This document shows positions 1 through 64,000 of a stretch of 64,000 nucleotides of DNA, piece by piece. The position numbers and the translations under genes are program-made. Position 1 is the first letter of the stretch. The number at the start of each line of letters is the position of its first letter. Under the pieces are notes generated by a model, which had not been told where the DNA came from, did no database searches, and saw only the letters and a list, made by a program, of their open reading frames with translations. The stretch comes from an uncultured Thiotrichales bacterium (GTDB lineage Bacteria > Pseudomonadota > Gammaproteobacteria > GCA-2400775), in NCBI GenBank assembly GCA_964617475.1, contig CAZTYM010000007.1, positions 9,523 through 73,522 of the forward strand. The letters run 5' to 3'.

Positions 1-699
1 GGGATATTCGGTGTGGCTTTGGCCACCGTGATTTTGCCAAAGTTGTCGCAAGAGCATTCTAAGGACTCGCCGGAACAATTCTCTCATACTCTGAATTGGG
101 CGTTGACTTGGGTGTTGGTTGTGGCGGTGCCTTCTACGGCAGGTTTAGCCTTATTATCTGAAGAGATGTTGCTGACTTTATTTCAATACGGTGAATTTAC
201 AACACATGATGTTGAAATGGCCGGTAAAAGCTTGGTGGCATATTCTCTAGGTTTAGGTGCGTTTATATTGGTTAAAGTGGTGGCGAGTGGTTTTTACTCG
301 CGCCAAGATACTAAAACCCCAGTTAAGATTGCGATTATTGCCATGGTCACCAATATGGTGCTCAATGCTATATTGGTTTTTCCATTAGCACATGTAGGTT
401 TGGCTCTAGCGACATCGCTTTCGTCATGGTTAAACGCCGGTTTATTGTTTTATATGCTAAAGCGTGACGGCGCCTTTAAGCTTGAATCTGGGTGGATGCT
501 AATGTTTGCACGAGTCGTGTTGGCAAGCCTGGTCATGGTGGTGGCATTAGTTTTGGCATTACCACAACTCGATAACTGGGTAGGTTTAGTTTGGTTTGAG
601 CGGGCTGGATTGTTACTGCTAGGTTTGGCCTTAGGAGTAGTGACCTATGTTATATCGCTTTTTGTTCTTGGTCTGCGTTGGAAACATTTAGTCAAATAA
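1..699 (+). CDS. murJ: Lipid II flippase MurJ/MviN, C-terminal part (5' end lies outside the window)
   Basis: Frame 1 is open from base 1 to the TAA at 697-699. The sequence is polytopic and hydrophobic, including GVALATVILPKLS. It is followed by ribF-ileS-lspA-ispH, the conserved neighbourhood in Pseudomonas and E. coli. Confidence 0.85.
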   Translation, partial: GIFGVALATVILPKLSQEHSKDSPEQFSHTLNWALTWVLVVAVPSTAGLALLSEEMLLTLFQYGEFTTHDVEMAGKSLVAYSLGLGAFILVKVVASGFYSRQDTKTPVKIAIIAMVTNMVLNAILVFPLAHVGLALATSLSSWLNAGLLFYMLKRDGAFKLESGWMLMFARVVLASLVMVVALVLALPQLDNWVGLVWFERAGLLLLGLALGVVTYVISLFVLGLRWKHLVK

Positions 700-734
700 T
701 AGTAAGCATATTTCGTGTTAGATAGAGTGGTGGT

Positions 735-1682
735 ATGTCGCTGAAAATAATTCGCGGTATCAACAATTTGCATTGGTGGCGGCGAAATAGTGTTGTTACC
801 ATTGGTAATTTTGATGGCGTGCATATTGGCCATCAAGCGATGATTGACCGCCTTTGTCAGAAAGCAAAGACGATGGGTTTACCTTCGGTGCTAGTAACAT
901 TTGAACCCTTGCCTCACGAATTTTTCTCTGGAGCAAAAGCACCACACCGGTTGTTATCGTTTCGACAGAAAGTTGAATATCTTTTGGCGCAGACGGAATT
1001 AGATGTCGTGCTTATTTGTCGTTTCGACCAAGCATTTTCTGGCATGGACGCGGATCAATTTGTACAACGAGTATTGATTGACGGTTTGGGTGCAAAATAT
1101 ATATTGCTGGGCGATGATTTTCGCTTTGGCCGAGATCGCCAAGGTGATTACCAACTGGTCTGTAAACAGGCTGCTTCTCTAGCGGTAGAGGTTGAGGCTA
1201 TGTCCAGTATTCAGATTGACGCGGAAAGAGTCAGTAGTACTCGGGTTCGTGCCGCCCTAAGCTCAGGTGATTTAGCTGCTGCTGAAAGCCTGCTCGCTAG
1301 GCCTTATTGCTTGTCTGGCAAAGTGATCAAAGGAGACCAGCTTGGTCGAAAGTTAGGTTATCCGACCGCGAATATTCACCTAAAGTGTAAAAACTTGGCG
1401 TTATCTGGAGTATTCGCTGTGTCTATAAAAATTATTGGTGAAACCTATCAAGGAATGGCGAATATCGGTTGGCGGCCGACGGTTAATGGTCGAGAGCTGC
1501 GTTTTGAAGTCAATATTTTCGATTTCGACGCGGATATTTACGGTCAACGAGCAGCGGTAATGTTCCATACAAAACTTCGAGATGAGCAGCGATTTTCTTC
1601 TTTGGATGCCTTAAAGAGTCAGTTGGCTATAGATCAGCAAGCAGCAGAGGTTTTTTTTCAAGCAAATGCAAGCAATGGCTAG
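735..1682 (+). CDS. ribF: Bifunctional riboflavin kinase / FAD synthetase
   Basis: 315 aa. It has the N-terminal nucleotidyltransferase motif GNFDGVHIGHQ and a C-terminal riboflavin-kinase region (GYPTANI). It sits upstream of ileS. Confidence 0.95.
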   Translation: MSLKIIRGINNLHWWRRNSVVTIGNFDGVHIGHQAMIDRLCQKAKTMGLPSVLVTFEPLPHEFFSGAKAPHRLLSFRQKVEYLLAQTELDVVLICRFDQAFSGMDADQFVQRVLIDGLGAKYILLGDDFRFGRDRQGDYQLVCKQAASLAVEVEAMSSIQIDAERVSSTRVRAALSSGDLAAAESLLARPYCLSGKVIKGDQLGRKLGYPTANIHLKCKNLALSGVFAVSIKIIGETYQGMANIGWRPTVNGRELRFEVNIFDFDADIYGQRAAVMFHTKLRDEQRFSSLDALKSQLAIDQQAAEVFFQANASNG

Positions 1683-1743
1683 CCGCAAGCTCTGATATCA
1701 CCGATAATACCTTGTTTTTGCAGCATAAAGCGCCCGATCAGTA

Positions 1744-4590
1744 ATGAGCGAATACAAAAGTACCTTAAATCTTCCTAAAACTGCTTTTCCTATGAAGGCG
1801 AATTTGGCTCAACGCGAACCAGAACGTCTAAAGAAGTGGCAAGAAAATAATCTTTACGCCGCGGTTCGTGCTGCGAGTAAAGGGCGTCCGCGTTATGTGC
1901 TTCACGATGGCCCACCCTACGCCAACGGCGAAATTCATATTGGCCATGCGGTCAATAAAATTCTAAAAGACATTATCGTTAAATCAAAAACCCTAAGCGG
2001 TTTTGACGCCGATTATGTGCCCGGTTGGGATTGTCACGGTCTACCTATTGAGCTGATGGTCGAGAAAAAGGTCGGTAAGGCTGGTCATAAGGTTGATGCC
2101 AAGACTTTCCGTCAAGCATGCCGCGACTATGCGGCTAAGCAAGTGGATAAACAGCGCGAGGATTTTATTCGCCTAGGTGTGATTGGTGATTGGTCGAACC
2201 CCTATCGTACTATGGACTATAAATTCGAAGCCAATATTATTCGTGCGCTTGGCAAGATTATCAAAGCAGGCCATATCTCACAGGGTTTCAAACCCGTTTA
2301 TTGGTGCACAGATTGCGGCTCGGCTTTGGCTGAGGCCGAGGTCGAGTACCAAGATAAACAATCGCCCGCTATCGACGTTAAATTCGTGGTTGCGGATACC
2401 GATGAATTTTGGGCGGCATGTGCGAAAGATAAGCCAGGTAATGCAAAGGTCTCGGTGGTCATTTGGACTACTACGCCTTGGACCTTGCCTGCGAACCAGG
2501 CTGTTTGTCTGCACCCTGATGTGCAATATACCGTAGCCAAGATTCATCATAATGGTCAGTCTGAATATATTGTTGTGGCGACGGATTTATTAGAAAACGC
2601 CATGCAACGCTACCAGATCGAAGACTTTGAAAGCATTGCGGTTGTTGCGGGTAGTCAACTCGAACATATGATGCTGGCTCATCCGTTCAACGATAGACAA
2701 GTGCCCGTCATTCTTGGTGACCATGTGACGACTGAATCGGGTACCGGTGCGGTACACACAGCACCTGGACACGGGCAAGACGACTATGTCGTCGGTCTCA
2801 AATATGGCTTAGCGGTAGATAACCCCGTGGCCGGCAATGGTGTGTTTATCGAAGGCACAGAACATGTAGCCGGCCAGCATATTTATAAAGCGAATGGTTT
2901 TATTGTTGATTTGCTGCAAAGCAATAATGCTTTGTTAAAGCATGAAACGATTCAGCATAGTTATCCGCATTGTTGGCGCCATAAAACACCGTTGATCTTT
3001 AGAGCAACGCCGCAGTGGTTTGTCAGTATGGATAAAAATGGCTTGCGAGAAAAGGTGGCAAAAGCGATTGAAAGTGTCCAGTGGTTGCCTGGTTGGGGTC
3101 GTGCCCGCATTGATTCAATGATGGAAAATCGCCCAGATTGGTGTATTTCACGCCAGCGCACCTGGGGTGTACCGATTGCCGTGTTTGTTGATAAGGAAAC
3201 CGGTAGTCTGCACCCTGATACTGAAAAATTAATTGAACAAGTTGCTCAGCGAGTAGAAGAAAACGGAATTGATGCATGGTTTGATCTAACACCAGTCGAT
3301 CTAGGGGTAGATGAAACACGTTATGAAAAAATACCCGATACCTTGGATGTCTGGTTTGACTCTGGTGTAACCCATGAGGCCGTATTAGGACAGAGAGAAG
3401 GTCTGCCATTTCCAGCAGATTTGTATCTAGAGGGTTCTGACCAGCATAGAGGCTGGTTTCAATCGTCCTTGTTAACCTCGGTGGCTATCCACGATGATGC
3501 TGGTGCTGATTCGAATTATGGTGCACCTTATAAAACCGTATTGACCCACGGTTTTACGGTTGATGCCAAGGGCATGAAGATGTCCAAGTCTAAGGGTAAT
3601 GTCGTCGCGCCGCAAAAGGTGATGAATCAAATGGGTGCCGATGTCTTGCGCCTATGGGTGTCGGCGACAGACTATAGCGGTGAGATGACCGTCTCCGATG
3701 AGATTCTAAAACGCACTGCCGATGCATATCGACGTATGCGTAATACTGCACGTTATTTGTTGTCGAACTTGGATGGTTTTGATCCAGCAACAGATAGTGT
3801 AGATATTAATGACATGATCGCCTTGGATCGTTGGGCGGTAGAAACAGCACAGAAAGTGCAAGAAGATATTATTGCTGCGTATGAGGCTTTTGAGTTTCAT
3901 CGTATCTACCAACGTGTGCATAATTTCTGTGCTAATGAGTTGGGTAGTCTTTATCTTGATATTACTAAAGACCGCCAGTACACCACGGGTGCTGATAGCC
4001 ATGCACGTCGCTCTGCACAAACCGCCATGTTTCATATTGCCGAAGCGTTATCGCGTTGGTTGGCACCAATTGTGAGCTTTACAGCTGATGAAATTTGGCA
4101 GCATTTGCCAGGTAGGCATTCTGAAACGGTGTTTACGGAAACATGGTATCAACTGCCGAAAGCAAATAGTGATGCCAAACTTGATAGCCAACAATGGCAA
4201 ACTATTTTCGATGTGCGTGGCGCAGTTGCAAAACGTTTAGAAGAATTACGTGTAGCTGGTGATATTGGTTCATCACTTGATGCTGATGTGCAAGTGTATG
4301 GCAGTGGTGAACTACTTAGTGCGTTGACCGCTGCAAATGATGAGTTGCGCTTTGCTTTGATTACTTCAGATGCAGTGGCTATAGATCAAAGCCAAGCAGA
4401 TGATACGGCTGTTGAAGCTTCTATAGGTGAACAGACTATTAAAATAAAAGCTATAGCATCCAGCTATGAAAAATGCGAAAGGTGTTGGCATAGGCGGGCA
4501 GATGTCGGCCAGTACGCTTCTCACCCTGGTTTATGCGGGCGCTGTGTGGAAAATATAGAAGGAGATGGTGAGTCACGCCATTTCTTCTAA
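1744..4590 (+). CDS. ileS: Isoleucine--tRNA ligase
   Basis: 948 aa. It has the class I HIGH motif ([10 protein letters not shown]), the KMSKS motif (KMSKSKGN) and a C-terminal Zn-finger (CERCW...CGRC). Confidence 0.98.
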
Positions 4591-4630
4591 AACTCAACCT
4601 AAAATTACTGTGCTTGCTGATACTTTGTTT

Positions 4631-4800
4631 ACCCCACAAGGGGGTACCGAGGAAAAATGAACTTAAAATACGGGGCCGTGAAGCGGCAGACTATTTGTAA
4701 TGCCCCAAGGGCACTTAGACTTCGTTTTCGCGTTCATTTTTGTACCATGGGCACTTCCTGCGGTCGCCTCGTTTCAGCTACGCTCGCTACATTTTAGAAT
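4631..4800 (+). repeat. Intergenic repeat element, copy A, with 17-nt core GCACTTCCTGCGGTCGC at 4751-4767
   Basis: The core recurs at 32383-32399 (+, one mismatch) and as a reverse complement at 13256-13272. GGGCACTT is duplicated internally at 4709-4716 and 4749-4756. A CCCC/GGGG hairpin lies at 4632-4644. A module AAGGGGGTACCGAGG resembles the reverse complement of 13360-13410. Confidence 0.75.
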
Positions 4801-4815
4801 GAGTTTAGGTTTTTT

Positions 4816-5316
4816 ATGAAACCCTTATTTAAATTAGGTATTGGTATTGCCGTCTTTGTTATCGTTGTTGACCAATTAACAAAAATTTGGGCGGAAGCGG
4901 ATCTGGTCTTGCATGATCCAGTGGCTGTTTTCCCTGGCCTCAATATGACGCTGGCGTATAACACTGGGGTTGCATTTAGTATGTTTGATGATTGGGGCGA
5001 TTTTGGTCGGTGGCTACTATCTACTTTGGCTATTGTTGTCAGTATCGTGTTAGTGGTGTGGCTTTGGCGGCTCAATGCTACTGAGAAATTATTAGCTATT
5101 GCTTTAGGATTTGTGCTCGGTGGTGCTTTAGGTAATGTTATAGACCGTGTGATGTATGGTCATGTGATCGATTTTATTCATGTGTATTACCAGGACTGGA
5201 ACTATCCGGCCTTCAATGCAGCAGATGCAGCTATTACCTTAGGCGCAATTTTACTGATTTGGGATGCGCTATTCGCTAAACATGAAAAAGTAGATAGTGA
5301 TAACAAGAGCAAGTAA
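4816..5316 (+). CDS. lspA: Lipoprotein signal peptidase (signal peptidase II)
   Basis: 166 aa with four hydrophobic segments. It has the conserved GNVIDR and FNAADAAI regions carrying the catalytic Asp residues. Confidence 0.95.
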   Translation: MKPLFKLGIGIAVFVIVVDQLTKIWAEADLVLHDPVAVFPGLNMTLAYNTGVAFSMFDDWGDFGRWLLSTLAIVVSIVLVVWLWRLNATEKLLAIALGFVLGGALGNVIDRVMYGHVIDFIHVYYQDWNYPAFNAADAAITLGAILLIWDALFAKHEKVDSDNKSK

Positions 5317-5319
5317 TTA

Positions 5320-6273
5320 ATGAAAATATTATTAGCTAATCCACGTGGTTTTTGTGCTGGTGTCGATCGCGCTATAGAAATCGTAGAGCGTGTGCTTGCA
5401 CTCTATGGTGCACCTATCTATGTGCGACATGAAGTGGTACATAACCGCTATGTGGTAGATGGCTTGCGTGAAAAAGGTGCTGTATTCGTCGAAGAGCTGG
5501 ATGAAGTGCCAGATGATGCCACCGTTATTTTTAGTGCACATGGTGTGGCAAACACCGTGCGAGAGGTGGCGGCAGAACGCGGTTTACGTGTGTTCGATGC
5601 CATATGCCCATTGGTTACTAAAGTGCATGTTGAAGTCGCGCGCTATGAAAAAGAAGGCCGCGAATGTATTTTAATCGGTCACGAAGGTCACCCTGAAGTG
5701 GTTGGCACGATGGGGCAATATCGCAGAAAAGATAAAGGCGGTATGTACTTGGTGGAAACGGTAGCAGATGTTCAAACTTTACAGGTCAAAGATCCAGATA
5801 ATCTCGCATTCGTTACGCAGACAACACTATCAGTTGATGATACGTCAGAGGTAATTGATGCGCTGCGCCTTCGTTTCCCGAGTATTTTAGGGCCGAAGAA
5901 AGATGATATTTGTTATGCCACGCAAAACCGCCAAGATTCGGTTAAGCAGTTGGCAGATCAATCTGATTTGGTGTTAGTGGTAGGTTCAAAAAATAGTTCT
6001 AATTCTACCCGCCTTAAAGAGATCGCGCGCTTAAACAAAGTAGAGGCCTATCTCATCGATGGCGGAGCCGATATTAATCCTCAATGGCTGGAGCATAAAA
6101 ATACCGTTGGCGTGACAGCCGGGGCCTCTGCACCTGAGGTATTGGTACAAAATGTCATTGCCAAGCTTAAAGACTATGGCGGAGAAACAGTAGAAGATAT
6201 GGATGGTCGTGTTGAGACTATTACGTTTTCCTTGCCGAAAGTATTACAAAACGTAAAAGTAGAAACGATTTAG
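5320..6273 (+). CDS. ispH: 4-hydroxy-3-methylbut-2-enyl diphosphate reductase
   Basis: 317 aa. The N-terminus [14 protein letters not shown] is typical of IspH/LytB. It starts 4 nt after lspA, so no fkpB lies between them. Confidence 0.97.
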
Positions 6274-6707
6274 GGCCAGCCGTTGATTGCTGCAGTTTGC
6301 CCGTTGGGCACATGTTGGCGACTACCGTTGGCGTTGAGTATATAAGTGACGTTATTCGCTGTTGGTGTGCCAGGGTTAGGTGTTGCAGTTAACGAAAAGT
6401 TGGTTGCTGTCTGGTTGGTAATCGCGAGGTTGTAATAAACAATTGGGCCTACCGCGGGTGATCGATTCGTGTAGATACCAGCTGGCCCAAGAGCAGCACC
6501 AACGTAAGTAGGCGTGGGTTGATCAATATAAAATTCTTGCATTCTTGCTGCAGCTTCAACCAAAGCCGTTTGTGCGTCTGCCTGCCTTGTCTGGTTGAGT
6601 TGATAAAGATAACCGGGATAGGCTATACCTGCCAAAATAGCTATGATAGCCACTACTATGACTAGCTCGATTAAAGTAAAGCCGGCTTGTACTCTACGTG
6701 TTGTCAT
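6270..6707 (-). CDS. pilE: Type IV minor pilin PilE-like
   Basis: Prepilin leader MTTRRVQAG|[10 protein letters not shown] with Gly-1, Phe+1 and Glu+5. It is the last gene of the fimU-pilVWXY1E-type operon. It has no cysteines, so no C-terminal disulfide loop. Confidence 0.8.
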
Positions 6708-9292
6708 TAAATTTCTTCTATCTCAGTCCATGAGCGTCGACCTAAACCAAAGTTAGGGCCTAGGTTACGAAATGTTTGTACGCCTTGAACGACTGAATCA
6801 CCAGAGACGAAATTGTTAACGGTATTATTTATTTCATCCTGCGTGCGTTCAATAAAGTCAATGGTATCCTGACGATTATTGAGTAAATCATCAATCTGTT
6901 CCTGTGTGGCTTGCAATTGATTGAGTGCATCGTTTAATGCGACGCTTAAGTCAGCATTATCCGTGGTGAGATCATTTAGTTCATCAATTAAGCCCTGATC
7001 AGATAGCGGATTGATTTCACCAAATTGCGCAACGAATTCATTAATAAATTCCTGAAATTCGCTTTCCAGTTCGTCGAAATCAGTAAATGCGCCAAAGCAA
7101 ACATCGGCGAATAGCTGAGGACAGTTACCAAGATCAGGAACCGCTAAGCCGTTAATTAAGGCAATATCTTCATTGCTAGAAATAACAGCGATAGTAGCGC
7201 GCGAGCGAATACCGGGGCCAAGCTCAATACCCATGACGATATCTTCTTGGGAGCCTGATTCATTAACATTGTCCGAGCTGTTTAATGAGTTATCACCGTT
7301 AATATCAAAAATAGGCATAAATGGTGCGCCGCCATTTGAAAAAGAGGGTTGCAAGAACCAGTTTCTCTCTGGGTCGTTTTGTGATTCGGCTGGCACGAAA
7401 GATGAAATTTGTGTTCTGCCCGCACGAACTTGCGGTTCGGTCAAGAAACGTTCGCTTAGTGGAATATCATCAAAGATTCTCCAGGCTCGATCAGGATCGC
7501 TACCGAAATTATTCAGCGCATTGGCAGTGGAGGTTCTTACCCGTTGATTATTTATGGTAGAAAAGCTCCGTTCGCTAATTTGCTGTTCCAGAGTACTAGG
7601 CGGTACTGACGGAATTTGCGGGTTATCAAAGTTAACAGTATCAATAACACCGTATATGTTTTGGCGTTCACCGGCGTGTGGCAAGCTATCGTTCTCACCA
7701 TTGGGGATGAGGTCTTGATCAGTGAACGCGCGACCGGTGCCTACATATATGTAGAAGCTATTGGCAACAGCTGGGTTTTCGGCGACATCGGGTGGCGCGA
7801 CAATAGGAAGTTCTTCACCCAGTGCGAGAATCAATTCGGGTTGTATAGGCGTGATTGACTCAATCGCCCCACTGCAGATATTGCTAAGGTTAAAACGCCA
7901 GAGATTGCCGTTTAGATCACCCGCGTAGGCGGTATCCGCAGTGCCGTCGCCATTTGCGTCAATAACGGCGGGAGCAGATAAGCCATTGGGTGAGTTTTCA
8001 TCTCCGCTACCTGTTTCGATAGAAAAAGCGCGGCCATTTGCCATGTTCATTACAATAAGCTTGGCTTCATTGTTGGCGCTTAGATAGCCATTACCGGCAA
8101 TTGCACGCCAGCAACCACCGGGGAATTGAGCTATTGTGGGTCTGCTATAAGTGAAGCCTATGTCGTTACTAATGTCGCCTAAACCACGATTATTATTAGA
8201 TTCCGCATCGATTTCCCAGCGTAAAACCCTGTTATTTCCTTCCGTGGCAAGCTGCTGCTCGTTTCTACCGGCTGGGTTGGTAAGATCGAGGATGTAAAAG
8301 CCTTTACCGCCAGCACCTAGTCCACCTACGGCCATTGTGCGCCATTGACCAGCTACAAAAGCGTCTTCTACTGCAATCTGGCCATCAACAAAATAAGTAT
8401 GCTCGTATGGCGTGACAGCCAATCGGTTTAATTGGCTTAATAAAATTGATGGAATATAGGCAAATTCTTCATCACCCGTTTCGGCATCAAAAATATGCAG
8501 CATGCCATCGTTAGCACCGACGACGACAATTTCCGGGCGATTTTGAAATGCATTGGCAAAGTCCTGGTAGCTTTGAGTATTGATATCAGCGTTGGGTGGA
8601 CCAATAAACTGTGGTTGAGAATGAATAATATCGCCTAGAATACTCAACCTACGGCGAAAAGGGTTAGCAGGCGTATCGGGTGTGCGCTCGTTACTACGAT
8701 CACCGCGCACAAAGTCTAATAAATCGCTGGTCCCAGAAAAGAAGTTGGCAGGATCCATCAATGCTCTTTGTAGGAAAGTTAGAGAATCATTTCCTCGCCA
8801 ACGAAAGCGAGCAATACCACGAAACGCAATATTGCCATTGAAAGTTAGTATTTTTCTTCCGGTAATAATTCGTCTTTCATCATTCCAGTATTGATCTTCT
8901 GGGCCGACGATATCATCGTCACGCGTTGCTTCTTCAAATTGAATTCTGGCGGACCAATTTTCTTCGCCTGTGTTGGAGTCAGGAGAAGAAGTCGGTGGTG
9001 AGGTGGTCAAGTCAATTGTCGAGCTAACGACTCCGTTAGTATCGATATCTAACTCAATTAAGTCTCCCTGCCATGCGCCATTTTCAAACCAGGGCCGGTA
9101 AGCTTTGACATCGCCATCACTTAAATCACTATTTGATAACTCAATAGGTGCAATCGTAACTTGTGGTTCGTTAATTGAAGCAGTCCCTAAAGGAGCAAAT
9201 CGATCAGCTGCATGGCTTGTACCTACAGCAAGCGCTAAGGGTATTAATGCAGCTAATACAAAAGGTTTTGTTAACTTAACCATTACCACCAC
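6707..9292 (-). CDS. pilY1: Type IV pilus tip-associated adhesin / biogenesis factor PilY1 (PilC family)
   Basis: 861 aa with a signal peptide (ALAVGTSHA). It has the PilY1/PilC propeller signature IDANGDGTADTAYAGDLNGNLWRF and a second Ca-site-like FDINGDNSLNSSDN. It lies between pilX and pilE, and its stop shares one base with the pilE ATG (TAATG). Confidence 0.85.
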   Translation of the reverse strand: MVVMVKLTKPFVLAALIPLALAVGTSHAADRFAPLGTASINEPQVTIAPIELSNSDLSDGDVKAYRPWFENGAWQGDLIELDIDTNGVVSSTIDLTTSPPTSSPDSNTGEENWSARIQFEEATRDDDIVGPEDQYWNDERRIITGRKILTFNGNIAFRGIARFRWRGNDSLTFLQRALMDPANFFSGTSDLLDFVRGDRSNERTPDTPANPFRRRLSILGDIIHSQPQFIGPPNADINTQSYQDFANAFQNRPEIVVVGANDGMLHIFDAETGDEEFAYIPSILLSQLNRLAVTPYEHTYFVDGQIAVEDAFVAGQWRTMAVGGLGAGGKGFYILDLTNPAGRNEQQLATEGNNRVLRWEIDAESNNNRGLGDISNDIGFTYSRPTIAQFPGGCWRAIAGNGYLSANNEAKLIVMNMANGRAFSIETGSGDENSPNGLSAPAVIDANGDGTADTAYAGDLNGNLWRFNLSNICSGAIESITPIQPELILALGEELPIVAPPDVAENPAVANSFYIYVGTGRAFTDQDLIPNGENDSLPHAGERQNIYGVIDTVNFDNPQIPSVPPSTLEQQISERSFSTINNQRVRTSTANALNNFGSDPDRAWRIFDDIPLSERFLTEPQVRAGRTQISSFVPAESQNDPERNWFLQPSFSNGGAPFMPIFDINGDNSLNSSDNVNESGSQEDIVMGIELGPGIRSRATIAVISSNEDIALINGLAVPDLGNCPQLFADVCFGAFTDFDELESEFQEFINEFVAQFGEINPLSDQGLIDELNDLTTDNADLSVALNDALNQLQATQEQIDDLLNNRQDTIDFIERTQDEINNTVNNFVSGDSVVQGVQTFRNLGPNFGLGRRSWTEIEEI

Positions 9293-9800
9293 CTGCTGCG
9301 ACAGGGTCTTCGTCTATAGTATAAATCGATTGCAAAATGCGTCTGGCACCGCTGTTATTGCTGGCGTTGATTGTCGTGTTACGAAATAGGTAAATTTCGC
9401 CGCCCGCGTCAGGAACGTCGTTACCAATAACAACAGATTCGCCCGGCAAGGTTTGAGGGCCAATGTATTCAATATAGGTTCGGGCAAAAAACCCATTTGC
9501 ATCAAAATTTGTATCGACGGTAGCTTGCTGGCGAAGAAGTTCAACAGGATTGATATTTTCGTCGAAATCGTTAAAAGCAACAGGCGTGGTGGCAATATCA
9601 TCTAATGCTACTTCAGTTGCTTTTAATTGGTTTTCTGCGGCAGAAAGTGCCTGGTTTTGTAACTGTAAATTGCTCGCCATGAGTGTTTCCAAGCCACTTT
9701 GTGACATGCCGGCAACACCGATGATTGTCATGACTAGCAGGATTATCAAGCTAATAATTAGCGCTGCACCACGTTGTTTATGCTGTTGAGAATGATGCAT
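9276..9800 (-). CDS. pilX: Type IV minor pilin PilX
   Basis: 174 aa. The leader MHHSQQHKQRG|AALIISLIILLVMT has no Glu+5, as in Pseudomonas PilX. It lies between pilW and pilY1. Confidence 0.75.
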   Translation of the reverse strand: MHHSQQHKQRGAALIISLIILLVMTIIGVAGMSQSGLETLMASNLQLQNQALSAAENQLKATEVALDDIATTPVAFNDFDENINPVELLRQQATVDTNFDANGFFARTYIEYIGPQTLPGESVVIGNDVPDAGGEIYLFRNTTINASNNSGARRILQSIYTIDEDPVAAGGGNG

Positions 9801-9802
9801 TG

Positions 9803-10819
9803 TTAAATCACCTCATTGTTGCGCAACATGACAGTATTAGTATAAAGCTGACGACGAAAACGATCGCCGTTTCCAGGCGTGCTTAGATCTAAATTAGAAT
9901 CACCCATCACATAGGTGTTATTGTTTAAGTAGCCGCCAGCCCCAGGGCACTCATCCCGAATTAATAACCAATACCGCACGGCTCTCACCTGGCTCCAATC
10001 GGTAACGTTATTAGCGTCTAAGTACTGGTCGATGACACCATCATTATTGGTGTTGACGCCGTATTGCACCTGAAGGTTTTCAACGCCGCGTATGACTTCT
10101 TCGCGTGTCGGAGTACCATTTACATCTAAAGCCAGACGATAAAGCGCAGGTACTGGAACCTGAATGCCGTCACAGTCGGCAGTTTGTGCACCAGAGTAAT
10201 ATGAGTAAGCTTCAAGCCAGCTATAGGTAATAGGCGTGTCTGTGAGATTACTAAAATTGTTGTTGTTATCTACAATCTCTTGTCGGCTAGCAACAAGCCT
10301 AATTTCGCCGTTAAATGGCGATGATTTCAGCAGTAAACCACGGTCATTCGTCATATCTGTTGCTGTGAGATTGGTTTGCCGAGAATAGCGCACAGTCAAC
10401 ACATCACCGGATAGGTAATCACCATCAGCAGCAGGTGAACCGAGTGCGTCAATGCAACCTGCATAACCAGTTAGATTATCATTAAGACCAAACACACCGC
10501 GTTCGACCATGCGGCCCCAACGATTATCGTTGAGACTTCCACATAGTCCGTCGGGATTGTCGGCAATCCCGGAAATTATGGAAGGATCTGCATTGCCACC
10601 CATGTATCCAGCTAAGCGTAGATCTTTATTAATCAAGTTTAGTGCATAGCGACCATTTTCTTGCATACGAGCGATGCTATCTTGAATGAGGTAACTTCGC
10701 TTAGCACTGATATAAACCTGAATCAGTCCTGTAATTAAGACAATACTGATAGTAATGGCAATCATTAGCTCGACAAGGCTAAAACCGCGGTGTTTGGGTG
10801 ATAGTGTCTTCATCATCAT
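9803..10819 (-). CDS. pilW: Type IV minor pilin PilW
   Basis: 338 aa. The prepilin leader is ...KHRG|FSLVELMIAI. Its size and position match PilW. Confidence 0.8.
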   Translation of the reverse strand: MMMKTLSPKHRGFSLVELMIAITISIVLITGLIQVYISAKRSYLIQDSIARMQENGRYALNLINKDLRLAGYMGGNADPSIISGIADNPDGLCGSLNDNRWGRMVERGVFGLNDNLTGYAGCIDALGSPAADGDYLSGDVLTVRYSRQTNLTATDMTNDRGLLLKSSPFNGEIRLVASRQEIVDNNNNFSNLTDTPITYSWLEAYSYYSGAQTADCDGIQVPVPALYRLALDVNGTPTREEVIRGVENLQVQYGVNTNNDGVIDQYLDANNVTDWSQVRAVRYWLLIRDECPGAGGYLNNNTYVMGDSNLDLSTPGNGDRFRRQLYTNTVMLRNNEVI

Positions 10820-10825
10820 AGCCTA

Positions 10826-11341
10826 CTAAGGAGTCACATTAAGAGTGACATTCTTCACCGGGTTCAATGCCGGGTTGGCGCCGGCAGCTTGGTTGTTGGG
10901 CTGTTGACTGGCATTCCATTGCACTATGATCTGATACTGAACAGGGTTAGCGTTAACACGTGTTACTTGCCCTGCTCCTTGTGGCAAAACCGTGTTTATC
11001 GAAGTAATCCACTGGTTAAGATCAAAACTGGCAATCTGGCCAGGAGTACATGCCGCATTAGAACAATCTTGATTAGGCGGATTGTTACCTAAGTTAATAA
11101 GGTAGTTGTTATTGCCTGCTTGAATAGCATAATCGCTATTGGCTCGAATTCTTTCAGCCAGATCTTGTGCCAGCAAAACTGCTTGACTGCGCAAGTAGGC
11201 ATTGTGTCCAGATGCTAAACCACGCGTTTGTAAGCTGGCCAGTGCAAGCAGGCCAACAGACAGAATGACTACGGCAATAAGCACTTCTAAAAGAGAGAAG
11301 CCTTTAGAGTAGCGTGAATTCTTGTTATTAAGGACAAGCAT
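10826..11341 (-). CDS. pilV: Type IV minor pilin PilV
   Basis: 171 aa. The prepilin leader is ...YSKG|FSLLEVLIAV. It lies between fimU and pilW. Confidence 0.8.
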   Translation of the reverse strand: MLVLNNKNSRYSKGFSLLEVLIAVVILSVGLLALASLQTRGLASGHNAYLRSQAVLLAQDLAERIRANSDYAIQAGNNNYLINLGNNPPNQDCSNAACTPGQIASFDLNQWITSINTVLPQGAGQVTRVNANPVQYQIIVQWNASQQPNNQAAGANPALNPVKNVTLNVTP

Positions 11342-11789
11342 CAGTAATCGCTATCCGACCGGTAGCTTCAATTTTGATCACGCGGTCATGGCTTACACTA
11401 TGCGCATCGCTTACGGTAAAGCAATCAGTATCGCTTTGTAAGTTACCACTACTATTAAACGTAATGGTCGCATCAATATTTGGTGTAATAGACAGGCCAT
11501 TTTGAATGGCTTCGGTACTGCGCAGTAGTGAGTTATCTGATGCTAGATTGACATTCCAGCCATCGCCCCAACCATTAGCAAAGCTAGATAGCGTGACGCT
11601 AGCGTTTCTTTTTATGGATTCGCTGCGCGCAAAACTAAGGTCAGAAATGAGCTGGTTCGTTTGAGCAGTAAGGCGATTATTTTGTACCATGCTATTAAAG
11701 CCAGGCACAGCAACAGTCAACAAGATAGCCGCAATAGAAAGCGTTATCATCAGCTCGATTAAAGTAAATCCGCTATTTTTTTCTCTCAT
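11328..11789 (-). CDS. fimU: Type IV minor pilin FimU (GspH/FimT family)
   Basis: The ATG at 11789 gives the short prepilin leader MREKNSG|FTLIELMITL. The track ORF extends to a TTG at 11894, which would add 35 non-leader-like residues. I prefer 11789. Confidence 0.75.
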   Translation of the reverse strand: MREKNSGFTLIELMITLSIAAILLTVAVPGFNSMVQNNRLTAQTNQLISDLSFARSESIKRNASVTLSSFANGWGDGWNVNLASDNSLLRSTEAIQNGLSITPNIDATITFNSSGNLQSDTDCFTVSDAHSVSHDRVIKIEATGRIAITDACP

Positions 11790-11923
11790 GGTGCAAGTAA
11801 AACCGATGCTTTGGAAAGTGTCAAAAATTTCGACACCAAACCCGATTAACAAAATAGAATTTCCGATAAGTGGTTGATTATATTGGTTTGTCAAAAATGT
11901 AACGCCCTAATACAGCATAGCGT

Positions 11924-13021
11924 ATGATGTCGGGTTTTCTCATAATTGAAGCTATGGTAGATGTAATCGTAATTGGCGGTGGGGTTATTGGCATGATGAC
12001 CGCGCGTAATCTCGCTTTGCGTGGAGCAAGTGTTACTTTAATAGAGCGAGGTAAGCTCGGTGCCGAATCCAGTTGGGCTGGCGGGGGCATTATTTCAGCA
12101 CTCAACCCCTGGCAGGCAACGCCAGCGATCAATCGTTTAATTCTTTGGGGCCATGAGAACTACCAAGCTTTGGCAGAAGACTTAGCTGCTAAGACAAGAT
12201 TGGATCCTGAGTGGCAACGTTCGGGTATGCTATTTGTCAGCGGTGAGTCTGAACTCGCTGAAAAATGGTCTTTCGAATCGGGAATAATGCTGGAAGATAT
12301 CAATGGTTCCAAACTAAAAACATTGTCCCCAGAACTCAATGCCGATAGCGCGATTTATTTGCCTGACGTTGCGCAAATTCGCAATCCACGTTTAGCTAAA
12401 TCATTGGCAATCTCTCTAAAGCAGCTCGGTGTCCAAGTTCTTGAAAATATGCGGGTTGACCAAATCGTAGTTGAGCAAGGCCAGCTCAAGTCTATCCAAT
12501 CAGGTAAGCAAGGGTTTTCAGCAGATAAGGTCGTGCTTGCAGCAGGTGCATGGTCAGCGAAATTGGTACCTGCGCTCGCTAAAAAACGGATCTTGCCTGT
12601 ACGCGGCGAAATGCTGTTATACAAATTGCCGCAAGGCAGTTTGAAACAAATCATCATTGGGCCATATGGCTATGCTATTCCAAGAAAAGATGGTCATGTG
12701 CTCTATGGCAGTACTGTGGAAGATGTTGGTTTTAACAAAGCTACAACAGATGGAGCGCTAAAAGAGCTCACCGTGGCGGCTGAACAGCTGCTACCAATAC
12801 TCAACCCCTCTGCTTTAGTAGGTCACTGGGCTGGTTTACGACCCGGTTCAGATAATGGCGTGCCGGTGATCAGTAGTGCTCCAGAAATCGAAAATTTATT
12901 TATCAACTGTGGCCATTTTCGTAACGGTATTGCCATGGCACCCGCATCGGCTCAGTTAATGGCTGATTTAGTAGAAGGGGTTAAACCAAAAATAGAGGCG
13001 GATGATTATGCATTAATGTAA
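11924..13021 (+). CDS. thiO: FAD-dependent glycine oxidase / D-amino-acid-oxidase family protein (ThiO-like)
   Basis: It has the dinucleotide-binding motif DVIVIGGGVIGMMTA near the N-terminus. It is divergent from fimU, as the DAO-family gene is in P. aeruginosa. The ATG at 11954 (MVDVIVIGGG) is an equally plausible start. Confidence 0.72.
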   Translation: MMSGFLIIEAMVDVIVIGGGVIGMMTARNLALRGASVTLIERGKLGAESSWAGGGIISALNPWQATPAINRLILWGHENYQALAEDLAAKTRLDPEWQRSGMLFVSGESELAEKWSFESGIMLEDINGSKLKTLSPELNADSAIYLPDVAQIRNPRLAKSLAISLKQLGVQVLENMRVDQIVVEQGQLKSIQSGKQGFSADKVVLAAGAWSAKLVPALAKKRILPVRGEMLLYKLPQGSLKQIIIGPYGYAIPRKDGHVLYGSTVEDVGFNKATTDGALKELTVAAEQLLPILNPSALVGHWAGLRPGSDNGVPVISSAPEIENLFINCGHFRNGIAMAPASAQLMADLVEGVKPKIEADDYALM

Positions 13022-13070
13022 TTTGCGGAAATGACGTAAATATTTATAATCATTAGACTTTTGTAAAAAT

Positions 13071-13146
13071 GCCGGTGTAGCTCAGTTGGTAGAGCAGCTC
13101 ATTCGTAATGAGAAGGTCGTAGGTTCGACTCCTATCTCCGGCACCA
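13071..13146 (+). tRNA. tRNA-Thr (anticodon CGT)
   Basis: The 76-nt sequence folds as a cloverleaf. It has D-arm GCTCAGTTGGTAGAGC, anticodon stem-loop CTCATTCGTAATGAG, T-arm GTAGGTTCGACTCCTAT and an encoded CCA. It is near-identical in body to E. coli tRNA-Thr(CGU) as I recall it. The acceptor stem has one U6:U67 mismatch. Confidence 0.95.
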
Positions 13147-13234
13147 CTTAGAACCGCTGCGCGTTTCATTAAGTACTTCCTGAACCCGTGTTACTCGTTC
13201 TGGTCGCACTTTGAAATAAAACCCTTCAGAAATT

Positions 13235-13345
13235 GTAGCCCGGAAGTAGCGCAGCGCGACCGAAGGAAGTGCTTTAGTAGATTCCGGGGAAACACTGCGT
13301 GATGCTATTTGCCTCCTGGACTGCGCTGCGCTCCCTCCGGGCTAC
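13235..13345 (-). repeat. Intergenic repeat element, copy C: 111-nt hairpin carrying the 17-nt core in reverse orientation
   Basis: The arms GTAGCCCGGAAGTAGCGCAGCGC (13235-13257) and GCGCTGCGCTCCCTCCGGGCTAC (13323-13345) are complementary at 21 of 23 positions. The core GCGACCGAAGGAAGTGC at 13256-13272 is the reverse complement of the copy B core. The sequence is REP-like (GTAGCCCGG...CCGGGCTAC). Confidence 0.8.
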
Positions 13346-13455
13346 GGACTGATTTTATAGGGGTCGGTACCTCGTTTTTTGTTTTGTAAAAACGGGTCCG
13401 TTACCCCTTAAAATCATTTCCGCTGAAAGCGGGAATCACAAGCCTAATAAAATTT

Positions 13456-15285
13456 CTATGCCACCACTTTCGATCTGCTTGCACGTTTTCTTTCGTGCTC
13501 TAACAAGAACTTCTTCCGAATCCGAATGGATTCAGGTGTTACTTCAACCAGCTCATCATCGTCAATAAATTCTAAAGCCTGTTCTAGGTCAAAAATGATT
13601 GGTGGTGTCAGCACAATATTGTCATCGGTGCCTGATGCACGAACGTTGGTTAATTGTTTGCCTTTTAAAGGGTTAACTGTTAGATCATTATCTCGCGAAT
13701 GAATACCGATAACCTGGCCTTCGTATAGGTCTTCACCATGACCGATAAATAGGCGGCCGCGTTCTTGTAAGTTAAATAAAGAATAACCTAGGCTTTTGCC
13801 TGTGCCGTTGGATATCAATACACCGTTTTGACGTTGAGCAAGCTCACCGGTTTTAACAGATGCATAGCGTTCAAAGCTGTGATACATCAAACCTGTACCT
13901 GAAGTCGCAGTCATAAATTCGGTTCGAAAACCAATTAAGCCACGTGCAGGGATTTCATATTCCAAACGAACTCGGCCATTACCATCGGGTGCCATATTGC
14001 GTAAATTGCCGCCGCGCTCGCCGAGTTTTTCCATGACGGCACCTTGCGCAGTGTCTTCTACATCAACGGTGAGTTGTTCCCAAGGTTCTTGCATTTCGCC
14101 ATCGATTTCTTTGGTGATAACTTGCGGTCGACCAATGGCCATTTCAAAACCTTCGCGCCGCATGTTCTCGATCAATATCGATAAATGTAGCTCACCGCGG
14201 CCGGATACTAAAAACACGTTAGGATCTTCGGTGTCTTCAACGCGCAGTGCTACATTATGAATCAGTTCTTTATCGAAACGCTCGCGCAGCTGGCGGCTGG
14301 TTACATATTTACCTTCTTTACCTGCGAAAGGTGAGTTGTTAACGTGAAAACTCATTGAAATGGTGGGCTCGTCAACGGTAAGTGCGGGCAATTTTTCTGG
14401 AGTTTCAGGGTCACATAGCGTGTCGGAAATGCGAATGTTCTCAACACCTGTAATCGCAACAATATCACCGGCTTCCGCTTCTTCGGTTTCGACGCGCTCT
14501 AAACCCAAAAAACCAAGCACTTGTAAGATTCGTGCGTTACGTTGTTTGTCCTCTGTGTCGACCAGTACTATTGGTGTGTTGGTTTTAATTTTGCCGCGTG
14601 TAATACGACCAATACCAATGGCACCGACGTAGCTGGAGTAATCAAGCGAGGTGATCTGCATTTGAAATGGACCATCGACGCTGACCTCAGGTGCTGGCGC
14701 ATGATCACGAATGGTTTCAAACAAGGGTTCCATATTGCCATCTGGGTCGATGTCTTCAGCATCTAGTGTCGCGTAGCCACCAATGGCGGAGGTGTAAACT
14801 ACAGGGAAATCAAGTTGATCGTCTGTAGCACCGAGCTGATCGAATAATTCAAAAGTTTGGTCAATAACCCAGTCAGGGCGTGCGCCAGGCCGATCAATCT
14901 TGTTGACCACTACAATGGGCTTTAGACCTTTAGCAAAGGCTTTTTGCGTGACAAAACGGGTTTGCGGCATGGGGCCGTCGACAGCATCGACCAGCAAAAC
15001 CACCGAATCCACCATAGATAGTACGCGCTCAACCTCGCCACCAAAATCGGCGTGTCCTGGAGTGTCGACGATATTGATTTTATAGTCGCCCCATTGAATA
15101 GCCGTATTCTTAGAAAGAATAGTGATACCGCGTTCTTTCTCGATATCATTACTATCCATGACTCGCTCAGTGGTTGGTTTTCGGGCGTCGAGGGTGCCAG
15201 ATTGTTGCAATAGGCAGTCCACCAGGGTGGTTTTACCGTGGTCAACGTGGGCAACAATGGCGATATTGCGGCGTTTTGCGCTCAA
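13456..15285 (-). CDS. typA: Translational GTPase TypA/BipA
   Basis: 609 aa. It has G1 [26 protein letters not shown], and EF-G-like domains. The apparent start is TTG, preceded by GGAGA. Confidence 0.97.
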
Positions 15286-15378
15286 GGGGAGTCTCCAGAC
15301 AAAAATGAGGCGAATTATACGTGGCTTAGCGGCAGAGTCGAATCGTTTTCTACTATCGGACTCGAATTATGTCTTTCG

Positions 15379-16971
15379 CTACCAGAATATGGTCACTATT
15401 GCCCCAGTTATGCCCAGTAAAGCCAGTGACTGCAGTCGATAATTGACATACCAAGGCCGTTTTTTGAGCTGTTGAGATTCTGCGTGGAAAGACTCTTTAC
15501 TCCAGAGAAGTGGCTCTATCTTGGTAATATCAGGTGCGGGGCGCAGTGGGCTAAGCGTTATTGCGCTTAGTGCACAAATAACAAACAAGATTGGCGCGAT
15601 GTAGAGAAAGTGGATGACAAATACTCCAGTGATGACATTGAGCCAAAACAGGATAACACCCGCGATAAAACTGATGACTAAACTCGATCCTGCGCCGAAA
15701 CTGTTAACTCGCTTTGAGAATAAGCCGAGTAGCATAATGGCGACGATGGGTGGTACGGTGTAGGCCAATACCGCTTGTAAATATTTAAAGAGTGAATCAA
15801 AGTGTTCTATTTGCGGTGCCCAAAAAACCGCGAGCAGCATGAAGACGAACGTCACCCACTGGCCGATAGTTTTAAGCTGTTTTGCGGTGAGTTGACGCCT
15901 AGATGGTGCGATGAAATCCATGGTAACCAGGGTAGCTGCAGAATTCAGTGTCGAGTCAATTTGTGACATTAAGGCCGCCATAAAGCCTGCGAGCACTAAT
16001 CCCAACAGGCCGATGGGTAGCAGATCAAACATCAGGGTAGGATAAACCAGGTCGGCGCGTTCTAGGTCTGGATAGAGCAAGATCGCGAAGGTGCCTGGTA
16101 ATACCATAATAAACAGTACAGGCAATTTGAGTAAGCCGGCGAATAAAGCTCCCCAGCGACCGTGGTCAATATTTTTGGCGCTAAGTAAGCGTTGCGCCAT
16201 GAATTGATTGCTGCACCAGAAATAAAAGCCGAGCAGCGATATCCCTAATACCAGGCCTGGCCAAGGCACGCCGGAGTCATCGGCAGGACGAATTAACGAG
16301 AGCATATCGCTGGGTACTTCACTCACTATAGTCGACCAACCGCCAACTTGTTGATAAGCGATGACTGTAATTACCACTGAACCAATAATCAGTAGTACGC
16401 CCTGTAGGGCGTCGGTATAAATCACAGCTGATAGCCCGCCGATAATGGTATAGATGCCCGCGACTACCGCTAAAATCGTGATGGTTTGCCAAAGTGGTAT
16501 TTCTGGGAAGACAAGTTTTAGCAATAACCCACCTGCATAAAGACTGCCAGCTGTATCGACTACGATATTAAGAAACAGCGTGAGGAGAGAAAAATATTTC
16601 CTGATGCCTGAATTAAAACGGCGTTCAAGAAATTCAGGCATAGTGTATACACGAGAACGTAAAACTTGCGGCAACATAAAAAAACAGTAAAAAACCAGAA
16701 TGATTGCCGCCATCCATTCATAGTTAAATACTGAGATACCCGTGTTATAGGCTTCGCCAGCAAGCCCAATCAATGTGGTGCTAGAAATATTTGAAGCAAA
16801 TAGACTGATACCGATAAATGGCCAAAGCATGGCTCGGTTGGCGAGAAAATAACCTTCTGCATGATTATGCGCGTGGCGCGACAAAAATAAGCCCATTGCA
16901 ATAATGGCAATGAGATATGCGGCTCCTATCCATATATCGACAGTTGATAATTGGTAAAGCGTTGCGTCCAT
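15379..16971 (-). CDS. Sodium:solute symporter (SSS/SGLT family); substrate not determinable
   Basis: 530 aa with about 13-14 hydrophobic segments. The N-terminus (YFLANR, NISSTTLIGLAGEAY) is typical of SSS/SGLT transporters. Confidence 0.85.
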   Translation of the reverse strand: MDATLYQLSTVDIWIGAAYLIAIIAMGLFLSRHAHNHAEGYFLANRAMLWPFIGISLFASNISSTTLIGLAGEAYNTGISVFNYEWMAAIILVFYCFFMLPQVLRSRVYTMPEFLERRFNSGIRKYFSLLTLFLNIVVDTAGSLYAGGLLLKLVFPEIPLWQTITILAVVAGIYTIIGGLSAVIYTDALQGVLLIIGSVVITVIAYQQVGGWSTIVSEVPSDMLSLIRPADDSGVPWPGLVLGISLLGFYFWCSNQFMAQRLLSAKNIDHGRWGALFAGLLKLPVLFIMVLPGTFAILLYPDLERADLVYPTLMFDLLPIGLLGLVLAGFMAALMSQIDSTLNSAATLVTMDFIAPSRRQLTAKQLKTIGQWVTFVFMLLAVFWAPQIEHFDSLFKYLQAVLAYTVPPIVAIMLLGLFSKRVNSFGAGSSLVISFIAGVILFWLNVITGVFVIHFLYIAPILFVICALSAITLSPLRPAPDITKIEPLLWSKESFHAESQQLKKRPWYVNYRLQSLALLGITGAIVTIFW

Positions 16972-17076
16972 ACTTTCAGAGGTAAGGTCATGCAGAGGGT
17001 TTAACTTGTTGTATCATAGCGCTCTCTATGTATTCCAGTGATTTTTGTGAGCAAAAAAGGCGCTAAGCCCGGTTCT

Positions 17077-17631
17077 ATGTCAATTGATGGGCGTGGTTGG
17101 TTAACGGATGCAGTTCGTGTAGATAGCCCCAACTTTGACGAACGTCCGTCTGACTGTGAACCTAGTCTTGTGGTGATTCACAATATAAGTCTGCCTCCGG
17201 GCGAATACGGAGGGCCTTGGATTGATGAATTATTTTGTAATTGTCTAGATCCGAATGCGCACCCATATTTTGCTGAAATTTCAAAGCTTAAAGTGTCATC
17301 GCACCTATTTATTCGTCGTAATGGTGAAGTTCGGCAATATGTATCCTTTGATAATCGCGCATGGCATGCGGGTAAGTCGTGTTTTCAAGGAAGAGAAGCG
17401 TGTAATGATTTTTCGATTGGTATCGAACTCGAAGGCTGTGATGACGAGCTCTATACGGATGTTCAATATCAAACCCTGGTCGAGCTGACTACAATACTGC
17501 AGCAGCGTTATCCTGCTATTCTTGCAGAAAGAATCGTAGGCCATAGTGATATTGCGCCAGAACGCAAAACGGATCCCGGCCAAGCTTTTGATTGGCCCAA
17601 GTATAAAGAGATGTTGAAAAGCAGTCAGTAA
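17077..17631 (+). CDS. ampD: 1,6-anhydro-N-acetylmuramyl-L-alanine amidase AmpD
   Basis: It has amidase_2 motifs HNISLPPGEYGG, AWHAGKS and GHSDIAPERKTDPG. It is followed by ampE. The track ORF begins at a GTG at 17038, but I prefer the ATG at 17077. Confidence 0.9.
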   Translation: MSIDGRGWLTDAVRVDSPNFDERPSDCEPSLVVIHNISLPPGEYGGPWIDELFCNCLDPNAHPYFAEISKLKVSSHLFIRRNGEVRQYVSFDNRAWHAGKSCFQGREACNDFSIGIELEGCDDELYTDVQYQTLVELTTILQQRYPAILAERIVGHSDIAPERKTDPGQAFDWPKYKEMLKSSQ

Positions 17632-17652
17632 AAGAAGGAATGAGGTGGAACT

Positions 17653-18555
17653 ATGAACTTAGTTGCTATTCTTCTCGCTTTATTAATTGAGCGATATGCG
17701 CCGTCTATAGACGAATTACGAGAATACCGCTGGCTAGAAAAAATTATTAGTTTTTCCGTTCAGCACTCTAAAATATTTTGTTTTGGCGGAGGAGTTTTAG
17801 GCTTATTACTTATATTGCTGCTGCCAATACTCATTATACTGTATCTACAAAATTTAATTGCAGGCACAAACAGCGTATTTTACATAGTTTTTTGTGTGGC
17901 CGTGCTTGCTTATAGTTTTGGGCCGTCTAATTTAGATAGGCAACTAAGGGGATATGTTTCAGCCTGCGAATCTGGGAATGTTGAAGAAACAAAACGTAGT
18001 GCTCAGCAAATTATAGGGCAGGACGACAGTTCTATTGATGATGTCGAGTCTTTGCATCCGTTGGTTTTGGATGGTGTACTAGTAGAAAATAACGAACGAT
18101 TACTAGGTGTCATTTTCTGGTTTGTCTTATTGGGGCCGGTAGGTGCTGTATTTTTTAGATTATCCTCATTATTAAAATCAGATCTGCTTAGAGAAAGCGA
18201 AAGCTTGTCAAGCGTCGCTGAAAGTGCCGGAATATTGCATGGCATCTTGGCATGGATTCCAGCGCGGCTTACTGCTATTTCCTATGCTGTAGCAGGCAGT
18301 TTTATAGATGTAATCGAATGCTGGCGGATAAATAAATCTGAGTGGGCCCATGATTGGGTGGCAGGTAATCGTAGGCTACTGGTAGATGTTGGTATTAGCG
18401 CCCTTCAGTTTCGAACATGTCGCGATGGTGTGGAAGTTGATGATCCTTCGGATTGGCATGATCATATAGATAATGCGCATAGACTGAGCGTTCGAACCTT
18501 AGTGATTTGGTTGATTGTGATAGCGCTGTTAACTCTATGGGGATGGGCAAGCTAG
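17653..18555 (+). CDS. ampE: Regulatory membrane protein AmpE
   Basis: It is a 300-aa membrane protein immediately downstream of ampD, in the classical ampDE arrangement. Its N-terminus MNLVAILLALLIERY resembles AmpE. Confidence 0.8.
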   Translation: MNLVAILLALLIERYAPSIDELREYRWLEKIISFSVQHSKIFCFGGGVLGLLLILLLPILIILYLQNLIAGTNSVFYIVFCVAVLAYSFGPSNLDRQLRGYVSACESGNVEETKRSAQQIIGQDDSSIDDVESLHPLVLDGVLVENNERLLGVIFWFVLLGPVGAVFFRLSSLLKSDLLRESESLSSVAESAGILHGILAWIPARLTAISYAVAGSFIDVIECWRINKSEWAHDWVAGNRRLLVDVGISALQFRTCRDGVEVDDPSDWHDHIDNAHRLSVRTLVIWLIVIALLTLWGWAS

Positions 18556-18566
18556 AACTTTTCTTT

Positions 18567-19169
18567 ATGTCAAAGCAACTTATCACAACTGTAGATTTGA
18601 TTCGTCATGGTGAGCCTGTTGGCGGCAGTCGCTATCGCGGTCAAATCGACGATCCACTGAGTGAATTAGGTTGGGAGCAGATGCGTGAAGCGATGCCTGA
18701 GACGATACCTTGGCAGCGAATCATCAGCTCGCCTTTAACGCGTTGTTCGGCCTTTGCCCAAGAGTTGGCGGAGCAAAATAATTTACCGCTTAGCCAAGAT
18801 AGTAATTTCAAGGAAATTGGCTTTGGCGTTTGGGAGGGTATGACGCGTGATCAATTACGGGCTGATGATCCAACCATTATAGAACGCTTTTTTAAAGATC
18901 CTGTTACGAATCGACCAGAAGGCGCGGAACGCTTAGTTGACTTTAAGGCACGAGTGGAAAAGGCAATCACTGATATCACTATCAAGCATCAGGGCAAACA
19001 TGTACTGGTGGTGGCACATGCCGGAGTGATTCGTGCGGCTATGTGTTATGTGCTAGGTATGCCGATAGAAAATATGTTTCGCATTAAAGTCACTAATGCA
19101 TCGATTACGCGTTTACAGCTTGCTGATGGCGCGCCAGCAGTAATGTTATTTCACGAAGGTCAGCCTTAA
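18567..19169 (+). CDS. cobC: Histidine phosphatase family protein, alpha-ribazole-phosphatase (CobC)-like
   Basis: It has the RHGEP catalytic motif near the N-terminus (DLIRHGEPVGG) and a late H in VVAHAGVIR. It is adjacent to cobalamin salvage genes. The ATG at 18567 avoids overlap with ampE, whereas the track ORF starts at 18507. Confidence 0.7.
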   Translation: MSKQLITTVDLIRHGEPVGGSRYRGQIDDPLSELGWEQMREAMPETIPWQRIISSPLTRCSAFAQELAEQNNLPLSQDSNFKEIGFGVWEGMTRDQLRADDPTIIERFFKDPVTNRPEGAERLVDFKARVEKAITDITIKHQGKHVLVVAHAGVIRAAMCYVLGMPIENMFRIKVTNASITRLQLADGAPAVMLFHEGQP

Positions 19170-19939
19170 GTTGATTCTTGTAAAGCAGCAATCGCTTTTA
19201 ACGTCGGCACGTCGAGATTAGCCGCTTCGGCTTGTTCCAATGCACGTTTTAGCCTTGCTGGTGCGGAGCGACCCATGCATTTATGTTCCGGGTCCGCGTC
19301 CACTGCTGTGCGCATGGCATCAACTAATTTGTTTTTATCAAACTCACAGCCAGTTAGTGCAGTTTGAATGGCAAGTACATCTTCAACCACATCGAGCATA
19401 AAGCTTTCGTGTTGTGTTTGCAGTTCACCGACATTACCACCGACTTTTAAGCCGGCGACATTGGTAGTAACGATATATAAATTTTTTACCACGAGTTCGA
19501 ATAATAGCTCGGTGTCGTCAGCGAGCACCCGCACAGGAATTTCTAAAGTACCAAGCGCATCTTGAAGTTTTTGCGCGTGTCGACCATAAGCAGGTGAAGG
19601 TATCAGCACCTTGCTGTCTTGGCCTTTCTTCTTTTCAAACCAAATTGAGATAACTGTAGGATCAGTTAAATCATGGTTAGCCCAGCTAGATGGCAGTAAT
19701 TCATTTTGTAATAACACCACTCGGTCACGCCATTGATTGGGTAATGATTCAAGGCTTGCTTGTAGAGCGCCTTCACCGACAGCTACTACTACTAGCTCTG
19801 GCTCAGGGTTTGCTCTGGCAACCGCTTCAATATCGCTATTTCGCACTATAGGAATGACAGGCTTTCCTAGGCGCAAAAAGCCGCGCGCTATTACGCTGCC
19901 GATTTCTCCAATACCAATAACAATAATTGCAGATTTCAT
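19166..19939 (-). CDS. NAD(P)-binding oxidoreductase with ketopantoate-reductase-like architecture; function unknown
   Basis: It has the Rossmann motif AIIVIGIGEIGSVIARG at the N-terminus and a helical C-terminal half. The ATG at 19939 lies 2 nt after the pduO-type gene stop (19944), so it is the last gene of the riboswitch-controlled operon. The track ORF extends to 20011. Confidence 0.65.
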   Translation of the reverse strand: MKSAIIVIGIGEIGSVIARGFLRLGKPVIPIVRNSDIEAVARANPEPELVVVAVGEGALQASLESLPNQWRDRVVLLQNELLPSSWANHDLTDPTVISIWFEKKKGQDSKVLIPSPAYGRHAQKLQDALGTLEIPVRVLADDTELLFELVVKNLYIVTTNVAGLKVGGNVGELQTQHESFMLDVVEDVLAIQTALTGCEFDKNKLVDAMRTAVDADPEHKCMGRSAPARLKRALEQAEAANLDVPTLKAIAALQEST

Positions 19940-19943
19940 GATA

Positions 19944-20489
19944 CTAAGTATCTCGTTGCCAATAGACTTCTTTCCCACCATTACTACGTGCGATAACGCG
20001 AGCCATGACAAACAATAAATCAGATAAACGGTTTAAATAACGTAATGCCTGAGGATTAACAGGCTCAAGCCGGTTAAGGGAGACCAATAAGCGCTCTGCT
20101 CGGCGACTGATAGCTCTTGCCACGTGACAATGTGCCGCAGCTTGACTGCCGCCGGGTAAAATAAACTCTTTTAGCGGGGGCAAATCTTCGTTGAGGGTAT
20201 CGATATAGGTTTCAAGTTGCGCAACATGTGATTCGGTAATCATCACATGTCCAGGAATACAAAGTTCGCCACCAAGGTCGAATAAACGATGCTGAATCGT
20301 GCTGAGATAAGTACCAACCTGGTCAGGAATATCATCACTAATTACTAAACCGATAAACGAATTAGTTTCATCCACGCTGCCATAACACTCAACACGAATA
20401 TGGTCTTTATCAATACGGCTACCGTCACCAAGACCTGTGCTACCGTCATCGCCAGTACAGGTGTAGATCTTGGTTAAGCGGTTACCCAT
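19944..20489 (-). CDS. pduO: ATP:cob(I)alamin adenosyltransferase, PduO type
   Basis: 181 aa. The N-terminus KIYTCTGDDGSTGL matches the PduO/MMAB signature T-x-T-G-D-x-G-x-T. It is downstream of btuB. Confidence 0.9.
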   Translation of the reverse strand: MGNRLTKIYTCTGDDGSTGLGDGSRIDKDHIRVECYGSVDETNSFIGLVISDDIPDQVGTYLSTIQHRLFDLGGELCIPGHVMITESHVAQLETYIDTLNEDLPPLKEFILPGGSQAAAHCHVARAISRRAERLLVSLNRLEPVNPQALRYLNRLSDLLFVMARVIARSNGGKEVYWQRDT

Positions 20490-20506
20490 GGTGTAATACT
20501 TGCGGT

Positions 20507-22321
20507 TTAGTTATCCCCAGTATAGCGGAACTCGATGAAATAGCTTCGATCAGGTGTGTTGAAGTTAGCAGCAGTTTCATATTGATTGTCAAATAAGTTC
20601 TCAACTTTAAGTGCCAGGCTATGTTGGGGCGTCACTTGGTAATTGACACCAGTATTTACTAATAAATAGCCGCCATTAACTTCCGTACTAAACTCGGAAT
20701 CATTGCGTCTGCTTGTTAACAGCATATCCGCACTATAGCTTAGTTTACCTGATCGATAAGCAATATTTGAGGTAAGGCTACGTTTGGCGCGACGAGCTAA
20801 TGTACGCCCGGTTTGATCGTTTACCGGGTTTTGGAATATCACTGAGGCGCTATATGTTAGATTGTCGGCATAGCCTTGGTAGCCAATTTCTAGACCTTCA
20901 ATGGTGGCTTCGTCGATGTTGACGTTTTCTCCAGGCTCAGGCCCCAGAAAACCATCAGGATCATTAAAGCTGATTAAATCATCGATTTTATTTCTAAATG
21001 CAGCAACTTCAAGTACACCGTTTGGCGAAAATTGATGCTGTAGGTTGAGTTCAATGTTTTGAGACACTTCTGGATCCAGGTTGACGTTGCCGCCAAATCC
21101 GAAGCGATCAGTTGCGTCAGGTGCGCGAAACGCTCTACCTGCGCTGGCGCCGATACGGGTGCTGTTACTAAGTTTATAAGCATATTCAACACTCCATGTG
21201 AACTCGCTGCCAAAATCACTATGATCAGTGAGTCTTCCGCCTACATTAAGCTGATGGTCACCGAGCGTGATTTGATCTTGAACGAAAAGGCCGTTGGTAT
21301 CCGTGTCTTCATCGAATGTGGTGCCAAATGATGCCGATTCGTTGTCCTCACGAGTTAGCAGAACGCCAACGCTAAGCAAGTTGTTGTGTAATTCGATATC
21401 GTTTTGCACATCCAAAATCCAGTTTTTGGTTCTGACAAAATCTGCGCTTTGGTTTTGTGATATGTCGTCGGTAACAAAGCTGAGTTTGGCTGTGGTGTCG
21501 ACGGTAGGTGAGAAATCAAAAAGTGCTTTTAATGTGGAAGTGCTGTTTGTTTGATCCTGGTCAAGTGGCGAAAGAAAAAAGTCTAAATACTCCGTATTGC
21601 TGTCCGCTTGCCAATGGCTGAGTTCAATATCGACAATACCGAACTCTTTACCGACATAGGCGTTAAAAGACTGGTTGATATAACCGCGGTCGATATTCGA
21701 TTCAGTGCGTGATGGGAAACCACGGGTGCTGATACCAGATAAATCGATGCCGCCATAAATGTTGTTGCTACGGTGGTGAATGCTGGCACTGCCGCGTTTG
21801 GTATCAAAGCTGCCTGCTGAGAGGTAAGCAGAGCTGCTTGTGCCTGCGGATTTACCGCGTTTAGTGATAATGTTTATCACGCCGCCAATAGCATTATTGC
21901 CGTACAAGACAGAACGAGGGCCTTTTACTATTTCGATCTGCTCGATTAGGTTCGGGTCGATATTCCATATAGCCGCGCCACCAATAGTGCCAGGGTTGAT
22001 GCGAACGCCATCAACAAGCACTAAAGTGTGGTTACTTTCCGCCCCGCGTATAAATGCTGAGGTTACTTGGCCTGGACCACCATTGCGGCCAATATCAATG
22101 CCAGCATTAAAGCGTAATAAGTCAGCAATGTCGATTGCTTGGCTGCGCTCGATTTCCTCTTTATCAATCACAATAACGGGAGCTAAGGTGTCGCCGACGG
22201 CTTGTGGAGTACGTGTTGCGCTAACAACGACTTTGTCTAATTCATCGCGGCCTTGTTCTGCGTAGATTTGGGCTGAAGCACTTAGACAGGCAGTAAGTAT
22301 AGTTATAAAACGGATATTCAT
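20507..22321 (-). CDS. btuB: TonB-dependent vitamin B12 outer-membrane receptor BtuB
   Basis: 604 aa with a signal peptide, a TonB box DKVVVSATR, a plug domain (IEIVKGPRSVLYG) and a beta-barrel. A cobalamin riboswitch lies directly upstream. Confidence 0.9.
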   Translation of the reverse strand: MNIRFITILTACLSASAQIYAEQGRDELDKVVVSATRTPQAVGDTLAPVIVIDKEEIERSQAIDIADLLRFNAGIDIGRNGGPGQVTSAFIRGAESNHTLVLVDGVRINPGTIGGAAIWNIDPNLIEQIEIVKGPRSVLYGNNAIGGVINIITKRGKSAGTSSSAYLSAGSFDTKRGSASIHHRSNNIYGGIDLSGISTRGFPSRTESNIDRGYINQSFNAYVGKEFGIVDIELSHWQADSNTEYLDFFLSPLDQDQTNSTSTLKALFDFSPTVDTTAKLSFVTDDISQNQSADFVRTKNWILDVQNDIELHNNLLSVGVLLTREDNESASFGTTFDEDTDTNGLFVQDQITLGDHQLNVGGRLTDHSDFGSEFTWSVEYAYKLSNSTRIGASAGRAFRAPDATDRFGFGGNVNLDPEVSQNIELNLQHQFSPNGVLEVAAFRNKIDDLISFNDPDGFLGPEPGENVNIDEATIEGLEIGYQGYADNLTYSASVIFQNPVNDQTGRTLARRAKRSLTSNIAYRSGKLSYSADMLLTSRRNDSEFSTEVNGGYLLVNTGVNYQVTPQHSLALKVENLFDNQYETAANFNTPDRSYFIEFRYTGDN

Positions 22322-22399
22322 GTTTCTAGTTCCTTATGCGCACACCCGCGCATGTTTTTATGGCAGAGGAATAGAAACGAAAGAGGAATATCAATCGTG

Positions 22400-22625
22400 T
22401 CTGGTTGCCCTCCGCAACGTTATTGACAAAAGCGTTAGGCCGGTCTCCGGACTCGCGAGGCTATATTCATGCGCCTTCCCATGTGTGGACACAGTGGCGT
22501 GCTGCAGGAATAACTCGCTTACCGTTGCGGGGGCAGTGTCGGGTTTGCTAATAATTAAGATTACTAATTATAGTTATGCGCACCGACTTCCCGTTTAACT
22601 TTGGTTTTAGCCAAAGCACCTAAGG
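22400..22625 (-). promoter_or_regulatory. Cobalamin (B12) riboswitch in the btuB leader
   Basis: The minus strand shows GGTGCTTTGG...AAACGGGAAGTCGGTGCG...CCGACACTGCCCCCGCAACGGTAA...GCCACTG...GGGAAGGC. It also shows the B12 box AGTCCGGAGACCGGCC, which is the complement of 22438-22453. All are conserved core elements of the cobalamin riboswitch. Confidence 0.9.
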
Positions 22626-22638
22626 CAGTGAGGTGACC

Positions 22639-22666
22639 ACTATAGTCGATAATTTTAAAAACGCAA
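22639..22666 (-). promoter_or_regulatory. Candidate sigma-70 promoter for the riboswitch-btuB operon
   Basis: The minus strand reads TTGCGT, then 16 nt, then TATAGT. It lies just upstream of the riboswitch 5' end and just downstream of the preceding gene's stop (22678). Confidence 0.4.
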
Positions 22667-22677
22667 GCAGGGTTTGC

Positions 22678-23319
22678 TTAAGATGAGGTTGTCGGTGGTA
22701 GTGTGATTTCTTCCAGCAGTGCTAAGTCGGTAGGTCTGTCGATATCATTGAGTGATTTTTGAGTTTGCCAAGACCAGCCTAAGTCATTGAGTCGACGGGA
22801 TGTTTCAGTAAATACCGTATCATCACCCCAGGCAATATTTGTAAAAAGCTGGGCGTCAACTTTATTTGCACCGAGCATAACGTAGCCACCATCTTTGGCT
22901 GGTATGATAACGCACTCACCGCCATTATTTAGTTGATCAATGCAATCGGTAATGTTTTGCTCTGTCAAAAATGGACAGTCGGTGCCGACTATAATGGCTT
23001 GCTTGCTGTGGCCTAATACTTGTTCAATAGCGTGAAACATGCGGTCGCCCAAGTTGTCGCCTTGTTGTTCAAGCAATACGACAGGGAAGCGTTGTTCGCA
23101 GTGAGCAAAGAAAGCATGTCGCTTGCTCGGTGCACACCATAGCTCTGCTTTAATGTGATCGAATTTGTTTACTACCTTACTAATCCATTCAAGTGTGTAG
23201 AGAACTAAGCGTTCATGTAACTCGGCGGCTTGCACTTGGCTCAGTTCGGTTGTTAAACGTGTTTTTACTTTGCCAGGCTCAGGGGCTTTGGCAAAAATAA
23301 TGATAGTGGCCTGGTTCAA
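22678..23319 (-). CDS. DUF2064 / TIGR04282-type nucleotidyl- or glycosyltransferase-like protein (arsenosugar-cluster associated)
   Basis: 213 aa. The N-terminus IIIFAKAPEPGKVKTRL is characteristic of the DUF2064 family. It has a TTG start 4 nt after the upstream GT2 gene. Confidence 0.65.
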   Translation of the reverse strand: MNQATIIIFAKAPEPGKVKTRLTTELSQVQAAELHERLVLYTLEWISKVVNKFDHIKAELWCAPSKRHAFFAHCEQRFPVVLLEQQGDNLGDRMFHAIEQVLGHSKQAIIVGTDCPFLTEQNITDCIDQLNNGGECVIIPAKDGGYVMLGANKVDAQLFTNIAWGDDTVFTETSRRLNDLGWSWQTQKSLNDIDRPTDLALLEEITLPPTTSS

Positions 23320-23323
23320 GAGC

Positions 23324-24001
23324 TTAGGTGTCGTATTGTTGTTTTAATTGATCTGGGTCAACACCTAAAAAATAGGCTAACCGCAACTTCCACATCAGTG
23401 TGATAGTGCGCCAAAAACCTTGATTTTCCCAACGTCGACTTGAGGTAATCACGCGCTGCTTAAGACAGACAGGTGAGCTAAAGTGTTTTAAGCGCTTACT
23501 CAGTGCAACATCTTCCATTAATTGAATATCTGGGAATTGTCCTGCCTGCTGGAAGATTTCTCGTAAGACGAACATGGCTTGATCACCGGTGGCAATGCCG
23601 GTCAATCTTGAGCGTTGATTCATCATAAATTCGATAATGCGCAGCCACATATGCTGACCGCTAAGGCGCACATCAAACCGTCCCCATTTCTTCTGGCTGT
23701 TATCTAGCGCCGTAGTAGTGATATTCGCAGCATCATCGGGTAGTAGCGTGTCAGCATGGAGAAATAACAAAACATCTGCGCTGCTGAGTGATGCGCCATG
23801 GTTCATTTGCTGGGCTCGACCGCGCTCTGATGAGACGACTTGATCGGCTAAAAGTTTGGCGAGCTCAACGCTATTATCGTCACTGCCACCGTCAACAACG
23901 ATAACTTGATGGCCTTGTTGCCTCAGGGTTTGTAATGGTGTGAGCGTCGCCGTTATGCGTTCAGCTTCGTTAAGACAAGGAACGATAACGGCGATTTGCA
24001 C
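23324..24001 (-). CDS. Family 2 glycosyltransferase, TIGR04283-type (arsenosugar-cluster associated)
   Basis: 225 aa. It has the GT-A N-terminus IAVIVPCLNEAE and VVDGGSDDNS (DxD-like). It has a GTG start and is paired with a DUF2064 gene, as these two families usually are. Confidence 0.7.
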   Translation of the reverse strand: MQIAVIVPCLNEAERITATLTPLQTLRQQGHQVIVVDGGSDDNSVELAKLLADQVVSSERGRAQQMNHGASLSSADVLLFLHADTLLPDDAANITTTALDNSQKKWGRFDVRLSGQHMWLRIIEFMMNQRSRLTGIATGDQAMFVLREIFQQAGQFPDIQLMEDVALSKRLKHFSSPVCLKQRVITSSRRWENQGFWRTITLMWKLRLAYFLGVDPDQLKQQYDT

Positions 24002-24030
24002 GATTGGGTAAGTGGATTAATTTTGGATGT

Positions 24031-25086
24031 TTAACAACAGCTGGTTTTGTCGTTAGCGGCTGGGACACAACAGGCTGGGCCATCGGTGTCAGTATCGACA
24101 AACTCGTCGCCAAAGGCGCCGCTATTTAAGCCAGTAAAAGTTTCAGCGCTGATTTTGGTTTTCTCGCCGCGGATAAAGATATTGCCGTGATCATCACAAA
24201 CTTCTGCAAACGGGCCTTTGTAGATCACTTCACGACCCGCGTTGCTATCTATACTCAGGGGTTTACTTGCGGTTAGCGTGACAGATCGGAATTCAATGTT
24301 TTCGACCACTTTCCATGGAGCTACATCCCACTTGTCATAGCGCGCGCCAACGAAGCCAACATCGGTAAATACGTCGGCAAATTCTTGTTCTTGAAAAGCG
24401 CCCGAAATACAGCCGCTCCAGAGTTCTGGATCCGCCTTCAAATGTTCAGGCACAAACTGATCGCTAACGATGTCTGAAATAGCGACGCGGCCGCCTGGCT
24501 TAAGCACGCGGAATATTTCTCTAATGAGCTGATTTTTTTCGGCATCACTGACGAGATTTAGTACGCAGTTCGAAATAACAAGATCAACGCTATTATCAGC
24601 AATTAAAGGTGCGTTTTTACGTTGTTTGGTTTGCCAAGCAGTCATGGCTTGGTAAGCACCAAGGTTATTTGCTGGATTTTCGCTGAGATATTTATCTAAG
24701 GCTTCAAGATCTAGCGCGAGATCTTGGATATGACCTTTAACAAACTGTACACGGTCACCACCGATCTTTTCTGCCATTTCGGCTTGGTATTTGCGTGCTA
24801 GACCAAGCATATCGTCATTCATATCAATGCCAATGACTTTGCCGTTTTCGCCAGCTAAGTGGGCCGCCATATAGCATATTTTCCCGCCGCCGCTACCAAG
24901 ATCAACCACCGTATCGCCTTCGCGGACATAACGAGAAGGGTCGCCACAGCCATAGTCTTTTTCGACAATTTCTTGTGGCAGCATTTTTAGCAGACTAGTG
25001 TCGTAATCAACAGGACAGCAAAGATCGGCTTGCACTTCTTTAGCGCCATCAGAATAGGTAGAAAGAACGGCGGATTGCATATTCAT
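24031..25086 (-). CDS. arsM: SAM-dependent arsenite methyltransferase ArsM-like
   Basis: It has SAM motif I VVDLGSGGGK. All four ArsM-type cysteine positions are visible: DLCCP, YGCGDP, SNCVLNL and SGCISGA. It has a Cys-rich tail CCVPAANDKTSCC. Confidence 0.8.
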   Translation of the reverse strand: MNMQSAVLSTYSDGAKEVQADLCCPVDYDTSLLKMLPQEIVEKDYGCGDPSRYVREGDTVVDLGSGGGKICYMAAHLAGENGKVIGIDMNDDMLGLARKYQAEMAEKIGGDRVQFVKGHIQDLALDLEALDKYLSENPANNLGAYQAMTAWQTKQRKNAPLIADNSVDLVISNCVLNLVSDAEKNQLIREIFRVLKPGGRVAISDIVSDQFVPEHLKADPELWSGCISGAFQEQEFADVFTDVGFVGARYDKWDVAPWKVVENIEFRSVTLTASKPLSIDSNAGREVIYKGPFAEVCDDHGNIFIRGEKTKISAETFTGLNSGAFGDEFVDTDTDGPACCVPAANDKTSCC

Positions 25087-25110
25087 GAAAAATACTCCAA
25101 AAAATAAATT

Positions 25111-26076
25111 TTAAGCGGCATCTAAGGCGCCACCACAACTACTGCCTTGGCCAGCGGTGCAACCATAGCAGTGGTTTTTTACAACAATTTTATAACCTTC
25201 TATTGAGGTATCCATTAAATCGGTAATATGAGTGCGTTGTTGCTCGTTTGAAAGAGGTAGATCGAGCATTTGGTTAAAATCGCAATCATAAACATAGCCT
25301 TGCCAATCGACGCTGATCAGGCTGCGGCACATCACGGAACTCAAGTTGCCGGCCTGATGGGCTGAGCGCAGTAAGTCCATGTAGTCGTCAAAGGTGCCCT
25401 TAGAGATCAGCATGCTACCAAAACGTTTGATAGGCATATTGGCAATAGTAAACAGGCGGTTAAAGTACACGCCGAATTCATTTTCCAGATGCTCGTGGTA
25501 GGCTGCTTCCAATTCTTGCTGCGGTGGTGGCAGCGTTGGGCCTTGTGGGTTGTAGACCAGGTCTAGGTTTAGGTCAGAATTTTCTTGGCCATAGCCTAGT
25601 GCGTTGAGCATTTCCAAGCCTTTAATACTGGCACCGAAAACACCTTTACCGCGTTGGGCATCAACGTTATCGCCGATATAACAAGGCAGTGAGGCGACTA
25701 TGTCGACCTGATTTTCGGCTAAAAATTCAGCCGTACCTTCATAGCCTGGTTCAGATAAAATAGTGAGGTTACAGCGATCCATCACTTTTAAGCCCATATC
25801 ACGTGCTGTGCTAACAAGGTAACGGAAGTTTTCATTCATTTCCGGAGCACCGCCGGTCAGGTCGATGGTTTTTGCGCCGCAGACGGCTAAGTAGTCGATA
25901 ATTTGATCGACAGTCTCGCGGGTCATGTTCTCAGTGCGTGTGGGACCAGCGTTTACATGGCAATGTAAGCAACTTTGATTGCATAAATAGCCTAAATTGA
26001 TCTGTACTGTTTCTAGGTTGGCGCGTCGTAGCGCCGGGAAGGTAGTCTTTTCTAAGCGTGGTAAAGTCGGATGCAT
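25111..26076 (-). CDS. arsS: Radical SAM / Cys-rich protein ArsS-like (arsenosugar biosynthesis type)
   Basis: It has the radical SAM motif CNQSCLHC (CxxxCxxC). The C-terminal Cys-rich motif HCYGCTAGQGSSCGG is typical of the ArsS family. It is directly upstream of arsM. Confidence 0.8.
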   Translation of the reverse strand: MHPTLPRLEKTTFPALRRANLETVQINLGYLCNQSCLHCHVNAGPTRTENMTRETVDQIIDYLAVCGAKTIDLTGGAPEMNENFRYLVSTARDMGLKVMDRCNLTILSEPGYEGTAEFLAENQVDIVASLPCYIGDNVDAQRGKGVFGASIKGLEMLNALGYGQENSDLNLDLVYNPQGPTLPPPQQELEAAYHEHLENEFGVYFNRLFTIANMPIKRFGSMLISKGTFDDYMDLLRSAHQAGNLSSVMCRSLISVDWQGYVYDCDFNQMLDLPLSNEQQRTHITDLMDTSIEGYKIVVKNHCYGCTAGQGSSCGGALDAA

Positions 26077-26416
26077 CGTGTTCTCATTGTGTCGATATGC
26101 GTGACCCTAAAGCATAGCCGACGCATTTATCAAGAAGTATCACATGGTCGTAACAGCTTGTTTAACCTTACAATCCTACATCGAATGGGCTTTGCTGACC
26201 AGTAAGTTACCGCTTAATACTACGACAAAGTTGCTCGGTGGCGGTTGCTTGGCTATCATAGCCCGTTTTTTGGGTCGAACCGGGTCGAGAGGCTAGTTCT
26301 CCCACCCGAATTTACTGTGTGGCGGTGTCGCGCAGGTTCAGCATATCTAAAATAGTTCAAAATCGGCTTAAACCTATTATTAGAACGTTGCACCCGATTT
26401 TTCAGGAGGCTTGTGC

Positions 26417-27562
26417 ATGTCAGTTAGACTAGGTGTCCCGACCGAGACCGCGGCGGGTGAACACCGTGTGGCATTGGTGCCAGACGTAGTATCACGTTTA
26501 GTCAAAAATGGTTACGAAGTACTGGTTGAGAAGGGCGCAGGAATACGCGCGCATTTTGTCGACTCAGCATACGAAGACGCGGGCGCGAAGTTGGTAGACA
26601 GCGCTAACGATGTTATCTCGCAAGCCAATTTGCTATTGAAAGTTGCTCCGCCTAGTGATGCTGAGATTGCTGCCATGCCAGAAGGTGCGGCGGTTATGGG
26701 TTATATGGACGCTTATAACGGCGCTGACCGCATTGCTAGCCTAAACCAACGTAAGATTACCTCATTCTCCATGGAGCTCGTGCCTCGTATTACCCGTGCG
26801 CAAGCAATGGATTCTTTATCTTCTCAAGCAACGATTGCTGGTTATCGCGCAGCGTTGATTGGTGCACAGCTAAGTGGCCGCTTTTTCCCGATGTTGACTA
26901 CCGCAGCGGGCACCATTCGTCCAGCTAAGGTCTTGATCATGGGCGCAGGTGTTGCCGGTCTGCAGGCCATTGCTACGGCGAGACGTTTAGGTGCTGTGGT
27001 AGAAGCTTATGACGTACGCCGCGCGGCTGGTGAGCAGGTTGAGTCCTTAGGCGCTAAATTTCTCGCTTTAGAGCTGGATGCTGAGGGTGAAGGCGGTTAT
27101 GCCCGTGAACTTACCGCCGAAGAGAAAGTGCGTGAACAAGAGATGTTGAATAAGCATGTTTCGCAAGCAGATGTGGTAATCACCACTGCGCAAATACCAG
27201 GTCGTGCAGCACCGAAGCTGATTTCCAAAGATATGGTCGAAATCATGAAACCTGGTGCTGTTATTGTTGATTTGGCCGCGGAATCAGGTGGGAACTGCGA
27301 ACTTACCCTAGCGGGTGAGACTGTTACTCATGATGGCGTGATCATTAATGGACCAACGGCAATTGCCAGTAGTTTACCGGTGCACGCCAGTGAAATGTAC
27401 GCCAAAAACCTGCTTAACTTTATTAACTTGTTTAGCAACGACGACGGAAAACTTACCTTTGATTGGGAAGATGAAGTGATTGCTGGCAGCGTTTTAACCC
27501 ACGAAGGTGAAATTAAACATGCGGCAGTGCGTGAAGCACTGGGCGCGGGAGCAAACTCATGA
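26417..27562 (+). CDS. pntAA: NAD(P) transhydrogenase subunit alpha, part 1
   Basis: It has an alanine-dehydrogenase-like fold with GAGVAGLQAIATARRLGA. AGGAGG lies 6 nt upstream of the ATG at 26417, whereas the track ORF starts at a TTG at 26411. Confidence 0.95.
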   Translation: MSVRLGVPTETAAGEHRVALVPDVVSRLVKNGYEVLVEKGAGIRAHFVDSAYEDAGAKLVDSANDVISQANLLLKVAPPSDAEIAAMPEGAAVMGYMDAYNGADRIASLNQRKITSFSMELVPRITRAQAMDSLSSQATIAGYRAALIGAQLSGRFFPMLTTAAGTIRPAKVLIMGAGVAGLQAIATARRLGAVVEAYDVRRAAGEQVESLGAKFLALELDAEGEGGYARELTAEEKVREQEMLNKHVSQADVVITTAQIPGRAAPKLISKDMVEIMKPGAVIVDLAAESGGNCELTLAGETVTHDGVIINGPTAIASSLPVHASEMYAKNLLNFINLFSNDDGKLTFDWEDEVIAGSVLTHEGEIKHAAVREALGAGANS

Positions 27563-27855
27563 TGATTGAAGGCGTTTGGGCCGCTTTATTTATAGTGATG
27601 TTGGCAGGTTTCGCTGGCTACGAAGTGATTAGCCGAGTGCCAGTGATTTTACATACCCCATTAATGTCGGGTTCTAACTTTGTGCATGGCATTGTGCTGG
27701 TGGGTGCCATGGTTGTCTTGGGGCATGCTGAGACGGGCTTAGAGCAAACCATTGGTTTTATCGCCGTTGTTTTGGCTGCGGGCAATGCTGCTGGCGGTTA
27801 TGTAGCCACCGAGCGAATGCTCGAGATGTTTGAAGAAAAGAATAAAAGGAAATAG
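27559..27855 (+). CDS. pntAB: NAD(P) transhydrogenase subunit alpha, part 2 (membrane)
   Basis: It is a 98-aa hydrophobic protein between pntAA and pntB. Its start overlaps the pntAA stop by 4 nt. Confidence 0.9.
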   Translation: MMIEGVWAALFIVMLAGFAGYEVISRVPVILHTPLMSGSNFVHGIVLVGAMVVLGHAETGLEQTIGFIAVVLAAGNAAGGYVATERMLEMFEEKNKRK

Positions 27856-27857
27856 CC

Positions 27858-29231
27858 GTGGAACACGTTATACAAGCTGCGTATTTCATTGCTGCAGCAC
27901 TTTTTATATTTGGCTTACGCCAGATGTCGTCACCGAAGACGGCACGCAACGGTATTCTTTGGGCCGGTGGTGCAATGGGCTTGGCTGTTGTTGTTACCTT
28001 CTTTATGCCTGGTTTGCACAATATTGGCTTGATTCTATTAGCGGTCGTTATCGGTACTGCCGCCGCATGGATATCCGCTAAGCGTGTAGAAATGACCAAT
28101 ATGCCGCAGATGGTGGCCATCTATAACGGTTTAGGTGGCGGCGCGGCAGCAGCGATTGCAGCAGTAGAATTATTCCGTGGTCAGCTGCATGCAGCGGATC
28201 AAACTGTATTGATATTGCTTGCAGTCATTGGTGGTTTGATTGGTGCCATCGCATTCAGTGGCAGCATGGTGGCCTTTGCCAAACTACAGCGTTTAATTAG
28301 CGAACGACCGATGACGTTTTCTAATCAGCAAATGGTTAACTTGGCGGTGTTGGCGATCGCTGTGGTTACCGGTTTTATACTGTTATTTACCGATGCGTCG
28401 CCAATCATTGTGATTTTCTTTGCTGCAGCCCTGGCTTTTGGTGTGATGATGACCTTGCCCATTGGTGGTGCCGATATGCCGGTGGTGATTTCACTTTATA
28501 ACGCCTTAACGGGTATGGCGGTGGCCTTTGAAGGTTTTGCTCTAGGTAATGCGGCAATGATTGTTGCGGGTACCGTGGTGGGTGCTGCCGGTACGCTGCT
28601 CACGCAGTTGATGGCTAAGGCCATGAATAGACCATTATCCAATGTTTTATTCGGTGCCTTTGGTGGCGATCAAGATGGTGGTGATACAGAAGTCACAGGT
28701 TCATTAAAAGAAATCGAGCCTGATGATGCGGCCATTATGATGGGTTATGCCGGCAAAGTGATTATCGTTACCGGTTACGGTATGGCGATGGCGCAGGCTC
28801 AGCATAAGGTGTTTGAGTTGGCCCAGCAGCTTGAAGAAAAAGGTGTCGAAGTGAAATTTGCTATCCATCCGGTTGCCGGCCGTATGCCAGGCCATATGAA
28901 TGTGTTATTGGCCGAGGCGGGTGTGCCTTATGACAAACTATTTGATTTAGAAGAGATCAATGCTGAGTTTCAAAGTACCGATGTCAGCTTGGTGATCGGT
29001 GCTAATGATGTGGTTAACCCTGCTGCGCGTAGCAATAGTGCTAGTCCAATCTACGGTATGCCCATTCTGGATGTGGATTACTCCGGTAACGTTCTGGTCA
29101 TCAAGCGTGGCCGTGGTAAAGGCTTCGCCGGTATCGAAAATGAGCTATTTTATGCTGATAACACCCGCATGCTCTATGGCGATGCTCAAAGTATGGTTAA
29201 CGAGTTGGTGCAGAGCGTTAAACAACTTTAG
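27858..29231 (+). CDS. pntB: NAD(P) transhydrogenase subunit beta
   Basis: 457 aa. It has an N-terminal membrane domain and a C-terminal NADP(H) domain (GYGMAMAQAQH, IGANDVVNPAA). Confidence 0.97.
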   Translation: MEHVIQAAYFIAAALFIFGLRQMSSPKTARNGILWAGGAMGLAVVVTFFMPGLHNIGLILLAVVIGTAAAWISAKRVEMTNMPQMVAIYNGLGGGAAAAIAAVELFRGQLHAADQTVLILLAVIGGLIGAIAFSGSMVAFAKLQRLISERPMTFSNQQMVNLAVLAIAVVTGFILLFTDASPIIVIFFAAALAFGVMMTLPIGGADMPVVISLYNALTGMAVAFEGFALGNAAMIVAGTVVGAAGTLLTQLMAKAMNRPLSNVLFGAFGGDQDGGDTEVTGSLKEIEPDDAAIMMGYAGKVIIVTGYGMAMAQAQHKVFELAQQLEEKGVEVKFAIHPVAGRMPGHMNVLLAEAGVPYDKLFDLEEINAEFQSTDVSLVIGANDVVNPAARSNSASPIYGMPILDVDYSGNVLVIKRGRGKGFAGIENELFYADNTRMLYGDAQSMVNELVQSVKQL

Positions 29232-29255
29232 TTAATTTGCTTGCGAAAAACGGAA

Positions 29256-29519
29256 TTATTTGCCAGATTTGTTTTCTGTTTCTTTTAGCGCAGCTTCGAT
29301 TCTGTTTTTCGCTTCATCTGATAAGCCTTCGCCAGAACCATCTTTGCGTTTGATGAGAGTTTGGGTGGCCTGATTAAGCAAATTTAATTGCTTTGCATAT
29401 TGCTGGCAGCCCTTGCATATCATGATGTGCAATTTTATTCCTATACGATCGCGAAGACTGAGTTTTTCGTCTTGTGATTGCGCTACGAGTTCGGCCACTC
29501 TTTTACATGAAGGCAACAT
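29256..29519 (-). CDS. Small zinc-finger (zf-HC2) anti-sigma factor, no transmembrane segment
   Basis: 87 aa. It has the H-x3-C-x2-C motif (HIMICKGC). Its start is 5 nt downstream of the ECF sigma gene stop. Confidence 0.7.
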   Translation of the reverse strand: MLPSCKRVAELVAQSQDEKLSLRDRIGIKLHIMICKGCQQYAKQLNLLNQATQTLIKRKDGSGEGLSDEAKNRIEAALKETENKSGK

Positions 29520-29524
29520 AAATG

Positions 29525-30100
29525 CTATTCCGCGTTAAACCAGTGTTTGTCTAGGCAATCGCGCAAGCGTTTTCGCGTACGCGACATAATGACCCACAGG
29601 TTATTAGTCGTGGAAATGTTCATGGCCTTGCATAATTCTTCACTACTCATGTCGCTACTTTCTTTGAGCATAAAAAGCTTAGCTTGGTCGCCTGGCAATG
29701 CGTCTATGCATTGCTGGTAGATATTGAGAAATTCATCTTGTTGTAATGCTTTATCGGGATCGGACCAGTAGCTAACGTCTACGCTCCAGTGGCCGCGATC
29801 GTCGTAATCGCTATCCTCGGTAGATAGGGTCTGTTCAAGGCTTTCGCTCAGTTTCTCTTTGCCTGTTTTTCGGTAATGATCGATTATTTTGTGCTTCAAA
29901 ATGCCAACCAACCATGTTTTTATTGCTGAGTCACCGCGAAAATTCTGCTGAGCTTTTAGCGCGGCTAGTAAGGTTTCCTGAACGGCATCCTCAGCTGCAG
30001 ACTGATCACGCAAACGCGTTAACGCGTAACGATAGAGGTAATCTCCATAGTCTCTTAGCCATGCGGTTGGATCAGGAACCTGATGTTGGGCGTCACTCAT
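29525..30100 (-). CDS. ECF-type RNA polymerase sigma-70 family factor
   Basis: 191 aa. Region 2 is YLYRYALTRLRDQSAAEDAVQETLLAA...WLVGILKHKIIDHYR, and region 4 includes ELCKAMNIS. Confidence 0.9.
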   Translation of the reverse strand: MSDAQHQVPDPTAWLRDYGDYLYRYALTRLRDQSAAEDAVQETLLAALKAQQNFRGDSAIKTWLVGILKHKIIDHYRKTGKEKLSESLEQTLSTEDSDYDDRGHWSVDVSYWSDPDKALQQDEFLNIYQQCIDALPGDQAKLFMLKESSDMSSEELCKAMNISTTNNLWVIMSRTRKRLRDCLDKHWFNAE

Positions 30101-30186
30101 GGCAAAATTTTTCTAAACCTTCTTATAATTTAGCAGCTATAAAACGGTGATTATCCTAACATTTATAACCACTTAAGGGCTATCAA

Positions 30187-31329
30187 GTGAATTTAGATAA
30201 GTTGTTGCAAATTATGATTGATGAGCAGGCATCCGATCTGTTCATCAGCGTCGGTTCGCAACCATCGGTCAAAATTAATGGCGTGCTTTATTCGCTGGAA
30301 GGCCCTGTTTTGGATAGCGACACAGCAGAAAAACTTGTCTATGGGGCTATGCGAGATGAGCAAAAAGAACAGTTCGATAGAGAATTTGAATTGAATTTTG
30401 GCATTCTTCGCGAAGGTATTGGCCGTTTTCGAGCCAATGCATACCGTCAACAATATCGGCCCGGTATGGTTATTAGACGTATTGAAACTAATATTCCGAC
30501 TGTTCAATCACTGGGTTTACCCAATATTGTTGAACGTATGTCTATGGAAAAAAGAGGTTTAATCCTGATAGTGGGTGCAACCGGGGTCGGTAAATCGACA
30601 ACCATGGCCTCAATGGTAGGGCATCGTAACCGTCACGGTAGTGGTCACATAGTTACAGTAGAAGACCCTATTGAATTTGTTCACAGTCCGCAATGCTGTG
30701 TCATCACGCAAAGGGAAGTGGGCATAGATACGAAGTCGTATCAAATGGCGCTGCAAAATTCATTGCGACAAGCGCCAGATGTCATTGTCATTGGTGAGAT
30801 TCTCGATAGTACTACCATGCATCATTCCCTGGCGTTCGCGGAAACGGGCCATTTATCGCTAGCGCCACTTCATGCAGCAAATTGTTCACAGGCACTAGAG
30901 CGCGTCATCAATTTTTTTCCACGTGAACGTCGAGATGAGATATTGATGGATCTATCTCTTAACTTGCGCGCTATCATCGCGCAGCGTCTGGTGCCAACAA
31001 TCGATGGTGAAGGTCGCGAGTTGGTATTAGAAATTTTAACTAATAGTGCTTTAGCGACTGATTTAATTGCTCAGGGGCGCTTTGATGAAATTAAAAACCT
31101 CATGAAAAAATCTGCACAACATGATATGTGCACATTCGAACAATCACTTTATTCATTATATAGTGAAGGCAAAATATCTCAGGCAGATGCTTTGCAATAC
31201 GCGGATTCGCCGAATGAGTTACGACTGATGATTAAATTTAATTCAAACCAGGGTGCACGAGATGATGAATCTAAAAGTGGCCGGTTTTCGCCTTCAAGAG
31301 ACAAGGGCGCACCCTATTTTACTGGCTAG
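30187..31329 (+). CDS. pilU: Type IV pilus retraction-family ATPase PilU
   Basis: 380 aa with a GTG start. The Walker A GATGVGKST is the PilU form, whereas PilT has GPTGSGKST. The N-terminus and RQAPDVIVIGE, AETGHL and LHA regions closely parallel P. aeruginosa PilU as I recall it. Confidence 0.85.
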   Translation: MNLDKLLQIMIDEQASDLFISVGSQPSVKINGVLYSLEGPVLDSDTAEKLVYGAMRDEQKEQFDREFELNFGILREGIGRFRANAYRQQYRPGMVIRRIETNIPTVQSLGLPNIVERMSMEKRGLILIVGATGVGKSTTMASMVGHRNRHGSGHIVTVEDPIEFVHSPQCCVITQREVGIDTKSYQMALQNSLRQAPDVIVIGEILDSTTMHHSLAFAETGHLSLAPLHAANCSQALERVINFFPRERRDEILMDLSLNLRAIIAQRLVPTIDGEGRELVLEILTNSALATDLIAQGRFDEIKNLMKKSAQHDMCTFEQSLYSLYSEGKISQADALQYADSPNELRLMIKFNSNQGARDDESKSGRFSPSRDKGAPYFTG

Positions 31330-31389
31330 TCAATTTTAAGAAACGTTTTTATTGTTTATTATTCGCTCGTTCGTGGGTATAACACACGA

Positions 31390-32265
31390 TTAGCCTGGAA
31401 AAACTTGCTCAGCCTCAAACACTGGGCCATCAACACATACCCGTTTCATTGCCGGTCCTGATTCGGTTTGAACTTCTACAACGCAGCCTGCGCAGCCACC
31501 AACTGCACAAGCCATATACTCCTCTAACGAGACTTGGCATTCCAAAGAAAATTCTCGAGCGAGTTTGGCACAAGCATCAAGCATTGGGTGTGGCCCGCAG
31601 CTGAAAATTTCTATCTGTTGCAATTCTGCTATCGATAATGCGCTGAGATAAGCGCGACCTAGATCGGTTACATAGCCTTTAAAACAACCTGCGTAACCTT
31701 GTAAGCTGGCAAGACGGCTTGGTATTTTCATATCTTCGAGCAGTGTGATCGCATAGTTAACATCTTTGTCTAGTCCGGCAACATTGTGATCCGAAGGATT
31801 TGTCTCAAATGGATAAGGCACTTCTGAACCCATTAATACCAGCGGAGACTTACCTTCTGCTTTTAATCGCTCGGCGAGAAATATCATCGGTGGTATGCCA
31901 ACACCACCGCCTATGAGCAAAGGCATACTTTTGTCATTTGAAGCACTAAACGGGTTGCCTATAGGACCCATAGTGCTGATGGTTTCGCCTACTTGGCGTT
32001 GTGCTAATTGCTTGGTCCCTAAGCCGACATTGCGGTAGAGATACTCTACCCAGCCTTCCTCTTTGTTAGCACGCATGATAGAAAGTGGCCGACGCATCGG
32101 TAGGTCCGGCCCACATTGTAGATGTGAAAAGCTGCCAGGCTCGGCACGCTCAGCGCAGATAGGTGATTGCAGGCGTAAGATATATTGATCGGCATCAAAT
32201 CTTTCATGGCTAACTATTGTGGCGTGTTCGACGGCGATTGAGCCGCGGTATTCGGGATGTTGCAT
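31390..32265 (-). CDS. PyrK-like FAD/[2Fe-2S] oxidoreductase (dihydroorotate dehydrogenase electron-transfer-subunit family)
   Basis: 291 aa. It has the FAD motif RRPLSI, an NAD-binding region LLIGGGVGIPP, and the C-terminal cluster motif MACAVGGCAGCVV...RVCVDGPVF. Confidence 0.7.
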   Translation of the reverse strand: MQHPEYRGSIAVEHATIVSHERFDADQYILRLQSPICAERAEPGSFSHLQCGPDLPMRRPLSIMRANKEEGWVEYLYRNVGLGTKQLAQRQVGETISTMGPIGNPFSASNDKSMPLLIGGGVGIPPMIFLAERLKAEGKSPLVLMGSEVPYPFETNPSDHNVAGLDKDVNYAITLLEDMKIPSRLASLQGYAGCFKGYVTDLGRAYLSALSIAELQQIEIFSCGPHPMLDACAKLAREFSLECQVSLEEYMACAVGGCAGCVVEVQTESGPAMKRVCVDGPVFEAEQVFPG

Positions 32266-32364
32266 AAAATATAGAGCCTATTTTAAAACTACTGCGCTTG
32301 TTAATACTTCGTTAAAAATAAACTTAATATGCTCATTTACTAGTACGTAAACTGCGCTATTAAC

Positions 32365-32430
32365 TTTATTTTCGCACCACGGGCACTTCCTTCGGTCGCC
32401 TTGTCTTATCTGTGCTCGTGACATTTTAAA
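32365..32430 (+). repeat. Intergenic repeat element, copy B, with core GCACTTCCTTCGGTCGC at 32383-32399
   Basis: By eye it is about 80 percent identical to 4741-4797 over about 55 nt. Both copies end in ACATTTTA. A separate internal direct repeat ACTGCGCT occurs at about 32292 and 32351. Confidence 0.75.
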
Positions 32431-32440
32431 ACAGGCTCTG

Positions 32441-33736
32441 TCAGTCTAGTTGGTACACAATCTTACCGTGGCGAATAGTATGCGTGACCTGGCCCTGGAA
32501 ATCCCAGTGCATCATCGGTGTATTGTGTCCCCGGCTAACGATGTTCTCTTCAGTTAACTGCCATTCGCGCTGTGGGTCAAATATGCAAATGTCAGCTAAG
32601 TTGCCAACGCTTAGGTTGCCAGCGTCGATATTGAGTAACTCGGCGGGTTTAGATGTTAAAGCAGCGATCAAAGGCATTAACTCTATGCTGCCATCACTGA
32701 CCAGGCGTAGGCTCAGTGGTAATAGTGTTTCTAGCGCAGAGATGCCAGGCTGAGTCATTGGGAATGGCGAAAGTTTGGCATCGGCTTCATGGGGTTGATG
32801 GTCAGAGCATATACAGCCGACAGTGCCGTTTACTACACCATTACGTAAAGCATCGCGGTCTCTAATACTTCTTAGTGGTGGAGAGACATGGCAGTTGCTA
32901 TTAAAGTGGCCAATATCCATATCGCTGAGGTGTAGCTGGTGAGCGCTGACATCGGCAGTGACTGGTACACCTGTATATTGTGCTCGTGAGATCATTTGCA
33001 CTGCGCGTCCTGTGGACAAGCGGCAAAAGTGGACTCTGACGCCTATTTGCTCCACTAGAGCAAGAATTTGACTGACGGCGACGGTTTCTGCGGCAGCAGG
33101 ATTGCCTGCTAAACCTAAGCGCGTGCTGATTTGGCCTTCGTGGATGCAGCCTTCGTTGCGTAAAGCAGAATCTTCCGCATGAAGATGTACTACTAAGTCA
33201 CGGCTCGCTGCGTACTCTAATGCATGGCGTAATATTAAATTGTTCTTAAACGGTGCGTAGGCATTGCTTACGCCAACACATCCCGCTTTTTTTAACGAAC
33301 CCATTTCGCTAAGGCGTGCGCCATCAAGTTCTTGTGTCAGTGCACCTAAAGTGTAAAGGCTGATCATCCCTTGTTCTTCAGCCTTATCTTGAATTAATGT
33401 CGCTACTGCTGGCGTGTCGATCACTGGGTCGGTGTCGGGTGGGCAGCACAACGAAGTAATACCGCTGGCCGCTGCCGCTTGTGCTTCGGAGCTTATGGTG
33501 GCTTTGTATTCGAAGCCTGGCTCACGTAAACGTGCTGCCATATCGACTAGGCCAGGACAAGCGATTTGATTGGTCGCGTCAATGATGGTATCGGCATCGA
33601 AATTTTGCGGTATGTCTTTGCTAATAGAGAGAATTTTGCCGTCTGCAACAAAGACATCATATTGTCCTTGTATATCGTTTTTCGGGTCGATAACTGTGCC
33701 ACCGCGAATATGAATGCGTTGTTGTGGCTTGCTCAT
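32441..33736 (-). CDS. pyrC': Dihydroorotase-like non-catalytic subunit of aspartate carbamoyltransferase (PyrC')
   Basis: 431 aa with an amidohydrolase fold. The metal-binding HxH position reads VDMAARL, so both His are lost, as in Pseudomonas PyrC'. Its start overlaps the pyrB stop by 4 nt. Confidence 0.85.
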
Positions 33737-34725
33737 TCCGCAGTCTCGCTACTTGGTCTCATAGTCATCGACATCACAGCCATTCTTATGGCAGTACCAT
33801 GACCGACTTGCTGCAAAATGACGGAGTGTTCACCGTCTGCCACGGCAGAGTCCATTTCTACACCGCGGTTAATAGGACCAGGGTGCATGACAATAGCGTC
33901 TGGCTTGGCGAGCGCGAGTTTTTCCAATGTCAGGCCATAGAGCTGAAAGTATTCGTGTTCACTGGGCAATAACGCGCTGCTCATGCGCTCGCGTTGTAGG
34001 CGTAACATGATAACGACATCAACGTTTTTTAAACCTTGCTCTAAATCATGGAAGACATGAACGCCAAGCGATTCTGCTGACGCGGGTATTAAAGTGCGCG
34101 GACCGATAACGCGAATGTCAGGTACGCCTAGAGTACTTAATGCATGAATTTGTGAGCGTGCTACGCGTGAATGCAGAATATCGCCAACAATGGCAACAGA
34201 GAGATTATGGAATTCTTTTTTATGTCGCCTAATGGTAAACATGTCGATCATTGCTTGGGTAGGATGGGCGTGTCGACCATCGCCAGCATTAAGCACGCTA
34301 ATATGGGGGGCGCAATGTTCGGCAATAAAATGTGCGGCGCCGCTACTAGGGTGACGGACGACAAACATATCGCAATGCATGGCTTCAAGATTACGTAACG
34401 TATCTAATAGAGTCTCGCCTTTGTTGGCTGCGGACGCGGGGACATTAATGCTCAATACATCAGCAGAAAGACGTTTTGCAGCCAGCTCAAAGGTGGTTCG
34501 TGTGCGTGTGCTCGATTCAAAAAACAGATTAACAACGGTTTTACCGCGCAATAGTGGGACTTTTTTGACTTGCTGGTTGGTAATACTGGTAAAGGACTCA
34601 GCAGTATCGAGAATTTCTACTAAAAGATCGCGCTTCAGGCCCTCAGTTGTCAGAAAATGACGTAGGCGCTTGTTGTTGTCGAGTTGAAGGTGTCGCTGCT
34701 TCATGGGTTCGGCGACATTATACAC
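33733..34725 (-). CDS. pyrB: Aspartate carbamoyltransferase catalytic subunit
   Basis: It has [14 protein letters not shown] and HPGP motifs. It lies in pyrR-pyrB-pyrC' order. Confidence 0.95.
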
Positions 34726-34730
34726 AGCAT

Positions 34731-35240
34731 CTATCGATCTGTGACCTCGACTATGCTGATGCTTAGTGGTTCTGGGCCTTTGAGTTTGATTTGTTGTGTC
34801 GAATCAAGATTGAGTTGGCAGCCGACTATATCCGCGCTAATAGGTATTTCTCGTCCACTACGCACTGCCATGGCTGCCAGCGTGACACTCGCGGGCCTGC
34901 CATAATCGAATAATTCGTTGAGTGCCGCTCTTATTGTGCGGCCTGTAAATAGCACGTCATCAACAAGAATAATATGGCGATCGTCTACACTGAAAGGCAA
35001 GGTTGAGGGTTTGACTTCTGGACTCATGCCGATACGGCTAAAATCATCACGGTAGAATGAGATATCTAAAATGCCTAGCGGATCGTTAATGCCTTGCATT
35101 TGATGTAACGCAGATGCTACCCATACCCCACCAGTATGAATGCCAACCATTGCTGGGTTATTAATATTTCGCTCTGTTAAGTAAGCAGTTAATTGCTCGT
35201 CCATTTCTGCCAGCAATTGCTCGGGTGACTTAAGCTCCAT
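34731..35240 (-). CDS. pyrR: Bifunctional pyr operon regulator / uracil phosphoribosyltransferase PyrR
   Basis: It has the PRPP-binding motif [12 protein letters not shown]. The ATG at 35240 ([10 protein letters not shown]) gives about 169 aa, similar to Pseudomonas PyrR. The track ORF extends to 35291, inside ruvX. Confidence 0.9.
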
Positions 35241-35715
35241 TACAGCTCCCATTGTTGGTATTAATTGGGGGTAAATCTTTCGGCTCCGCAAACCATGTTT
35301 CTAATATAAGTTGGGCGGCAATTTGGTCGAGTATAGTTTTGCGTTTCCAGTCGTCGCGACGAAGCGTAGCTTTAGTATTGCTCGGTAAACGGTGGCGTGC
35401 TTCCATTGAAGTCAGGCGTTCGTCACTATGAAACACATCGATTTTATAGCGCTTGGTCAGTTCTTGTGCGAACTGCTCGGCACGCTCTGTCATTTCCTGG
35501 CGACTGCCATCTAGTTCAAGAGGGATACCGACGACCAAGGCGTCGGCGCGCCAAGTATCAATGAGTTTGTCGATTTCATGCCATTTTGGTTCGCCGTCAT
35601 TGGCTTGCAAGGTGACCAAGGGCTGTGTGTTTCCGGTTAATTCTTGTCCCACCGCTACACCGATAAAGCTAGTACCAAAATCAAAACCAAGTAAAGTTCT
35701 TTCGCCTGCTTTCAT
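35230..35715 (-). CDS. ruvX: Putative pre-16S rRNA nuclease / Holliday-junction-resolvase-like YqgF (RuvX)
   Basis: The N-terminus LLGFDFGTSFIGVAVG is the YqgF signature. It overlaps the yqgE/algH stop by 4 nt. Confidence 0.9.
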   Translation of the reverse strand: MKAGERTLLGFDFGTSFIGVAVGQELTGNTQPLVTLQANDGEPKWHEIDKLIDTWRADALVVGIPLELDGSRQEMTERAEQFAQELTKRYKIDVFHSDERLTSMEARHRLPSNTKATLRRDDWKRKTILDQIAAQLILETWFAEPKDLPPINTNNGSCNGA

Positions 35716-36275
35716 GCGTGTCCTGGCACAGCTGACAGGCGTGTGATATCAACTCCCGCCTTGGTGGCAGCGGCTTGCCAGCGTTGTTCAACAGGGGTGT
35801 TAAAAAGAATTTCGCTATCAGCCGGACCACTAAGCCAGCTGTTCGCTAGCATTTCTTCTTCCAGCTGACCTGGGCCCCAGCCAGCATAGCCTAGCGCAAC
35901 CATACTATGAGATGGTCCTGTACCTTCAGCAATAGAGGCCAGAATACTGCGCGAGGCGGTCAGACCGATTTCTTCGCTGATATTAATGGTGGCTTCCCAT
36001 TCGCCAATAGGTTGGTGCAAAACAAAACCACGGTCACATTGTACTGGTCCACCTAAAAATACAGCGGAATCATTAATGCTGTCTTGTGATGCCGATAATT
36101 CCATATCCGTTAGTACTTCACCTAGGGTGATTGCCAAAGGTTGGTTGATGACGATACCCATTGCGCCTTCTTCATTATGTTGGCAGATGTAAGTCACGCT
36201 GCGTGAGAAGTTGGGATCTTCTAGCGACGGCATAGCAATGAGAAATTGGTTATTCAGTCGGAGAGGTTCAACCAT
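35712..36275 (-). CDS. algH: YqgE/AlgH family protein (UPF0301)
   Basis: 187 aa. It has FLIAMPSLEDPNFSRSVTYICQHNEEGAMGIVINQP, typical of AlgH/YqgE. It is in synteny with ruvX-pyrR. Confidence 0.9.
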   Translation of the reverse strand: MVEPLRLNNQFLIAMPSLEDPNFSRSVTYICQHNEEGAMGIVINQPLAITLGEVLTDMELSASQDSINDSAVFLGGPVQCDRGFVLHQPIGEWEATINISEEIGLTASRSILASIAEGTGPSHSMVALGYAGWGPGQLEEEMLANSWLSGPADSEILFNTPVEQRWQAAATKAGVDITRLSAVPGHA

Positions 36276-36317
36276 GTATTGTTATCCAAGTAGGCTAGTC
36301 ACGATCTGTATCATAGA

Positions 36318-37190
36318 TTATTTGGATGAAAAGCTACCAGTGCCCGCAAACTCCCATACTCGGCTGATAACTAAGACATCAGTGTCAGCCCGCATTTCCG
36401 TAGGAAAGGGAGCGAAGGGAGCTGCAAGTTTAACGATGCGAATGGCTGCATCATCAAGCAATTTTTTTCCTGATGATCTAACTATTGTAATGCTTTCTAC
36501 AGAACCGTCGGGATACAAGCCAACATCGAGCTTTAGCTTGCCGCTTAGTTTGCGACGACGTGCTTCTTCTGGGTAATTGAGGTTGCCAATTTTTTCGATC
36601 TTTTTCTGCCAAGATTCAAAATAGGCGGCATCTCTAAACTCTTTTGTCTTGGTTGTAATCAGCCGGCGGCGTTGGTCGCTGCTTTGCGCGGTTTTAAATT
36701 GGTCTATTTCGCTGCTTACGCTGGCCAAAGCCAAACTACGTGATACTAACTCGTCGGCGTTGGGTAGATTTTCTTTCGGTTTGATATCTTTTTGTGGAGA
36801 AGTTTCTGCTACAACGGCCTTTTCTTTTTTTACCGTGATAGTGTCGATTTTTTGCTGGCTGACAGGTGGAGCGCTGGCTTGGCGAATTTGTTGGTTTGGC
36901 GATGGGATTGGTATATCGACAGCTTGTGACGCTGGGCTGGCGGCGCTTTGGTCGAGAACCGCATCGTTACCGCCGTCTTGATTGGCCTGAGCGAGTACTT
37001 TTGCGTCAGTTTGATCTTGTTCGCTACGCTGGTGAACCAGGGTGATGTCCATCGTGTGGCGCGGAGCTTGGGAATAGTCTTGCGGAGAAAAGCTAATTCC
37101 TAGGACGACAAATGCATGCAGCAGCAGTGCGAAAAACAATGCTAGAGTTAAATGATCACTTCTTGGGTTCGCCGAAATTGCGCTATTCAT
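36318..37190 (-). CDS. tonB: TonB-family energy transducer (TonB3-like by position)
   Basis: It has an N-terminal anchor LALFFALLLHAFVVLGI and a Pro/Gln-rich linker. Its C-terminal TonB domain is NLNYPEEARRRKLSGKLKLDV...RSSGKKLLDDAAIRIVKLAAPFAPFP. It occupies the gshB-to-algH position of P. aeruginosa TonB3. Confidence 0.8.
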   Translation of the reverse strand: MNSAISANPRSDHLTLALFFALLLHAFVVLGISFSPQDYSQAPRHTMDITLVHQRSEQDQTDAKVLAQANQDGGNDAVLDQSAASPASQAVDIPIPSPNQQIRQASAPPVSQQKIDTITVKKEKAVVAETSPQKDIKPKENLPNADELVSRSLALASVSSEIDQFKTAQSSDQRRRLITTKTKEFRDAAYFESWQKKIEKIGNLNYPEEARRRKLSGKLKLDVGLYPDGSVESITIVRSSGKKLLDDAAIRIVKLAAPFAPFPTEMRADTDVLVISRVWEFAGTGSFSSK

Positions 37191-37701
37191 TTTGCAAATT
37201 GAGCTGCTTGTTGATCGCTAAAGCAAGACTACCATTGAATATGCCTGTAATAATAGCGACCGTTACTAGCACTGGCAGTAGGTGAAATAGCGCGTCATGA
37301 GGAATAAATAAGGCATAGGCGACCCAAAATTGCGCCAGAATATGCGCGATGGCTGCTATCACGCTATACCCCATAGCGCTAAGCTGTTGATTTAAAATAA
37401 GTTTAGCAGCACCTATTGCGATCAAGCTGGCACATGCACCACTGGCGCTAAGCATAAAAGTGGGTGACAGAAAGCTGCCAACAATGAGGCTAGCGATAAG
37501 GACACGTAGTGACGATACCCAGACCGCCGTACGCCAACCAAATTGCAAAAACACGACTATAGTGACGACATTGGCTAGTCCAATTTTTATTCCAGGTATT
37601 GGGCTGGGAATCGCACTCTCAAGTACATGAATGGCAATAGCCAGGGCGGTAAACCAGGCGATGACATGGTCGTGACGCTGGCTGGAAACGGTTGCATGCA
37701 T
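37183..37701 (-). CDS. Gx transporter family membrane protein (Hpre_diP_synt_I-like)
   Basis: 172 aa with 5 hydrophobic segments and no soluble domain. It has the family-typical pairing with a NusG-domain-II protein immediately upstream. The call rests on architecture and neighbourhood, not strong motifs. Confidence 0.55.
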   Translation of the reverse strand: MHATVSSQRHDHVIAWFTALAIAIHVLESAIPSPIPGIKIGLANVVTIVVFLQFGWRTAVWVSSLRVLIASLIVGSFLSPTFMLSASGACASLIAIGAAKLILNQQLSAMGYSVIAAIAHILAQFWVAYALFIPHDALFHLLPVLVTVAIITGIFNGSLALAINKQLNLQNE

Positions 37702-37715
37702 AAGTGCGTTAACGT

Positions 37716-38078
37716 TTAGAAATTAATGCTGTCATAGCGGCTGAGACTTTGGCCGATAACGCTTAAGCTTATGCGATTGGGTAGACAAGCACTGGCTTCA
37801 CCATTTTTACTTAACCAACCTTTGTGTATGCACTGTTTGTTTTTGCATGGTGATTGAATAAATGCGACTTTGCCGTTCTTAATTCGAATTAGACTTTCGC
37901 CTAATGATCCTTCGACACTGAGAGTATGGTCGCGCAACAACGAAAACTGTTGAGGTTTTTCATTCGCTACCTGCACGCTAGCATCGGTACCTCGATGGTT
38001 TGGCCCCCAAAAAGCGCTATAAAGAAAAGGCAGTGTTGCCAACGCTAGCACAATAACGATGATATCGGTTCGTCTCAT
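37716..38078 (-). CDS. NusG domain II-containing protein (DUF1312)
   Basis: 120 aa with an N-terminal TM helix. The motif SPCKNKQCIHKGWLSKNGEASACLPNRISLSV matches the DUF1312 pattern C-x4-C...G-W-I...C-L-P-N/H-R/K. Confidence 0.65.
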   Translation of the reverse strand: MRRTDIIVIVLALATLPFLYSAFWGPNHRGTDASVQVANEKPQQFSLLRDHTLSVEGSLGESLIRIKNGKVAFIQSPCKNKQCIHKGWLSKNGEASACLPNRISLSVIGQSLSRYDSINF

Positions 38079-39184
38079 AGTTCTGGGACAATGGTGACGT
38101 TCGGTTTTTGGCTAGTTTCATAGGTGATGCGTTTGGCAAGCGTGGGTGTTATAAATACGTTGCTGTTTTTATCAATGATCATAACGTGCCTGATATTCAT
38201 ATTCTTTGCAATGTCTTGCCACTGATCGATGCCTGCTATAAATAAGGCTGTCGCGGCTGCATCTGCTACTGCGCCATTATTGTGAACAATGGTCACAGAT
38301 GCAATATCGCTCGCTGGGTATCCCGTGCGTGGGTCGAGAATGTGGTGATATCGCTTACCTTCATGTTCAAAATAACGTTCATAATCGCCCGATGTAAAAA
38401 CCGCTTCATCACCCTCAATTGTCAGTGACGCAAAAACACTTTGGTTTCGTGGGTGCCGTATGCCTATTTTCCATGGTCGTGCGCCAGCGCTACCTATAGC
38501 ACGAAGATCACCACCTGTATTGATAATGGCATTATTGATATTACGTTCTTTCAGTAGTTCTATGCTCTGGTCAACAATCACGCCTTTAGCGAAACCACCT
38601 AGGTCAAAACTGACAGGTTTGCCGCTGTTAACCAAGATGTGATCGCCATCAAAGCTAAATTTCTCAGCACTGGGTATTAGGCTCATTACGTTCTGAATTT
38701 CCGTAAGAGAGGGAGGTGCAATGGGCGTGTCTTCGCTATGAAAGCCCCATAGCTCACTGAGTTTGCCGAGTGCAGGGTGAAACAGCCCTTGGCTTTGTTT
38801 TGATAGAGATAGTGCAAGCGCTATAAGTGCAGCGTCGCCACTTTCTATAGGGCTACGACCAGTGGCACTGAGTGCCTGGTTAATTTCGCCCAGTTTGCTG
38901 GGTTGCCAAGCGTGCCAATGTTGATGAAATGCTTTCATTCTGGCGCGAATATCAGCGCTTAAGGCGTCTCCTTGTTTTGTTTCAACATCAAATAAACTCA
39001 ATTCCACCAAAGTGCCAAAGGCAAAGATTTGGCTGCGATAGATGTTTTCCTGTTGATCTTTGCTGCATGCACTTAGGAGGCTGAGGCAGAAAACGTAAAC
39101 AGCGATATGTAGTGATGTTTTAAGCCAGCTTTTGTTCAATTGCGTCAAATAGCATTGCGCTAATGTTGATATTGTAAATAGCAT
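38075..39184 (-). CDS. apbE: FAD:protein FMN transferase ApbE (lipoprotein)
   Basis: It has ApbE motifs FDLGGFAKG, TSGDYERYF and HHILDPRTGYP, and a lipobox LSLLSAC. The ATG at 39184 overlaps gshB by 65 nt. In-frame TTG codons at 39148 and 39139 (MNKSWLKTSLHIAVYVFCLSLLSAC) are alternative starts. Confidence 0.85.
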   Translation of the reverse strand: MLFTISTLAQCYLTQLNKSWLKTSLHIAVYVFCLSLLSACSKDQQENIYRSQIFAFGTLVELSLFDVETKQGDALSADIRARMKAFHQHWHAWQPSKLGEINQALSATGRSPIESGDAALIALALSLSKQSQGLFHPALGKLSELWGFHSEDTPIAPPSLTEIQNVMSLIPSAEKFSFDGDHILVNSGKPVSFDLGGFAKGVIVDQSIELLKERNINNAIINTGGDLRAIGSAGARPWKIGIRHPRNQSVFASLTIEGDEAVFTSGDYERYFEHEGKRYHHILDPRTGYPASDIASVTIVHNNGAVADAAATALFIAGIDQWQDIAKNMNIRHVMIIDKNSNVFITPTLAKRITYETSQKPNVTIVPEL

Positions 39185-40067
39185 CGAGTTGTCTTACACA
39201 GGTCGGACTGGTTACGTTAACTTCTGTTAGATAGTCACCGATAACATCAATACCGACAAATAATAAGCCACGTTTAATCAATTCTGGTCCTACCTGCGCG
39301 CATATCCATTTGTCTCTATCGCTAAGCTCGACCCCTTTACCGCTGCCGCCAGCAGCAAGATTGCCTCTGCTTTCTCCGTCGGCCGGAATGCGCGCTAAGG
39401 CATAAGGCACAGGGACACCATTAATAAGTAATATTCGCTTATCACCTGATGAAATTTCGGGAATAAATTTTTGTGCCATCACCGTGCGACGCGCATTACG
39501 GCTGACCGTTTCAATAATGACATTTTTATTTGGGTCGGTGGCGCTGGTTCGAAACACTGATTCGCCACCCATGCCGTCTAGTGGTTTAACGACAGCTTCT
39601 TGTTGTTCCTCTATAAACGCACGAATTTGTTTAGGGTCACGGCTAATCAAGGTATTAGCACAGCATTGAGGAAACCAGGATATAAAGGCTTTCTCGCTGA
39701 CATCTCGTAAACTTTGTGGTTTATTAACAACCAGGCAGCCTTGTTGTTCAGCTAGTTCTAAAGCGTAAGTGGTGTAAATATATTCCATATCGAAGGGAGG
39801 ATCCTTGCGCATCAGGATGACGTCGAGCCTGTGGAGTTCATGTTCTTGCTCATCGCTAAGATCGAACCAATTCGTTTTATCATCTCTGACTGTAAGCGCA
39901 CGGCTCGTACAATGGCTTGTTCCAGCTTGAATTGAGATATCCGACTGTTCCATATATCGAAGCTCGTAACCTCGGGCCTGAGCTTCGAGCAACATAGCTA
40001 ATGTGGTGTCTTTAGCAGTATTGATGCTACTGATGGGGTCCATGATTACCCCTAAACGAAGAGTCAT
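39120..40067 (-). CDS. gshB: Glutathione synthetase
   Basis: 315 aa. The N-terminus LGVIMDPISSINTAKDTTLAMLLEAQARGYEL and the ATP-grasp C-terminal half are typical of prokaryotic GshB. Confidence 0.95.
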   Translation of the reverse strand: MTLRLGVIMDPISSINTAKDTTLAMLLEAQARGYELRYMEQSDISIQAGTSHCTSRALTVRDDKTNWFDLSDEQEHELHRLDVILMRKDPPFDMEYIYTTYALELAEQQGCLVVNKPQSLRDVSEKAFISWFPQCCANTLISRDPKQIRAFIEEQQEAVVKPLDGMGGESVFRTSATDPNKNVIIETVSRNARRTVMAQKFIPEISSGDKRILLINGVPVPYALARIPADGESRGNLAAGGSGKGVELSDRDKWICAQVGPELIKRGLLFVGIDVIGDYLTEVNVTSPTCVRQLDAIYNINISAMLFDAIEQKLA

Positions 40068-40194
40068 GATAATTACTCATTTTTAACTGGTTTGATAGTT
40101 GAGCCATAGTGTAGCCGATATATTGAGGTAGGCGAAATCAACTTTTTTGCCTGAATTATGCTCTAAGAGTATGAAAATTCGAAAAATTTTACTC

Positions 40195-40210
40195 TGGCAC
40201 GGGTAATGCC
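40195..40210 (+). promoter_or_regulatory. Candidate sigma-54 (-24/-12) promoter upstream of pilG
   Basis: TGGCACGGGTAATGCC matches TGGCACG-N4-TTGCW at GG(-24) and GC(-12) with correct spacing. It lies about 55 nt upstream of the pilG ATG. Confidence 0.35.
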
Positions 40211-40265
40211 TTTGGCATAGCTGCCGACATATTTATTTAAGGAATTGATATGGGGTAGAACGCAT

Positions 40266-40685
40266 ATGGCTGATGGCAATCAGCTACTAGAAGGCATCAC
40301 GATAGTATTGGCAGATGATAGCCAAACCATACGCCATACCGTTGAGGCGGTATTGGGCGCGGCTGGCTGTCGCGTTGTATCTGCAGAGGATGGTTTCGAT
40401 GTTCTTGCAATGGTAGTTGATGAGATGCCGCACCTGGTGCTGCTCGATATCAATATGCCCAGATTGGACGGCTATCAGGCTTGCGCGCTCATAAAACAAA
40501 GTGATCGCTGTGGTCATATTCCTGTGGTGTTATTGTCCGCCCAAAATAGCGTATTTGATCGAGCGCGTGGCAAGGTGGTGCGTGCTGACAATTATCTCGT
40601 TAAGCCGTTTAGCCGAGACGAATTGATTGAAGTGGTTCGATGTCTTACTAAAAAAAGCCAGTCAGGCGTAGATGGGGTGATGTAG
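40266..40685 (+). CDS. pilG: Twitching-motility response regulator PilG (CheY-like)
   Basis: It closely parallels P. aeruginosa PilG (DDSQTIRHT...EDGFDVLA...MPRLDGYQACALIK...YLVKPFSRDEL). It is divergent from gshB. The track ORF begins at a TTG at 40245. Confidence 0.85.
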   Translation: MADGNQLLEGITIVLADDSQTIRHTVEAVLGAAGCRVVSAEDGFDVLAMVVDEMPHLVLLDINMPRLDGYQACALIKQSDRCGHIPVVLLSAQNSVFDRARGKVVRADNYLVKPFSRDELIEVVRCLTKKSQSGVDGVM

Positions 40686-41197
40686 TGGAGGAGAGACGTC
40701 AACATCAGGATCGCCGCAGAAGTGATCGCTACGGAAGCTTTGACAGCGAGCTATATGTTGCTTTCCGTTGTGCTGAATACCATTTTGTTTTTGAAAAGCA
40801 AGAAGTGATGGCAATAACGCCATTACCTAATATTATTTCATTGCCCTTGAGCCATCACTGGTTTGTTGGTGTTACTAGTATCAGTGGCTATATAGCCTGC
40901 GTTACTGATCTGAGCGCATATCTAAACCTGGAGCCGGCAATCACCAAGGAAGGTGCCAAATTGATTTTGACTGCGCATGGCGATAATGTCTTTGGTCTAG
41001 TTGTGGATTCAATTGTTGGGGTGATTGAATGTCAGTCTTGTGAACGTTCTCGCGCAATTTACCCAATTGAAATAGAAACTTTTACTTCTCGTCAGCGTTG
41101 TAATGGTGATCAGTGTTATGACGAGTTCGATATTAGGCGTTTGTATCTAGATCCTAAGTTCCAGAATGCGGTGACACTAACGTCGCATAGTTCCTAA
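40685..41197 (+). CDS. pilI: CheW-like coupling protein (PilI position) with Arg-rich N-terminal extension
   Basis: 170 aa with a GTG start sharing one base with the pilG stop. It has a CheW-like core (YVAFRCAEYHFVFEKQEVMAITPLP...FVGVTSISGYIACVTDLSAYL...FGLVVDSIVGV). Confidence 0.6.
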   Translation: MEERRQHQDRRRSDRYGSFDSELYVAFRCAEYHFVFEKQEVMAITPLPNIISLPLSHHWFVGVTSISGYIACVTDLSAYLNLEPAITKEGAKLILTAHGDNVFGLVVDSIVGVIECQSCERSRAIYPIEIETFTSRQRCNGDQCYDEFDIRRLYLDPKFQNAVTLTSHSS

Positions 41198-41233
41198 CAT
41201 TATTTATGCAAATAATCATATTTCACTAAGTTC

Positions 41234-43264
41234 ATGTCTAGTTTCGCCAGATACTTGCTGACACTATTTGCCGGTCGAAAAAGCTGGCATTTACTGTTGT
41301 TTTTATTTTTGATTATGCAACTTATTGCTGGTTTTTGGTTGTTACATCAGGAAAAACAGGCGGAGTCAGCTTACGTTGCGCAGCTACATGAACTGCTCGA
41401 AGCATCGGTGCGAATAGTGAGATATGCCGTTACATCGAGTCAACTGGATTTAGATTCGCTAGATAAATTAAGTGCAGGGGTCAGGCGTTATCAACGCGGT
41501 TTGGATACCATTCGTGCTTCTATATTGGCGAAAGAACCAGCAAGGGCGCAGTCCATAGATAGGCTTAATGCTGTATGGGTTCCTGTTCGCGATGCTGCAC
41601 AGAGATTATTAGGTCATACCAATGATCTGGCCGAGCTAAGAAAAGCTGTAGAAGAAACGGATCAACGTTTACCCGATGTGTTGTCACAATATGAGTCGGT
41701 AATTGGTGATCTGCAAGCAACGGTCAATGATGCATCAGATTTAAAGCTATTGCGTGATCAGCAACTTATTCTGCATAGAGTCGCTGCGAATATAAATACC
41801 GTCACAGGTGGAATATTGGGTGGCGTCGATGTTAACGCGCGTAGCGCAATATCGGGCTCAATCGAGTCAGATTTATTCTTGCTAGAAAAAAGTCTAGGTT
41901 TTTTGACTATAGGGGATGGTGAAGCCAGTCAACAGTCAGATGTATTAATTGGAGAGGTTTCCTTACGTATTCAAATTGAAAGTATGATAGAACAGCTGAA
42001 AGAGTTAGCTGGCTCAGTACGAACAGTTATCGAATCAGCAGCTGTTATGAGGGAAGTGAATAAATATTCTCAGGTGCTGGTAGAAGACGGTGGCGCATTG
42101 CTTAATCCTATTCAGGTGTTGGCAAAAAATAGCACTATGCGTTCTGGGAAAAAAAATATCTATACCGTCTGGATTGCATTTGCTGCAATATCTTTAGTTC
42201 TCTGGTTAATCTATGTTGGGTTTGAGCACATGCTTCGAGCTCGCTCAATTGCTGCGGCTGCCGAAAAGGACAAAGAGCATTTGCAATCGATGGTTGACGA
42301 TGTAGCAAGACAAATGGCCAGTTTTTCCGAAGGGGATCACGGGGTTAATGTTCGTAGCAAGACATATAGTGATCAACATCTTGTGGTGCAAGCTAACCGC
42401 ATGATTGAACATGTCTCAGCAGTTGACAAACAAATTCAAGAAAATTATTTGCCCATTATCAAGCGTGTTGCCGAAGCGGACAGCGAAATTGCCAGTTCTA
42501 TTGATCGTCAAACAAATGATATTGCACGCCTGAGCGTCGAATTAAATAACATCGTTGCAAGCAAAACATCGGGCTCCGCGTTGCTTTCCAATCACATGTC
42601 AAAAATAAATGGGCAACTGCAACAGCTAAGCACGCAAGTAGGTGCATTGAAAAACCATATCATTGGTCGCGATGAGCCGGAAGGAGATCGTGTTAGTGCC
42701 CATGAAGTGCGGCAACTACAATCCCATATAACGGATCGATTGGGGTCACTTTCTGATTTGTCCAAGCGTATTCATCAAGATGTCATAGATGCGAGTTCTT
42801 TGCTTGCTACGGCTATGTCTGGTGATCGCTCTATGCGTCGTAGTATTGAACAGCTGCAAACGTTAACTGGTCGTTACTTAGGGATGGTAGATGATATTGA
42901 AGCATTGCTCGCGAATATGGATACCGCGGTAGCGGCGTTACATACAGCAGATACTGAAAAACATGATGTTAAAGCTAAGTTTGATGCATTGGATCATGCC
43001 GTATCAGATGCGCTACTTGAAGCTGAGAATGGCAGTCAAGAGTTACTGGCAGCAGTTAATAACAGTGATGGTAAGCAAGCTGAACAGGCCGAGAGAGTAG
43101 CGCTGATTCTTGATGAGTTGCAAGATGGCAATCAACGTATGGCTGTGGTGGCAACGACCAGTGATATTGGCACAAAGGAATTAAACAAGTTGGCGTCAAA
43201 GCATTTGAAAAAAGTGCTTTCAAATGAGAATCAAAGCTCCAACAAAGAAGGGCCTTCTTCATGA
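41234..43264 (+). CDS. PilJ-like transmembrane chemoreceptor homologue with degenerate signalling tip
   Basis: 676 aa, versus about 680 for PilJ. TM1 is near residues 20-40, followed by an approximately 270-aa helical periplasmic region, TM2 near residues 309-331, and a post-TM2 segment SFSEGDHGVNVRSKTYSD resembling PilJ EIADGDLTVRARVTED. I cannot find the canonical MCP tip (LALNAAIEAARAGE-GRGFAVVA-EV). Confidence 0.55.
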   Translation: MSSFARYLLTLFAGRKSWHLLLFLFLIMQLIAGFWLLHQEKQAESAYVAQLHELLEASVRIVRYAVTSSQLDLDSLDKLSAGVRRYQRGLDTIRASILAKEPARAQSIDRLNAVWVPVRDAAQRLLGHTNDLAELRKAVEETDQRLPDVLSQYESVIGDLQATVNDASDLKLLRDQQLILHRVAANINTVTGGILGGVDVNARSAISGSIESDLFLLEKSLGFLTIGDGEASQQSDVLIGEVSLRIQIESMIEQLKELAGSVRTVIESAAVMREVNKYSQVLVEDGGALLNPIQVLAKNSTMRSGKKNIYTVWIAFAAISLVLWLIYVGFEHMLRARSIAAAAEKDKEHLQSMVDDVARQMASFSEGDHGVNVRSKTYSDQHLVVQANRMIEHVSAVDKQIQENYLPIIKRVAEADSEIASSIDRQTNDIARLSVELNNIVASKTSGSALLSNHMSKINGQLQQLSTQVGALKNHIIGRDEPEGDRVSAHEVRQLQSHITDRLGSLSDLSKRIHQDVIDASSLLATAMSGDRSMRRSIEQLQTLTGRYLGMVDDIEALLANMDTAVAALHTADTEKHDVKAKFDALDHAVSDALLEAENGSQELLAAVNNSDGKQAEQAERVALILDELQDGNQRMAVVATTSDIGTKELNKLASKHLKKVLSNENQSSNKEGPSS

Positions 43265-46200
43265 CAAAGATGAAGAAAGACATTTTGGAAACGCATACCG
43301 TTTTTAAACAAATGGGATCAGTTTTATTGGCGTGCCACGCATTAATAGAAGAGAAAAAAGAATGGGTTTCAGAGGAAGAGTTAGATCATTGTGTACGTGA
43401 ATTATCTTGCGTAGAAGGTGCGTTAAATCTAATTGGTAATACGACTTCTGCCTTATTATCTAATGAAATCAGTTCAGCTATTCGACTAGCTCAAAATGAA
43501 GAGAGCACAAATAAATCGACCGCTCTGATGATGTCGGCTAGCGCATTAAAAATATTGCTCGAGTCGATTAAAGAAGGTTTGTTTACTGCTGACGCAAATT
43601 ACCGACTGCTCTCGGTGATAAACAAACTCAGAGCGTTGCAAGAAAAAAAACCTTTGCCAGCGAGCGAAGTGTATAACATTGATCTAGACGTAGTGCCGGT
43701 AAACCAGAATTTAGAGGCGAATCACCGAGATTTTGCAGAGGTAGCGAAAAAACAAGGGCCAAAGCTTCAAACGGCGCTGTTGTCATGGTTTCAGAACTGT
43801 CAAAGCGCTGCTGCAATTGATGCCTTGGTTGATATTGCCGACAGTTTGCGTTTGTCGGCTTCTGAACGGCCTCATATACAGTTTTTCGAGGTTATTGCTG
43901 CACTAATTGACTCTCAGCGAGGCTGCGCGCATGTCAGTCAATCTATTCGTTTGTTGCTAGCATACGTCGAACGCTACGTCAGGCAACTGGCAGATATTGA
44001 AACTGAGCAAGGGTATCTGCCAACGACGATAACAAAAGAAGCTTTGTACCATATTGCCGCAAACGCTTATCAACGTAGTGATCGGGTAAAAGCTATTCTT
44101 GGTCGATACGGTTTACGCGACAGGCGTAGTCGCAAGCGAGACAAGCCCGGGGGGGAAGGATTGCAACCTGCGTTTCTCACTGGTGGTGGCGATAACGTTA
44201 AATCAGAATCTGGCTTGCAAGCGCTTAGAGAATGTCGGCGTGAGCTATCGAGTTTGGAGAGAGATATCGAAGCTTGGGTGTTAAGTCCAGACAAAGACAA
44301 GTTATTTACTGCGGCATATGAACGACTTTATAGGATTAGACACTGTTTTGATTTATTGGATATGTCAAGGCAAGCAAATGTTTGCGAAAACTTGCAAAAG
44401 GTATTGCTGGCAATTCATCAGTCACCTGAGGATAAGGATGGTGCCGTTCAACAATTAGCTGAAAGTATCGCTGCGCTGTCTTGTTCTATTGATGTAATAA
44501 CTTCTGCAGATGGTGCTCCTCCGATATCTATAAGTGAGTTATTAACAACAGCAGAAAGGCCATTTGATGAAACTAGTGATGGTGGCCAAGATATCGTTCA
44601 AGAACAAACGAAAGCAAGAAACGAAAACACAATTGAGCCAGAAGCAGTAGTTGATAATGATATAGAGGCTGTTAGTGATTTTTTTGAAGATACAGAAAGT
44701 TTGTTAGTTGAGTTCGATTCGCTTATCGAAACTTCAGAGTTGCTTTCGGTTTCAGACGATGATATCTCAGCACCTGAAGAAGAAAGTATGCCTTTGAAGC
44801 AGGTGCATGATTTATCTGAGAGCTTTTCTATCGAAGCTGCGGATTTATTGCATCAGATGCAGCAGCAACTAAACCTAATGCAAGGTAATATCGCTAGTGA
44901 GGAACCTGTCAACGCAATATTGCGGTTATTGCACACTTTGAAAGGGGCAGCGCGCATTGCTGGTCACGCAAAACTAGGTGATATGTCGCATGGCTTAGAA
45001 TCGACCTTGTCTTCAGTAGTATCAGGCATACTTCATATGACTCCGGAAATAGCGGAGTCAACGCGACAATCTATGGTCGCTATGCAGGCTTTGGTTTCTA
45101 GTCAAACTAGTGTCAACGAAGAACATGACATTTTTTTAGAATCTGAAGGCGAGAGCGAAGCCTTGGTTGCAAAAGAACACGAACATAGTGTGGAAGAAAA
45201 GCATGCTGTTGCTAGCGTGGCGTCAGAGCGTCGAGAAATACCCATAGCCCGGATGTTGCAACTTAATGCTGAAAACTTATTAGGACAATCATATTTGTCT
45301 GCAGAAATTCTACAGGCGATGTCTGCCGTAGCCGAGTTTGACCCTATTATTCACCGCTTATCAGATAAGTTCCACGATAAAAATATTCCAAAGGATAGCC
45401 AAGTGCGAATAGGTGAGGCGATCAATGATCTACGATTGGCCGCAAATCAGGCTTTACGATGTATTGATCAGGTCGAAAAGCGCTTGGATCACTTGCATAT
45501 ATCAGAATCGACGCTTAGGCAAACACTACTGACAGAAAAAATGGTGGCAATAGAGTCTGACGTTGTAGCTTACCATTCCCTTGTAGAACAGACTGCGAGT
45601 CAACTCGGCAAGAAAGTGTCCTTGCGCACGCATGGCTTAGGTTTGCGTATAGATCGCAAAGTATTATCAACCTTATCTGCAGCCATCGGACATTTAGTCC
45701 GCAATGCTATTGATCATGGTGTTGAGATGGATACTGTTCGTATTCATTCAGGTAAGCCTGAAACTGCCACCTTATCCATTGATGTCAAGGTTGATATCGA
45801 CGGTATCAACATTTCCGTAACTGATGATGGTGCTGGTATCGATTTACGAGCGATATGGAGAAAAGCTTTTGCGAAAAACCTTGTTAACGACAATGAAGTT
45901 TTTGACGAAAGTCGCGCATATTATTTTTTATTTGATGCTGCGTTTTCAACAAAAACCCTTGTCACTCAAGTCTCGGGTAGAGGAGTGGGTCTTGACGCAG
46001 TTAAAGCAAATATTGACCGACTAGGCGGGAAAGTAGGTGTAGACAGCGAAATTGGTCATGGGGCACGGTTCTGGCTCAGTTTACCAGTCCATTATGGTGT
46101 TGTACCGCATTTGATTTTTAAAGTCGGCGATCACCGATTTGGCCTGCCAGGGTTATCTGATAAGGTGGTTGTAGAAATTGACAGTATCGATTCTGAGCTA

Positions 46201-46926
46201 GAGGTTCACGGTAAAACCTATAGATGTATCGATTTATCAGATCAGTTGGGCTTGCCTCAACCATTGCTATCAGGCCAATCATGGCGAGCAGTTTTATTTG
46301 AGTATCAAGATGTTAACTATGCATTGATTGTTTCTCAAGTAGAAGGTGTAGAGAAGGTTACTAGTGATGCGCCAGTGGGACAACTACAACAGGCCGAATA
46401 TTTGCTTGGAATCGGCCTTTTGGAAGAAGGTGGTCTACTGCCTATTTTAAATTTGGCTTACTTTTTAAATAATGATAGCGAGCTGGCGGAGGTTAACCAC
46501 CAGTCTAATAATAGAGCAAAAGATCATTTGGCACAGGCGGTTTTAGTTGTGGATGACTCGTTAACCATCCGACGATACTGTGAAAACTTATTGCGTTCAA
46601 ATGGGTACAGCGTACTACTAGCCAAATCTGCTGAAGAAGCTTTGACGATGGCAGGTGAATCAAATATCGATATATTGCTAACTGACCTTCAATTACCAAA
46701 GATGGATGGTTGTCAGTTGATAGACGAGCTTCGCAGATTGACCGCATATAGTGACTTACCAGCAATACTTATCAGCGCTAGCCCACGTGATGAAAAAATT
46801 GTGCAGCAGCACAATATATCAAGTTGGTTAAGTAAGCCTTATACTGACCAAGAGTTATTCGACACTCTAGCAGCTCTAACGCCGCGACGGGAAAATGGGA
46901 ACTCTACTGACGATGCCATCGACTAA
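43261..46926 (+). CDS. chpA: ChpA/CheA-like hybrid histidine kinase (Hpt - HATPase - CheW-like - receiver)
   Basis: 1221 aa. It has an Hpt motif LLHTLKGAARIAGH (His codon 44932-44934), N-box HLVRNAIDHGVE, G1 VTDDGAGID and G2 GRGVGLD. It also has a CheW-like region and a C-terminal receiver VLVVDDSLTIRR...DILLTDLQLPKMDG...SKPY. It overlaps the PilJ-like stop by 4 nt. Confidence 0.85.
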   Translation: MTKMKKDILETHTVFKQMGSVLLACHALIEEKKEWVSEEELDHCVRELSCVEGALNLIGNTTSALLSNEISSAIRLAQNEESTNKSTALMMSASALKILLESIKEGLFTADANYRLLSVINKLRALQEKKPLPASEVYNIDLDVVPVNQNLEANHRDFAEVAKKQGPKLQTALLSWFQNCQSAAAIDALVDIADSLRLSASERPHIQFFEVIAALIDSQRGCAHVSQSIRLLLAYVERYVRQLADIETEQGYLPTTITKEALYHIAANAYQRSDRVKAILGRYGLRDRRSRKRDKPGGEGLQPAFLTGGGDNVKSESGLQALRECRRELSSLERDIEAWVLSPDKDKLFTAAYERLYRIRHCFDLLDMSRQANVCENLQKVLLAIHQSPEDKDGAVQQLAESIAALSCSIDVITSADGAPPISISELLTTAERPFDETSDGGQDIVQEQTKARNENTIEPEAVVDNDIEAVSDFFEDTESLLVEFDSLIETSELLSVSDDDISAPEEESMPLKQVHDLSESFSIEAADLLHQMQQQLNLMQGNIASEEPVNAILRLLHTLKGAARIAGHAKLGDMSHGLESTLSSVVSGILHMTPEIAESTRQSMVAMQALVSSQTSVNEEHDIFLESEGESEALVAKEHEHSVEEKHAVASVASERREIPIARMLQLNAENLLGQSYLSAEILQAMSAVAEFDPIIHRLSDKFHDKNIPKDSQVRIGEAINDLRLAANQALRCIDQVEKRLDHLHISESTLRQTLLTEKMVAIESDVVAYHSLVEQTASQLGKKVSLRTHGLGLRIDRKVLSTLSAAIGHLVRNAIDHGVEMDTVRIHSGKPETATLSIDVKVDIDGINISVTDDGAGIDLRAIWRKAFAKNLVNDNEVFDESRAYYFLFDAAFSTKTLVTQVSGRGVGLDAVKANIDRLGGKVGVDSEIGHGARFWLSLPVHYGVVPHLIFKVGDHRFGLPGLSDKVVVEIDSIDSELEVHGKTYRCIDLSDQLGLPQPLLSGQSWRAVLFEYQDVNYALIVSQVEGVEKVTSDAPVGQLQQAEYLLGIGLLEEGGLLPILNLAYFLNNDSELAEVNHQSNNRAKDHLAQAVLVVDDSLTIRRYCENLLRSNGYSVLLAKSAEEALTMAGESNIDILLTDLQLPKMDGCQLIDELRRLTAYSDLPAILISASPRDEKIVQQHNISSWLSKPYTDQELFDTLAALTPRRENGNSTDDAID

Positions 46927-47947
46927 CAGTGCAAAGCTCGGTTTGTTAGTTTGCAGCTCCTTTGCTGAGTCACGCTTGTCGACGCCATTAGCAGAAGCAG
47001 GCTGGCAAGTTGTAGCGAAAGTAATTTTGGCTGATAGCGATTCAGATATTGGTAGCTTGCTAGCGGCGGATGTGTTGATAGTCGACCTGGATGGGGCGAA
47101 TCAAGCACAGCTTCAGTGGCTTAACGATTTGATTGGTCATGAGTCCAGGCCGGTAATTTTTAATGACGCGAGTAGTGATCAAGCTTGGCTCGCAAATTTG
47201 ATTAGTAAACTTGAAGAGCTTCCAGAAACTAGTCGGTTTGCTAAGGTGGTTGAAAATGACGCAATTTCGAAGATAGACCAAACTATTCCAGATGATTCCA
47301 TCCTTGCAACGCAAGCAATTGATGGGGCTGCAGAGTTTTCAGGAATTGATGGAAAAAATGATATTGAACAAGGTGATCAAGAATCCGATGTGAGTATATG
47401 GATGATTGCTGCTTCTCTTGGTGGGCCAAAAGAGTTAAGAGATTTATTTTTAGCTGTTCGGCCAGATTTGCCTGTGTGTTTCTTTGTATCCCAACGTATC
47501 GCGATGGAACATATTGATTCTTTGGTTAGCTATCTTGCGCGTTATAGTCGTTACGATGTGTCTGTGCTTGCCAATGGTATGTCGGTGTCTAAAGGCAAAA
47601 TCATTCTTGTTCCTGATGGTTATCAATTTATTGTTAGTGAAGATGGTAATGTTTCCGCATCTGAAACTGCTAATGAAGATGGCGATGAATTAGATGTGAA
47701 TATTGCTGCATTAGCAAATGCCCGTGGAAGCAGTGCTGGTGTTATGATGTTGAGCTCGATCAGTGAAATAGGCGTGAAAGGTTGCGAGCAAATGCTAAAC
47801 GAGGGTGGCAGGGTATGGCTGCATAATAGTCTGCCTCAATATTTTAGTCAGATCACTTCAGAGCAGTATGGTGATCGTGTCGTAACAGCTACTGCGGCTA
47901 CTTTGGCTGATCGATTTAATTTGCTCTATTCAGATATCTCAGATTAG
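46895..47947 (+). CDS. CheB-like methylesterase-domain protein (ChpB position), probably catalytically degenerate
   Basis: The C-terminal half aligns by eye with CheB (IAASLGGPKELRDL...). The N-terminal 120 aa are receiver-like but lack the N-terminal acidic pair. The start (46895 or 46913) overlaps chpA. Confidence 0.5.
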   Translation: MGTLLTMPSTNSAKLGLLVCSSFAESRLSTPLAEAGWQVVAKVILADSDSDIGSLLAADVLIVDLDGANQAQLQWLNDLIGHESRPVIFNDASSDQAWLANLISKLEELPETSRFAKVVENDAISKIDQTIPDDSILATQAIDGAAEFSGIDGKNDIEQGDQESDVSIWMIAASLGGPKELRDLFLAVRPDLPVCFFVSQRIAMEHIDSLVSYLARYSRYDVSVLANGMSVSKGKIILVPDGYQFIVSEDGNVSASETANEDGDELDVNIAALANARGSSAGVMMLSSISEIGVKGCEQMLNEGGRVWLHNSLPQYFSQITSEQYGDRVVTATAATLADRFNLLYSDISD

Positions 47948-48690
47948 ATATCTCCCCATCGACTTTGAATAGCACTAATGGAGGCTATTGCCGCGGTCTC
48001 TGTACGCAGAATTCTTTGTCCGAATTTAATAGAGGAAAAGTGATTGGCACAAAGATCTGCGATTTCCTTATCACTAAAACCTCCTTCTGGGCCAATTACT
48101 ATTGAGATGGATTTTTCCTCTTGAATTTCTTGATCACGTAAAGAGCTCGAAGCTCTTGGATGAAAAAGCCAACGCTGAGCGCCGCTGATATCATTATTAG
48201 CTATAAGTTCTTGCAAGTTAGTTATTTGATGTAGCGTAGGTAAGGTGTTGCGGCCACATTGTTCGCATGCGTTTTTGATAATGCCTGTCCAATGGTCAAA
48301 GCGTGAAATAGCGCGGTTTTCGTTCAGTTTTACATTGCAGTGCTCGCTAATGATTGGGCGAATTGAAGTGACACCTAACTCAACCACTTTTTGAATGATC
48401 CAATCCATTTTTTCGCCGCGCGCCAATGTCTGGATTAACTCAATAGATAGTGTTGGTTCTGGTTCGTTTGGCTGTTTGCTTTCGACTAGTAATTTTGCAG
48501 AACGTTTGGATTCTACACGGAGTTTGGCTTGATAAGCATTACCCTGTCCGTCGAATATTTCGATACAGGTGCCGTCCCGAAGACGCAATACGTTCAGCGT
48601 ATAATGTCGCGTTGCGTCATCAAGACTAATAGTTGATTTCTCGCGTATTATTGCGAGGTCTGGTGTAATGCATAGACGGTGTTTTGCCAT
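47944..48690 (-). CDS. rsmE: 16S rRNA (uracil1498-N3)-methyltransferase RsmE
   Basis: 248 aa. It has the RsmE pattern (HYTLNVLRLRDG, EKMDWIIQKVVELGV, IGPEGGFSDKEI). Confidence 0.9.
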   Translation of the reverse strand: MAKHRLCITPDLAIIREKSTISLDDATRHYTLNVLRLRDGTCIEIFDGQGNAYQAKLRVESKRSAKLLVESKQPNEPEPTLSIELIQTLARGEKMDWIIQKVVELGVTSIRPIISEHCNVKLNENRAISRFDHWTGIIKNACEQCGRNTLPTLHQITNLQELIANNDISGAQRWLFHPRASSSLRDQEIQEEKSISIVIGPEGGFSDKEIADLCANHFSSIKFGQRILRTETAAIASISAIQSRWGDI

Positions 48691-48740
48691 ATCGAACAGC
48701 TAAGCTTAATGCTTGGCTTGATATTGAATATGAATGACGA

Positions 48741-49580
48741 TTATCCCTGTAAGTTTCGCCAAATTGCTAGAGAAGCTTTGCTTTGGTTCATAGTATAGAA
48801 ATGTAGGCCTGGGGCGTCGCCCTCAAGTAAGGTGGCGCAGAGCTCAGACATAATGTCTGTACCGAAATCACGAATAGATTCCTTGTCATCTCCAAATGCT
48901 TCAAGTCGCCGTCGGATCCAACGTGGAATCTCAGCGCCACAGGCGTCAGAGAAGCGCGCTAACTGAATATAGTTAGTGATGGGCATGATGCCAGGTACAA
49001 TGGGTATATCGATATTCATCGCGCTACAGTCATCAAGAAAGCGAAAATAGGCATCAGCATTAAAAAAATATTGGGTCAGTGCGCTATCGGCGCCAGCTTC
49101 GACTTTCCTTCTAAAGTTGAGTAAGTCGGATTGTGCTGACGTGGCTTGCGGATGGAATTCCGGATAAGCAGCGACTTCGATATGAAAATAATCGCCAGTA
49201 TGTTTGCGAATAAATGTAACGAGTTCATTGGCGTAATTGAGTTCGCCAGGATCACGCATGCCTGAGGGCATATCGCCTCGTAAGGCAACGATGCGTTTTA
49301 CGCCTTCATTTTTGTAGCTTTCTAAGAGTTCGAGAATGCTGTCTTCTGAAGAACCAATACAAGAAAGATGAGGGGCGACGTCGATGCCTGTTGCTTGGTG
49401 AATGTTGACAACGCAATCACGTGTGCGATCTCGCGTGCTACCGCCGGCGCCAAAGGTGACTGAGAAAAATTCAGGTTCTAGTTCAGCAAGCGTCGAGCTG
49501 GTTTGAGCAAGCCGCTCGGCGGCTTGCTCGTTCTTGGGTGGAAAAAATTCGAAGCTAAAAAGGCGTTGTTCGTCTTCCAC
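48741..49580 (-). CDS. metF: Methylenetetrahydrofolate reductase
   Basis: 279 aa. FSFEFFPPK, and TFGAGGSTRDRT further in, are typical of MetF. Confidence 0.95.
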   Translation of the reverse strand: MEDEQRLFSFEFFPPKNEQAAERLAQTSSTLAELEPEFFSVTFGAGGSTRDRTRDCVVNIHQATGIDVAPHLSCIGSSEDSILELLESYKNEGVKRIVALRGDMPSGMRDPGELNYANELVTFIRKHTGDYFHIEVAAYPEFHPQATSAQSDLLNFRRKVEAGADSALTQYFFNADAYFRFLDDCSAMNIDIPIVPGIMPITNYIQLARFSDACGAEIPRWIRRRLEAFGDDKESIRDFGTDIMSELCATLLEGDAPGLHFYTMNQSKASLAIWRNLQG

Positions 49581-49599
49581 GCAATATTCCTGTTAGTGC

Positions 49600-51027
49600 T
49601 TAGTAACGATAGTGTTCGGGCTTGTAGGGTCCTTCCACAGGAACGCCAATGTAATCAGCTTGTTCTTGTGAAAGTGTGGTCAACTTAGCACCGATCTTAT
49701 CTAAATGTAAACGGGCGACTTCTTCATCTAATTTCTTAGGCAGAATATAGACACCAATAGGATACTCGTCCGTTTTAGTAAACAGTTCAATCTGTGCTAA
49801 CACCTGGTTAGTGAAAGAGTTAGACATGACAAAACTTGGATGGCCAGTTGCACAGCCTAAGTTAACTAAGCGGCCCTCGGCTAGCATGATAATACGCTTC
49901 CCATCTGGAAAGATAATGTGATCAACTTGCGGTTTGATGTTTTCCCATTCGTATTTTTGTACGCCAGCGATATCGATTTCATTATCGAAGTGGCCGATGT
50001 TGCAGACAATGGCTTGATCTTTCATCGCTGCCATATGATCATGAGTAATAATGTCTTTATTGCCCGTAGTAGTGACAAAAATATCTGCAAGAGGGGCGGC
50101 TTCTTCCATTGTTACCACGCGGAACCCTTCCATTGCCGCTTGTAAGGCGCATATTGGATCGATTTCTGTGACCCAAACCGTGGCACCCAGACCGCGTAAA
50201 GATTGGGCTGAACCTTTACCGACATCACCGTAGCCGCAAACCAAACCGATTTTGCCTGCGATCATGACATCGGTTGCGCGCTTGATGCCGTCAACTAAAG
50301 ATTCGCGGCAACCGTATAAGTTATCAAACTTAGATTTGGTGACTGAGTCGTTAACGTTCATGCCGGGAAAAAGTAACTGCCCTTGCTTGAACATGTCATA
50401 CAAGCGATGCACACCGGTGGTGGTTTCTTCGGTTACACCTTTAATCGAGTCAGCCATTTTTTTGTAGCGCTCAGAATCTTCGGCCAGACTGCGTTTTAGC
50501 ACGCTAAGAATGACTTTCCATTCTTCAGGGTCGTCGGCTTTAGGTTCGGGGACAGCGCCTGCTTTAGCATATTCAACTCCCTTATGAACGAGCAGAGTGG
50601 CATCGCCGCCATCGTCCAGAATCATATTGGGTTGTTCACCGTTCGGCCAGTTCAGTACTTGTTCCGTACACCACCAATATTCTTCAAGCGTTTCGCCTTT
50701 CCACGCGTAGACGGGTATCCCTTCAGCTGCTATAGCGGCGGCGGCATGGTCTTGGGTTGAAAAAATATTGCATGAACACCAGCGAACCTGGGCACCAAGC
50801 TCGACTAAAGTTTCAATCAGCACGGCTGTTTGAATAGTCATGTGTAGAGAGCCCGTGATACGTGCACCTGTTAAAGGTTTGGAAGCGCCGTATTTTTCGC
50901 GTAATGCCATCAATCCAGGCATTTCGGTTTCGGCAATTTTGATTTCTTTGCGGCCCCATTCGGCGAGTGACATGTCTGCGACTTTAAAGTCGGTTTCGAT
51001 ATTTTTTACTGGTGCTGCTACGCTCAT
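49600..51027 (-). CDS. ahcY: Adenosylhomocysteinase
   Basis: 475 aa. It has [12 protein letters not shown], the NAD motif GYGDVGKG, and [13 protein letters not shown]. Confidence 0.98.
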
Positions 51028-51077
51028 GAGTATTCTCCGTCGGAATTTGGATTCTTTAAATATCCCTTGTTTACTGC

Positions 51078-52244
51078 TTAGCTATTGATGCCAGAGGCGC
51101 TTCTAAGTTCATCGGCCTTATCAGTTTTTTCCCAAGAAAAACTGGTTTCTTCACGGCCAAAATGGCCATAACTCGCCGTTGGAGCATAAATGGGTTTAAG
51201 TAGATCCAGCATTTTGATTAGACCGCGTGGGCGTAAATCAAAATGTTGTTTGACTAGCTCGACAATTTGTTGGTCGCTAATTTTGCCGGTGCCAAAGGTA
51301 TCAATGCTGATTGAAGTCGGTTCAGCAACACCGATAGCGTAAGACACTTGAATCTCGCAGCGGTCAGCTAATCCAGCGGCCACTACATTTTTGGCGACGT
51401 AACGACCCGCGTAAGCGGCGGAGCGATCGACTTTGCTTGGGTCTTTGCCCGAAAATGCACCACCGCCATGGCGCGCCATGCCGCCATAAGTGTCTACAAT
51501 GATCTTACGGCCAGTTAGACCACAATCGCCAACTGGTCCGCCTATAACAAAGCGGCCAGTAGGGTTGATATGAATCTTTGTATCTTGGCTAAGCCACTCG
51601 GCTGGCAGCACGGGTTTGATGATTTCGTCCATCACTGCTTCGCGAAGTGTTTCATTACTCACTTCTGGATCATGCTGGGTAGATAGAACAATAGCGTCAA
51701 TGCCGACTGGTCGATTGTTTTCATACCTAAAGGTAATTTGACTCTTTGCATCAGGGCGCAGCCAAGATAACGTACCGTCTTTTCGGACTTCAGCCTGGCG
51801 TTTAACCAGACGGTGTGAATAAGTAATCGGCGCAGGCATCAGCACGTCTGTTTCGTTGCTAGCATAACCAAACATCAATCCTTGGTCGCCAGCGCCTTGC
51901 TCGCGGTCATCGCTTTCATCTACACCCATGGCAATATCGGGAGATTGCTTGCCAATACCGTTTAATACTGCGCAAGAAGCCCAGTCGAAGCCCATGTCGG
52001 AGCTGTTGTAACCGATATCTTTAACTGTTGAGCGAACAATCTGTTCTAAATCCACCCAAGCCGTAGTGGTGATTTCCCCGGCGATCAATACCATGCCAGT
52101 TTTAACGAGTGTTTCGCAGGCGACACGAGCCGCGGGATCCTGTGTCAATAAAGCATCGAGTACTGCATCGGAGATTTGGTCGGCAATTTTATCCGGATGA
52201 CCTTCAGATACGGATTCCGAAGTAAAGAGATAACTATCTGGCAT
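51078..52244 (-). CDS. metK: S-adenosylmethionine synthase
   Basis: 388 aa. It has [30 protein letters not shown] and DTYGG. Confidence 0.98.
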
Positions 52245-52682
52245 GCAGTTCGAGCTCCTAAAAATAACGGGCTATTAAAGCTGTATCAGTTAAGTAAAAG
52301 AGGTTTGAAAAACTGGTATCGTTCAAAAATGGACTTCACTTGACTCGATTAACAGATTTTTCGGCAAAAACTTGGAATTCTAGTGGTAGATCCGCTTTGT
52401 TTCCAGTCATTTAGCTATTTTATTCCGCATATTGGTCCGATCGCTGGAGCTTTTTATGAGTTCCAGTATAATAGGCCGCCCTGCGCTCCGCCGACACCAA
52501 TCGGTATTCTGATCGCAGGAAGTCAGAAATTATAATGCGCTGCTACGACTGACTTATAGTGCTACGACAAAATAGTAGTGGTCAGCGTGATGTTGAAAAA
52601 GATTCCATACGGCTTTTGAGAGATTTTTATTAGTTATTTCAAAGGCTTATGATTACGATTAATTTTACTGTAGGAGAGATCG

Positions 52683-54674
52683 ATGCCCTCTCGGACTGAT
52701 TTGGCCAATGCAATTCGTGCGTTGAGTATGGACGCTGTACAAAAAGCAAACTCTGGACACCCTGGCATGCCCATGGGTATGGCTGATATCGCTGAAGTAC
52801 TTTGGAATGATTATTTGCGCCATAACCCAGCAAACCCAAACTGGGATAACCGTGATCGATTCATTTTATCTAACGGTCATGGCTCTATGCTGCACTATTC
52901 ATTGTTGCATTTGGCTGGCTATGATCTGCCCATTGATGAGCTAAAGCAGTTCCGTCAAATGCATTCGAAAACACCAGGACACCCTGAGTACGGCTATACC
53001 GACGGAGTTGAAACCACCACCGGTCCGCTAGGACAAGGTATTACTAACGGTGTTGGTATGGCGATTGCCGAAAAGCTATTAGCTGCGCGCTTTAATACCG
53101 ATTCTTATAAAATTGTAGATCACTACACCTATGTGTTTTTAGGTGATGGCTGCTTGATGGAAGGTATTTCCCACGAAGCATGCTCACTAGCGGGAACCCT
53201 GGGCTTAGGCAAGTTAATTGCTTTCTATGATGACAATGGCATTTCTATTGATGGTGAAGTGGAAGGTTGGTTTACCGACGATAGTATCAAGCGTTTCGAG
53301 TCATACGGTTGGCATGTGATTCCAGCGGTTGACGGTCATGATCCAGAGGCCATCAATATGGCTATTCGTAATGCCCGTGCTGAGCCTAATAAGCCCACAA
53401 TCATTTGTTGTAAGACGATTATTGGTAAGGGTTCGCCCAACAAAGCTGGTAAAGAAGAATGCCACGGCGCTGCACTAGGTGACGATGAAATCGCATTGAC
53501 CCGCGAAGCTATTGGTTGGTCACATGCGCCATTTGAAATTCCAGAGGATATTTATGCAGGCTGGGATGCCAAAGAAACTGGTGCCGGTTTGGAAGAGGAC
53601 TGGAATACGCAGTTTGATAATTATGAGAAAGCGTATCCAGAACTGGCTGCGGAGTACAAGCGTCGCATGTCAGGTGAACTGCCAGCGGATTGGGCAGAAA
53701 AGTCAGCTGAATTTGTGGCGTCAGTCAATGCTAAAGCTGAAAAGATTGCCACGCGTAAGGCATCTCAAAATGCCATCGAAGGTCTGGCACCATTATTACC
53801 TGAATTGTTAGGTGGGTCAGCTGACTTAGCAGGTTCTAATTTAACGATGTGGTCTGGCTCGAAAGGCATGACAGCTCAGCCAGACGGTACCGCAAACTAC
53901 TTGCACTATGGTGTGCGTGAGTTTGGTATGTCTGCAATCATGAATGGTATCGCCGTTCATGGTGGTTTTATCCCTTACGGCGGCACTTTCCTAGTATTCT
54001 CTGACTACGCGCGTAACGCGGTGCGTATGGCCGCTTTGATGAAGATTCAGAGTATCTTTGTTTACACTCATGACTCTATTGGCTTGGGTGAAGATGGCCC
54101 AACCCACCAACCGATTGAGCATGTTAGTTCTTTACGTATTATTCCAGGTATGCATGTATGGCGTCCGTGTGACGCTGTGGAATCAGCTGTCAGTTGGAAG
54201 GTGGCGATTGATCGCAAGAATCAGCCAAGTTCGTTAATCTATTCGCGCCAGGGTCTTCCACATCAACCGCGTAGTGATGCGCAGCTCGCCAATATTGAAA
54301 AAGGCGGTTATGTGCTCGTAGATGTTGGTGATAATCCTGACGCTATCATTATTGCCACTGGTTCTGAGGTTGAACTTGCTGTTGAAGCCGCTAAAGCAGT
54401 GTCAGCTAATGTTCGTGTGGTTTCAATTCCCTGTCTTGAAATCTTTGAAGCACAAGATGGTGACTATAAAGAATCTGTATTGCCAAGTAGTGTTACCGCG
54501 CGTGTTGCTGTAGAGGCGGGTGTACCGCACATCTGGCAAGGCTATGTCGGTAATAAAGGTAAGGTCATTGGTATGACCACCTTTGGTGAATCTGCACCAG
54601 CTGGCGATTTATTTAAACACTTTGGTTTTACTGTAGACAATGTAGTTGCTGCAGTTAACGAAGTGATCGGCTAA
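52683..54674 (+). CDS. tkt: Transketolase
   Basis: 663 aa. It has the [14 protein letters not shown] and [13 protein letters not shown] thiamine-diphosphate motifs. Confidence 0.98.
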
Positions 54675-54723
54675 ATCTGTTTGTTTAGCCAAAGTTTTTT
54701 GTTAAACCTGTTAGGAAATAATT

Positions 54724-55737
54724 ATGAGCATTAAAGTAGCAATCAATGGCTATGGCCGTATTGGACGCAATGTATTACGCGCGCTTTATGAAGCTAACCG
54801 TACTGGAGAAATTGAAATCGTAGCTATTAACGATTTAGGTGACAGTAATACCAATGCCCATTTAACCAAGTACGACACTGTGCATGGTAAGTTCAACGCT
54901 GAAGTATCCGTTGATGGTGATTACATGGTTGTTGATGGTGATCGTATTCGCGTATTAGCTGAGCGCGATCCGGCTAAATTGCCATGGGCTGAATTAGGTG
55001 TTGATGTTGTTCACGAATGTACAGGTTTTTTTGCTAACAAAGAAAAAGCTTCTGCTCATTTAACAGCCGGTGCGAAAAAAGTCATTATTTCTGCTCCTGG
55101 TGGTAAAGACGTTGATGCGACTATCGTTTATGGTGTTAACCACAACACATTGAAAGCAAGCGATACGGTTATCTCAAACGCTTCATGTACCACTAACTGC
55201 TTGGCACCATTGGTTAAGCCAATTCATGATCGTATTGGTATTGAGCATGGTTTGATGACTACGATTCATTCATACACTAACGACCAGGTATTGACTGATG
55301 TTTATCATTCAGACCTACGTCGCGCACGTTCTGCTACCTCATCTCAAATTCCAACAAAAACTGGTGCAGCTGCTGCTGTTGGTTTGGTGTTACCAGAGTT
55401 AGACGGCAAGTTAGATGGTTTTGCGATTCGTGTTCCTACTACTAATGTTTCTGTGGTTGATTTAACTTTCAGGCCTAAGAAGCCAACCAGCAAAGAAGCG
55501 ATTGATGTGATTATGAAGGAAGCTGCCGATGGCGAACTAAAAGGCGTGTTGAATTATAACGACGGTCCTCTAGTATCTGTCGATTTCAACCACGATCCGG
55601 CTTCATCAACTTATGATGCAACCTTAACCAAAGTTATTGATAGTGGTTTGGTTAAAGTATTGGCTTGGTATGACAACGAGTGGGGTTTCTCTAACCGCAT
55701 GTTAGACACCACTGTTGCCTTAATGAACGCAAAATAA
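54724..55737 (+). CDS. gap: Type I glyceraldehyde-3-phosphate dehydrogenase family (GapA vs Epd not resolvable here)
   Basis: It has [10 protein letters not shown], the active site [12 protein letters not shown], and [16 protein letters not shown]. The tkt-(epd/gap)-pgk-fba context matches both assignments. Confidence 0.9.
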
Positions 55738-55761
55738 GCTAAATATTTAGTCTAAAACCTG

Positions 55762-55783
55762 GGTGGCCGCAGTAGCGGCCACC
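55762..55783 (+). other. GC-rich intercistronic stem-loop between gap and pgk
   Basis: GGTGGCCGC-agta-GCGGCCACC forms a perfect 9-bp stem. It has no clean downstream U-tract, so it is more likely an RNA stabiliser or processing element or a weak attenuator than a full terminator. Confidence 0.5.
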
Positions 55784-55804
55784 GTTGTTTCTGGAGTTTC
55801 TTTT

Positions 55805-56983
55805 ATGTCAGTCTTAAAAATGATTGATTTGGATCTGGCCGGTAAGCGAGTGCTTATTCGTGAAGATTTAAATGTGCCGTTGAAGGACGGCAGCGTTGCC
55901 GACGACACGCGTATTCGTGCGTCATTACCTACAATCAAAGCCGCTAGTGATGCCGGTGCCAAAGTGATGCTAATGTCACACTTGGGCCGTCCAACCGAAG
56001 GTGAGTATGATGAGTCTGCTTCGCTTGCGCCAGTAGCAGCGTATATCTCAGATAATTGTGATATCCCGGTGCGATTAGTCAAAGACTGGTTAGACGGCGT
56101 TGATGTTGCCGATGGTGAAGTCGTACTGTGTGAGAACGTGCGTTTTAACAAAGGTGAGAAGGCTAACGACGATGATCTATCTAAGAAGATGGCCGGTCTG
56201 TGTGACATCTACGTCATGGATGCCTTTGGTACAGCTCACCGTGCTCAAGCTTCTACCCATGGTGTGGCTAAGCATGCACCAGTAGCTTGCGCAGGCCCGT
56301 TGCTTGCTGCTGAGCTCGACGCTTTAGGTAAAGCTTTGGATAACCCAGCTAGACCAATGGTGGCTATCGTTGGTGGTTCAAAAGTATCAACTAAGCTAAC
56401 CGTATTGGAATCTCTTTCAAAAGTAGTTGATCAGTTAATCGTTGGTGGTGGTATCGCTAATACCTTTATTGAAGCAGCTGGTCATAACGTGGGTAAATCG
56501 TTGAGTGAGTCTGATTTAGTGCCTACCGCTAATCAGCTTACCGCGGATGCGAAAGGACGCGGTGGCGATATTCCCGTACCTAGCGATGTAGTTTGCGGGA
56601 AAGAGTTCTCAGAAAGCGCTGAGGCTACTTTAAAGCCCGTTGCTGATACCGCTGATGACGATATGATTTTTGATGTTGGCCCTGATACTTCAGCGGCGTT
56701 TGCAGAAATATTGAAAAAAGCCGGTACGATTGTTTGGAACGGTCCTGTGGGCGTTTTCGAATTTGATCAGTTTGGTGAAGGCACCAAAGCTTTGGCAATG
56801 GCTATTGCTGAGAGTGACGCGTTTTCAATCGCTGGCGGTGGTGACACTCTGGCTGCGGTTGCAAAATATAATATTGCCGACAAAGTGTCTTATATCTCAA
56901 CAGGTGGTGGCGCATTTCTAGAGTTCTTGGAAGGTAAAAAATTACCTGCTGTAGAAATTTTAGAACAGCGTGCTGCTGGTTAA
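55805..56983 (+). CDS. pgk: Phosphoglycerate kinase
   Basis: The ATG at 55805 gives [25 protein letters not shown], a typical Pgk N-terminus. The track ORF's 14 extra residues run through the stem-loop. Confidence 0.97.
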
Positions 56984-57008
56984 AGAGAGTTCTCCTGGTT
57001 GAGTTTAT

Positions 57009-58451
57009 ATGCCTAGACGCACAAAAATTCTAGCTACTTTAGGTCCTGCTACCGATGATCCAGTTGTTCTGGATCAGATACTTGAGGCAGGTGTTGATGT
57101 TGTGCGTTTGAACTTTTCGCATGGTGATGCAGAAGATCACATTAAGCGTGCTGAGAACGTACGTAATCGCGCTGCAGCGCACGGTCGCCAAGTCGGTGTA
57201 TTAGCAGATTTACAAGGCCCTAAGATTCGCATTCAACGTTTTGCCGATGGCGGCGTTGATCTATCTGAAGGTGATCCGTTTGTTCTTGATAGCGCTTTGG
57301 GTATCAACGATGGCACGCATGAACGTGTTGGTGTGACCTATCCTTCACTGATTGATGATGTAAAGCGCGGTGATACACTGTTATTGGATGATGGTCGCAT
57401 TACTTTGTGGGTTGAATCCGTTGCTGATACAGAGATCCATACCAAAGTAGTTATCGGTGGTCGTTTGCTCAATAGCAAGGGTATAAATCTACAAGGCGGT
57501 GGCTTATCTGCCGCAGCTTTGACTGATAAAGACAAAGCCGATATTAAAGTTGCTGCGCAAATCGAGGCCGACTATGTAGCGGTATCATTTCCAAGAACAG
57601 CTGATGATATCCATGAAGCGCGCTCACTCTTGCGAGAAGCAGGTGGTCATGGCGCTATCGTTGCTAAAATCGAACGTGCCGAAGCACTGAACTGCATTGA
57701 TGATATCATTGAAGCGTCAGATTCAGTGATGATTGCGCGTGGTGATCTGGGTGTAGAAATTGGCGATGCAGAGTTGCCGGGTGTACAAAAAGATCTCATT
57801 ACTAGAGCTCGTACAGCTAATCGCACCGTTATTACAGCAACCCAGATGATGGAGTCTATGATCAATTCGGCGATGCCGACGCGTGCTGAGGTATTCGATG
57901 TCGCTAACGCTGTGATTGATGGTACGGATGCGGTAATGTTGTCAGCGGAAACGGCGACGGGCCAGAACCCGGCAAAAGTGATTGCTGCGGTTAACCGAGT
58001 TTGTTTGGGCGCAGAAGCGCAACGTCGCGTAACGACATCGACTCACCGCATTGACTCGCATTTTGAGCGTGTTGATGAGTCTATTGCTATGGCTGCCATG
58101 TACATGGCTAACCATACCGATATTAAGGCGATTGCAGCGTTGACTGAATCCGGTTCGACGGCGTTGTGGATGTCTCGAATTAGTTCAGGTATTCCGATTT
58201 ACGCATTGACACCACATATTGCAACGCGTCGTTTAGTGACCTTGTATCGGGGTGTTTATCCAACGAGTTTTGACGCGAATACTGGTGACCACCAATCTAT
58301 GAATCGTGAAGCGATTGAAGAATTGGTTCGCCGTGGAGCGGTAAGAAAAGGCGATTTAGTATTAATCACCAAAGGTGATCGTTCAGGTATGACTGGCGGC
58401 ACAAATGCAATGACTATTGTGCGCGTCGGAGAAGATGAAGGTTCGGCTTAA
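57009..58451 (+). CDS. pyk: Pyruvate kinase
   Basis: 480 aa. It has [22 protein letters not shown] and TQMMESM. Confidence 0.95.
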
Positions 58452-58513
58452 ACCGATTTAGGAAATTTTATGTTGGGCTCACGCCCGCTTTGATAACGTG
58501 TGAGGAGACTCTT

Positions 58514-59578
58514 ATGGCATTAATATCACTGCGTCAGCTGTTGGATCATGCTGCGGAAAATGGTTATGGCGTACCCGCCTATAACGCGAACAATATGGAA
58601 CAAGTACACTCGATTATGCAAGCGGCTGCCGAAGTGGATAGCCCAGTCATTATTCAGGCGTCAGCCGGTGCACGCTCTTATGCGGGCGCACCTTTCTTTC
58701 GTCATATGATGGATGCTGCGGTTGAGCAGTGGCCAGATATCCCTGTCTGCGTTCATCAAGATCATGGTGCGTCGCCTGATGTTTGTGCACGTTCTATTCA
58801 GTCAGGCTTTTCATCTGTGATGATGGATGGCTCATTGATGTCTGATATGAAAACGCCATCGAGCTATGAATATAACTGTGACGTAACCAAGCGTACTTCT
58901 GATATGGCACACGCTGTGGGTGTTTCAGTTGAAGGTGAGTTGGGTTGCCTCGGTTCACTAGAAAGCGGTATGGCAGGTGAAGAAGATGGTTCTGGTGCAG
59001 AAGGTGTGTTATCACACGATCAATTGCTGACTGATCCTGACGAAGCGGCTGACTTTGTTAAGCAAACCGCAGTAGATGCGCTAGCGATTGCTATTGGTAC
59101 TAGTCATGGTGCTTATAAATTTACTCGTCCACCTACCGGTGACATCTTGGCGATCGACCGCATTAAAGAAATTCATGCGCGTATCCCAGATACTCACTTG
59201 GTTATGCATGGTTCTTCTTCGGTACCACAAGACTGGTTAGCGATCATCCACGAATTCGGTGGCGATATTGGCGAAACCTATGGTGTGCCCGTTGAAGAAA
59301 TTCAAGAAGGTATTAAACACGGCGTGCGTAAAGTGAATATCGACACAGACCTGCGTTTGGCAAGTACTGGTGCTATCCGTAAGCACTTAGCAGAAAATCC
59401 AAAGAACTTTGACCCACGTAAGTTCTTGAAAGCTTCAACGGAAGCGATGAAAGACGTTTGTCGTCAACGTTATGAAGCATTCGGTTGTGCCGGCCAAGCT
59501 TCAAAGATTAAGCCGATTAATCTTGAAGACATGGTGGCGCGTTATGAGAGTGGTGAATTGGATCCACGAGTCACCTAG
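58514..59578 (+). CDS. fba: Class II fructose-bisphosphate aldolase (Calvin-cycle / FbaA subtype, about 354 aa)
   Basis: The ATG at 58514 gives [24 protein letters not shown]. Other motifs are [16 protein letters not shown] and LVMHGSS. Confidence 0.95.
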
Positions 59579-59600
59579 TGGTTGTCTGGTATCTAAAGAA

Positions 59601-59628
59601 AAAGGGCGGGTTTACCGCCCTTTTTTTG
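59601..59628. terminator. Bidirectional Rho-independent terminator shared by fba (+) and ugd (-)
   Basis: The stem GGGCGG (59604-59609) / CCGCCC (59615-59620) has a 5-nt loop. It is flanked by an upstream A-run and a T7 run (59621-59627). Confidence 0.85.
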
Positions 59629-59651
59629 TGCTTTGAAATAATGATGAAAAA

Positions 59652-60980
59652 CTAATTTTTGCCGCGACCAATGGCGTAGTATTCGATACCTAGGCTTTCC
59701 ATCATCGCAGGGTCGTAAAGGTTGCGGCCGTCAAAAATTAGTGGCGATTGCAAAGACTGTTTTATTTGATCAAAGTCGGGGCTTCTAAAGACCGTCCACT
59801 CGGTTACGATAAGTAATGCGTTAGCACCACTGAGCGTATCGCCGGGAGAATCACATAAAGTTAATCCATTTTGGTCGCCATAGATGCGTTGACATTCTTC
59901 CATCGCTACCGGGTCGAAGGCTTGCACCTTGGCACCAGCCTGCCATAAAGCTTCCATCAAAGTGCGACTGGGTGCCGCCCGCATATCATCGGTATTCGGT
60001 TTAAAGGCCAAGCCCCATAGTGCAAAGGTTTTGCCGTTTAAATCACCATTAAAGCGGGTATGTAACTTTTCAAACAGGCGCTGTTTTTGGCGATCATTGA
60101 CTGATTCTACGGCGTTCAACAACTCGGCATCGTAGTCGTTTTCGCTTGCTGTCCGTGTTAAAGCAGTAACATCTTTAGGGAAGCATGAACCACCGTAACC
60201 GCAACCTGGGTAAATAAAATGATACCCGATACGAGGGTCTGAGCCGATGCCGACACGCACTTTCTCAATGTCTGCGCCTAATCGTTCGGCAAGATTAGAA
60301 AGTTCATTCATAAAGCTGATTTTGGTTGCCAACATGGCGTTGGCCGCATATTTGGTTAGTTCGGCTGAACGAATATCCATCACCACCAGGCGGTCGGTTT
60401 GACGGTTAAACGGTGCGTATAATGCGCGTAGTAATTCTGTTGTGCGAGGATTATCAGTGCCGACGACGATACGATCTGGTTTCATAAAATCGTCTAATGC
60501 AGCACCCTCTTTTAAGAACTCTGGGTTTGAGACGATGTCGAATTCGATGTCTGCACCGCGTCCTTCGAGAGTAGATTTTAGTTTGTTGCGTACTTTATCT
60601 GCGGTGCCTACTGGAACAGTGGATTTATTAATAACTACTCGATAGTCTTCCATGTTCTCGCCGATACTTTGAGTAACGGCTAACACGTATTGTAGATCTG
60701 CTGAACCATCTTCGTCAGGTGGTGTGCCAACGGCGATAAATTGAAATAAGCCGTGGTCAACGCCTTCTTTCACATCGGTGGTAAAACGCAGGCGACCGGC
60801 TTTGACGTTGGCAGCAATCATGTCATCCAGACCAGGCTCGTAAATGGGTACCTCGCCAGCGTTGAGCATATCGATTTTTCGTTGGTCGATATCGACGCAG
60901 ATAACGTCGTTCCCCACTTGAGCGAGACAGGTTCCAGTTACTAGGCCAACGTAACCGCTACCAAAAATAGTCAACTTCAT
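59652..60980 (-). CDS. ugd: UDP-glucose 6-dehydrogenase
   Basis: 442 aa. It has the N-terminal Rossmann [16 protein letters not shown] and the catalytic region GGSCFPKD. Confidence 0.93.
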
Positions 60981-61210
60981 TATTAAAAAGCTCCTGGTGT
61001 CACAATTTCAGATATGCGAATTTTTAAGCTAAGTTCATATTGTTTTATATGAGCTACTAATCTAGTGTAAGTGGTAAGCTTATCGGCATTATAACCGCAG
61101 AAATTTAAAGTTTTATTATTTGGGTTTTACTTCAAACTTAAGACTAGATTGTACGTTTCCGATAGCGTTATGCGAAGAAGATAAGATTCACAGCTTTTCC
61201 CAGGGGTTAA

Positions 61211-63271
61211 ATGGAAATTATTAAAGATGGCGTTTGCTTGATTCTCACAGTGGTTTATTTCGCCGCTGCGGTTTTCTTGCTGCTTAGATGGAAAGGGCAA
61301 CTTGATCGTGGGCTGCTTATTTTTGCCTCATTTTTCACCTCATTATGGTTATTCTCCCTTTTTCTGTTTGATGAACCAAACACAAGAATCGTATCTAAAT
61401 TTTTACATCTTTCGCATATGTTTTTATGGCTTGGTCTATTGCTTAGACTGCTTCATGCCAAACATAGGAGTTACAACCAACGAGTTTTTGTTATTGGTGT
61501 GATTTTTCTGGCTGTTTGTGCGGCCAGTATGATTGGTATATTTAGCCTCTTACAGGACAGCGAAGAACAATTTTTGGGGTTAGTCGCGGCAACACATAAG
61601 CTGTTTCCCTCTGTTTTAATATTCATTTCACTGGCTGGTTTATACGTAGTTTGGCGCGTAAATAGGCTGCGTAACCTGGAGCGTCGCGCTAATGTTCGCG
61701 TAATTTGCCTGATGGTGAGCTTTATACTTGCCTACAATTTTATCTATGGCGCTCAAATTATTATTACGGGTTTATCACCTCAATGGCATTCGCTGTTACT
61801 GCTTGCTCTTTATAGTATGAGTGCGATTTTACTCGTTAAATCTACGTTGCAACGCAATCAGCGATGGGTTGAAAACGTTTATATTTCACGTGATGCCGTT
61901 ATGTATATCGCTGGCATGGCGATGGTTGCGATGGTGGCCTACAGCTTGATGATGTTCTTTCGCGGTATCGATGGCGGTGGCCGTCTAGATTATGCATTTG
62001 CGTATCTATTAATCGCGGTTTTTTGCGCTGCCATCTTAGTTGCTTTTTTTTCAACTCGCGCGCGAGCGCATACGCATGTATTTTTAAGTAAACATTTTTT
62101 TAATTATCGCTATGATTACCGTGAGGAATGGTTGCGGTTGATACGGACCTTGTCTAAGGGTGGTGCCGGCGCGCACATGCTGGAACGCGTAATTCAATCC
62201 ATCGCCCAAATTGTTGGTAGCAGAGGTGGGATGTTATGGGTTAATCGACATGGAGAAACTTATGATCCTGTGGCACGTTGGGGTGAATTTACTAATGTCG
62301 AACAATCAGAGCTATCTGACGGTGGCTTGGTTAGGTTTTTAGAAGAGCGTCAGTGGGTAATTGAACGTAACGAATATATCCATGAACCGGAATTGTATGA
62401 AGGATTGGAGCTGCCTGAGTGGATATTGAAATCGGACCAAATATGGTTGATTGTCCCTTTGATGCAGGACGTGCGACTTCTCGGTTTTGTTGCTTTACCG
62501 CAGTCTTCGGTTAGGAGATCGATTAACTGGGAAGATCGAGATTTGATAAAAACCGCTGGCAGACAAGCTGCGACTCATATTGCTCAAATGTTGGCAACCC
62601 AGGCATTAATGGAATCACGCGAATTTGATGCCTTTAATCGATTATCCGCTTTCGTGGTTCATGATATTAAAAACGTTGTTGGGCAATTGGCTTTAATCAC
62701 TAATAACGCGCAGAAGCATCGTGATAACCCGGAATTCGTTGACGATGTATTTACTACTGTAGAAAGCGCTTCACGCCGAGGAGAACGCTTGCTCGCGCAA
62801 TTGCGGGACCGATCGCCACGTGCAGCCGTACAGACAAAAGTCGATTTAATAGAGTTGCTGCGAGAAGTGATATCAGAACGTTCCGCATACCTGCCAAAAC
62901 CTGATCTCATGCTACAAAAGAACGCAGTTACGGTGATGGCAGATGCGAAGCAATTAAAGGAAGTGATAAGCCATCTGGTCGAAAATGCTCAGCAGGCCAC
63001 TGACAAGTCAGGTAGCGTAGAATTAAAACTAGATTCGGCGAACCACTATGCAGTTATCGATGTGGTTGATAATGGTTGTGGTATGGATGCAGAGTTTATT
63101 CGAGAGAGACTGTTTAGGCCTTTTGATTCAACAAAAGGCAATGAGGGTATGGGTATTGGTGTGTACCAGAGTAGGGAGATCATCAGGTCACTTCGTGGTA
63201 GTTTGGATGTTGAAAGTTCGCCTGGAGAAGGAAGCAAGTTTACGCTTCGTCTGCCGATAGTAGATGAATAG
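61211..63271 (+). CDS. prsK: PEP-CTERM/exosortase-system-type sensor histidine kinase PrsK-like
   Basis: 686 aa. It has about 8 N-terminal TM segments, a GAF-like middle, H-box FVVHDIKNV, and an HATPase (DNGCGMD, GMGIGVYQSREI). It is followed by a PrsR-like NtrC-family regulator. This size and architecture are as I recall for the PrsK family. Confidence 0.7.
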   Translation: MEIIKDGVCLILTVVYFAAAVFLLLRWKGQLDRGLLIFASFFTSLWLFSLFLFDEPNTRIVSKFLHLSHMFLWLGLLLRLLHAKHRSYNQRVFVIGVIFLAVCAASMIGIFSLLQDSEEQFLGLVAATHKLFPSVLIFISLAGLYVVWRVNRLRNLERRANVRVICLMVSFILAYNFIYGAQIIITGLSPQWHSLLLLALYSMSAILLVKSTLQRNQRWVENVYISRDAVMYIAGMAMVAMVAYSLMMFFRGIDGGGRLDYAFAYLLIAVFCAAILVAFFSTRARAHTHVFLSKHFFNYRYDYREEWLRLIRTLSKGGAGAHMLERVIQSIAQIVGSRGGMLWVNRHGETYDPVARWGEFTNVEQSELSDGGLVRFLEERQWVIERNEYIHEPELYEGLELPEWILKSDQIWLIVPLMQDVRLLGFVALPQSSVRRSINWEDRDLIKTAGRQAATHIAQMLATQALMESREFDAFNRLSAFVVHDIKNVVGQLALITNNAQKHRDNPEFVDDVFTTVESASRRGERLLAQLRDRSPRAAVQTKVDLIELLREVISERSAYLPKPDLMLQKNAVTVMADAKQLKEVISHLVENAQQATDKSGSVELKLDSANHYAVIDVVDNGCGMDAEFIRERLFRPFDSTKGNEGMGIGVYQSREIIRSLRGSLDVESSPGEGSKFTLRLPIVDE

Positions 63272-63294
63272 TTTGATTTTAGGTGGGGGTTTGT

Positions 63295-64000
63295 GTGGCG
63301 GCTGTTAAGCAACATGTTTTAATTGTGGACGACGAAGAGGGCATTCAAAAGCAGCTTCGTTGGAGCCTAGATGAGTATGATCTTGTTTTTGCAGCGAGCC
63401 GCGAAGAAGCCCTTGCCCAACTCAGACGCTACGAACCCAGAGTGGTGACTTTGGATTTAGGTTTGCCTCCTGATGCGGCAGGTGCCACGGAAGGAATACT
63501 GGCCCTTGAAGAAATTTTAGCGTTAGCCCCACATACGAAAGTGATAGTCGTTACCGGTAATGACGATAGGGAAAACGCGCTTGCATGTGTGAGCAAAGGC
63601 GCCTATGACTTTTATCAAAAGCCAATCGATCCTGAACTCTTGTCGATGATGGTGGCAAGAGCTTTTCATATCTCTGACCTGGAGTCTGAGAACAGAAAAC
63701 TGATACAAAAGCATAATGCGATGCGCCTCCCTGGTGTGATCGGTTCAAGTCCGTCGATGACAAAAGTGTGTCGAGATATTGAGAAAATAGCGAAGGCAAA
63801 CGTGACGACACTAATGCTGGGTGAAAGCGGCACCGGTAAGGAAGTGATCACGCGTGCTTTACACGAAATTAGCGATAGAGCTAATCAGCGCTTTGTCGCT
63901 ATCAATTGCGCCGCAATACCGGAGACATTGCTAGAGAGCGAACTGTTCGGATACGAAAAGGGCGCGTTTACCGGGGCAAATAAGCAAACCATTGGCCGCA
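63295..64000 (+). CDS. prsR: Sigma-54-dependent response regulator PrsR-like (3' end outside the window)
   Basis: The frame is open from a GTG at 63295, with AGGTGGGGG upstream, to the window end. The receiver is [17 protein letters not shown]...[10 protein letters not shown]...[11 protein letters not shown]. The AAA+ domain has Walker A GESGTGKE and [13 protein letters not shown]. It is not in the ORF track because no stop lies within the window. Confidence 0.8.

Follow-up and report, generated by a model that had tools for sequence, protein, structure and literature searches.

The DNA analysed here, a stretch of 64,000 nucleotides referred to as the window, carries a compact operon of four genes that probably makes a ribose-linked organoarsenical of the arsenosugar type from arsenite. 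The operon is an ordinary representative of a known, half-characterised pathway present in hundreds of proteobacterial species, and its occurrence is not surprising. In many genomes PGAP already gives the label 'arsenosugar biosynthesis ...' to three of the four, and genome papers on heterotrophs already list the genes that bear this name.

Operon structure and gene content

The four genes are co-directional on the minus strand and span positions 26076-22678:

26076..25111, minus strand: arsS (ORF 1), 321 aa, predicted radical SAM 5'-deoxyadenosyl-transferring enzyme of the DDMAA synthase family, assigned by TIGR04167, Pfam and Cys motifs
25086..24031, minus strand: ORF 2, 351 aa, predicted ArsM-like SAM-dependent metalloid methyltransferase, BgArsM-like in architecture and from an uncurated clade
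24001..23324, minus strand: ORF 3, 225 aa, GTG start, putative small soluble GT2-family glycosyltransferase (inverting, GT-A fold) of the TIGR04283 family
23319..22678, minus strand: ORF 4, 213 aa, TTG start, DUF2064/TIGR04282 protein, predicted CofC/FbiD/MobA-like nucleotidyltransferase

The ORF list of the window matched the packed four-gene operon that the original prediction had placed at 22678-26076, with intergenic gaps of 24, 29 and 4 nt, and such short distances (4-29 nt) point to a single transcription unit. Genes called independently on further contigs from this organism yielded the same four products, the strand opposite the operon has no rival ORF that reaches 80 aa, and the GC content of the operon equals that of its flanks. 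The compact four-gene operon was thereby confirmed as real. The arrangement is not due to chance, because the same gene order recurs in seven other loci (L040, L048, L084, L087, L089, L090 and L091).

The product of the first gene was scored at 462 bits by the curated equivalog model TIGR04167 (cut-off 300), with model positions 2-303 of 303 aligned, and Pfam identified a Radical_SAM domain and the Cys-rich C-terminal domain DUF3641 (191 bits). Both motifs quoted in the original prediction are present: CNQSCLHC, the CxxxCxxC radical SAM cluster motif, at residues 32-39 (C32, C36, C39) and CYGCTAGQGSSCGG at residues 303-316 (C303, C306, C314). Alignment of 14 sequences showed that 10 Cys are invariant, including all those of the two motifs. 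C314 corresponds to the Sec position ('GxxU') of the TIGR04167 members that are selenoproteins, and the C-terminal GSSC/U motif is present. Over its full length the protein shares 44% identity with the ArsS of the cyanobacterium Pseudanabaena, all Cys motifs being kept, and the Pseudanabaena gene adjoins a bona fide arsenosugar ArsM. The model score and this identity bear out the assignment of the radical SAM protein to the ArsS subfamily. The chemistry of the family is established: DMAs(III) is adenosylated to DDMAA, and the reaction of the characterised enzyme is redox-neutral and turns DMAs(III) into a product with As(V). The window enzyme belongs to this DDMAA synthase family, and adenosylation of DMAs(III) is predicted for it.

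The ArsM-like methyltransferase

The second gene encodes a protein with matches to the Pfam class I domains Methyltransf_31, _25 and _11, and its SAM-binding motif DLGSGGG is invariant among the 21 members of its clade. It matches CmArsM at E = 5e-35, with C47, C174 and C226 aligned to CmArsM C72, C174 and C224. A C23/C24 pair, outside the HMMER alignment, stands where the first catalytic Cys (CmArsM C44) is expected. Eight Cys (C23, C24, C47, C71, C174, C226, C350 and C351) are invariant in the 21 clade members, and the spacing 24/127/52 is that of BgArsM Cys30/54/181/233. The CmArsM alignment and the invariance in the clade support the claim that all four catalytic Cys positions, the putative As(III)-binding tetrad, are kept.

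The protein falls below the cut-off of each of the three curated NCBIfam ArsM models scored. Its best model is NF040538 (arsinothricin ArsM; 378 bits against 500, full-length alignment), followed by the general ArsM model NF008823 (194 against 263) and the arsenosugar-type model NF038099 (119.5 against 400); on this last score, identity as an arsenosugar-type ArsM was rejected. The original interpretation is supported on both points at which the sequence could have refuted it, the subfamily of the radical SAM protein and the putative As(III)-binding Cys of the methyltransferase. Identity is 41.6% to an arsinothricin ArsM named by PGAP and 28.3% to a cyanobacterial arsenosugar ArsM. Sequence comparison places the putative enzyme in an abundant, unnamed ArsM-like clade closest to arsinothricin ArsM, whose members NCBI names only 'methyltransferase domain-containing protein'. 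One clade member, 52% identical, lies on an S. aureus plasmid in an ArsR-permease-methyltransferase module beside arsRBC, a link between the clade and arsenic that does not depend on ArsS. The order ArsS-methyltransferase-GT2(-DUF2064) was found around four of five randomly chosen members of the clade.

The GT2 and DUF2064 proteins

The last two genes had been predicted to encode two transferases. They belong exactly to the families proposed, TIGR04283 and TIGR04282, and the three accessions given in the prediction (these two and TIGR04167) proved correct, all three cut-offs being passed. The GT2 protein scores 282 bits against TIGR04283 (cut-off 182) and matches Pfam Glycos_transf_2; it has the nucleotide-binding half of a GT2 enzyme, its residues D37, D42, H82 and D84 are invariant, and a profile search of the PDB returned GT2 enzymes of the DPMS, ArnC and GpgS types (E = 1e-7 to 1e-10). 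GT2 enzymes are inverting.

The DUF2064 protein scores 193 bits against TIGR04282 (cut-off 134), but it resembles a nucleotidyltransferase and not the glycosyltransferase that had been proposed. It matches the CofC model TIGR03552 at E = 9e-10, and in Pfam it matches CofC (23.2 bits, cut-off 22) in addition to DUF2064. In the profile search of the PDB, the best match was the DUF2064-family structure 3cgx (8e-41), followed by CofC (2i5e), FbiD (6bwg) and a 3PG guanylyltransferase (7p97), and the nucleotidyltransferase motifs KTRL and GxDxP line up. The sole characterised relatives returned by this search are thus guanylyltransferases that activate phospho-compounds. Despite its family name, the protein looks like a CofC/FbiD-type nucleotidyltransferase rather than a glycosyltransferase. 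A literature search found no experimental report on TIGR04282 or TIGR04283, and the 'arsenosugar' names of both families appear to rest on gene neighbourhood only.

Distribution and gene neighbourhoods

The phylogenetic survey of the cassette that had been proposed shows that it is widespread. At least 598 species-representative genomes encode a relative of ArsS, those of cultured heterotrophs, methanotrophs and sulfur oxidisers among them, and the exact four-gene order occurs in at least six further lineages. The 'heterotroph-like' context claimed for the operon does not follow from the window; the cassette is found in autotrophs, methanotrophs and heterotrophs alike.

The common core of the ArsS loci is ArsS, GT2 and DUF2064: of 80 loci, 47 have GT2 and 43 have DUF2064. 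Only about 14 of the 80 have an ArsM-like gene close by, leaving about 66 without one within 10 kb, and the ArsM-like genes that do stand beside ArsS come from four different clades in different genomes. A fusion of VTT/TVP38 and a MerA-like disulfide reductase occurs in 37 of the 80 loci; DUF3047, DUF547, fatty-acid hydroxylase/sterol desaturase and thioredoxin/CcdA genes are also frequent, and one related cassette has a PHO4/PiT phosphate/arsenate-type transporter within the operon. MTAP directly adjoins ArsS in five Burkholderiales loci and adjoins the TIGR04283 glycosyltransferase on a B. thailandensis plasmid; this adjacency, confined to Burkholderiales, may represent one ancestral arrangement. 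On plasmids, ArsS was found in 54 records and DUF2064 in 54, mostly the same ones by organism tally (Burkholderia 49, plus Cupriavidus, Thiodictyon and Acinetobacter). In the lineage of the window the cassette is old and syntenic, and it is probably chromosomal and vertically inherited; synteny is kept in the relatives L090 and L091, whose ArsS is 75-78% identical.

Surroundings and candidate regulation

The operon had been claimed to lie outside any arsenic resistance operon, and none of the window ORFs read is an ars gene: all ORF translations of at least 110 aa were read, HMM scanning with NCBIfam being applied to the ambiguous ORFs and translation to the remaining ones, and neither arsR, arsB, acr3 nor arsC was found in the window. 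An MTAP or nucleosidase gene was likewise absent from the window ORFs. Three features upstream of the operon may be relevant to its regulation:

26077..26410, minus strand: intergenic region between the 5' end of the operon and the divergently oriented pntA, with two blocks conserved in relatives
30100..29525, minus strand: ECF sigma factor (Pfam Sigma70_r2/r4_2)
29519..29256, minus strand: zf-HC2 anti-sigma factor (Pfam zf-HC2)

Alignment of the intergenic region with L090 and L091 revealed an upstream block, GCTAT(G/A)ATAGCCAAGCA, at 26263..26243, which contains a -10-like TATAAT/TATGAT, and a conserved inverted repeat, (T)CGTAA-N14-TTACGA, at 26173..26148, which is a candidate operator. The region 26077..26410 gave no Rfam match and no convincing conserved RNA fold. 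The sigma/anti-sigma pair (29256..30100) is separated from the operon by pntAB and keeps its position in L090 and L091. A homologous pair (53%/41% identity) stands directly upstream of ArsS in L004, and such pairs are also found beside ArsS in L018, L060, L070, L078 and L085 and on the B. thailandensis plasmid. The nearby pair is, tentatively, a possible regulator of the operon. On the other side, a cobalamin riboswitch lies 39 nt downstream of the DUF2064 stop codon, the downstream unit is for B12 uptake, and no terminator-like site was seen between the stop codon and the riboswitch; the DUF2064-riboswitch adjacency is conserved in two relatives.

A proposed pathway and its alternatives

In the proposed pathway, the ArsM-like methyltransferase would bind As(III) through its Cys tetrad and methylate it with SAM to DMAs(III), as suggested by homology. 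ArsS, as a member of an enzymatically characterised family, would then cleave a second SAM at its [4Fe-4S] cluster and adenosylate DMAs(III) to give DDMAA. The later steps are hypothetical. A 5'-substituted-adenosine phosphorylase (MTAP), encoded elsewhere in the genome, could free adenine and leave an alpha-ribose-1-phosphate derivative, the CofC/FbiD-like DUF2064 nucleotidyltransferase could turn this derivative into an NDP-sugar, and the inverting GT2 could move the sugar onto a glycerol-type or lipid acceptor to yield a beta-riboside. Natural arsenosugars have the beta-riboside configuration, and an alpha-NDP-sugar that gives a beta-riboside fits an inverting GT2.

A bolder version of this pathway is possible, though rather doubtful. 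It holds that the operon suffices by itself to lead from arsenite to an arsenoriboside, glycosylated and possibly lipid-linked, in a marine gammaproteobacterium that is not photosynthetic, that DUF2064 and GT2 supply the missing post-DDMAA steps via NDP-5-deoxy-5-dimethylarsinoyl-ribose, and that the unnamed BgArsM-like methyltransferase clade is a dedicated supplier of DMAs(III). If this were true, arsenosugars in the environment would also come from a widespread source so far overlooked, namely bacteria beyond algae and cyanobacteria.

The scarcity of ArsM-like genes in the survey is one point to be set against the arsenosugar reading. About 66 of the 80 loci lack a nearby ArsM-like gene that would supply DMAs(III), so in Proteobacteria the trio of ArsS, GT2 and DUF2064 might have another substrate; its product could be a different membrane or redox metabolite, adenosyl- or ribosyl-derived, with the ArsM-like gene as an occasional add-on. 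The commonest accessory genes (the VTT/TVP38 and MerA-like fusion, DUF3047, DUF547 and others) are arsenic-neutral, and the apparent neighbourhood-based origin of the TIGR04282 and TIGR04283 names points the same way. However, ArsM-like genes from four clades have independently come to stand next to ArsS, VTT and MerA-like genes flank ArsM-ArsS in one cyanobacterium and so occur in an arsenic context too, and the chemistry of the ArsS family is arsenic-specific as characterised. Moreover, ArsM could sit elsewhere in these genomes or DMAs could come from the environment. A pathway not primarily concerned with arsenic is unlikely.

The order of the first two steps could also be reversed, as in arsinothricin biosynthesis, so that ArsS adenosylates inorganic As(III) or MAs(III) first and the BgArsM-like methyltransferase then methylates the adenosyl-arsenical. 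The best model, the Cys spacing and the higher identity of the methyltransferase all lead to arsinothricin ArsM, BgArsM takes an R-As(III) intermediate once a radical SAM enzyme has acted, and the gene order of the operon is radical SAM enzyme, then methyltransferase. But the characterised ArsS takes DMAs(III), and its As(V) product needs reduction before ArsM-type methylation; no reductase for this product is encoded in the window. In addition, the clade member on the Staphylococcus plasmid has no radical SAM partner in its module, which suggests ordinary As(III)/MAs(III) methylation. This order of events is quite improbable.

Arsenic is not the only metalloid that ArsM-type enzymes are known to methylate. 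A physiological substrate other than arsenic (Se, Sb or Te) would agree with this breadth, with the selenoproteins found among TIGR04167 members (Sec at the C314 position) and in several NCBIfam ArsM-like models, and with the lack of an arsenic-sensing or -resistance gene among the window ORFs. Yet an enzyme with a catalytic Sec need not have selenium as its substrate, the characterised relatives (ArsS, CmArsM and BgArsM) all act on arsenic, and ArsR, arsRBC and phosphate/arsenate-type transporters accompany related cassettes, which makes another element a very unlikely substrate. Finally, that chance placed the four genes side by side or that they are not co-expressed, with GT2 and DUF2064 belonging to the downstream B12-uptake unit, has in its favour the terminator-free, conserved junction with the riboswitch but is scarcely credible, given the single transcription unit indicated by the 4-29 nt gaps, the recurrence of the ArsS-(methyltransferase)-GT2-DUF2064 order in unrelated genomes with neither btuB nor a riboswitch next door, and the absence of an Rfam riboswitch from L084, L087 and L089.

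Comparison with known systems

[quoted passage not shown] (2019) and Cheng et al. (2021), is one of the closest known systems. As in cyanobacteria, the ArsM-like gene of the window adjoins a TIGR04167 enzyme, and the first two steps are expected to lead to DDMAA. In contrast, the window methyltransferase comes from another clade, as its identity and NF038099 score indicate, and its host is a non-cyanobacterial gammaproteobacterium. One inspected cyanobacterial ArsM-ArsS locus has neither GT2 nor DUF2064 within 7 kb and carries TVP38 and MerA-like genes instead, whereas the window operon has both; the pair may therefore be dispensable for classical arsenosugars.

With the NCBIfam TIGR04167, TIGR04283 and TIGR04282 neighbourhood the operon shares the order ArsS, GT2, DUF2064 seen in most proteobacterial loci surveyed, and identical PGAP names are found on Burkholderia, Thiodictyon and Acinetobacter plasmids. 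Unlike most of these loci, it has an ArsM-like gene between ArsS and GT2, a minority arrangement, and unlike many of them it lacks the VTT-MerA-like fusion, DUF547, DUF3047 and MTAP.

The arsinothricin arsL-arsM system of Burkholderia gladioli and Pseudomonas likewise pairs a C-As-forming radical SAM enzyme with an ArsM of the same architecture. However, the window partner is a predicted ArsS (5'-deoxyadenosyl transfer, DUF3641 tail) and theirs is ArsL (ACP transfer, RCCLKC tail), the operon has no permease (ArsQ), and the methyltransferase stays below the arsinothricin ArsM cut-off. An arsinothricin gene cluster (arsQML) was rejected on the DUF3641 tail of the radical SAM enzyme and the lack of a permease. 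As for the DUF2064 protein, its likeness to the CofC/FbiD guanylyltransferases of F420 biosynthesis is distant (profile E = 1e-3 to 4e-2; Pfam CofC just above the gathering score) and includes alignment of both the KTRL and GxDxP motifs with 2i5e, 6bwg and 7p97.

A four-gene operon of the arsenosugar type

The cassette lies on the minus strand of the window, and an ORF listing confirmed the coordinates and the gaps of 24, 29 and 4 nt with which it had first been described:

26076..25111, minus strand, ArsS, 321 aa
25086..24031, minus strand, ArsM-like methyltransferase, 351 aa
24001..23324, minus strand, GT2 glycosyltransferase, 225 aa
23319..22678, minus strand, DUF2064 protein, 213 aa

No ORF of 80 aa or more is found on the strand opposite the cassette, and gene calls made independently on further contigs from this organism yield the same set of four products. 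The three family accessions named in the original prediction proved correct, and all three NCBIfam cut-offs are exceeded. The radical SAM protein belongs, as proposed, to the ArsS family (TIGR04167, 462 bits against a cut-off of 300), the GT2 protein matches TIGR04283 (282 against 182) and the DUF2064 protein matches TIGR04282 (193 against 134). Pfam finds Radical_SAM and DUF3641 in ArsS, class I methyltransferase domains in the methyltransferase, Glycos_transf_2 in the GT2 protein, and DUF2064 together with CofC, slightly over its gathering score, in the last. The arsenosugar-type reading of the cassette is supported.

In ArsS, the radical SAM motif is formed by C32, C36 and C39, and seven more Cys are invariant (C102, C132, C250, C265, C303, C306 and C314), the last of which corresponds to the selenocysteine site ('GxxU') of the selenoprotein members of TIGR04167. 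The ArsS of Pseudanabaena galeata, whose gene adjoins a PGAP-named arsenosugar ArsM, is 44% identical over 317 residues and retains all motifs. The family reaction, a redox-neutral radical adenosylation that converts dimethylarsenite, DMAs(III), into DDMAA, is established in the literature. A search of the PDB gave no ArsS structure, only generic radical SAM matches with E around 1e-4.

The cassette is an old chromosomal feature, as indicated by the retention of the whole arrangement in two lineage relatives (L090 and L091) at 75-78% ArsS identity. The order kept there is pilT - ECF sigma - anti-sigma - pntBA (opposite strand) - ArsS - methyltransferase - GT2 - DUF2064 - riboswitch - btuB-like receptor - PduO - cobC - cbiB - ampD - typA. 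A recent genomic island is ruled out by this synteny and by the flat GC content, which at 0.465 is like that of the surroundings. The claimed absence of arsR, arsB, acr3 and arsC from the window stands on a reading of its ORF translations of at least 110 aa, with NCBIfam scans of the ambiguous ones, and no diagnostic autotrophy genes are found in it either. The nearest named relatives are MAGs labelled 'Gammaproteobacteria' and 'Thiotrichales'. The remaining genes serve housekeeping functions (ileS, type IV pili, pyrBC, metK/ahcY/metF, glycolysis) or belong to a Chp chemosensory system. The complete minor-pilin/PilY1 type IV pilus cluster (6270-11894, minus strand) and the PilG/PilI/PilJ/ChpA-type chemosensory cluster (40245-47947, plus strand) are ordinary for Gammaproteobacteria.

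The methyltransferase belongs to a large unnamed clade

The methyltransferase reaches no curated NCBIfam ArsM cut-off: it scores 378 bits against 500 for arsinothricin ArsM (NF040538), 194 against 263 for general ArsM (NF008823) and 119.5 against 400 for arsenosugar ArsM (NF038099). The catalytic Cys positions of ArsM are nevertheless kept, as had been predicted. In the HMMER alignment C47, C174 and C226 fall on C72, C174 and C224 of the reference CmArsM, and C23, C24, C47, C71, C174, C226 and the terminal pair C350/C351 are invariant among 21 clade members. The Cys spacing, 23-24/127/52, equals that published for Cys30/54/181/233 of BgArsM, the arsinothricin ArsM of Burkholderia gladioli, whereas CmArsM has 28/102/50. 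Identity is 41.6% to a PGAP-named arsinothricin ArsM on a Pseudomonas amygdali plasmid, about 33% to canonical ArsMs and 28.3% to the cyanobacterial arsenosugar ArsM, and it rises to 52-55% for clade members from Cupriavidus and from Staphylococcus plasmids. Judged from its sequence, the enzyme is ArsM-like despite the scores below cut-off. It is part of a large ArsM-like clade without a curated name, which is very abundant in metagenomes and whose members are called by NCBI only 'methyltransferase domain-containing protein'.

The clade is tied to arsenic independently of ArsS. On the Staphylococcus aureus plasmid pSA159 (NZ_CP090408.1, 5687-8056; L092), a member 52% identical to the window enzyme is the last component of an ArsR/SmtB - permease - methyltransferase module that adjoins arsRBC and has no radical SAM gene. 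Flanked by recombinases and transposases, with its methyltransferase left unnamed by NCBI, this looks like a mobile arsenic-methylation/efflux module in a Gram-positive pathogen.

Distribution and neighbourhoods of ArsS

ArsS matches at E below 1e-20 number more than 8000 proteins, many already named ArsS, and with one genome scanned for each species, relatives turned up in at least 598 species. Neighbourhoods were compared at the best 80 of these (L001-L080; 60-68% ArsS identity), which include the cultured heterotrophs Pseudomonas peli, Neptunomonas marina, Zhongshania guokunii, Roseateles and Limnobacter as well as methanotrophs and sulfur oxidisers, so that a non-cyanobacterial ArsS is routine. 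'Arsenosugar' genes have already been reported in published Aromatoleum and Modicisalibacter genome papers. Neighbours were counted by tblastn of representative proteins, replacing longest-ORF calls that had recovered only 50 of 81 ArsS because of high-GC miscalls.

Genes near ArsS at the best 80 loci
GT2: 47
DUF2064: 43
VTT/TVP38 and MerA-like disulfide-reductase fusion: 37
334-aa protein: 17
DUF3047: 16
DUF547: 11
SSF-like transporter: 10
ECF sigma: 8
MTAP (directly adjoining ArsS): 5
Fatty-acid hydroxylase: 4

The fusion, of about 720 aa, combines a DedA-like VTT/TVP38 membrane domain with an FAD disulfide reductase resembling MerA and glutathione reductase (for example, L010, 11119-13287). 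On plasmids, ArsS occurs in 54 records and DUF2064 in 54, mostly the same ones by organism tally.

Only about 14 of the best 80 loci have an ArsM-like gene no more than 10 kb from ArsS, and these genes fall into four clades: the window type (L013, L023, L040, L048, L050, L055 and L065), an AS3MT-like type of 346 aa (L056, L058, L060, L063 and L078), a true AsSugarArsM (L003, 549 bits against 400) and a canonical ArsM (L032, 365 bits against 263). That four clades were recruited independently is an argument for ArsS loci dealing with methylated arsenic. In the reverse look-up, four of five arbitrarily chosen window-type methyltransferases stood in the order ArsS - methyltransferase - GT2 (- DUF2064), namely in Thiohalobacter sp. 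IOR34, a marine contig, a RuBisCO-adjacent contig, where VTT and PHO4/PiT genes are also in the operon, and one more contig. The fifth has no ArsS beside it; its neighbours are a fatty-acid hydroxylase and a NUDIX gene.

Two comparison loci carry phosphate/arsenate-type transport genes: a PHO4/PiT gene directly upstream of ArsS (L087, 4857-6005) and a PstS/PhnD-like ABC system adjoining a related cassette (L085, 10917-14250). Their presence may point to uptake systems devoted to arsenate or to an organoarsenical.

Regulation and the neighbouring B12 unit

A riboswitch and a candidate regulator pair lie near the cassette:

22421-22638, minus strand, cobalamin riboswitch RF00174, 117 bits
29256-30100, minus strand, ECF sigma factor and short zf-HC2 anti-sigma factor

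The riboswitch starts 39 nt past the stop codon of DUF2064; no terminator-like site was seen between the two, and scans for terminators and promoters between the cassette and the riboswitch-btuB unit did no better than shuffled controls. Downstream follow a BtuB-like TonB receptor (22321..20507), a PduO-type adenosyltransferase, cobC and cbiB. L090 and L091 keep the riboswitch at this place next to the cassette, so that transcription of the arsenic operon could run on into the B12-uptake unit. Within the B12 salvage cluster, between the adenosyltransferase and cobC, an ORF of 257-281 aa (19166-20011, minus strand) is conserved in L081 and L091; its sole match is a weak N-terminal Rossmann similarity to ketopantoate reductase.

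Homologous sigma/anti-sigma pairs lie directly beside ArsS in unrelated genomes (L004, L018, L060, L070, L078 and L085), and likewise on a Burkholderia thailandensis plasmid (L095). This recurrence suggests that the pair may be a regulator devoted to ArsS loci. In the window lineage, pntAB separates it from the operon.

Upstream of arsS, the 75-78% relatives share two conserved blocks with the window: the inverted repeat (T)CGTAA-N14-TTACGA (26148-26173, minus strand), which looks like a putative operator, and GCTAT(G/A)ATAGCCAAGCA (26243-26263, minus strand), which has a -10-like hexamer. Both resemble promoter or operator elements acting at the level of DNA. A cis-regulatory RNA upstream of arsS was rejected, since the region has no Rfam match beyond chance and the RNAalifold structure for three relatives was weak and its covariation term positive.

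A possible route beyond DDMAA

In the most likely reading, based up to this point on homology to characterised enzymes, the methyltransferase would convert As(III) into DMAs(III), and ArsS would then convert this into DDMAA. The affinities of the methyltransferase suggest an arsinothricin-like order, in which the radical SAM step comes first and methylation second. This order is disfavoured because the ArsS product is an As(V) compound and because the Staphylococcus module has its methyltransferase without a radical SAM partner.

With methylation placed first, DDMAA, a 5′-substituted adenosine, could be phosphorolysed by MTAP to an alpha-ribose-1-phosphate derivative; MTAP directly adjoins ArsS in five Burkholderiales genomes among the best 80 loci, and adjoins a TIGR04283 gene on the B. 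thailandensis plasmid. The DUF2064 protein may then produce an NDP-sugar. Its profile matches 3cgx first in the PDB and then guanylyltransferases only (CofC 2i5e, FbiD 6bwg and the 3PG guanylyltransferase 7p97), with the KTRL and GxDxP motifs matching up. As these three enzymes activate phospho-compounds, an NDP-sugar is a reasonable product. GT2 enzymes invert anomeric configuration. The GT2 protein would accordingly yield a beta-riboside, the configuration of natural arsenosugars. Its profile is closest to the polyprenyl-phosphate/phosphoglycerate glycosyltransferases DPMS, ArnC and GpgS, so that either a lipid or a small molecule of the glycerol type could serve as acceptor. The folds of both proteins are placed by sequence and profile evidence.

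Taken together, the MTAP adjacency, the CofC-like DUF2064 protein and the inverting GT2 make the pathway from DDMAA onward a stereochemically consistent and testable hypothesis. Counter-evidence comes from the best 80 loci, where most of those with the trio of ArsS, GT2 and DUF2064 have no nearby ArsM. A literature search found no paper testing TIGR04282 or TIGR04283, whose 'arsenosugar' names seem to have been given by gene association, and no experimental demonstration of the post-DDMAA steps of arsenosugar or arsenolipid biosynthesis. The latest texts state that adenine can be removed, which would permit further derivatization, and nothing more.

Comparison with known systems

The cassette is not unique to the window: equivalents exist in hundreds of genomes and are already labelled so by curated models. 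Its value lies in being a minimal four-gene operon without accessory genes, a handy construct for asking whether TIGR04282 and TIGR04283 proteins run the post-DDMAA steps and whether non-photosynthetic bacteria make arsenosugars. Beyond the window, the unnamed ArsM-like clade, the recruitment of four ArsM clades to ArsS loci and the pathway hypothesis are of use. The one cyanobacterial ArsM-ArsS locus inspected (L093) differs, and weakens the proposed pathway, in having no GT2 or DUF2064 gene within 7 kb, and the VTT/TVP38 and MerA-like parts, fused elsewhere, are separate genes there.

Follow-up and report, generated by a model that had tools for sequence, protein, structure and literature searches.

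Can a Pil-Chp chemosensory pathway still work when PilH and PilK are missing from its operon? The question is raised by a locus in a 64,000-nucleotide stretch of DNA (the window) from an uncultured Thiotrichales bacterium (contig CAZTYM010000007.1 of assembly GCA_964617475.1), for which a preliminary description had proposed a compacted Pil-Chp system that keeps its phosphorelay and has lost methylation-based adaptation. The best explanation, and one we consider probable, is a working relay from ChpA to PilG without methylation-based adaptation, in a Pil-Chp operon reduced to five genes.

Gene content and setting of the locus

The locus consists of five tightly coupled open reading frames (ORFs) on the forward strand (window 40266–47947), whose products are PilG, the CheW-type PilI, a homologue of PilJ, a shortened ChpA and a homologue of ChpB (Table 1); gshB flanks them on one side and rsmE on the other. 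Both the five genes and their junctions proved to be as first described. The G of the pilG stop (TAG, 40683–40685) is common to the GTG start of the next gene, the spacer before the receptor gene is 36 nt, and the receptor and kinase genes overlap by 4 nt (ATGA), as read from the sequence. The kinase stop (TAA, 46924–46926) lies within chpB, so that the two genes overlap by 32 nt if chpB starts at ATG 46895 and by 14 nt if it starts at ATG 46913. All of the gaps within the operon are too small for an additional gene, and chpC, the gene for a second coupling protein, is absent from the locus, as are pilH (second response regulator) and pilK (CheR-type methyltransferase). Pfam searches of all ORFs in the window down to 110 aa found neither CheR/CheR_N nor a second lone CheY (a PilH-type receiver), and neither was found ~6 kb further upstream or ~10 kb downstream; the reported lack of both thus holds for the ~80 kb covered around the locus.

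Table 1. Positions of the operon, its domains and its neighbours in the window
Feature	Position	Strand	Basis or detail
Minor-pilin/PilY1 operon: GspH/FimU-like, PilV-like, PilW, PilX, PilY1, PilE/ComP-like	6270..11894	-	Pfam
PilT/PilU-like T2SSE ATPase	30187..31329	+	T2SSE 113.9 bits
gshB, divergent upstream neighbour marking the conserved Pil-Chp slot	39120..40067	-	GSH-S_N/GSH-S_ATP Pfam matches on the identical L004 gene
Divergent intergenic region, 198 nt, AT-rich, presumed operon promoter region	40068..40265	.	Sequence reading
pilG, single-domain CheY-like response regulator, 139 aa from ATG	40266..40685	+	ORF opens at TTG 40245
pilI, CheW-like coupling protein, 170 aa, strongly diverged	40685..41197	+	Pfam CheW 53.3 bits
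PilJ homologue, 676 aa: two TM segments, PilJ-type periplasmic domain, long cytoplasmic helical hairpin	41234..43264	+	
Periplasmic PilJ-type helical sensor domain, residues ~40-305	41351..42148	+	Profile and Foldseek
Rewritten hairpin tip, residues 509-548, turn near 527-531 (AMSGDR)	42758..42877	+	Alignment
Short ChpA, CheA-type kinase, 1221 aa: FimL-like N-terminus, one Hpt, kinase core, P5/CheW, C-terminal receiver	43261..46926	+	
Sole recognisable Hpt domain; phospho-accepting His558 in HTLKG (codon 44932-44934)	44812..45072	+	
Kinase core, P5 and receiver; N box HLVRNAIDHG at 811, G1 DDGAG at 855, G2 GRGVG at 906	45673..46869	+	
ChpB homologue, 350 aa, alternative start 46913: pseudo-receiver and CheB-fold domain, broken triad	46895..47947	+	
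rsmE, convergent downstream neighbour, closes the slot	47944..48690	-	Methyltrans_RNA and PUA_4 matches

The chromosomal setting is the conserved one for Pil-Chp. Upstream lie the PilT/U-like ATPase, pyrC, pyrB, pyrR, ruvX, algH and tonB, then Hpre_diP_synt_I, NusG_II, ApbE and the divergent gshB; downstream are rsmE, which overlaps the end of chpB by 4 nt, metF, ahcY and metK. The position of gshB is the same in two outgroups (L011 and L010), as is that of rsmE in L011 and in a further contig, L013. In L011 a full pilG-pilH-pilI-pilJ-pilK-chpA-chpB-chpC operon lies between these flanks, with the distinctive trio of ApbE, NusG_II and Hpre_diP_synt_I among them, so the earlier assignment of the locus to the orthologous Pil-Chp slot was correct. 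Since the outgroup carries the complete operon at this position, the window's version with five genes is derived, the losses from the ancestral set being pilH, pilK, chpC and ~660 aa of ChpA (Hpt stretches falling from four to one). The placing of the promoter between gshB and pilG is a presumption, because a scan of 40068..40265 for the sigma-70 consensus found no match.

The same five-gene order was present in every related lineage recovered (5/5: L001/L008, L002, L003/L007, L009 and L012), all clade members being metagenomic sequences. It is therefore neither an accident of assembly nor a chance pattern of ORFs, and the comparison with related genomes called for in the preliminary description shows the reduced form to be clade-wide. 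The locus is an orthologue of the Pil-Chp (Tfp-class) operon, reduced from eight genes to five, and the marine Gammaproteobacteria that carry it form a small uncultured clade.

Could such a locus be a non-functional remnant on its way to deletion? The losses listed above would fit this, as would the Pfam scores of all remaining components, which are far under those of the outgroup, and the still more reduced, three-gene locus that occupies the same slot in L013. Yet the five ORFs are intact in at least five lineages that differ by 30–60% in protein sequence, their translational coupling is kept, the catalytic residues of kinase and receivers are intact, no segment of the receptor is better conserved within the clade than the rewritten tip, and pN is far below pS. 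Between L001 and L012, pN was 0.05–0.11 and pS 0.63–0.68 for pilG, pilI and pilJ, values that make dN/dS rough because dS is near saturation. The genes are still under purifying selection, and we regard decay as highly improbable. Divergence from the outgroup is nevertheless concentrated in this module: flanking proteins are 38–76% identical to their outgroup counterparts and PilI, PilJ, ChpA and ChpB 22–30%, while two canonical systems whose flanking proteins are about as far apart share 54% identity in PilJ and 82% in PilG.

The receptor and its hairpin tip

The Pfam MCPsignal model gave no match on the 676-aa receptor even at E ≤ 1 (154.7 bits for the outgroup PilJ), and the Pfam PilJ model itself did not match it either. 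When aligned by hhalign to seven canonical PilJ proteins, it matched with a probability of 99.6% (E 1.4e-24, residues 11–654 against 12–666). Judged by these alignments, the receptor is a full-length PilJ homologue whose homology and architecture are retained despite the missing MCPsignal match. Searches with it gave only 6 clusters among 5.8 billion proteins and 4 strong matches among 1.84 billion representatives.

The periplasmic domain is of the PilJ type. A profile of the receptor matched the P. aeruginosa PilJ periplasmic domain (7zjr) with E 1.4e-3, and the best Foldseek matches of its AF2 model, which like that of ChpB is of moderate confidence (pLDDT 68 and 65 for the two models), were 7zjr and 8wdf (E 8e-7 and 1.4e-6, TM 0.76–0.79 by target). 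Sensing would take place through a conserved PilJ-type periplasmic domain.

The cytoplasmic tip is another matter. It aligns without gaps with the canonical [24 protein letters not shown].LAERS tip and the AF2 model has a helix break at 527–530, but only 5/30 of the columns that are invariant in canonical PilJ are kept in the window receptor, and 4 in all six clade members. Canonical PilJ also carries a conserved C-terminal GFKLP motif, which the window receptor lacks. The tip had been described as decayed, and the loss of the MCPsignal match and of most invariant positions is indeed real; decay, however, is the wrong word. Pairwise identity of the tip within the clade is 65%, the highest of any receptor segment, and between L001 and L012 its pN was 0.050 (pS 0.616), the lowest of the cytoplasmic segments and equalled only by the periplasmic domain. 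As the best conserved segment of the receptor, with the lowest cytoplasmic pN, the tip has been re-specified rather than eroded.

What would such a tip contact? The candidate partners, PilI and the P5 domain of ChpA, are both kept, and their divergence parallels that of the receptor. PilI scores 53.3 bits with the CheW model, against 92.1 bits for the outgroup PilI, to which it is 22% identical; a BLAST comparison with the outgroup ChpC gave no match. We propose that the signal passes via the remodelled tip to PilI and to P5 of the shortened ChpA. Non-canonical coupling between receptor and kinase, raised in the preliminary description, is speculation. One tentative form of it, which we think possible and less likely than not to be right in full, is that the PilJ tip, PilI and ChpA P5 co-evolved after the loss of PilH, PilK and ChpC to form a new interface orthogonal to those of every other chemosensory system, possibly without canonical trimer-of-dimer arrays. 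A catalytically dead ChpB would then remain part of the complex, in a structural or regulatory capacity. If true, this would be a rare natural example of a rewritten hairpin tip, a part of chemoreceptors that is otherwise near-invariant, in a pathway that still functions.

Relay, output and adaptation

The kinase has the domains of the Tfp class. Pfam places Hpt at 518–604, HATPase_c at 805–943, CheW (P5) at 951–1070 and Response_reg at 1094–1203, and the N-terminus is FimL-like, with precomputed FimL_2nd and FimL_C matches; residues 38–411 align with residues 38–407 of the outgroup ChpA. The Hpt match is a single stretch of 39.5 bits, compared to four stretches and 171.5 bits in the outgroup, and the best BLAST match of the HTLKG Hpt is the outgroup Hpt at 1018–1090. 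Over 502 aa, the kinase/P5/receiver region shares 29.7% identity with outgroup residues 1378–1879. The nearest relatives of the kinase beyond the clade are canonical ChpA proteins of 1566–2115 aa (~27–31% identity over 36–42% of the query).

A PilG-type CheY is the first gene of the operon. It matched Response_reg with 89.6 bits and was closer to the outgroup PilG (134 bits, 48% identity) than to the outgroup PilH (74.7 bits). Its receiver residues D17/D18, D61, S91 and K113 are all present. With the kinase boxes, the Hpt histidine and the ChpA receiver likewise intact, the residues needed for the kinase-to-PilG relay are retained, in keeping with what had been suggested. ChpA would autophosphorylate on its single Hpt (His558) and pass the phosphoryl group to Asp61 of PilG, which would control type IV pilus activity; the C-terminal receiver of ChpA probably serves as a phosphate sink in place of the lost antagonist PilH.

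The output need not be the pilus. The system might instead be a two-component-like switch for a second messenger or for gene expression, as in ACF-type systems. In P. aeruginosa it is PilH that drives reversals (PMC12129077, PMC12632253), and losing both PilH and adaptation removes features required for directional taxis; moreover, at 48% identity PilG has diverged beyond what is usual between canonical systems. Nonetheless, the locus encodes no alternative output domain and retains its PilJ-type sensor domain, an orthologous PilG and a conserved place near the PilT/U-like ATPase. The minor-pilin/PilY1 operon lies within the same window and is likely to be nearby-encoded output machinery. We therefore think repurposing unlikely, and continue with a relay that acts on the pilus.

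Is adaptation by methylation really gone? The preliminary description had taken intact MCP-signal and CheB catalytic domains as evidence against its reading. The first gave no Pfam match, as described above; for the second, CheB_methylest does match ChpB (70.6 bits over profile positions 2–141 of 174, with a cut-off of 24; outgroup 148.2 bits) and the fold is kept, but the triad is broken. The best Foldseek matches of the ChpB AF2 model were full-length CheB structures (6ymz and 1a2o, E 2e-13 to 1e-11; 3sft, TM 0.80), while Pfam REC did not match the homologue. In alignments to 1CHD and 3SFT, the nucleophile of the Ser164-His190-Asp286 triad is kept as Ser174 (47414–47416) and the position of His190 is taken by Arg201 (47495–47497), with Arg in 5/5 clade members. 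Asp286 is replaced by Ile or Gln in two clade members; in the window the residue is Ile292 (47768–47770). The decay of the esterase triad that had been noticed is thus confirmed. Rehaibacterium (L010), whose operon also lacks pilK, has a ChpB in which the triad Ser is Gly and the His is Gln; the loss of both residues there suggests that triad decay follows the loss of PilK.

Adaptation would nevertheless persist if pilH, pilK and chpC lay elsewhere in the genome and ChpB hydrolysed methyl esters through a non-canonical active site. The sequence seen spans only ~80 kb, receptor methylation by an unlinked CheR could occur, and ChpB is clearly under selection: identity across the clade is 33–53%, its overall CheB fold is conserved, and Ser174 and the GG motif are invariant, so that it may have residual or altered hydrolytic activity. 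However, the catalytic His has given way to arginine in every one of the five lineages, two of them have lost Asp286 as well, and the equivalent P. aeruginosa mutation, chpB H184Y, is a loss of function (PMC12129077). His310, the candidate replacement, is not invariant, being Gln in L009, and the degenerate ChpB of the pilK-less Rehaibacterium argues in the same direction. Nor do the three receptor positions provisionally aligned, by coiled-coil alignment and a numbering offset, to the methylation pairs predicted for P. aeruginosa PilJ (PMC10896506) hold conserved E/Q pairs: within the clade they read AE/MK/IK/SQ/AK/AK, KQ/SQ/AQ/AH/AQ/SQ and an invariant QD. The strict methylation motif is also missing in most of the canonical PilJ proteins tested. 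Taken together, we judge a dispersed but complete pathway to be improbable, if a little less so than repurposing. We favour a relay from which methylation-based adaptation has gone, with no PilK and with Arg for the catalytic His and, here, Ile for Asp in ChpB. ChpB would then be a conserved pseudo-enzyme that probably serves in binding or as a scaffold.

Comparison with known Pil-Chp systems

The locus shares much with the P. aeruginosa Pil-Chp system: the slot between gshB and rsmE, PilG, PilI, the PilJ-type periplasmic sensor, and a ChpA with FimL-like N-terminus, Hpt, kinase core, P5 and C-terminal receiver. It also shares the receiver-like domain of ChpB, which in P. aeruginosa likewise lacks phosphotransfer residues (PMC12129077). 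In contrast, PilH, PilK and ChpC are missing from the window operon, its ChpA has one Hpt in 1221 aa rather than eight or more Hpt-like domains (PMC10782961), its receptor tip is not recognised by Pfam MCPsignal and its ChpB lacks the catalytic His.

Operons without PilK have been described in Ralstonia solanacearum (pilGHIJ-chpA; PMC7056806) and in Xylella fastidiosa and Xanthomonadales (pilGHIJL-chpBC; PMC9956873), where twitching is still controlled. These resemble the window clade in lacking pilK, but keep PilH, a canonical PilJ and a long multi-Hpt ChpA. Rehaibacterium, also of the Xanthomonadales, shares the degenerate ChpB triad, whereas its PilJ has MCPsignal and its ChpA is 2099 aa long. 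The closest parallel to the reduction itself is an independent one in another marine lineage, the TARA Oceans scaffold L013, which has pilI, a pilJ-like gene and chpA between gshB and rsmE. MCPsignal recognises its receptor only weakly as well (20 bits), and its ChpA is reduced in length to 1428 aa; pilG and chpB have also been lost from the locus, and the tip is less diverged, with 10/30 invariants compared to 5/30 in the window. PilK-less Pil-Chp systems were therefore already known, and the window clade differs from them by the loss of PilH and by its rewritten receptor tip.

The five-gene locus and its ancestral state

The preliminary description had outlined a compacted Pil-Chp chemosensory locus of five genes, and open reading frames, junctions, and Pfam and NCBIfam searches confirmed these genes in every detail. 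Apart from these, neither strand of the locus has an ORF of 100 aa or more; the minus strand carries two shorter ones, of 84 and 86 aa, within chpA and chpB. Pfam models matched PilG (Response_reg, 89.6 bits), PilI (CheW, 53.3 bits), the 1221-aa ChpA (Hpt, HATPase_c, CheW and Response_reg) and the ChpB homologue (CheB_methylest, 70.6 bits, a truncated match, with no receiver match). The 676-aa receptor encoded by the third gene had no relevant Pfam match, even at E ≤ 1; NCBIfam results were consistent with those of Pfam. Besides the two junctions listed in the table, a 36-nt spacer lies upstream of the receptor gene, the receptor gene and chpA overlap in ATGA, and the end of chpB overlaps the convergent rsmE by 4 nt. 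Checked against the sequence, this layout leaves no space for additional genes, as had been claimed. Scanned for promoters and terminators, the locus scored within about 1.5 s.d. of shuffled controls, with fewer promoter-like sites than expected, and a consensus scan located no promoter ahead of pilG; searches with Rfam and for tRNAs gave no match within the locus.

Features of the window and of related contigs (positions in the window unless a contig is named)
Feature	Position	Strand	Remark
Five-gene Pil-Chp locus	40245-47947	+	five ORFs
pilG stop (TAG)	40683-40685	+	one base common with the GTG start of pilI
chpA stop (TAA)	46924-46926	+	14 or 32 nt within chpB, by choice of ATG
gshB-pilG intergenic region	40068-40265		only 198 nt; gshA not there
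gshA between gshB and pilG, sister loci	L001:7506-8813; L002:7541-8848; L009:1577-2884
Receptor C-terminus	43190-43264	+	canonical GFKLP absent
ApbE, NusG_II-domain and Hpre_diP_synt_I genes	37183-39184	-	between tonB and gshB
Minor-pilin/PilY1 operon	6270-11894
Last gene of minor-pilin operon	6270-6707	-	ComP_DUS family (DNA-uptake-sequence receptor type minor pilin), E 2.6e-10
PilT/U-like ATPase	30187-31329
Cobalamin riboswitch region	19944-22638	-
Cobalamin riboswitch	22421-22638	-	117 bits; upstream of TonB-dependent receptor
TonB-dependent receptor	20507-22321	-
Cob(I)alamin adenosyltransferase	19944-20489	-	downstream of TonB-dependent receptor
Radical-SAM protein with DUF3641, adjoining SAM-dependent methyltransferase (Methyltransf_31)	24031-26076	-	presumably resembles arsenosugar biosynthesis genes (ArsS/ArsM)
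GAF-domain histidine kinase	61211-63271	+
Genes after the GAF-domain kinase, just past the window	L014:12085-22061		sigma-54 activator response regulator, AAA_16 protein, outer-membrane beta-barrel protein, then Wza-, Wzc- and Wzy-type polysaccharide export genes
Rehaibacterium terrae (GCA_014202935.1) operon	L010:16293-17945		pilGHIJ-chpABC without pilK
TARA Oceans locus (ENA ERZ28655566, TARA scaffold_353)	L013:7326-14309		pilI (CheW), PilJ-like gene and 1428-aa ChpA only, between gshB and rsmE

The GAF-domain kinase and the genes that follow it just past the window resemble a locus for regulation and export of exopolysaccharide.

No CheR, lone CheY or further CheW was found among window ORFs of at least 110 aa or in extensions of about 6 kb upstream and 10 kb downstream, which bears out the reported absence of PilH and the CheR-type PilK from the locus. 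That the pathway is complete, with its parts dispersed in the genome, we regard as unlikely.

The reduced form is rare but shared by relatives. Among 5.8 billion proteins, receptor-like ones formed only six clusters at 90% identity, and an exhaustive HMMER search over 1.84 billion representatives yielded only four strong receptor matches. Among the GTDB species representatives there were three relatives, each a MAG (one labelled 'uncultured Thiotrichales bacterium', two 'Gammaproteobacteria bacterium'), and the window sequence itself was found again in many metagenome assemblies. Every related locus recovered (L001/L008, L002, L003/L007, L009 and the short L012, which with the window lineage form the clade discussed here) had the identical five-gene order, flanked by gshB, mostly with gshA, and by rsmE-metF-ahcY-metK.

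The closest ChpA outside the clade (P0013) is encoded on contig L011, which shares both flanks with the window: pyrB, ruvX, algH, tonB, Hpre_diP_synt_I, NusG_II, ApbE and gshB upstream, and rsmE, metF and ahcY downstream. Between them lies a complete pilG-pilH-pilI-pilJ-pilK-chpA-chpB-chpC set. As the eight-gene set occupies the same flanks, the five-gene form is derived; it arose as pilH, pilK and chpC were lost and ChpA shrank from 1885 to 1221 aa. Having the ancestral state at the same locus provides a clean before-and-after comparison. The ApbE/NusG_II/Hpre_diP_synt_I trio is common to the window and L011 and absent at the Rehaibacterium locus, and so marks the lineage in the synteny comparison.

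At the TARA Oceans locus on L013 the same slot has been reduced a second time, independently and further: pilG, pilH, pilK, chpB and chpC are all missing. L011, the window clade and L013 form a natural reduction series of eight, five and three genes.

The receptor and its tip

The receptor was identified by profile and structure comparisons. A six-sequence receptor profile matched 7zjr, the P. aeruginosa PilJ periplasmic domain (E 1.4e-3), and in Foldseek an AF2 model (pLDDT 68) came closest to 7zjr and 8wdf (E ~1e-6, TM 0.76-0.79 on target). The weak matches of the exhaustive search were canonical PilJ proteins with PilJ and MCPsignal domains, and hhalign aligned the clade profile with seven canonical PilJ sequences at 99.6% probability (E 1.4e-24), residues 11-654 against 12-666. 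On these comparisons the receptor is a full-length PilJ homologue, unchanged in length and architecture, which annotation by domain models would overlook entirely.

Because the tip of the chemoreceptor hairpin makes contact with CheW, CheA and adjacent receptors, few elements of bacterial signalling are regarded as more strongly conserved. Both hhalign and a merged MAFFT alignment placed the true tip at residues 509-548, where the window sequence LSDLSKRIHQDVIDASSLLATAMSGDRSMRRSIEQLQTLTGRY aligned without gaps to the canonical PilJ tip. Thirty columns are invariant in the seven canonical PilJ; the window keeps 5 of these, and 4 are kept in all six clade members. Within the clade, the tip is nevertheless the best-conserved segment of the receptor (mean pairwise identity 65%, compared to 42-55% elsewhere), and between L001 and L012 its pN of 0.050, against a pS of 0.616, was the lowest in the cytoplasmic domain. 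The tip had been described as decayed. Most canonical invariants are indeed lost and MCPsignal is not matched, but conservation within the clade and low pN make 'decay' the wrong label: the tip has been rewritten and then fixed. Replacement of about 25 of 30 invariant tip residues in a homologous receptor, with the new sequence then under strong purifying selection, would surprise a specialist.

A segment at residues 424-434, DRQ[TA]NDIARLS, was considered as a remnant of the QTNLLALNA tip and rejected, as both alignments put it in the descending arm, about 90 residues ahead of the true tip. The L013 receptor (P0053) has an MCPsignal match of 20 bits and an intermediate tip, with 10 of the 30 invariants kept. 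At the C-terminus, the canonical GFKLP motif (F, K, L and P invariant in 7/7 aligned sequences) is absent in the whole clade, a loss that coincides with those of PilK and of ChpB catalysis.

Between the window and L011, identity was 38-76% for flanking proteins, 48% for PilG, 22% for PilI, 25% for PilJ (only 183 aa aligned), 30% for ChpA and 22% for ChpB. In a control pair at similar flank distance (45-60%), L011 and the Xanthomonadales contig L010, it was 82% for PilG, 54% for PilJ (full length) and 57% for ChpA. Fast evolution in the clade is thus the signalling module's and not the genome's. For pilG, pilI and pilJ, pN was far below pS (L001 vs L012), although dS near saturation makes these ratios rough. 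Intact ORFs, coupling between the genes and purifying selection all speak against a decaying relic, which we consider very improbable.

ChpB, methylation sites and the phosphorelay

A single-sequence phmmer search of the ChpB homologue against the PDB gave no match, and a profile of four clade sequences aligned to the CheB structures 3sft, 1chd and 1a2o. Triad states were read by aligning the clade proteins directly with 1CHD, 3SFT and the ChpB sequences of the outgroup and of Rehaibacterium. L011 keeps Ser164, His190 and Asp286. The clade keeps the serine (Ser174) and has Arg for His190 in all five members; Asp286 is Ile in the window and Gln in L007, and is kept in L001, L002 and L009. The esterase triad is therefore broken, as first proposed. 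His310 (motif VWLH) was rejected as a substitute catalytic His, since it is Gln in L009 and so not invariant. In P. aeruginosa the equivalent substitution, chpB H184Y, is in use as a loss-of-function allele (PMC12129077).

An AF2 model of the protein (pLDDT 65), predicted from an alignment of three database proteins, best matched full-length CheB (6ymz and 1a2o, E 2e-13 to 1e-11) and aligned with the catalytic domain 3sft at TM 0.80, so the two-domain fold is retained. Its N-terminal domain is receiver-like without the acidic pair; in P. aeruginosa, too, ChpB is considered to have a receiver that cannot be phosphorylated (PMC12129077, PMC12632253). In the 550-aa ChpB of the PilK-less Rehaibacterium operon, Gly replaces Ser164 and Gln replaces His190, and ChpB triad decay may generally accompany PilK loss.

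Predicted methylation pairs in P. aeruginosa PilJ are Q412/E413, Q623/Q624 and Q639/E640 (PMC10896506). The corresponding clade columns, set by alignment and numbering offset and hence suggestive only, read AE/MK/IK/SQ/AK/AK, KQ/SQ/AQ/AH/AQ/SQ and an invariant QD; none of the three holds a conserved Glu/Gln pair. No clade sequence matched a strict regular expression for the 10-residue methylation motif, but most canonical PilJ also lack this motif, so that it does not discriminate.

BLAST against L011 showed that ChpA keeps its FimL-like N-terminus (38-411) and its kinase/P5/receiver part (719-1203). About 660 aa between them are missing, and one Hpt (His558 in HTLKG) is left, compared to four stretches in the outgroup. 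The N, G1 and G2 boxes, the Hpt His and a complete receiver are all present, as are D17/D18, D61, S91 and K113 of PilG; with these catalytic and phosphorylation residues intact, the kinase-to-PilG relay is probably kept, as had been suggested. Window PilG scored higher against outgroup PilG (134 bits) than PilH (75 bits), a distinction on which a PDB search was uninformative as neither is represented there. The locus CheW protein matched outgroup PilI, not ChpC.

The window also contains a minor-pilin/PilY1 operon and a PilT/U-like ATPase. Repurposing of the pathway towards a non-pilus output seems to us quite unlikely. The ComP_DUS match of the last minor-pilin gene hints at pilus-mediated DNA uptake.

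A probable simplified relay and known Pil-Chp systems

We consider it probable that the locus encodes a working but simplified Pil-Chp relay. The PilJ sensor would act on PilI and ChpA P5, and the signal would pass from these to ChpA His558 and on to Asp61 of PilG, which would control the pilus. The ChpA receiver would serve as a sink, replacing PilH; methylation-based adaptation would be gone, and the ChpB homologue would persist as a pseudo-enzyme. The preliminary description is thus supported overall, with the qualifications given, from metagenomic sequence and with the absence of PilH and PilK judged over the window and its flanks. The value of the reduction series is that it bears on which P. 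aeruginosa Pil-Chp components the relay can spare, on how PilH is replaced, and on roles of ChpB besides catalysis, the triad being decayed also in the PilK-less Xanthomonadales operon.

We found no paper describing such a Pil-Chp form, and nothing specific on a PilH-less Pil-Chp system or a degenerate ChpB. PilK-less operons occur in Ralstonia (pilGHIJ-chpA; PMC7056806) and Xylella (pilGHIJL-chpBC; PMC9956873). In the Tfp class, ChpA typically carries several Hpt domains and a C-terminal receiver (PMC10782961); the window ChpA has a single Hpt. What appears to be new is the combination of a missing PilH, a single-Hpt ChpA, Arg in place of the catalytic His of ChpB and, most notable, a receptor tip beyond Pfam recognition.

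Follow-up and report, generated by a model that had tools for sequence, protein, structure and literature searches.

By both genomic position and descent, the 676-aa receptor encoded in the window (the whole 64-kb stretch of DNA that was analyzed) is an orthologue of the type IV pilus chemoreceptor PilJ. The organism, a marine gammaproteobacterium, belongs to a small uncultured Thiotrichales-like clade, and the MCP signaling domain of its receptor has become unrecognizable. The MCP hairpin tip and the CheW/CheA-P5 docking surface are usually regarded as essentially immutable, and it is on this assumption that chemoreceptors are identified and classified with the MCPsignal profile and heptad classes. 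To our knowledge, no protein-protein interface in bacterial chemosensing is more conserved than that between receptor, CheW, and kinase. With a probability of about 0.6, we interpret the window protein as a remodeled Pil-Chp receptor, that is, a PilJ orthologue with a replaced hairpin surface acting in a minimal, nonadapting pathway with a co-diverged receptor-kinase interface. The MCP architecture is retained, with two TM helices, a PilJ-type sensor in the periplasm, a HAMP-like linker, and an antiparallel hairpin of about 270 residues. The surface residues of the hairpin have been almost wholly replaced, also in the tip, the part through which an MCP normally docks CheW and CheA-P5 and assembles into trimers of dimers; there is no insertion or deletion at the tip, and the new tip sequence is under purifying selection. 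The receptor gene and the features outside the hairpin tip are as follows.

41234..43264, + strand: PilJ orthologue with an unrecognizable MCP signaling domain, 676 aa (ORF, homologue search, profile-profile alignment, fold match, and synteny)
41285-41347 and 42158-42226, + strand: TM1 and TM2, bracketing the periplasmic domain of the receptor
41348..42148, + strand: periplasmic PilJ-type ligand-binding domain, about residues 39 to 305 (Foldseek, phmmer, and canonical-PilJ HMM)
42290..42433, + strand: HAMP-like linker, residues 353 to 400, with the conserved motifs QMAsFSEGDH and QANRM (hhalign and family invariants)

The earlier note on this DNA had described a 676-aa protein with two TM helices and a large helical periplasmic region. 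The ORF at 41234-43264 (+) was intact and bore out the length, and two hydrophobic segments (about residues 18 to 38 and 309 to 331) were seen on either side of a helical periplasmic region, as also in the AlphaFold models. Residues 517 to 547 (nt 42782 to 42874) read as had been quoted, VIDASSLLATAMSGDRSMRRSIEQLQTLTGR. A frameshift, a misassembly, or gene decay could make a receptor look tip-less, and we therefore checked for a frameshift. None was found: the ORF was uninterrupted, both frames other than that of the receptor were packed with stops across 42700-42960, and tblastn of the canonical tip against the 64-kb window gave no match. Several sequencing runs yielded the identical protein, on 22 contigs in all, and six orthologues with 40 to 50% identity were colinear with the window protein, with conserved blocks and no frame disruption. 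Because of these 22 identical copies and six colinear orthologues, a frameshift or an assembly artifact was excluded; nothing was found in favor of a pseudogene either, and the probability of any such explanation is negligible.

The origin of the receptor was examined by synteny, and the following genes were compared with canonical Pil-Chp loci.

39120..40067, - strand: gshB, a divergently transcribed synteny anchor common to canonical Pil-Chp loci (Pfam GSH-S; the same neighbor in P. aeruginosa, Aliikangiella, and loci L001 to L003)
40266..40685, + strand: PilG-like single-domain response regulator (Pfam Response_reg, E 1.9e-25)
40685..41197, + strand: PilI-like CheW coupling protein, strongly diverged (Pfam CheW, E 2.9e-14)
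43261..46926, + strand: short ChpA-like hybrid CheA kinase, 1221 aa (Pfam Hpt, HATPase_c, CheW, and Response_reg)
46895..47947, + strand: ChpB-like protein, a probable pseudo-methylesterase with a degenerate receiver-like N terminus (Pfam CheB_methylest, E 1.8e-19)

The gene order in the window is ruvX-yqgE(DUF179)-tonB-[three inserted genes]-gshB, followed by RR-CheW-X-ChpA-CheB (X being the receptor gene) and then rsmE-metF-ahcY. In P. aeruginosa and Aliikangiella, it is ruvX-DUF179-tonB-gshB followed by pilG-pilH-pilI-pilJ-pilK-chpA-chpB. The window operon is the Pseudomonas Pil-Chp locus without pilH and pilK, and the receptor gene lies next to gshB and tonB, between pilI and chpA, which is the place that pilJ has in P. 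aeruginosa (PA0411) and in other gammaproteobacteria. The same five-gene operon was also present in three MAG loci. The stop codon of the receptor gene overlaps the start of chpA, and every family member has the same gene order, with translation coupled to that of pilI and chpA.

The protein itself led to the same assignment. Foldseek matched the model of the periplasmic region to the PilJ ligand-binding structures 7zjr and 8wdf (E 8e-7 and 1.4e-6, respectively; target TM-score of 0.76 to 0.79), identifying a PilJ-type ligand-binding domain despite the lack of a match to Pfam PF13675; phmmer of the receptor against 7zjr gave an E value of 0.04. According to hhalign, the family and true PilJ proteins align over 618 colinear columns (probability of 99.6%, E 1.4e-24), and the HAMP-like linker aligns with LADGDLTV...ADSINF of canonical PilJ. 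The receptor shares with PilJ its length (676 aa versus about 680 to 687 aa), two-TM topology, periplasmic fold, HAMP-like linker, and a hairpin turn at the equivalent residue. Therefore, the PilJ derivation proposed earlier was supported by synteny, by the periplasmic fold, and by the 618-column alignment. The cytoplasmic domains differ: those of Pseudomonas and Aliikangiella PilJ are 80% identical, whereas that of the window protein is about 25% identical to either.

Next, the receptor was searched with profiles. Pfam gave no match to MCPsignal (PF00015), PilJ, or HAMP even at E<=1, NCBIfam gave nothing relevant, and no precomputed Pfam domain was present on any of the six family members from the homologue search. 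With MCPsignal, the true PilJ proteins that turned up as weak relatives scored 125 to 159 bits. An HMM that we built from 120 canonical PilJ proteins scored the seven-member family at only 26 to 52 bits; in the three of the seven members with alignments listed, the scoring stretch was the periplasmic half (45 to 49 bits), and nothing came from the cytoplasmic half. No match to the cytoplasmic half was obtained by phmmer against the PDB. The conserved hairpin-tip motif (..QTN[IL]LALNA[AS]I[EQ]AA.AGE.GRGFAVVA.EV..LAERS) was not found in the window protein, in which GRGF is DRSM. The reported absence of the canonical tip, including GRGF, was thus confirmed at the sequence level, with no full-length MCPsignal domain match and none at E<=1.

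These profile results would also be consistent with the cytoplasmic part being an unrelated coiled coil that took the place of the original one while the PilJ sensor and TM module were kept, as would the scores of the cytoplasmic domain when aligned alone with a sharp profile of the 120 canonical sequences (hhalign E 0.002 and probability of 14%; E 0.013 for the tip alone). In a Foldseek search with the cytoplasmic model, the top PDB matches were the MCP cytoplasmic domains 3zx6 and 2ch7; the matches were weak, with a low TM-score of about 0.35 and a large rmsd, and the ranking of MCPs in first place is weak support for an MCP fold. However, with a profile of seven more diverse PilJ sequences, the cytoplasmic domain alone scored 42.1 (E 3.3e-5), compared with about 20 for reversed controls and 22.0 ± 4.1 (maximum of 33.3) for 30 heptad-block shuffles, i.e., about 5 SD above the heptad-preserving shuffles. 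The claim of homology for this domain is based on that profile and its controls together with the full-length alignment; for the domain taken alone, the sequence evidence is modest. The colinear alignment over the full length, the equal size, the turn at the equivalent position, the preserved core register, and the retention of R532, Q542, L544, and R547 and of the HAMP-like GD and N motifs all argue against a replaced domain, which we regard as very unlikely.

The tip was then aligned with that of PilJ proteins, and the cytoplasmic domain was modeled with AlphaFold. The parts of the tip are as follows.

42701..42808, + strand: N-terminal tip arm, residues 490 to 525, family motif H-I-x-D-R-L-x-x-L-x-x-L-S-x-R-I-N-L-D-V (gapless alignment)
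42809..42826, + strand: hairpin turn, residues 526 to 531, TAMSGD in place of canonical M-A-G-E-A-G (AlphaFold loop)
42827..42913, + strand: C-terminal tip arm, residues 532 to 560, motif R-x-x-R-R-x-x-E-x-x-Q-x-L-T-x-R-Y (alignment and conservation)

The tip register was identical and gapless in three hhalign runs, such that residue i of the window protein corresponds to residue i+16 of the canonical protein P0009 and to residue i-138 of E. coli Tsr. In this register, the N-terminal tip arm aligns without gaps to I-G-D-I-V-S-L-I-N-D-I-A-D-Q-T-N-I-L-A-L-N-A-A-I-Q-A of canonical PilJ, and the a/d core heptad positions of the tip are hydrophobic. AlphaFold predicted, with medium confidence (pLDDT of about 70), a long antiparallel hairpin with equal arms, made of helices 378 to 526 and 532 to 667, with a midpoint turn at about 527 to 531 (a loop of 527 to 530 or 527 to 531) and symmetric helix breaks at 479 to 483 and 573 to 578, about 47 residues on either side of the turn. 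These models, resting on six sequences, had a mean pLDDT of 68 to 72 and a value of about 50 at the turn. The hairpin has its full length, in the range of class 40H. A deletion of about 10 residues at the tip, as had been suggested, was rejected, since the register is gapless and the turn falls where the register predicts. The by-eye alignment behind that suggestion was correct for the C arm (SIEQLQTLTGR with VADEVQRLAER) and shifted by 8 residues in the N arm, which explains the apparent deletion. Although the register is kept, the canonical motif has been replaced: among the 58 tip positions that are near-invariant in the 120 canonical PilJ proteins, about 6 are retained (I499, D501, R532, Q542, L544, and R547, the last four in the C-terminal arm).

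To judge how unusual this divergence is, we looked at its distribution and at conservation within the family. The family has seven members, all metagenomic and from uncultured Thiotrichales-like MAGs, and all the named members are annotated as "hypothetical protein." When 1.84 billion representatives were searched exhaustively, only this small family was recovered at E<1e-30, and the tip is nearly unchanged in more than 7,000 canonical PilJ proteins. The divergence is therefore as rare as the earlier note had supposed, and literature searches returned no description of a PilJ or an MCP with a rewritten tip. Among family members, gshB is 73 to 82% identical and PilJ is 40 to 50% identical. Within the receptor, pairwise identity reaches 63% in the N tip arm and 59% in the C tip arm, where 38% of the positions are invariant, versus 23 to 25% in the mid-arms; no part of the protein, the periplasmic domain included, is as well conserved as the tip arms. 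The turn has 33% pairwise identity and no invariant position, unlike in any canonical MCP. At N376 and I377 (Tsr numbering), the window protein has other residues, but N and L/I are found in most of the family. The word "relic" does not fit a full-length hairpin with its core register kept and with tip arms that are the most conserved in the family; this conservation points to a remodeled, newly constrained surface rather than to decay.

The changes extended beyond the receptor, with which the earlier note was concerned, to CheW, the P5 domain of ChpA, and ChpB, and to the absence of PilK and PilH. The Pfam CheW match of the PilI-like protein, although above the threshold, was partial (profile positions 2 to 95 of 138); its match to T. 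maritima CheW had an E value of 0.0025, and a word-indexed search among 5.8 billion proteins gave one or two relatives only. CheW residues E38 and R62 have been experimentally implicated in receptor binding (PMC13098124 and PMC3828127). Their equivalents in the PilI-like protein are Ala43 and Ser67. Across all four family loci, E38 is replaced by A or S and R62 by S, N, or H, whereas both are retained in canonical PilI proteins, taken from the canonical PilJ loci. The PilI-like protein keeps G57, G63, V36, and I39 (E. coli CheW numbering), the last two being hydrophobic-groove residues, and has a family-specific Cys4 motif (C116-x2-C119 ... C139-x4-C144). The tip is 2 to 4 charge units less acidic than the canonical one; a charge swap between the tip and CheW was dropped as an idea because this shift is small and the net charge of the PilI-like protein is within the normal range. 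The ChpA-like kinase has the canonical architecture, with a FimL-like N terminus (a FimL_2nd match and a faint FimL_C match), one detected Hpt domain, a kinase domain, a CheW-like P5 domain, and a receiver, at about half the canonical length. Its P5 domain is diverged and has a 16-residue deletion relative to canonical ChpA.

The canonical core signaling unit is that of E. coli Tsr-CheW-CheA (PDB 8c5v and 6s1k; reviewed in PMC13098124), and at most of the positions listed there as CheW or P5 contacts of Tsr, the window residue differs from that of canonical PilJ. The window has the same set of components (a receptor hairpin, CheW, and CheA with P5), and the overall geometry is probably the same, with V36 and I39 of the CheW groove kept. 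In contrast, F373, Q374, T375, N381, V384, E385, R388, E391, V398, and E402 of Tsr are replaced, mostly by dissimilar residues, and so are E38 and R62 of CheW. The residues at the trimer contacts of Tsr are largely replaced as well, so that array formation may be lost.

A hairpin changed at nearly all the listed contact positions (PMC13098124), with a variable turn and a CheW without the E38/R62 pair, could also be one that no longer docks the kinase. The receptor would then be kept for a periplasmic or membrane role in the pilus (PilA sensing or scaffolding) or for a new coiled-coil partner, and ChpA would be constitutive or controlled through the PilI-like protein alone. We consider this unlikely, since the tip arms are conserved above the periplasmic domain, the coupling with pilI and chpA is maintained in every member, and V36 and I39 are retained. 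In the remodeled receptor that we favor, the tip would still dock the PilI-like CheW, which has diverged along with it, and P5 of the short ChpA, using an interface specific to this lineage. It is a rather doubtful extension of this idea that the interface was reinvented as an orthogonal one, in which the arginine-rich tip (HIxDRL...RINLDV / DRxxRRxxExxQxLTxRY) docks a CheW devoid of E38-R62 and carrying a Cys4 site, possibly Zn binding or redox sensing; the pilus pathway would then be methylation-free and insulated, with the coupling protein itself a sensor.

Methylation was considered next, with the two membrane-proximal blocks that face each other in the hairpin.

42434..42598, + strand: membrane-proximal N-arm block, residues 401 to 455, IDRQaNDIARLS, replacing the canonical methylation-type QEIAGA (alignment)
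43079..43198, + strand: membrane-proximal C-arm block, residues 616 to 655, LILDELQDGNQR, facing the N-arm block and replacing canonical QQA[AS]SA...MNVIQEIT

All the canonical PilJ proteins examined had QEI[AT]GA and QQA[AS]SA. The strict methylation motif [ASTG][ASTG]xx[EQ][EQ]xx[ASTG][ASTG] was found in none of the seven family members, and its relaxed form had no conserved match in them. There was no CheR/PilK gene in the operon; these genomes may have one at another locus, and they may likewise have a further, canonical pilJ. No Pfam Response_reg match was found in the ChpB-like protein; its orthologues suggest that its true start is Met7, at 46913. A phmmer search with the ChpB-like protein against the PDB gave nothing, and a four-sequence profile was needed for alignment with the CheB structure 3sft. 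In this alignment, Ser174 is kept, an invariant Arg201 occupies the position of the catalytic His, and the position of the catalytic Asp is variable. The operon thus lacks the pair of PilK and a catalytically competent ChpB (with a Ser-His-Asp triad); the ChpB-like protein is probably catalytically disabled, and the receptor adaptation enzymes have probably been lost or disabled. Such losses could accompany an uncoupled receptor too. In the remodeled pathway, methylation-based adaptation would have been abandoned, because there is no PilK/CheR in the operon, no methylation consensus in the receptor, and an Arg at the catalytic-His position of ChpB. The joint loss of PilK, of the ChpB catalytic His, and of the methylation motifs suggests that the loss of adaptation was linked to a released constraint on the signaling domain. 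Freedom from shared adaptation enzymes and from receptor mixing may have lifted the constraint that freezes the MCP domain elsewhere.

Two other reduced systems were compared with that of the window. In Xylella fastidiosa, pilH and chpC have presumably been kept, together with a canonical MCP domain in PilJ, whereas the window operon lacks pilH and chpC and has an altered receptor tip, CheW, and ChpB catalytic site. The reduced operon of Xylella, pilGHIJL-chpBC, resembles that of the window in lacking PilK and having a shorter ChpA/PilL, and it has kept twitching control (PMC9956873). In locus L008, from a TARA ocean metagenome, a gene at the pilJ position of a reduced operon beside gshB encodes P0022, which scored 20 bits with MCPsignal, below the Pfam threshold. 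This is an independent lineage, since its gshB is 68% identical to that of Pseudomonas and 56% identical to that of the window. The L008 operon lacks pilG and chpB; the P0022 tip still has NILA-N-AI and F..DE, and the L008 CheW keeps E38 and R62. A second lineage combining a reduced operon with a degenerate PilJ would be expected if receptors of this kind were uncoupled; as an intermediate state retaining NILA-N-AI, it argues against domain replacement.

Together with L008, the seven-member family indicates that a receptor can leave MCP sequence space with its architecture, operon, and kinase intact. In domain-based censuses, systems of this type would count as "CheA without a receptor." If the new tip docks its partners, the family is a natural experiment that would separate required features (the core register and the groove hydrophobics) from historical ones (GRGF and E38-R62), and the receptor and kinase are a candidate orthogonal pair.

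Finally, the output side of the pathway was inspected.

6270..11894, - strand: type IV pilus minor-pilin and PilY1 cluster fimU-pilV-pilW-pilX-pilY1-pilE (Pfam T4P_PilY1, PilW, PilX_N, N_methyl, GspH, and ComP_DUS)

The output parts are intact: the ChpA-like kinase has the histidine of the Hpt domain (HTLKGAA) as well as the N, G1, F, and G2 boxes, and both receiver domains are preserved. The single regulator of the operon is nearer to PilG of P. aeruginosa and Aliikangiella (44 to 48% identity) than to PilH (31 to 33%), and by eye its DD, D, and K-P motifs are ordered and spaced as is usual for the receiver acid pocket, the phosphoacceptor, and the conserved Lys. We infer that the receptor would control phosphotransfer from ChpA to this PilG-like regulator and hence type IV pilus activity, the pilus cluster likely being the output machinery. 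The longest ORF of the PilG-like regulator starts with TTG at 40245, and gene callers use the ATG at 40266.

The receptor is encoded by the third gene of a five-gene operon, which is laid out as follows.
40266-40685: response regulator, first gene
40685-41197: CheW (PilI-like), second gene
41234-43264, + strand: receptor, third gene
43261-46926: CheA-type hybrid kinase with Hpt, HATPase, CheW-like P5 and receiver domains, fourth gene
46895-47947: CheB-like protein, fifth gene

Divergent genes upstream of the operon are gshB, three inserted genes, tonB, DUF179 and ruvX, and rsmE, metF, ahcY and metK lie downstream. In both P. aeruginosa and Aliikangiella, the locus around a bona fide PilJ reads ruvX-DUF179-tonB-gshB / pilG-pilH-pilI-pilJ-pilK-chpA-chpB. 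By this synteny, the receptor gene occupies the place of pilJ in a Pil-Chp locus lacking pilH and pilK. A Pil-Chp system without pilK is already known from Xylella, which has pilGHIJL-chpBC (PMC9956873). The three genes between tonB and gshB (37183-39184, - strand), absent from the Pseudomonas/Aliikangiella order, encode a heptaprenyl diphosphate synthase component I-like protein, a NusG domain II protein and an ApbE flavin transferase. The kinase N terminus matched FimL_2nd, a family typical of ChpA, and faintly FimL_C. The AlphaFold model of the receptor's periplasmic domain matched crystal structures of the PilJ ligand-binding domain, 7zjr (E 8e-7) and 8wdf (E 1.4e-6), with target TM-scores of 0.76-0.79. 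A profile of the receptor family (the receptor and its orthologues, seven members) was then compared by hhalign with a true-PilJ profile of seven proteins, all with MCPsignal and six also with the Pfam PilJ domain; the two aligned over 618 colinear columns (residues 11-654; probability 99.6%, E 1.4e-24). The genome also encodes type IV pilus machinery, since the window contains a complete fimU-pilV-pilW-pilX-pilY1-pilE minor-pilin cluster (6270-11894, - strand, downstream of ileS) and a PilT/PilU-like T2SSE ATPase gene (30187-31329, + strand).

The earlier note had claimed that this receptor lacks the conserved tip of methyl-accepting chemotaxis proteins (MCPs), and the segment it quoted, VIDASSLLATAMSGDRSMRRSIEQLQTLTGR, is indeed encoded at 42782-42874 (residues 517-547). 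Against Pfam, the 676-residue protein gave no match to MCPsignal, PilJ or HAMP even at E<=1, there was no relevant match in NCBIfam, and a tblastn search with a canonical PilJ tip found nothing within the 64-kb window. A sequencing frameshift, which the same note had considered, was not borne out, and an assembly artefact was likewise ruled out: the ORF (41234-43264, + strand) is unbroken, stop codons are abundant in both other frames over 42700-42960, and 22 contigs from several sequencing runs carry an identical protein. Because of these domain searches, frames, tblastn result and identical contigs, we conclude that the canonical tip is truly absent.

The tip itself could be placed in register. 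Hhalign paired LSDLSKRIHQDVIDASSLLATAMSG/DRSMRRSIEQLQTLTGRY of the family with INDIAEQTNILALNASIQAAMAGEA/GRGFAVVADEVQRLAERS of canonical PilJ without gaps, such that receptor residue i corresponds to i+16 in P0009, our canonical PilJ reference, and to i-138 in the E. coli chemoreceptor Tsr. Two further alignments gave an identical register, one using just the cytoplasmic domain and the other matching just the tip to a profile of 120 canonical sequences. AlphaFold predicted the turn at 527-530 for the full-length protein and at 527-531 when the cytoplasmic fragment was modelled, which under this register coincides with Tsr G390-Q392. As aligned, the tip is rewritten, its residues not deleted. 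The gapless register in three alignments and the turn at the predicted place contradict the view that about 10 residues are missing; that supposed deletion arose because the by-eye alignment, correct in the C-arm, was off by eight residues in the N-arm. Positions 514-571 are nearly all 95-100% conserved among 120 canonical PilJ proteins, and of the canonical tip residues the family keeps only I499, D501, R532, Q542, L544 and R547; N514 is present in six of the seven members, the window protein being the exception. The a/d core stays hydrophobic in register, both in the N-arm (I/I, V/L, I/L, I/L, T/I, A/V, A/A, A/L) and in the C-arm (F/M, V/L, L/L, I/I). According to a recent review, Tsr contacts CheW or CheA-P5 through F373, Q374, T375, N376, I377, L380, N381, A383, V384, E385, A387, R388, E391, V398, E402 and R404 (PMC13098124), and the window protein carries a residue unlike that of canonical PilJ at most of them.

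For the cytoplasmic domain alone, hhalign gave a score of 42.1 (E 3.3e-5, probability 72%), compared with about 20 for reversed sequences and 22.0 +/- 4.1 (maximum 33.3) for thirty heptad-block shuffles; it dropped to 29.7 (E 0.002) against the 120-sequence profile, which is very sharp. Taken alone, this is moderate sequence evidence that the cytoplasmic half is homologous to MCPs. An unrelated coiled coil might instead have replaced this half, but the total length is unchanged, the turn sits in the corresponding place and HAMP-like motifs are kept (FSEGDH versus LADGDL, QANRM versus DSINF). The top Foldseek matches, though weak, were MCP structures (3zx6, 2ch7). In the AlphaFold model of the cytoplasmic fragment, moreover, two helix breaks are predicted symmetrically about 47 residues from the turn, at the place of the canonical glycine hinge, which we take to be Tsr G340, G341 and G439.
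42668-42682: helix break, residues 479-483
42950-42967: helix break, residues 573-578

We therefore favour divergence in situ over replacement. Conserved glycines are absent from both breaks. Between Pseudomonas and Aliikangiella, the PilJ cytoplasmic domains share 80% identity (gshB, 64%), and the window protein shares about 25% with either (gshB, 55%); judged from these identities, its rate of divergence contrasts sharply with the canonical state.

Conservation within the family was calculated as mean pairwise identity among the seven members.
490-525: tip N-arm, 63%
532-560: tip C-arm, 59%
401-455 and 616-655: membrane-proximal blocks, 56% and 62%
Periplasmic domain: 51%
526-531: turn, 33%
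Mid-arms: 23-25%

Invariant residues were found in the N-arm (H498, R502, L503, L506, L509, R512, I513, V517, L524) and in the C-arm (R532, R535, R536, E539, Q542, L544, T545, R547, Y548). The tip arms thus bear a new, family-specific conserved motif, which argues against decay. The main rival explanation, that the hairpin has become uncoupled from the kinase, is disfavoured because the tip arms are the best-conserved segment.

The partner proteins have also changed. The PilI-like CheW had only two relatives among 5.8 billion proteins and matched the Pfam CheW profile over its first two-thirds only. In all four family loci, A or S takes the place of E38 and S, N or H that of R62, unlike in E. 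coli CheW and in the PilI of Pseudomonas and Aliikangiella, which keep both, whereas V36, I39, G57 and G63 are retained. E38 and R62 of CheW form a salt bridge, and suppression, pull-down and crosslinking experiments implicate each of them in receptor binding (PMC3828127, PMC13098124). Four invariant cysteines, C116-x2-C119 ... C139-x4-C144 (41030-41116), lie in the C-terminal part of the window CheW, of its counterparts at the other three family loci and of the relative P0038. Neither canonical PilI nor E. coli CheW has them, and they could form a zinc-binding or redox-sensing site. ChpA combines a diverged P5 domain, which carries a 16-residue deletion, with an intact receiver domain, Hpt histidine and N, G1, F and G2 boxes. 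Its phosphotransfer-domain array (N-terminal half, 43261-44800) is trimmed. With 1221 residues and a single detectable Hpt, ChpA is shorter than the proteins called in P. aeruginosa (2809 residues) and Aliikangiella (2307 residues). The nucleophile Ser174 (ASLGGP) is kept in the ChpB-like protein, which has an invariant Arg201 aligned at the catalytic His (QRIA versus QHMP) and a variable Asp position and is probably a pseudo-enzyme. No receiver domain was matched by Pfam at its N terminus; orthologues suggest Met7 (46913) as its true start.

No CheR is encoded within the operon, and the QEI[AT]GA and QQA[AS]SA motifs common to the canonical PilJ proteins examined are missing from the receptor. 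In P. aeruginosa, PilJ methylation requires PilK and ChpB, and the tip of PilJ is presumed to make the contacts with PilI and ChpA (PMC12632253). To the observed architecture, residue changes, conservation pattern and intact kinase motifs we add a proposed mechanism. The Pil-Chp pathway would be minimal and non-adapting: a PilJ-type sensor and transmembrane module would drive a full-length hairpin, whose remodelled arms would dock the co-diverged PilI-like CheW and ChpA P5, and ChpA would phosphorylate a single PilG-like regulator acting on the pilus machinery. We infer that docking persists at the remodelled tip, and the loss of adaptation may be causally linked to a release of constraint.

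A word-indexed search of 5.8 billion proteins returned only five relatives of the receptor (41-50% identity), none with a Pfam domain. HMMER, run exhaustively over 1.84 billion cluster representatives, gave four matches below 1e-30, three full-length (two already known, P0007 new) and one a 136-residue fragment, plus 28 weak ones; all 10 weak matches scanned had MCPsignal at least weakly, and 7 also the Pfam PilJ domain. More than 7,000 proteins, by comparison, matched canonical P0009 at E<1e-50. The family comes from metagenome-assembled genomes (MAGs) of uncultured Thiotrichales and Gammaproteobacteria, its named members all annotated "hypothetical protein," and our literature search found no paper on a rewritten tip in an MCP or PilJ. 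The variant is real and unusual, and it is a caution about receptor censuses based on domains.

A scaffold from the TARA ocean metagenome (L008, 7326-14309) represents a second, independent gammaproteobacterial lineage. Its reduced operon, gshB / cheW-pilJ-like-chpA / rsmE, lacks pilG, pilH, pilK and chpB, and its gshB is 68% identical to that of Pseudomonas. The protein at the PilJ position, P0022, scored 20 bits against MCPsignal, below threshold, so degeneration of the PilJ signalling domain may recur in reduced Pil-Chp loci. Unlike in the window, the P0022 tip retains NILA-N-AI and the L008 CheW retains E38 and R62. Two PilJ-like proteins from high-GC gammaproteobacterial MAGs (P0024, P0033) have the tip ...MLSLNVSIRASL(N/A)..G....G..RFAEEV.KLA, an altered form that on visual inspection exceeds the canonical turn in length; at 42-48 bits, both remain above Pfam's MCPsignal threshold.
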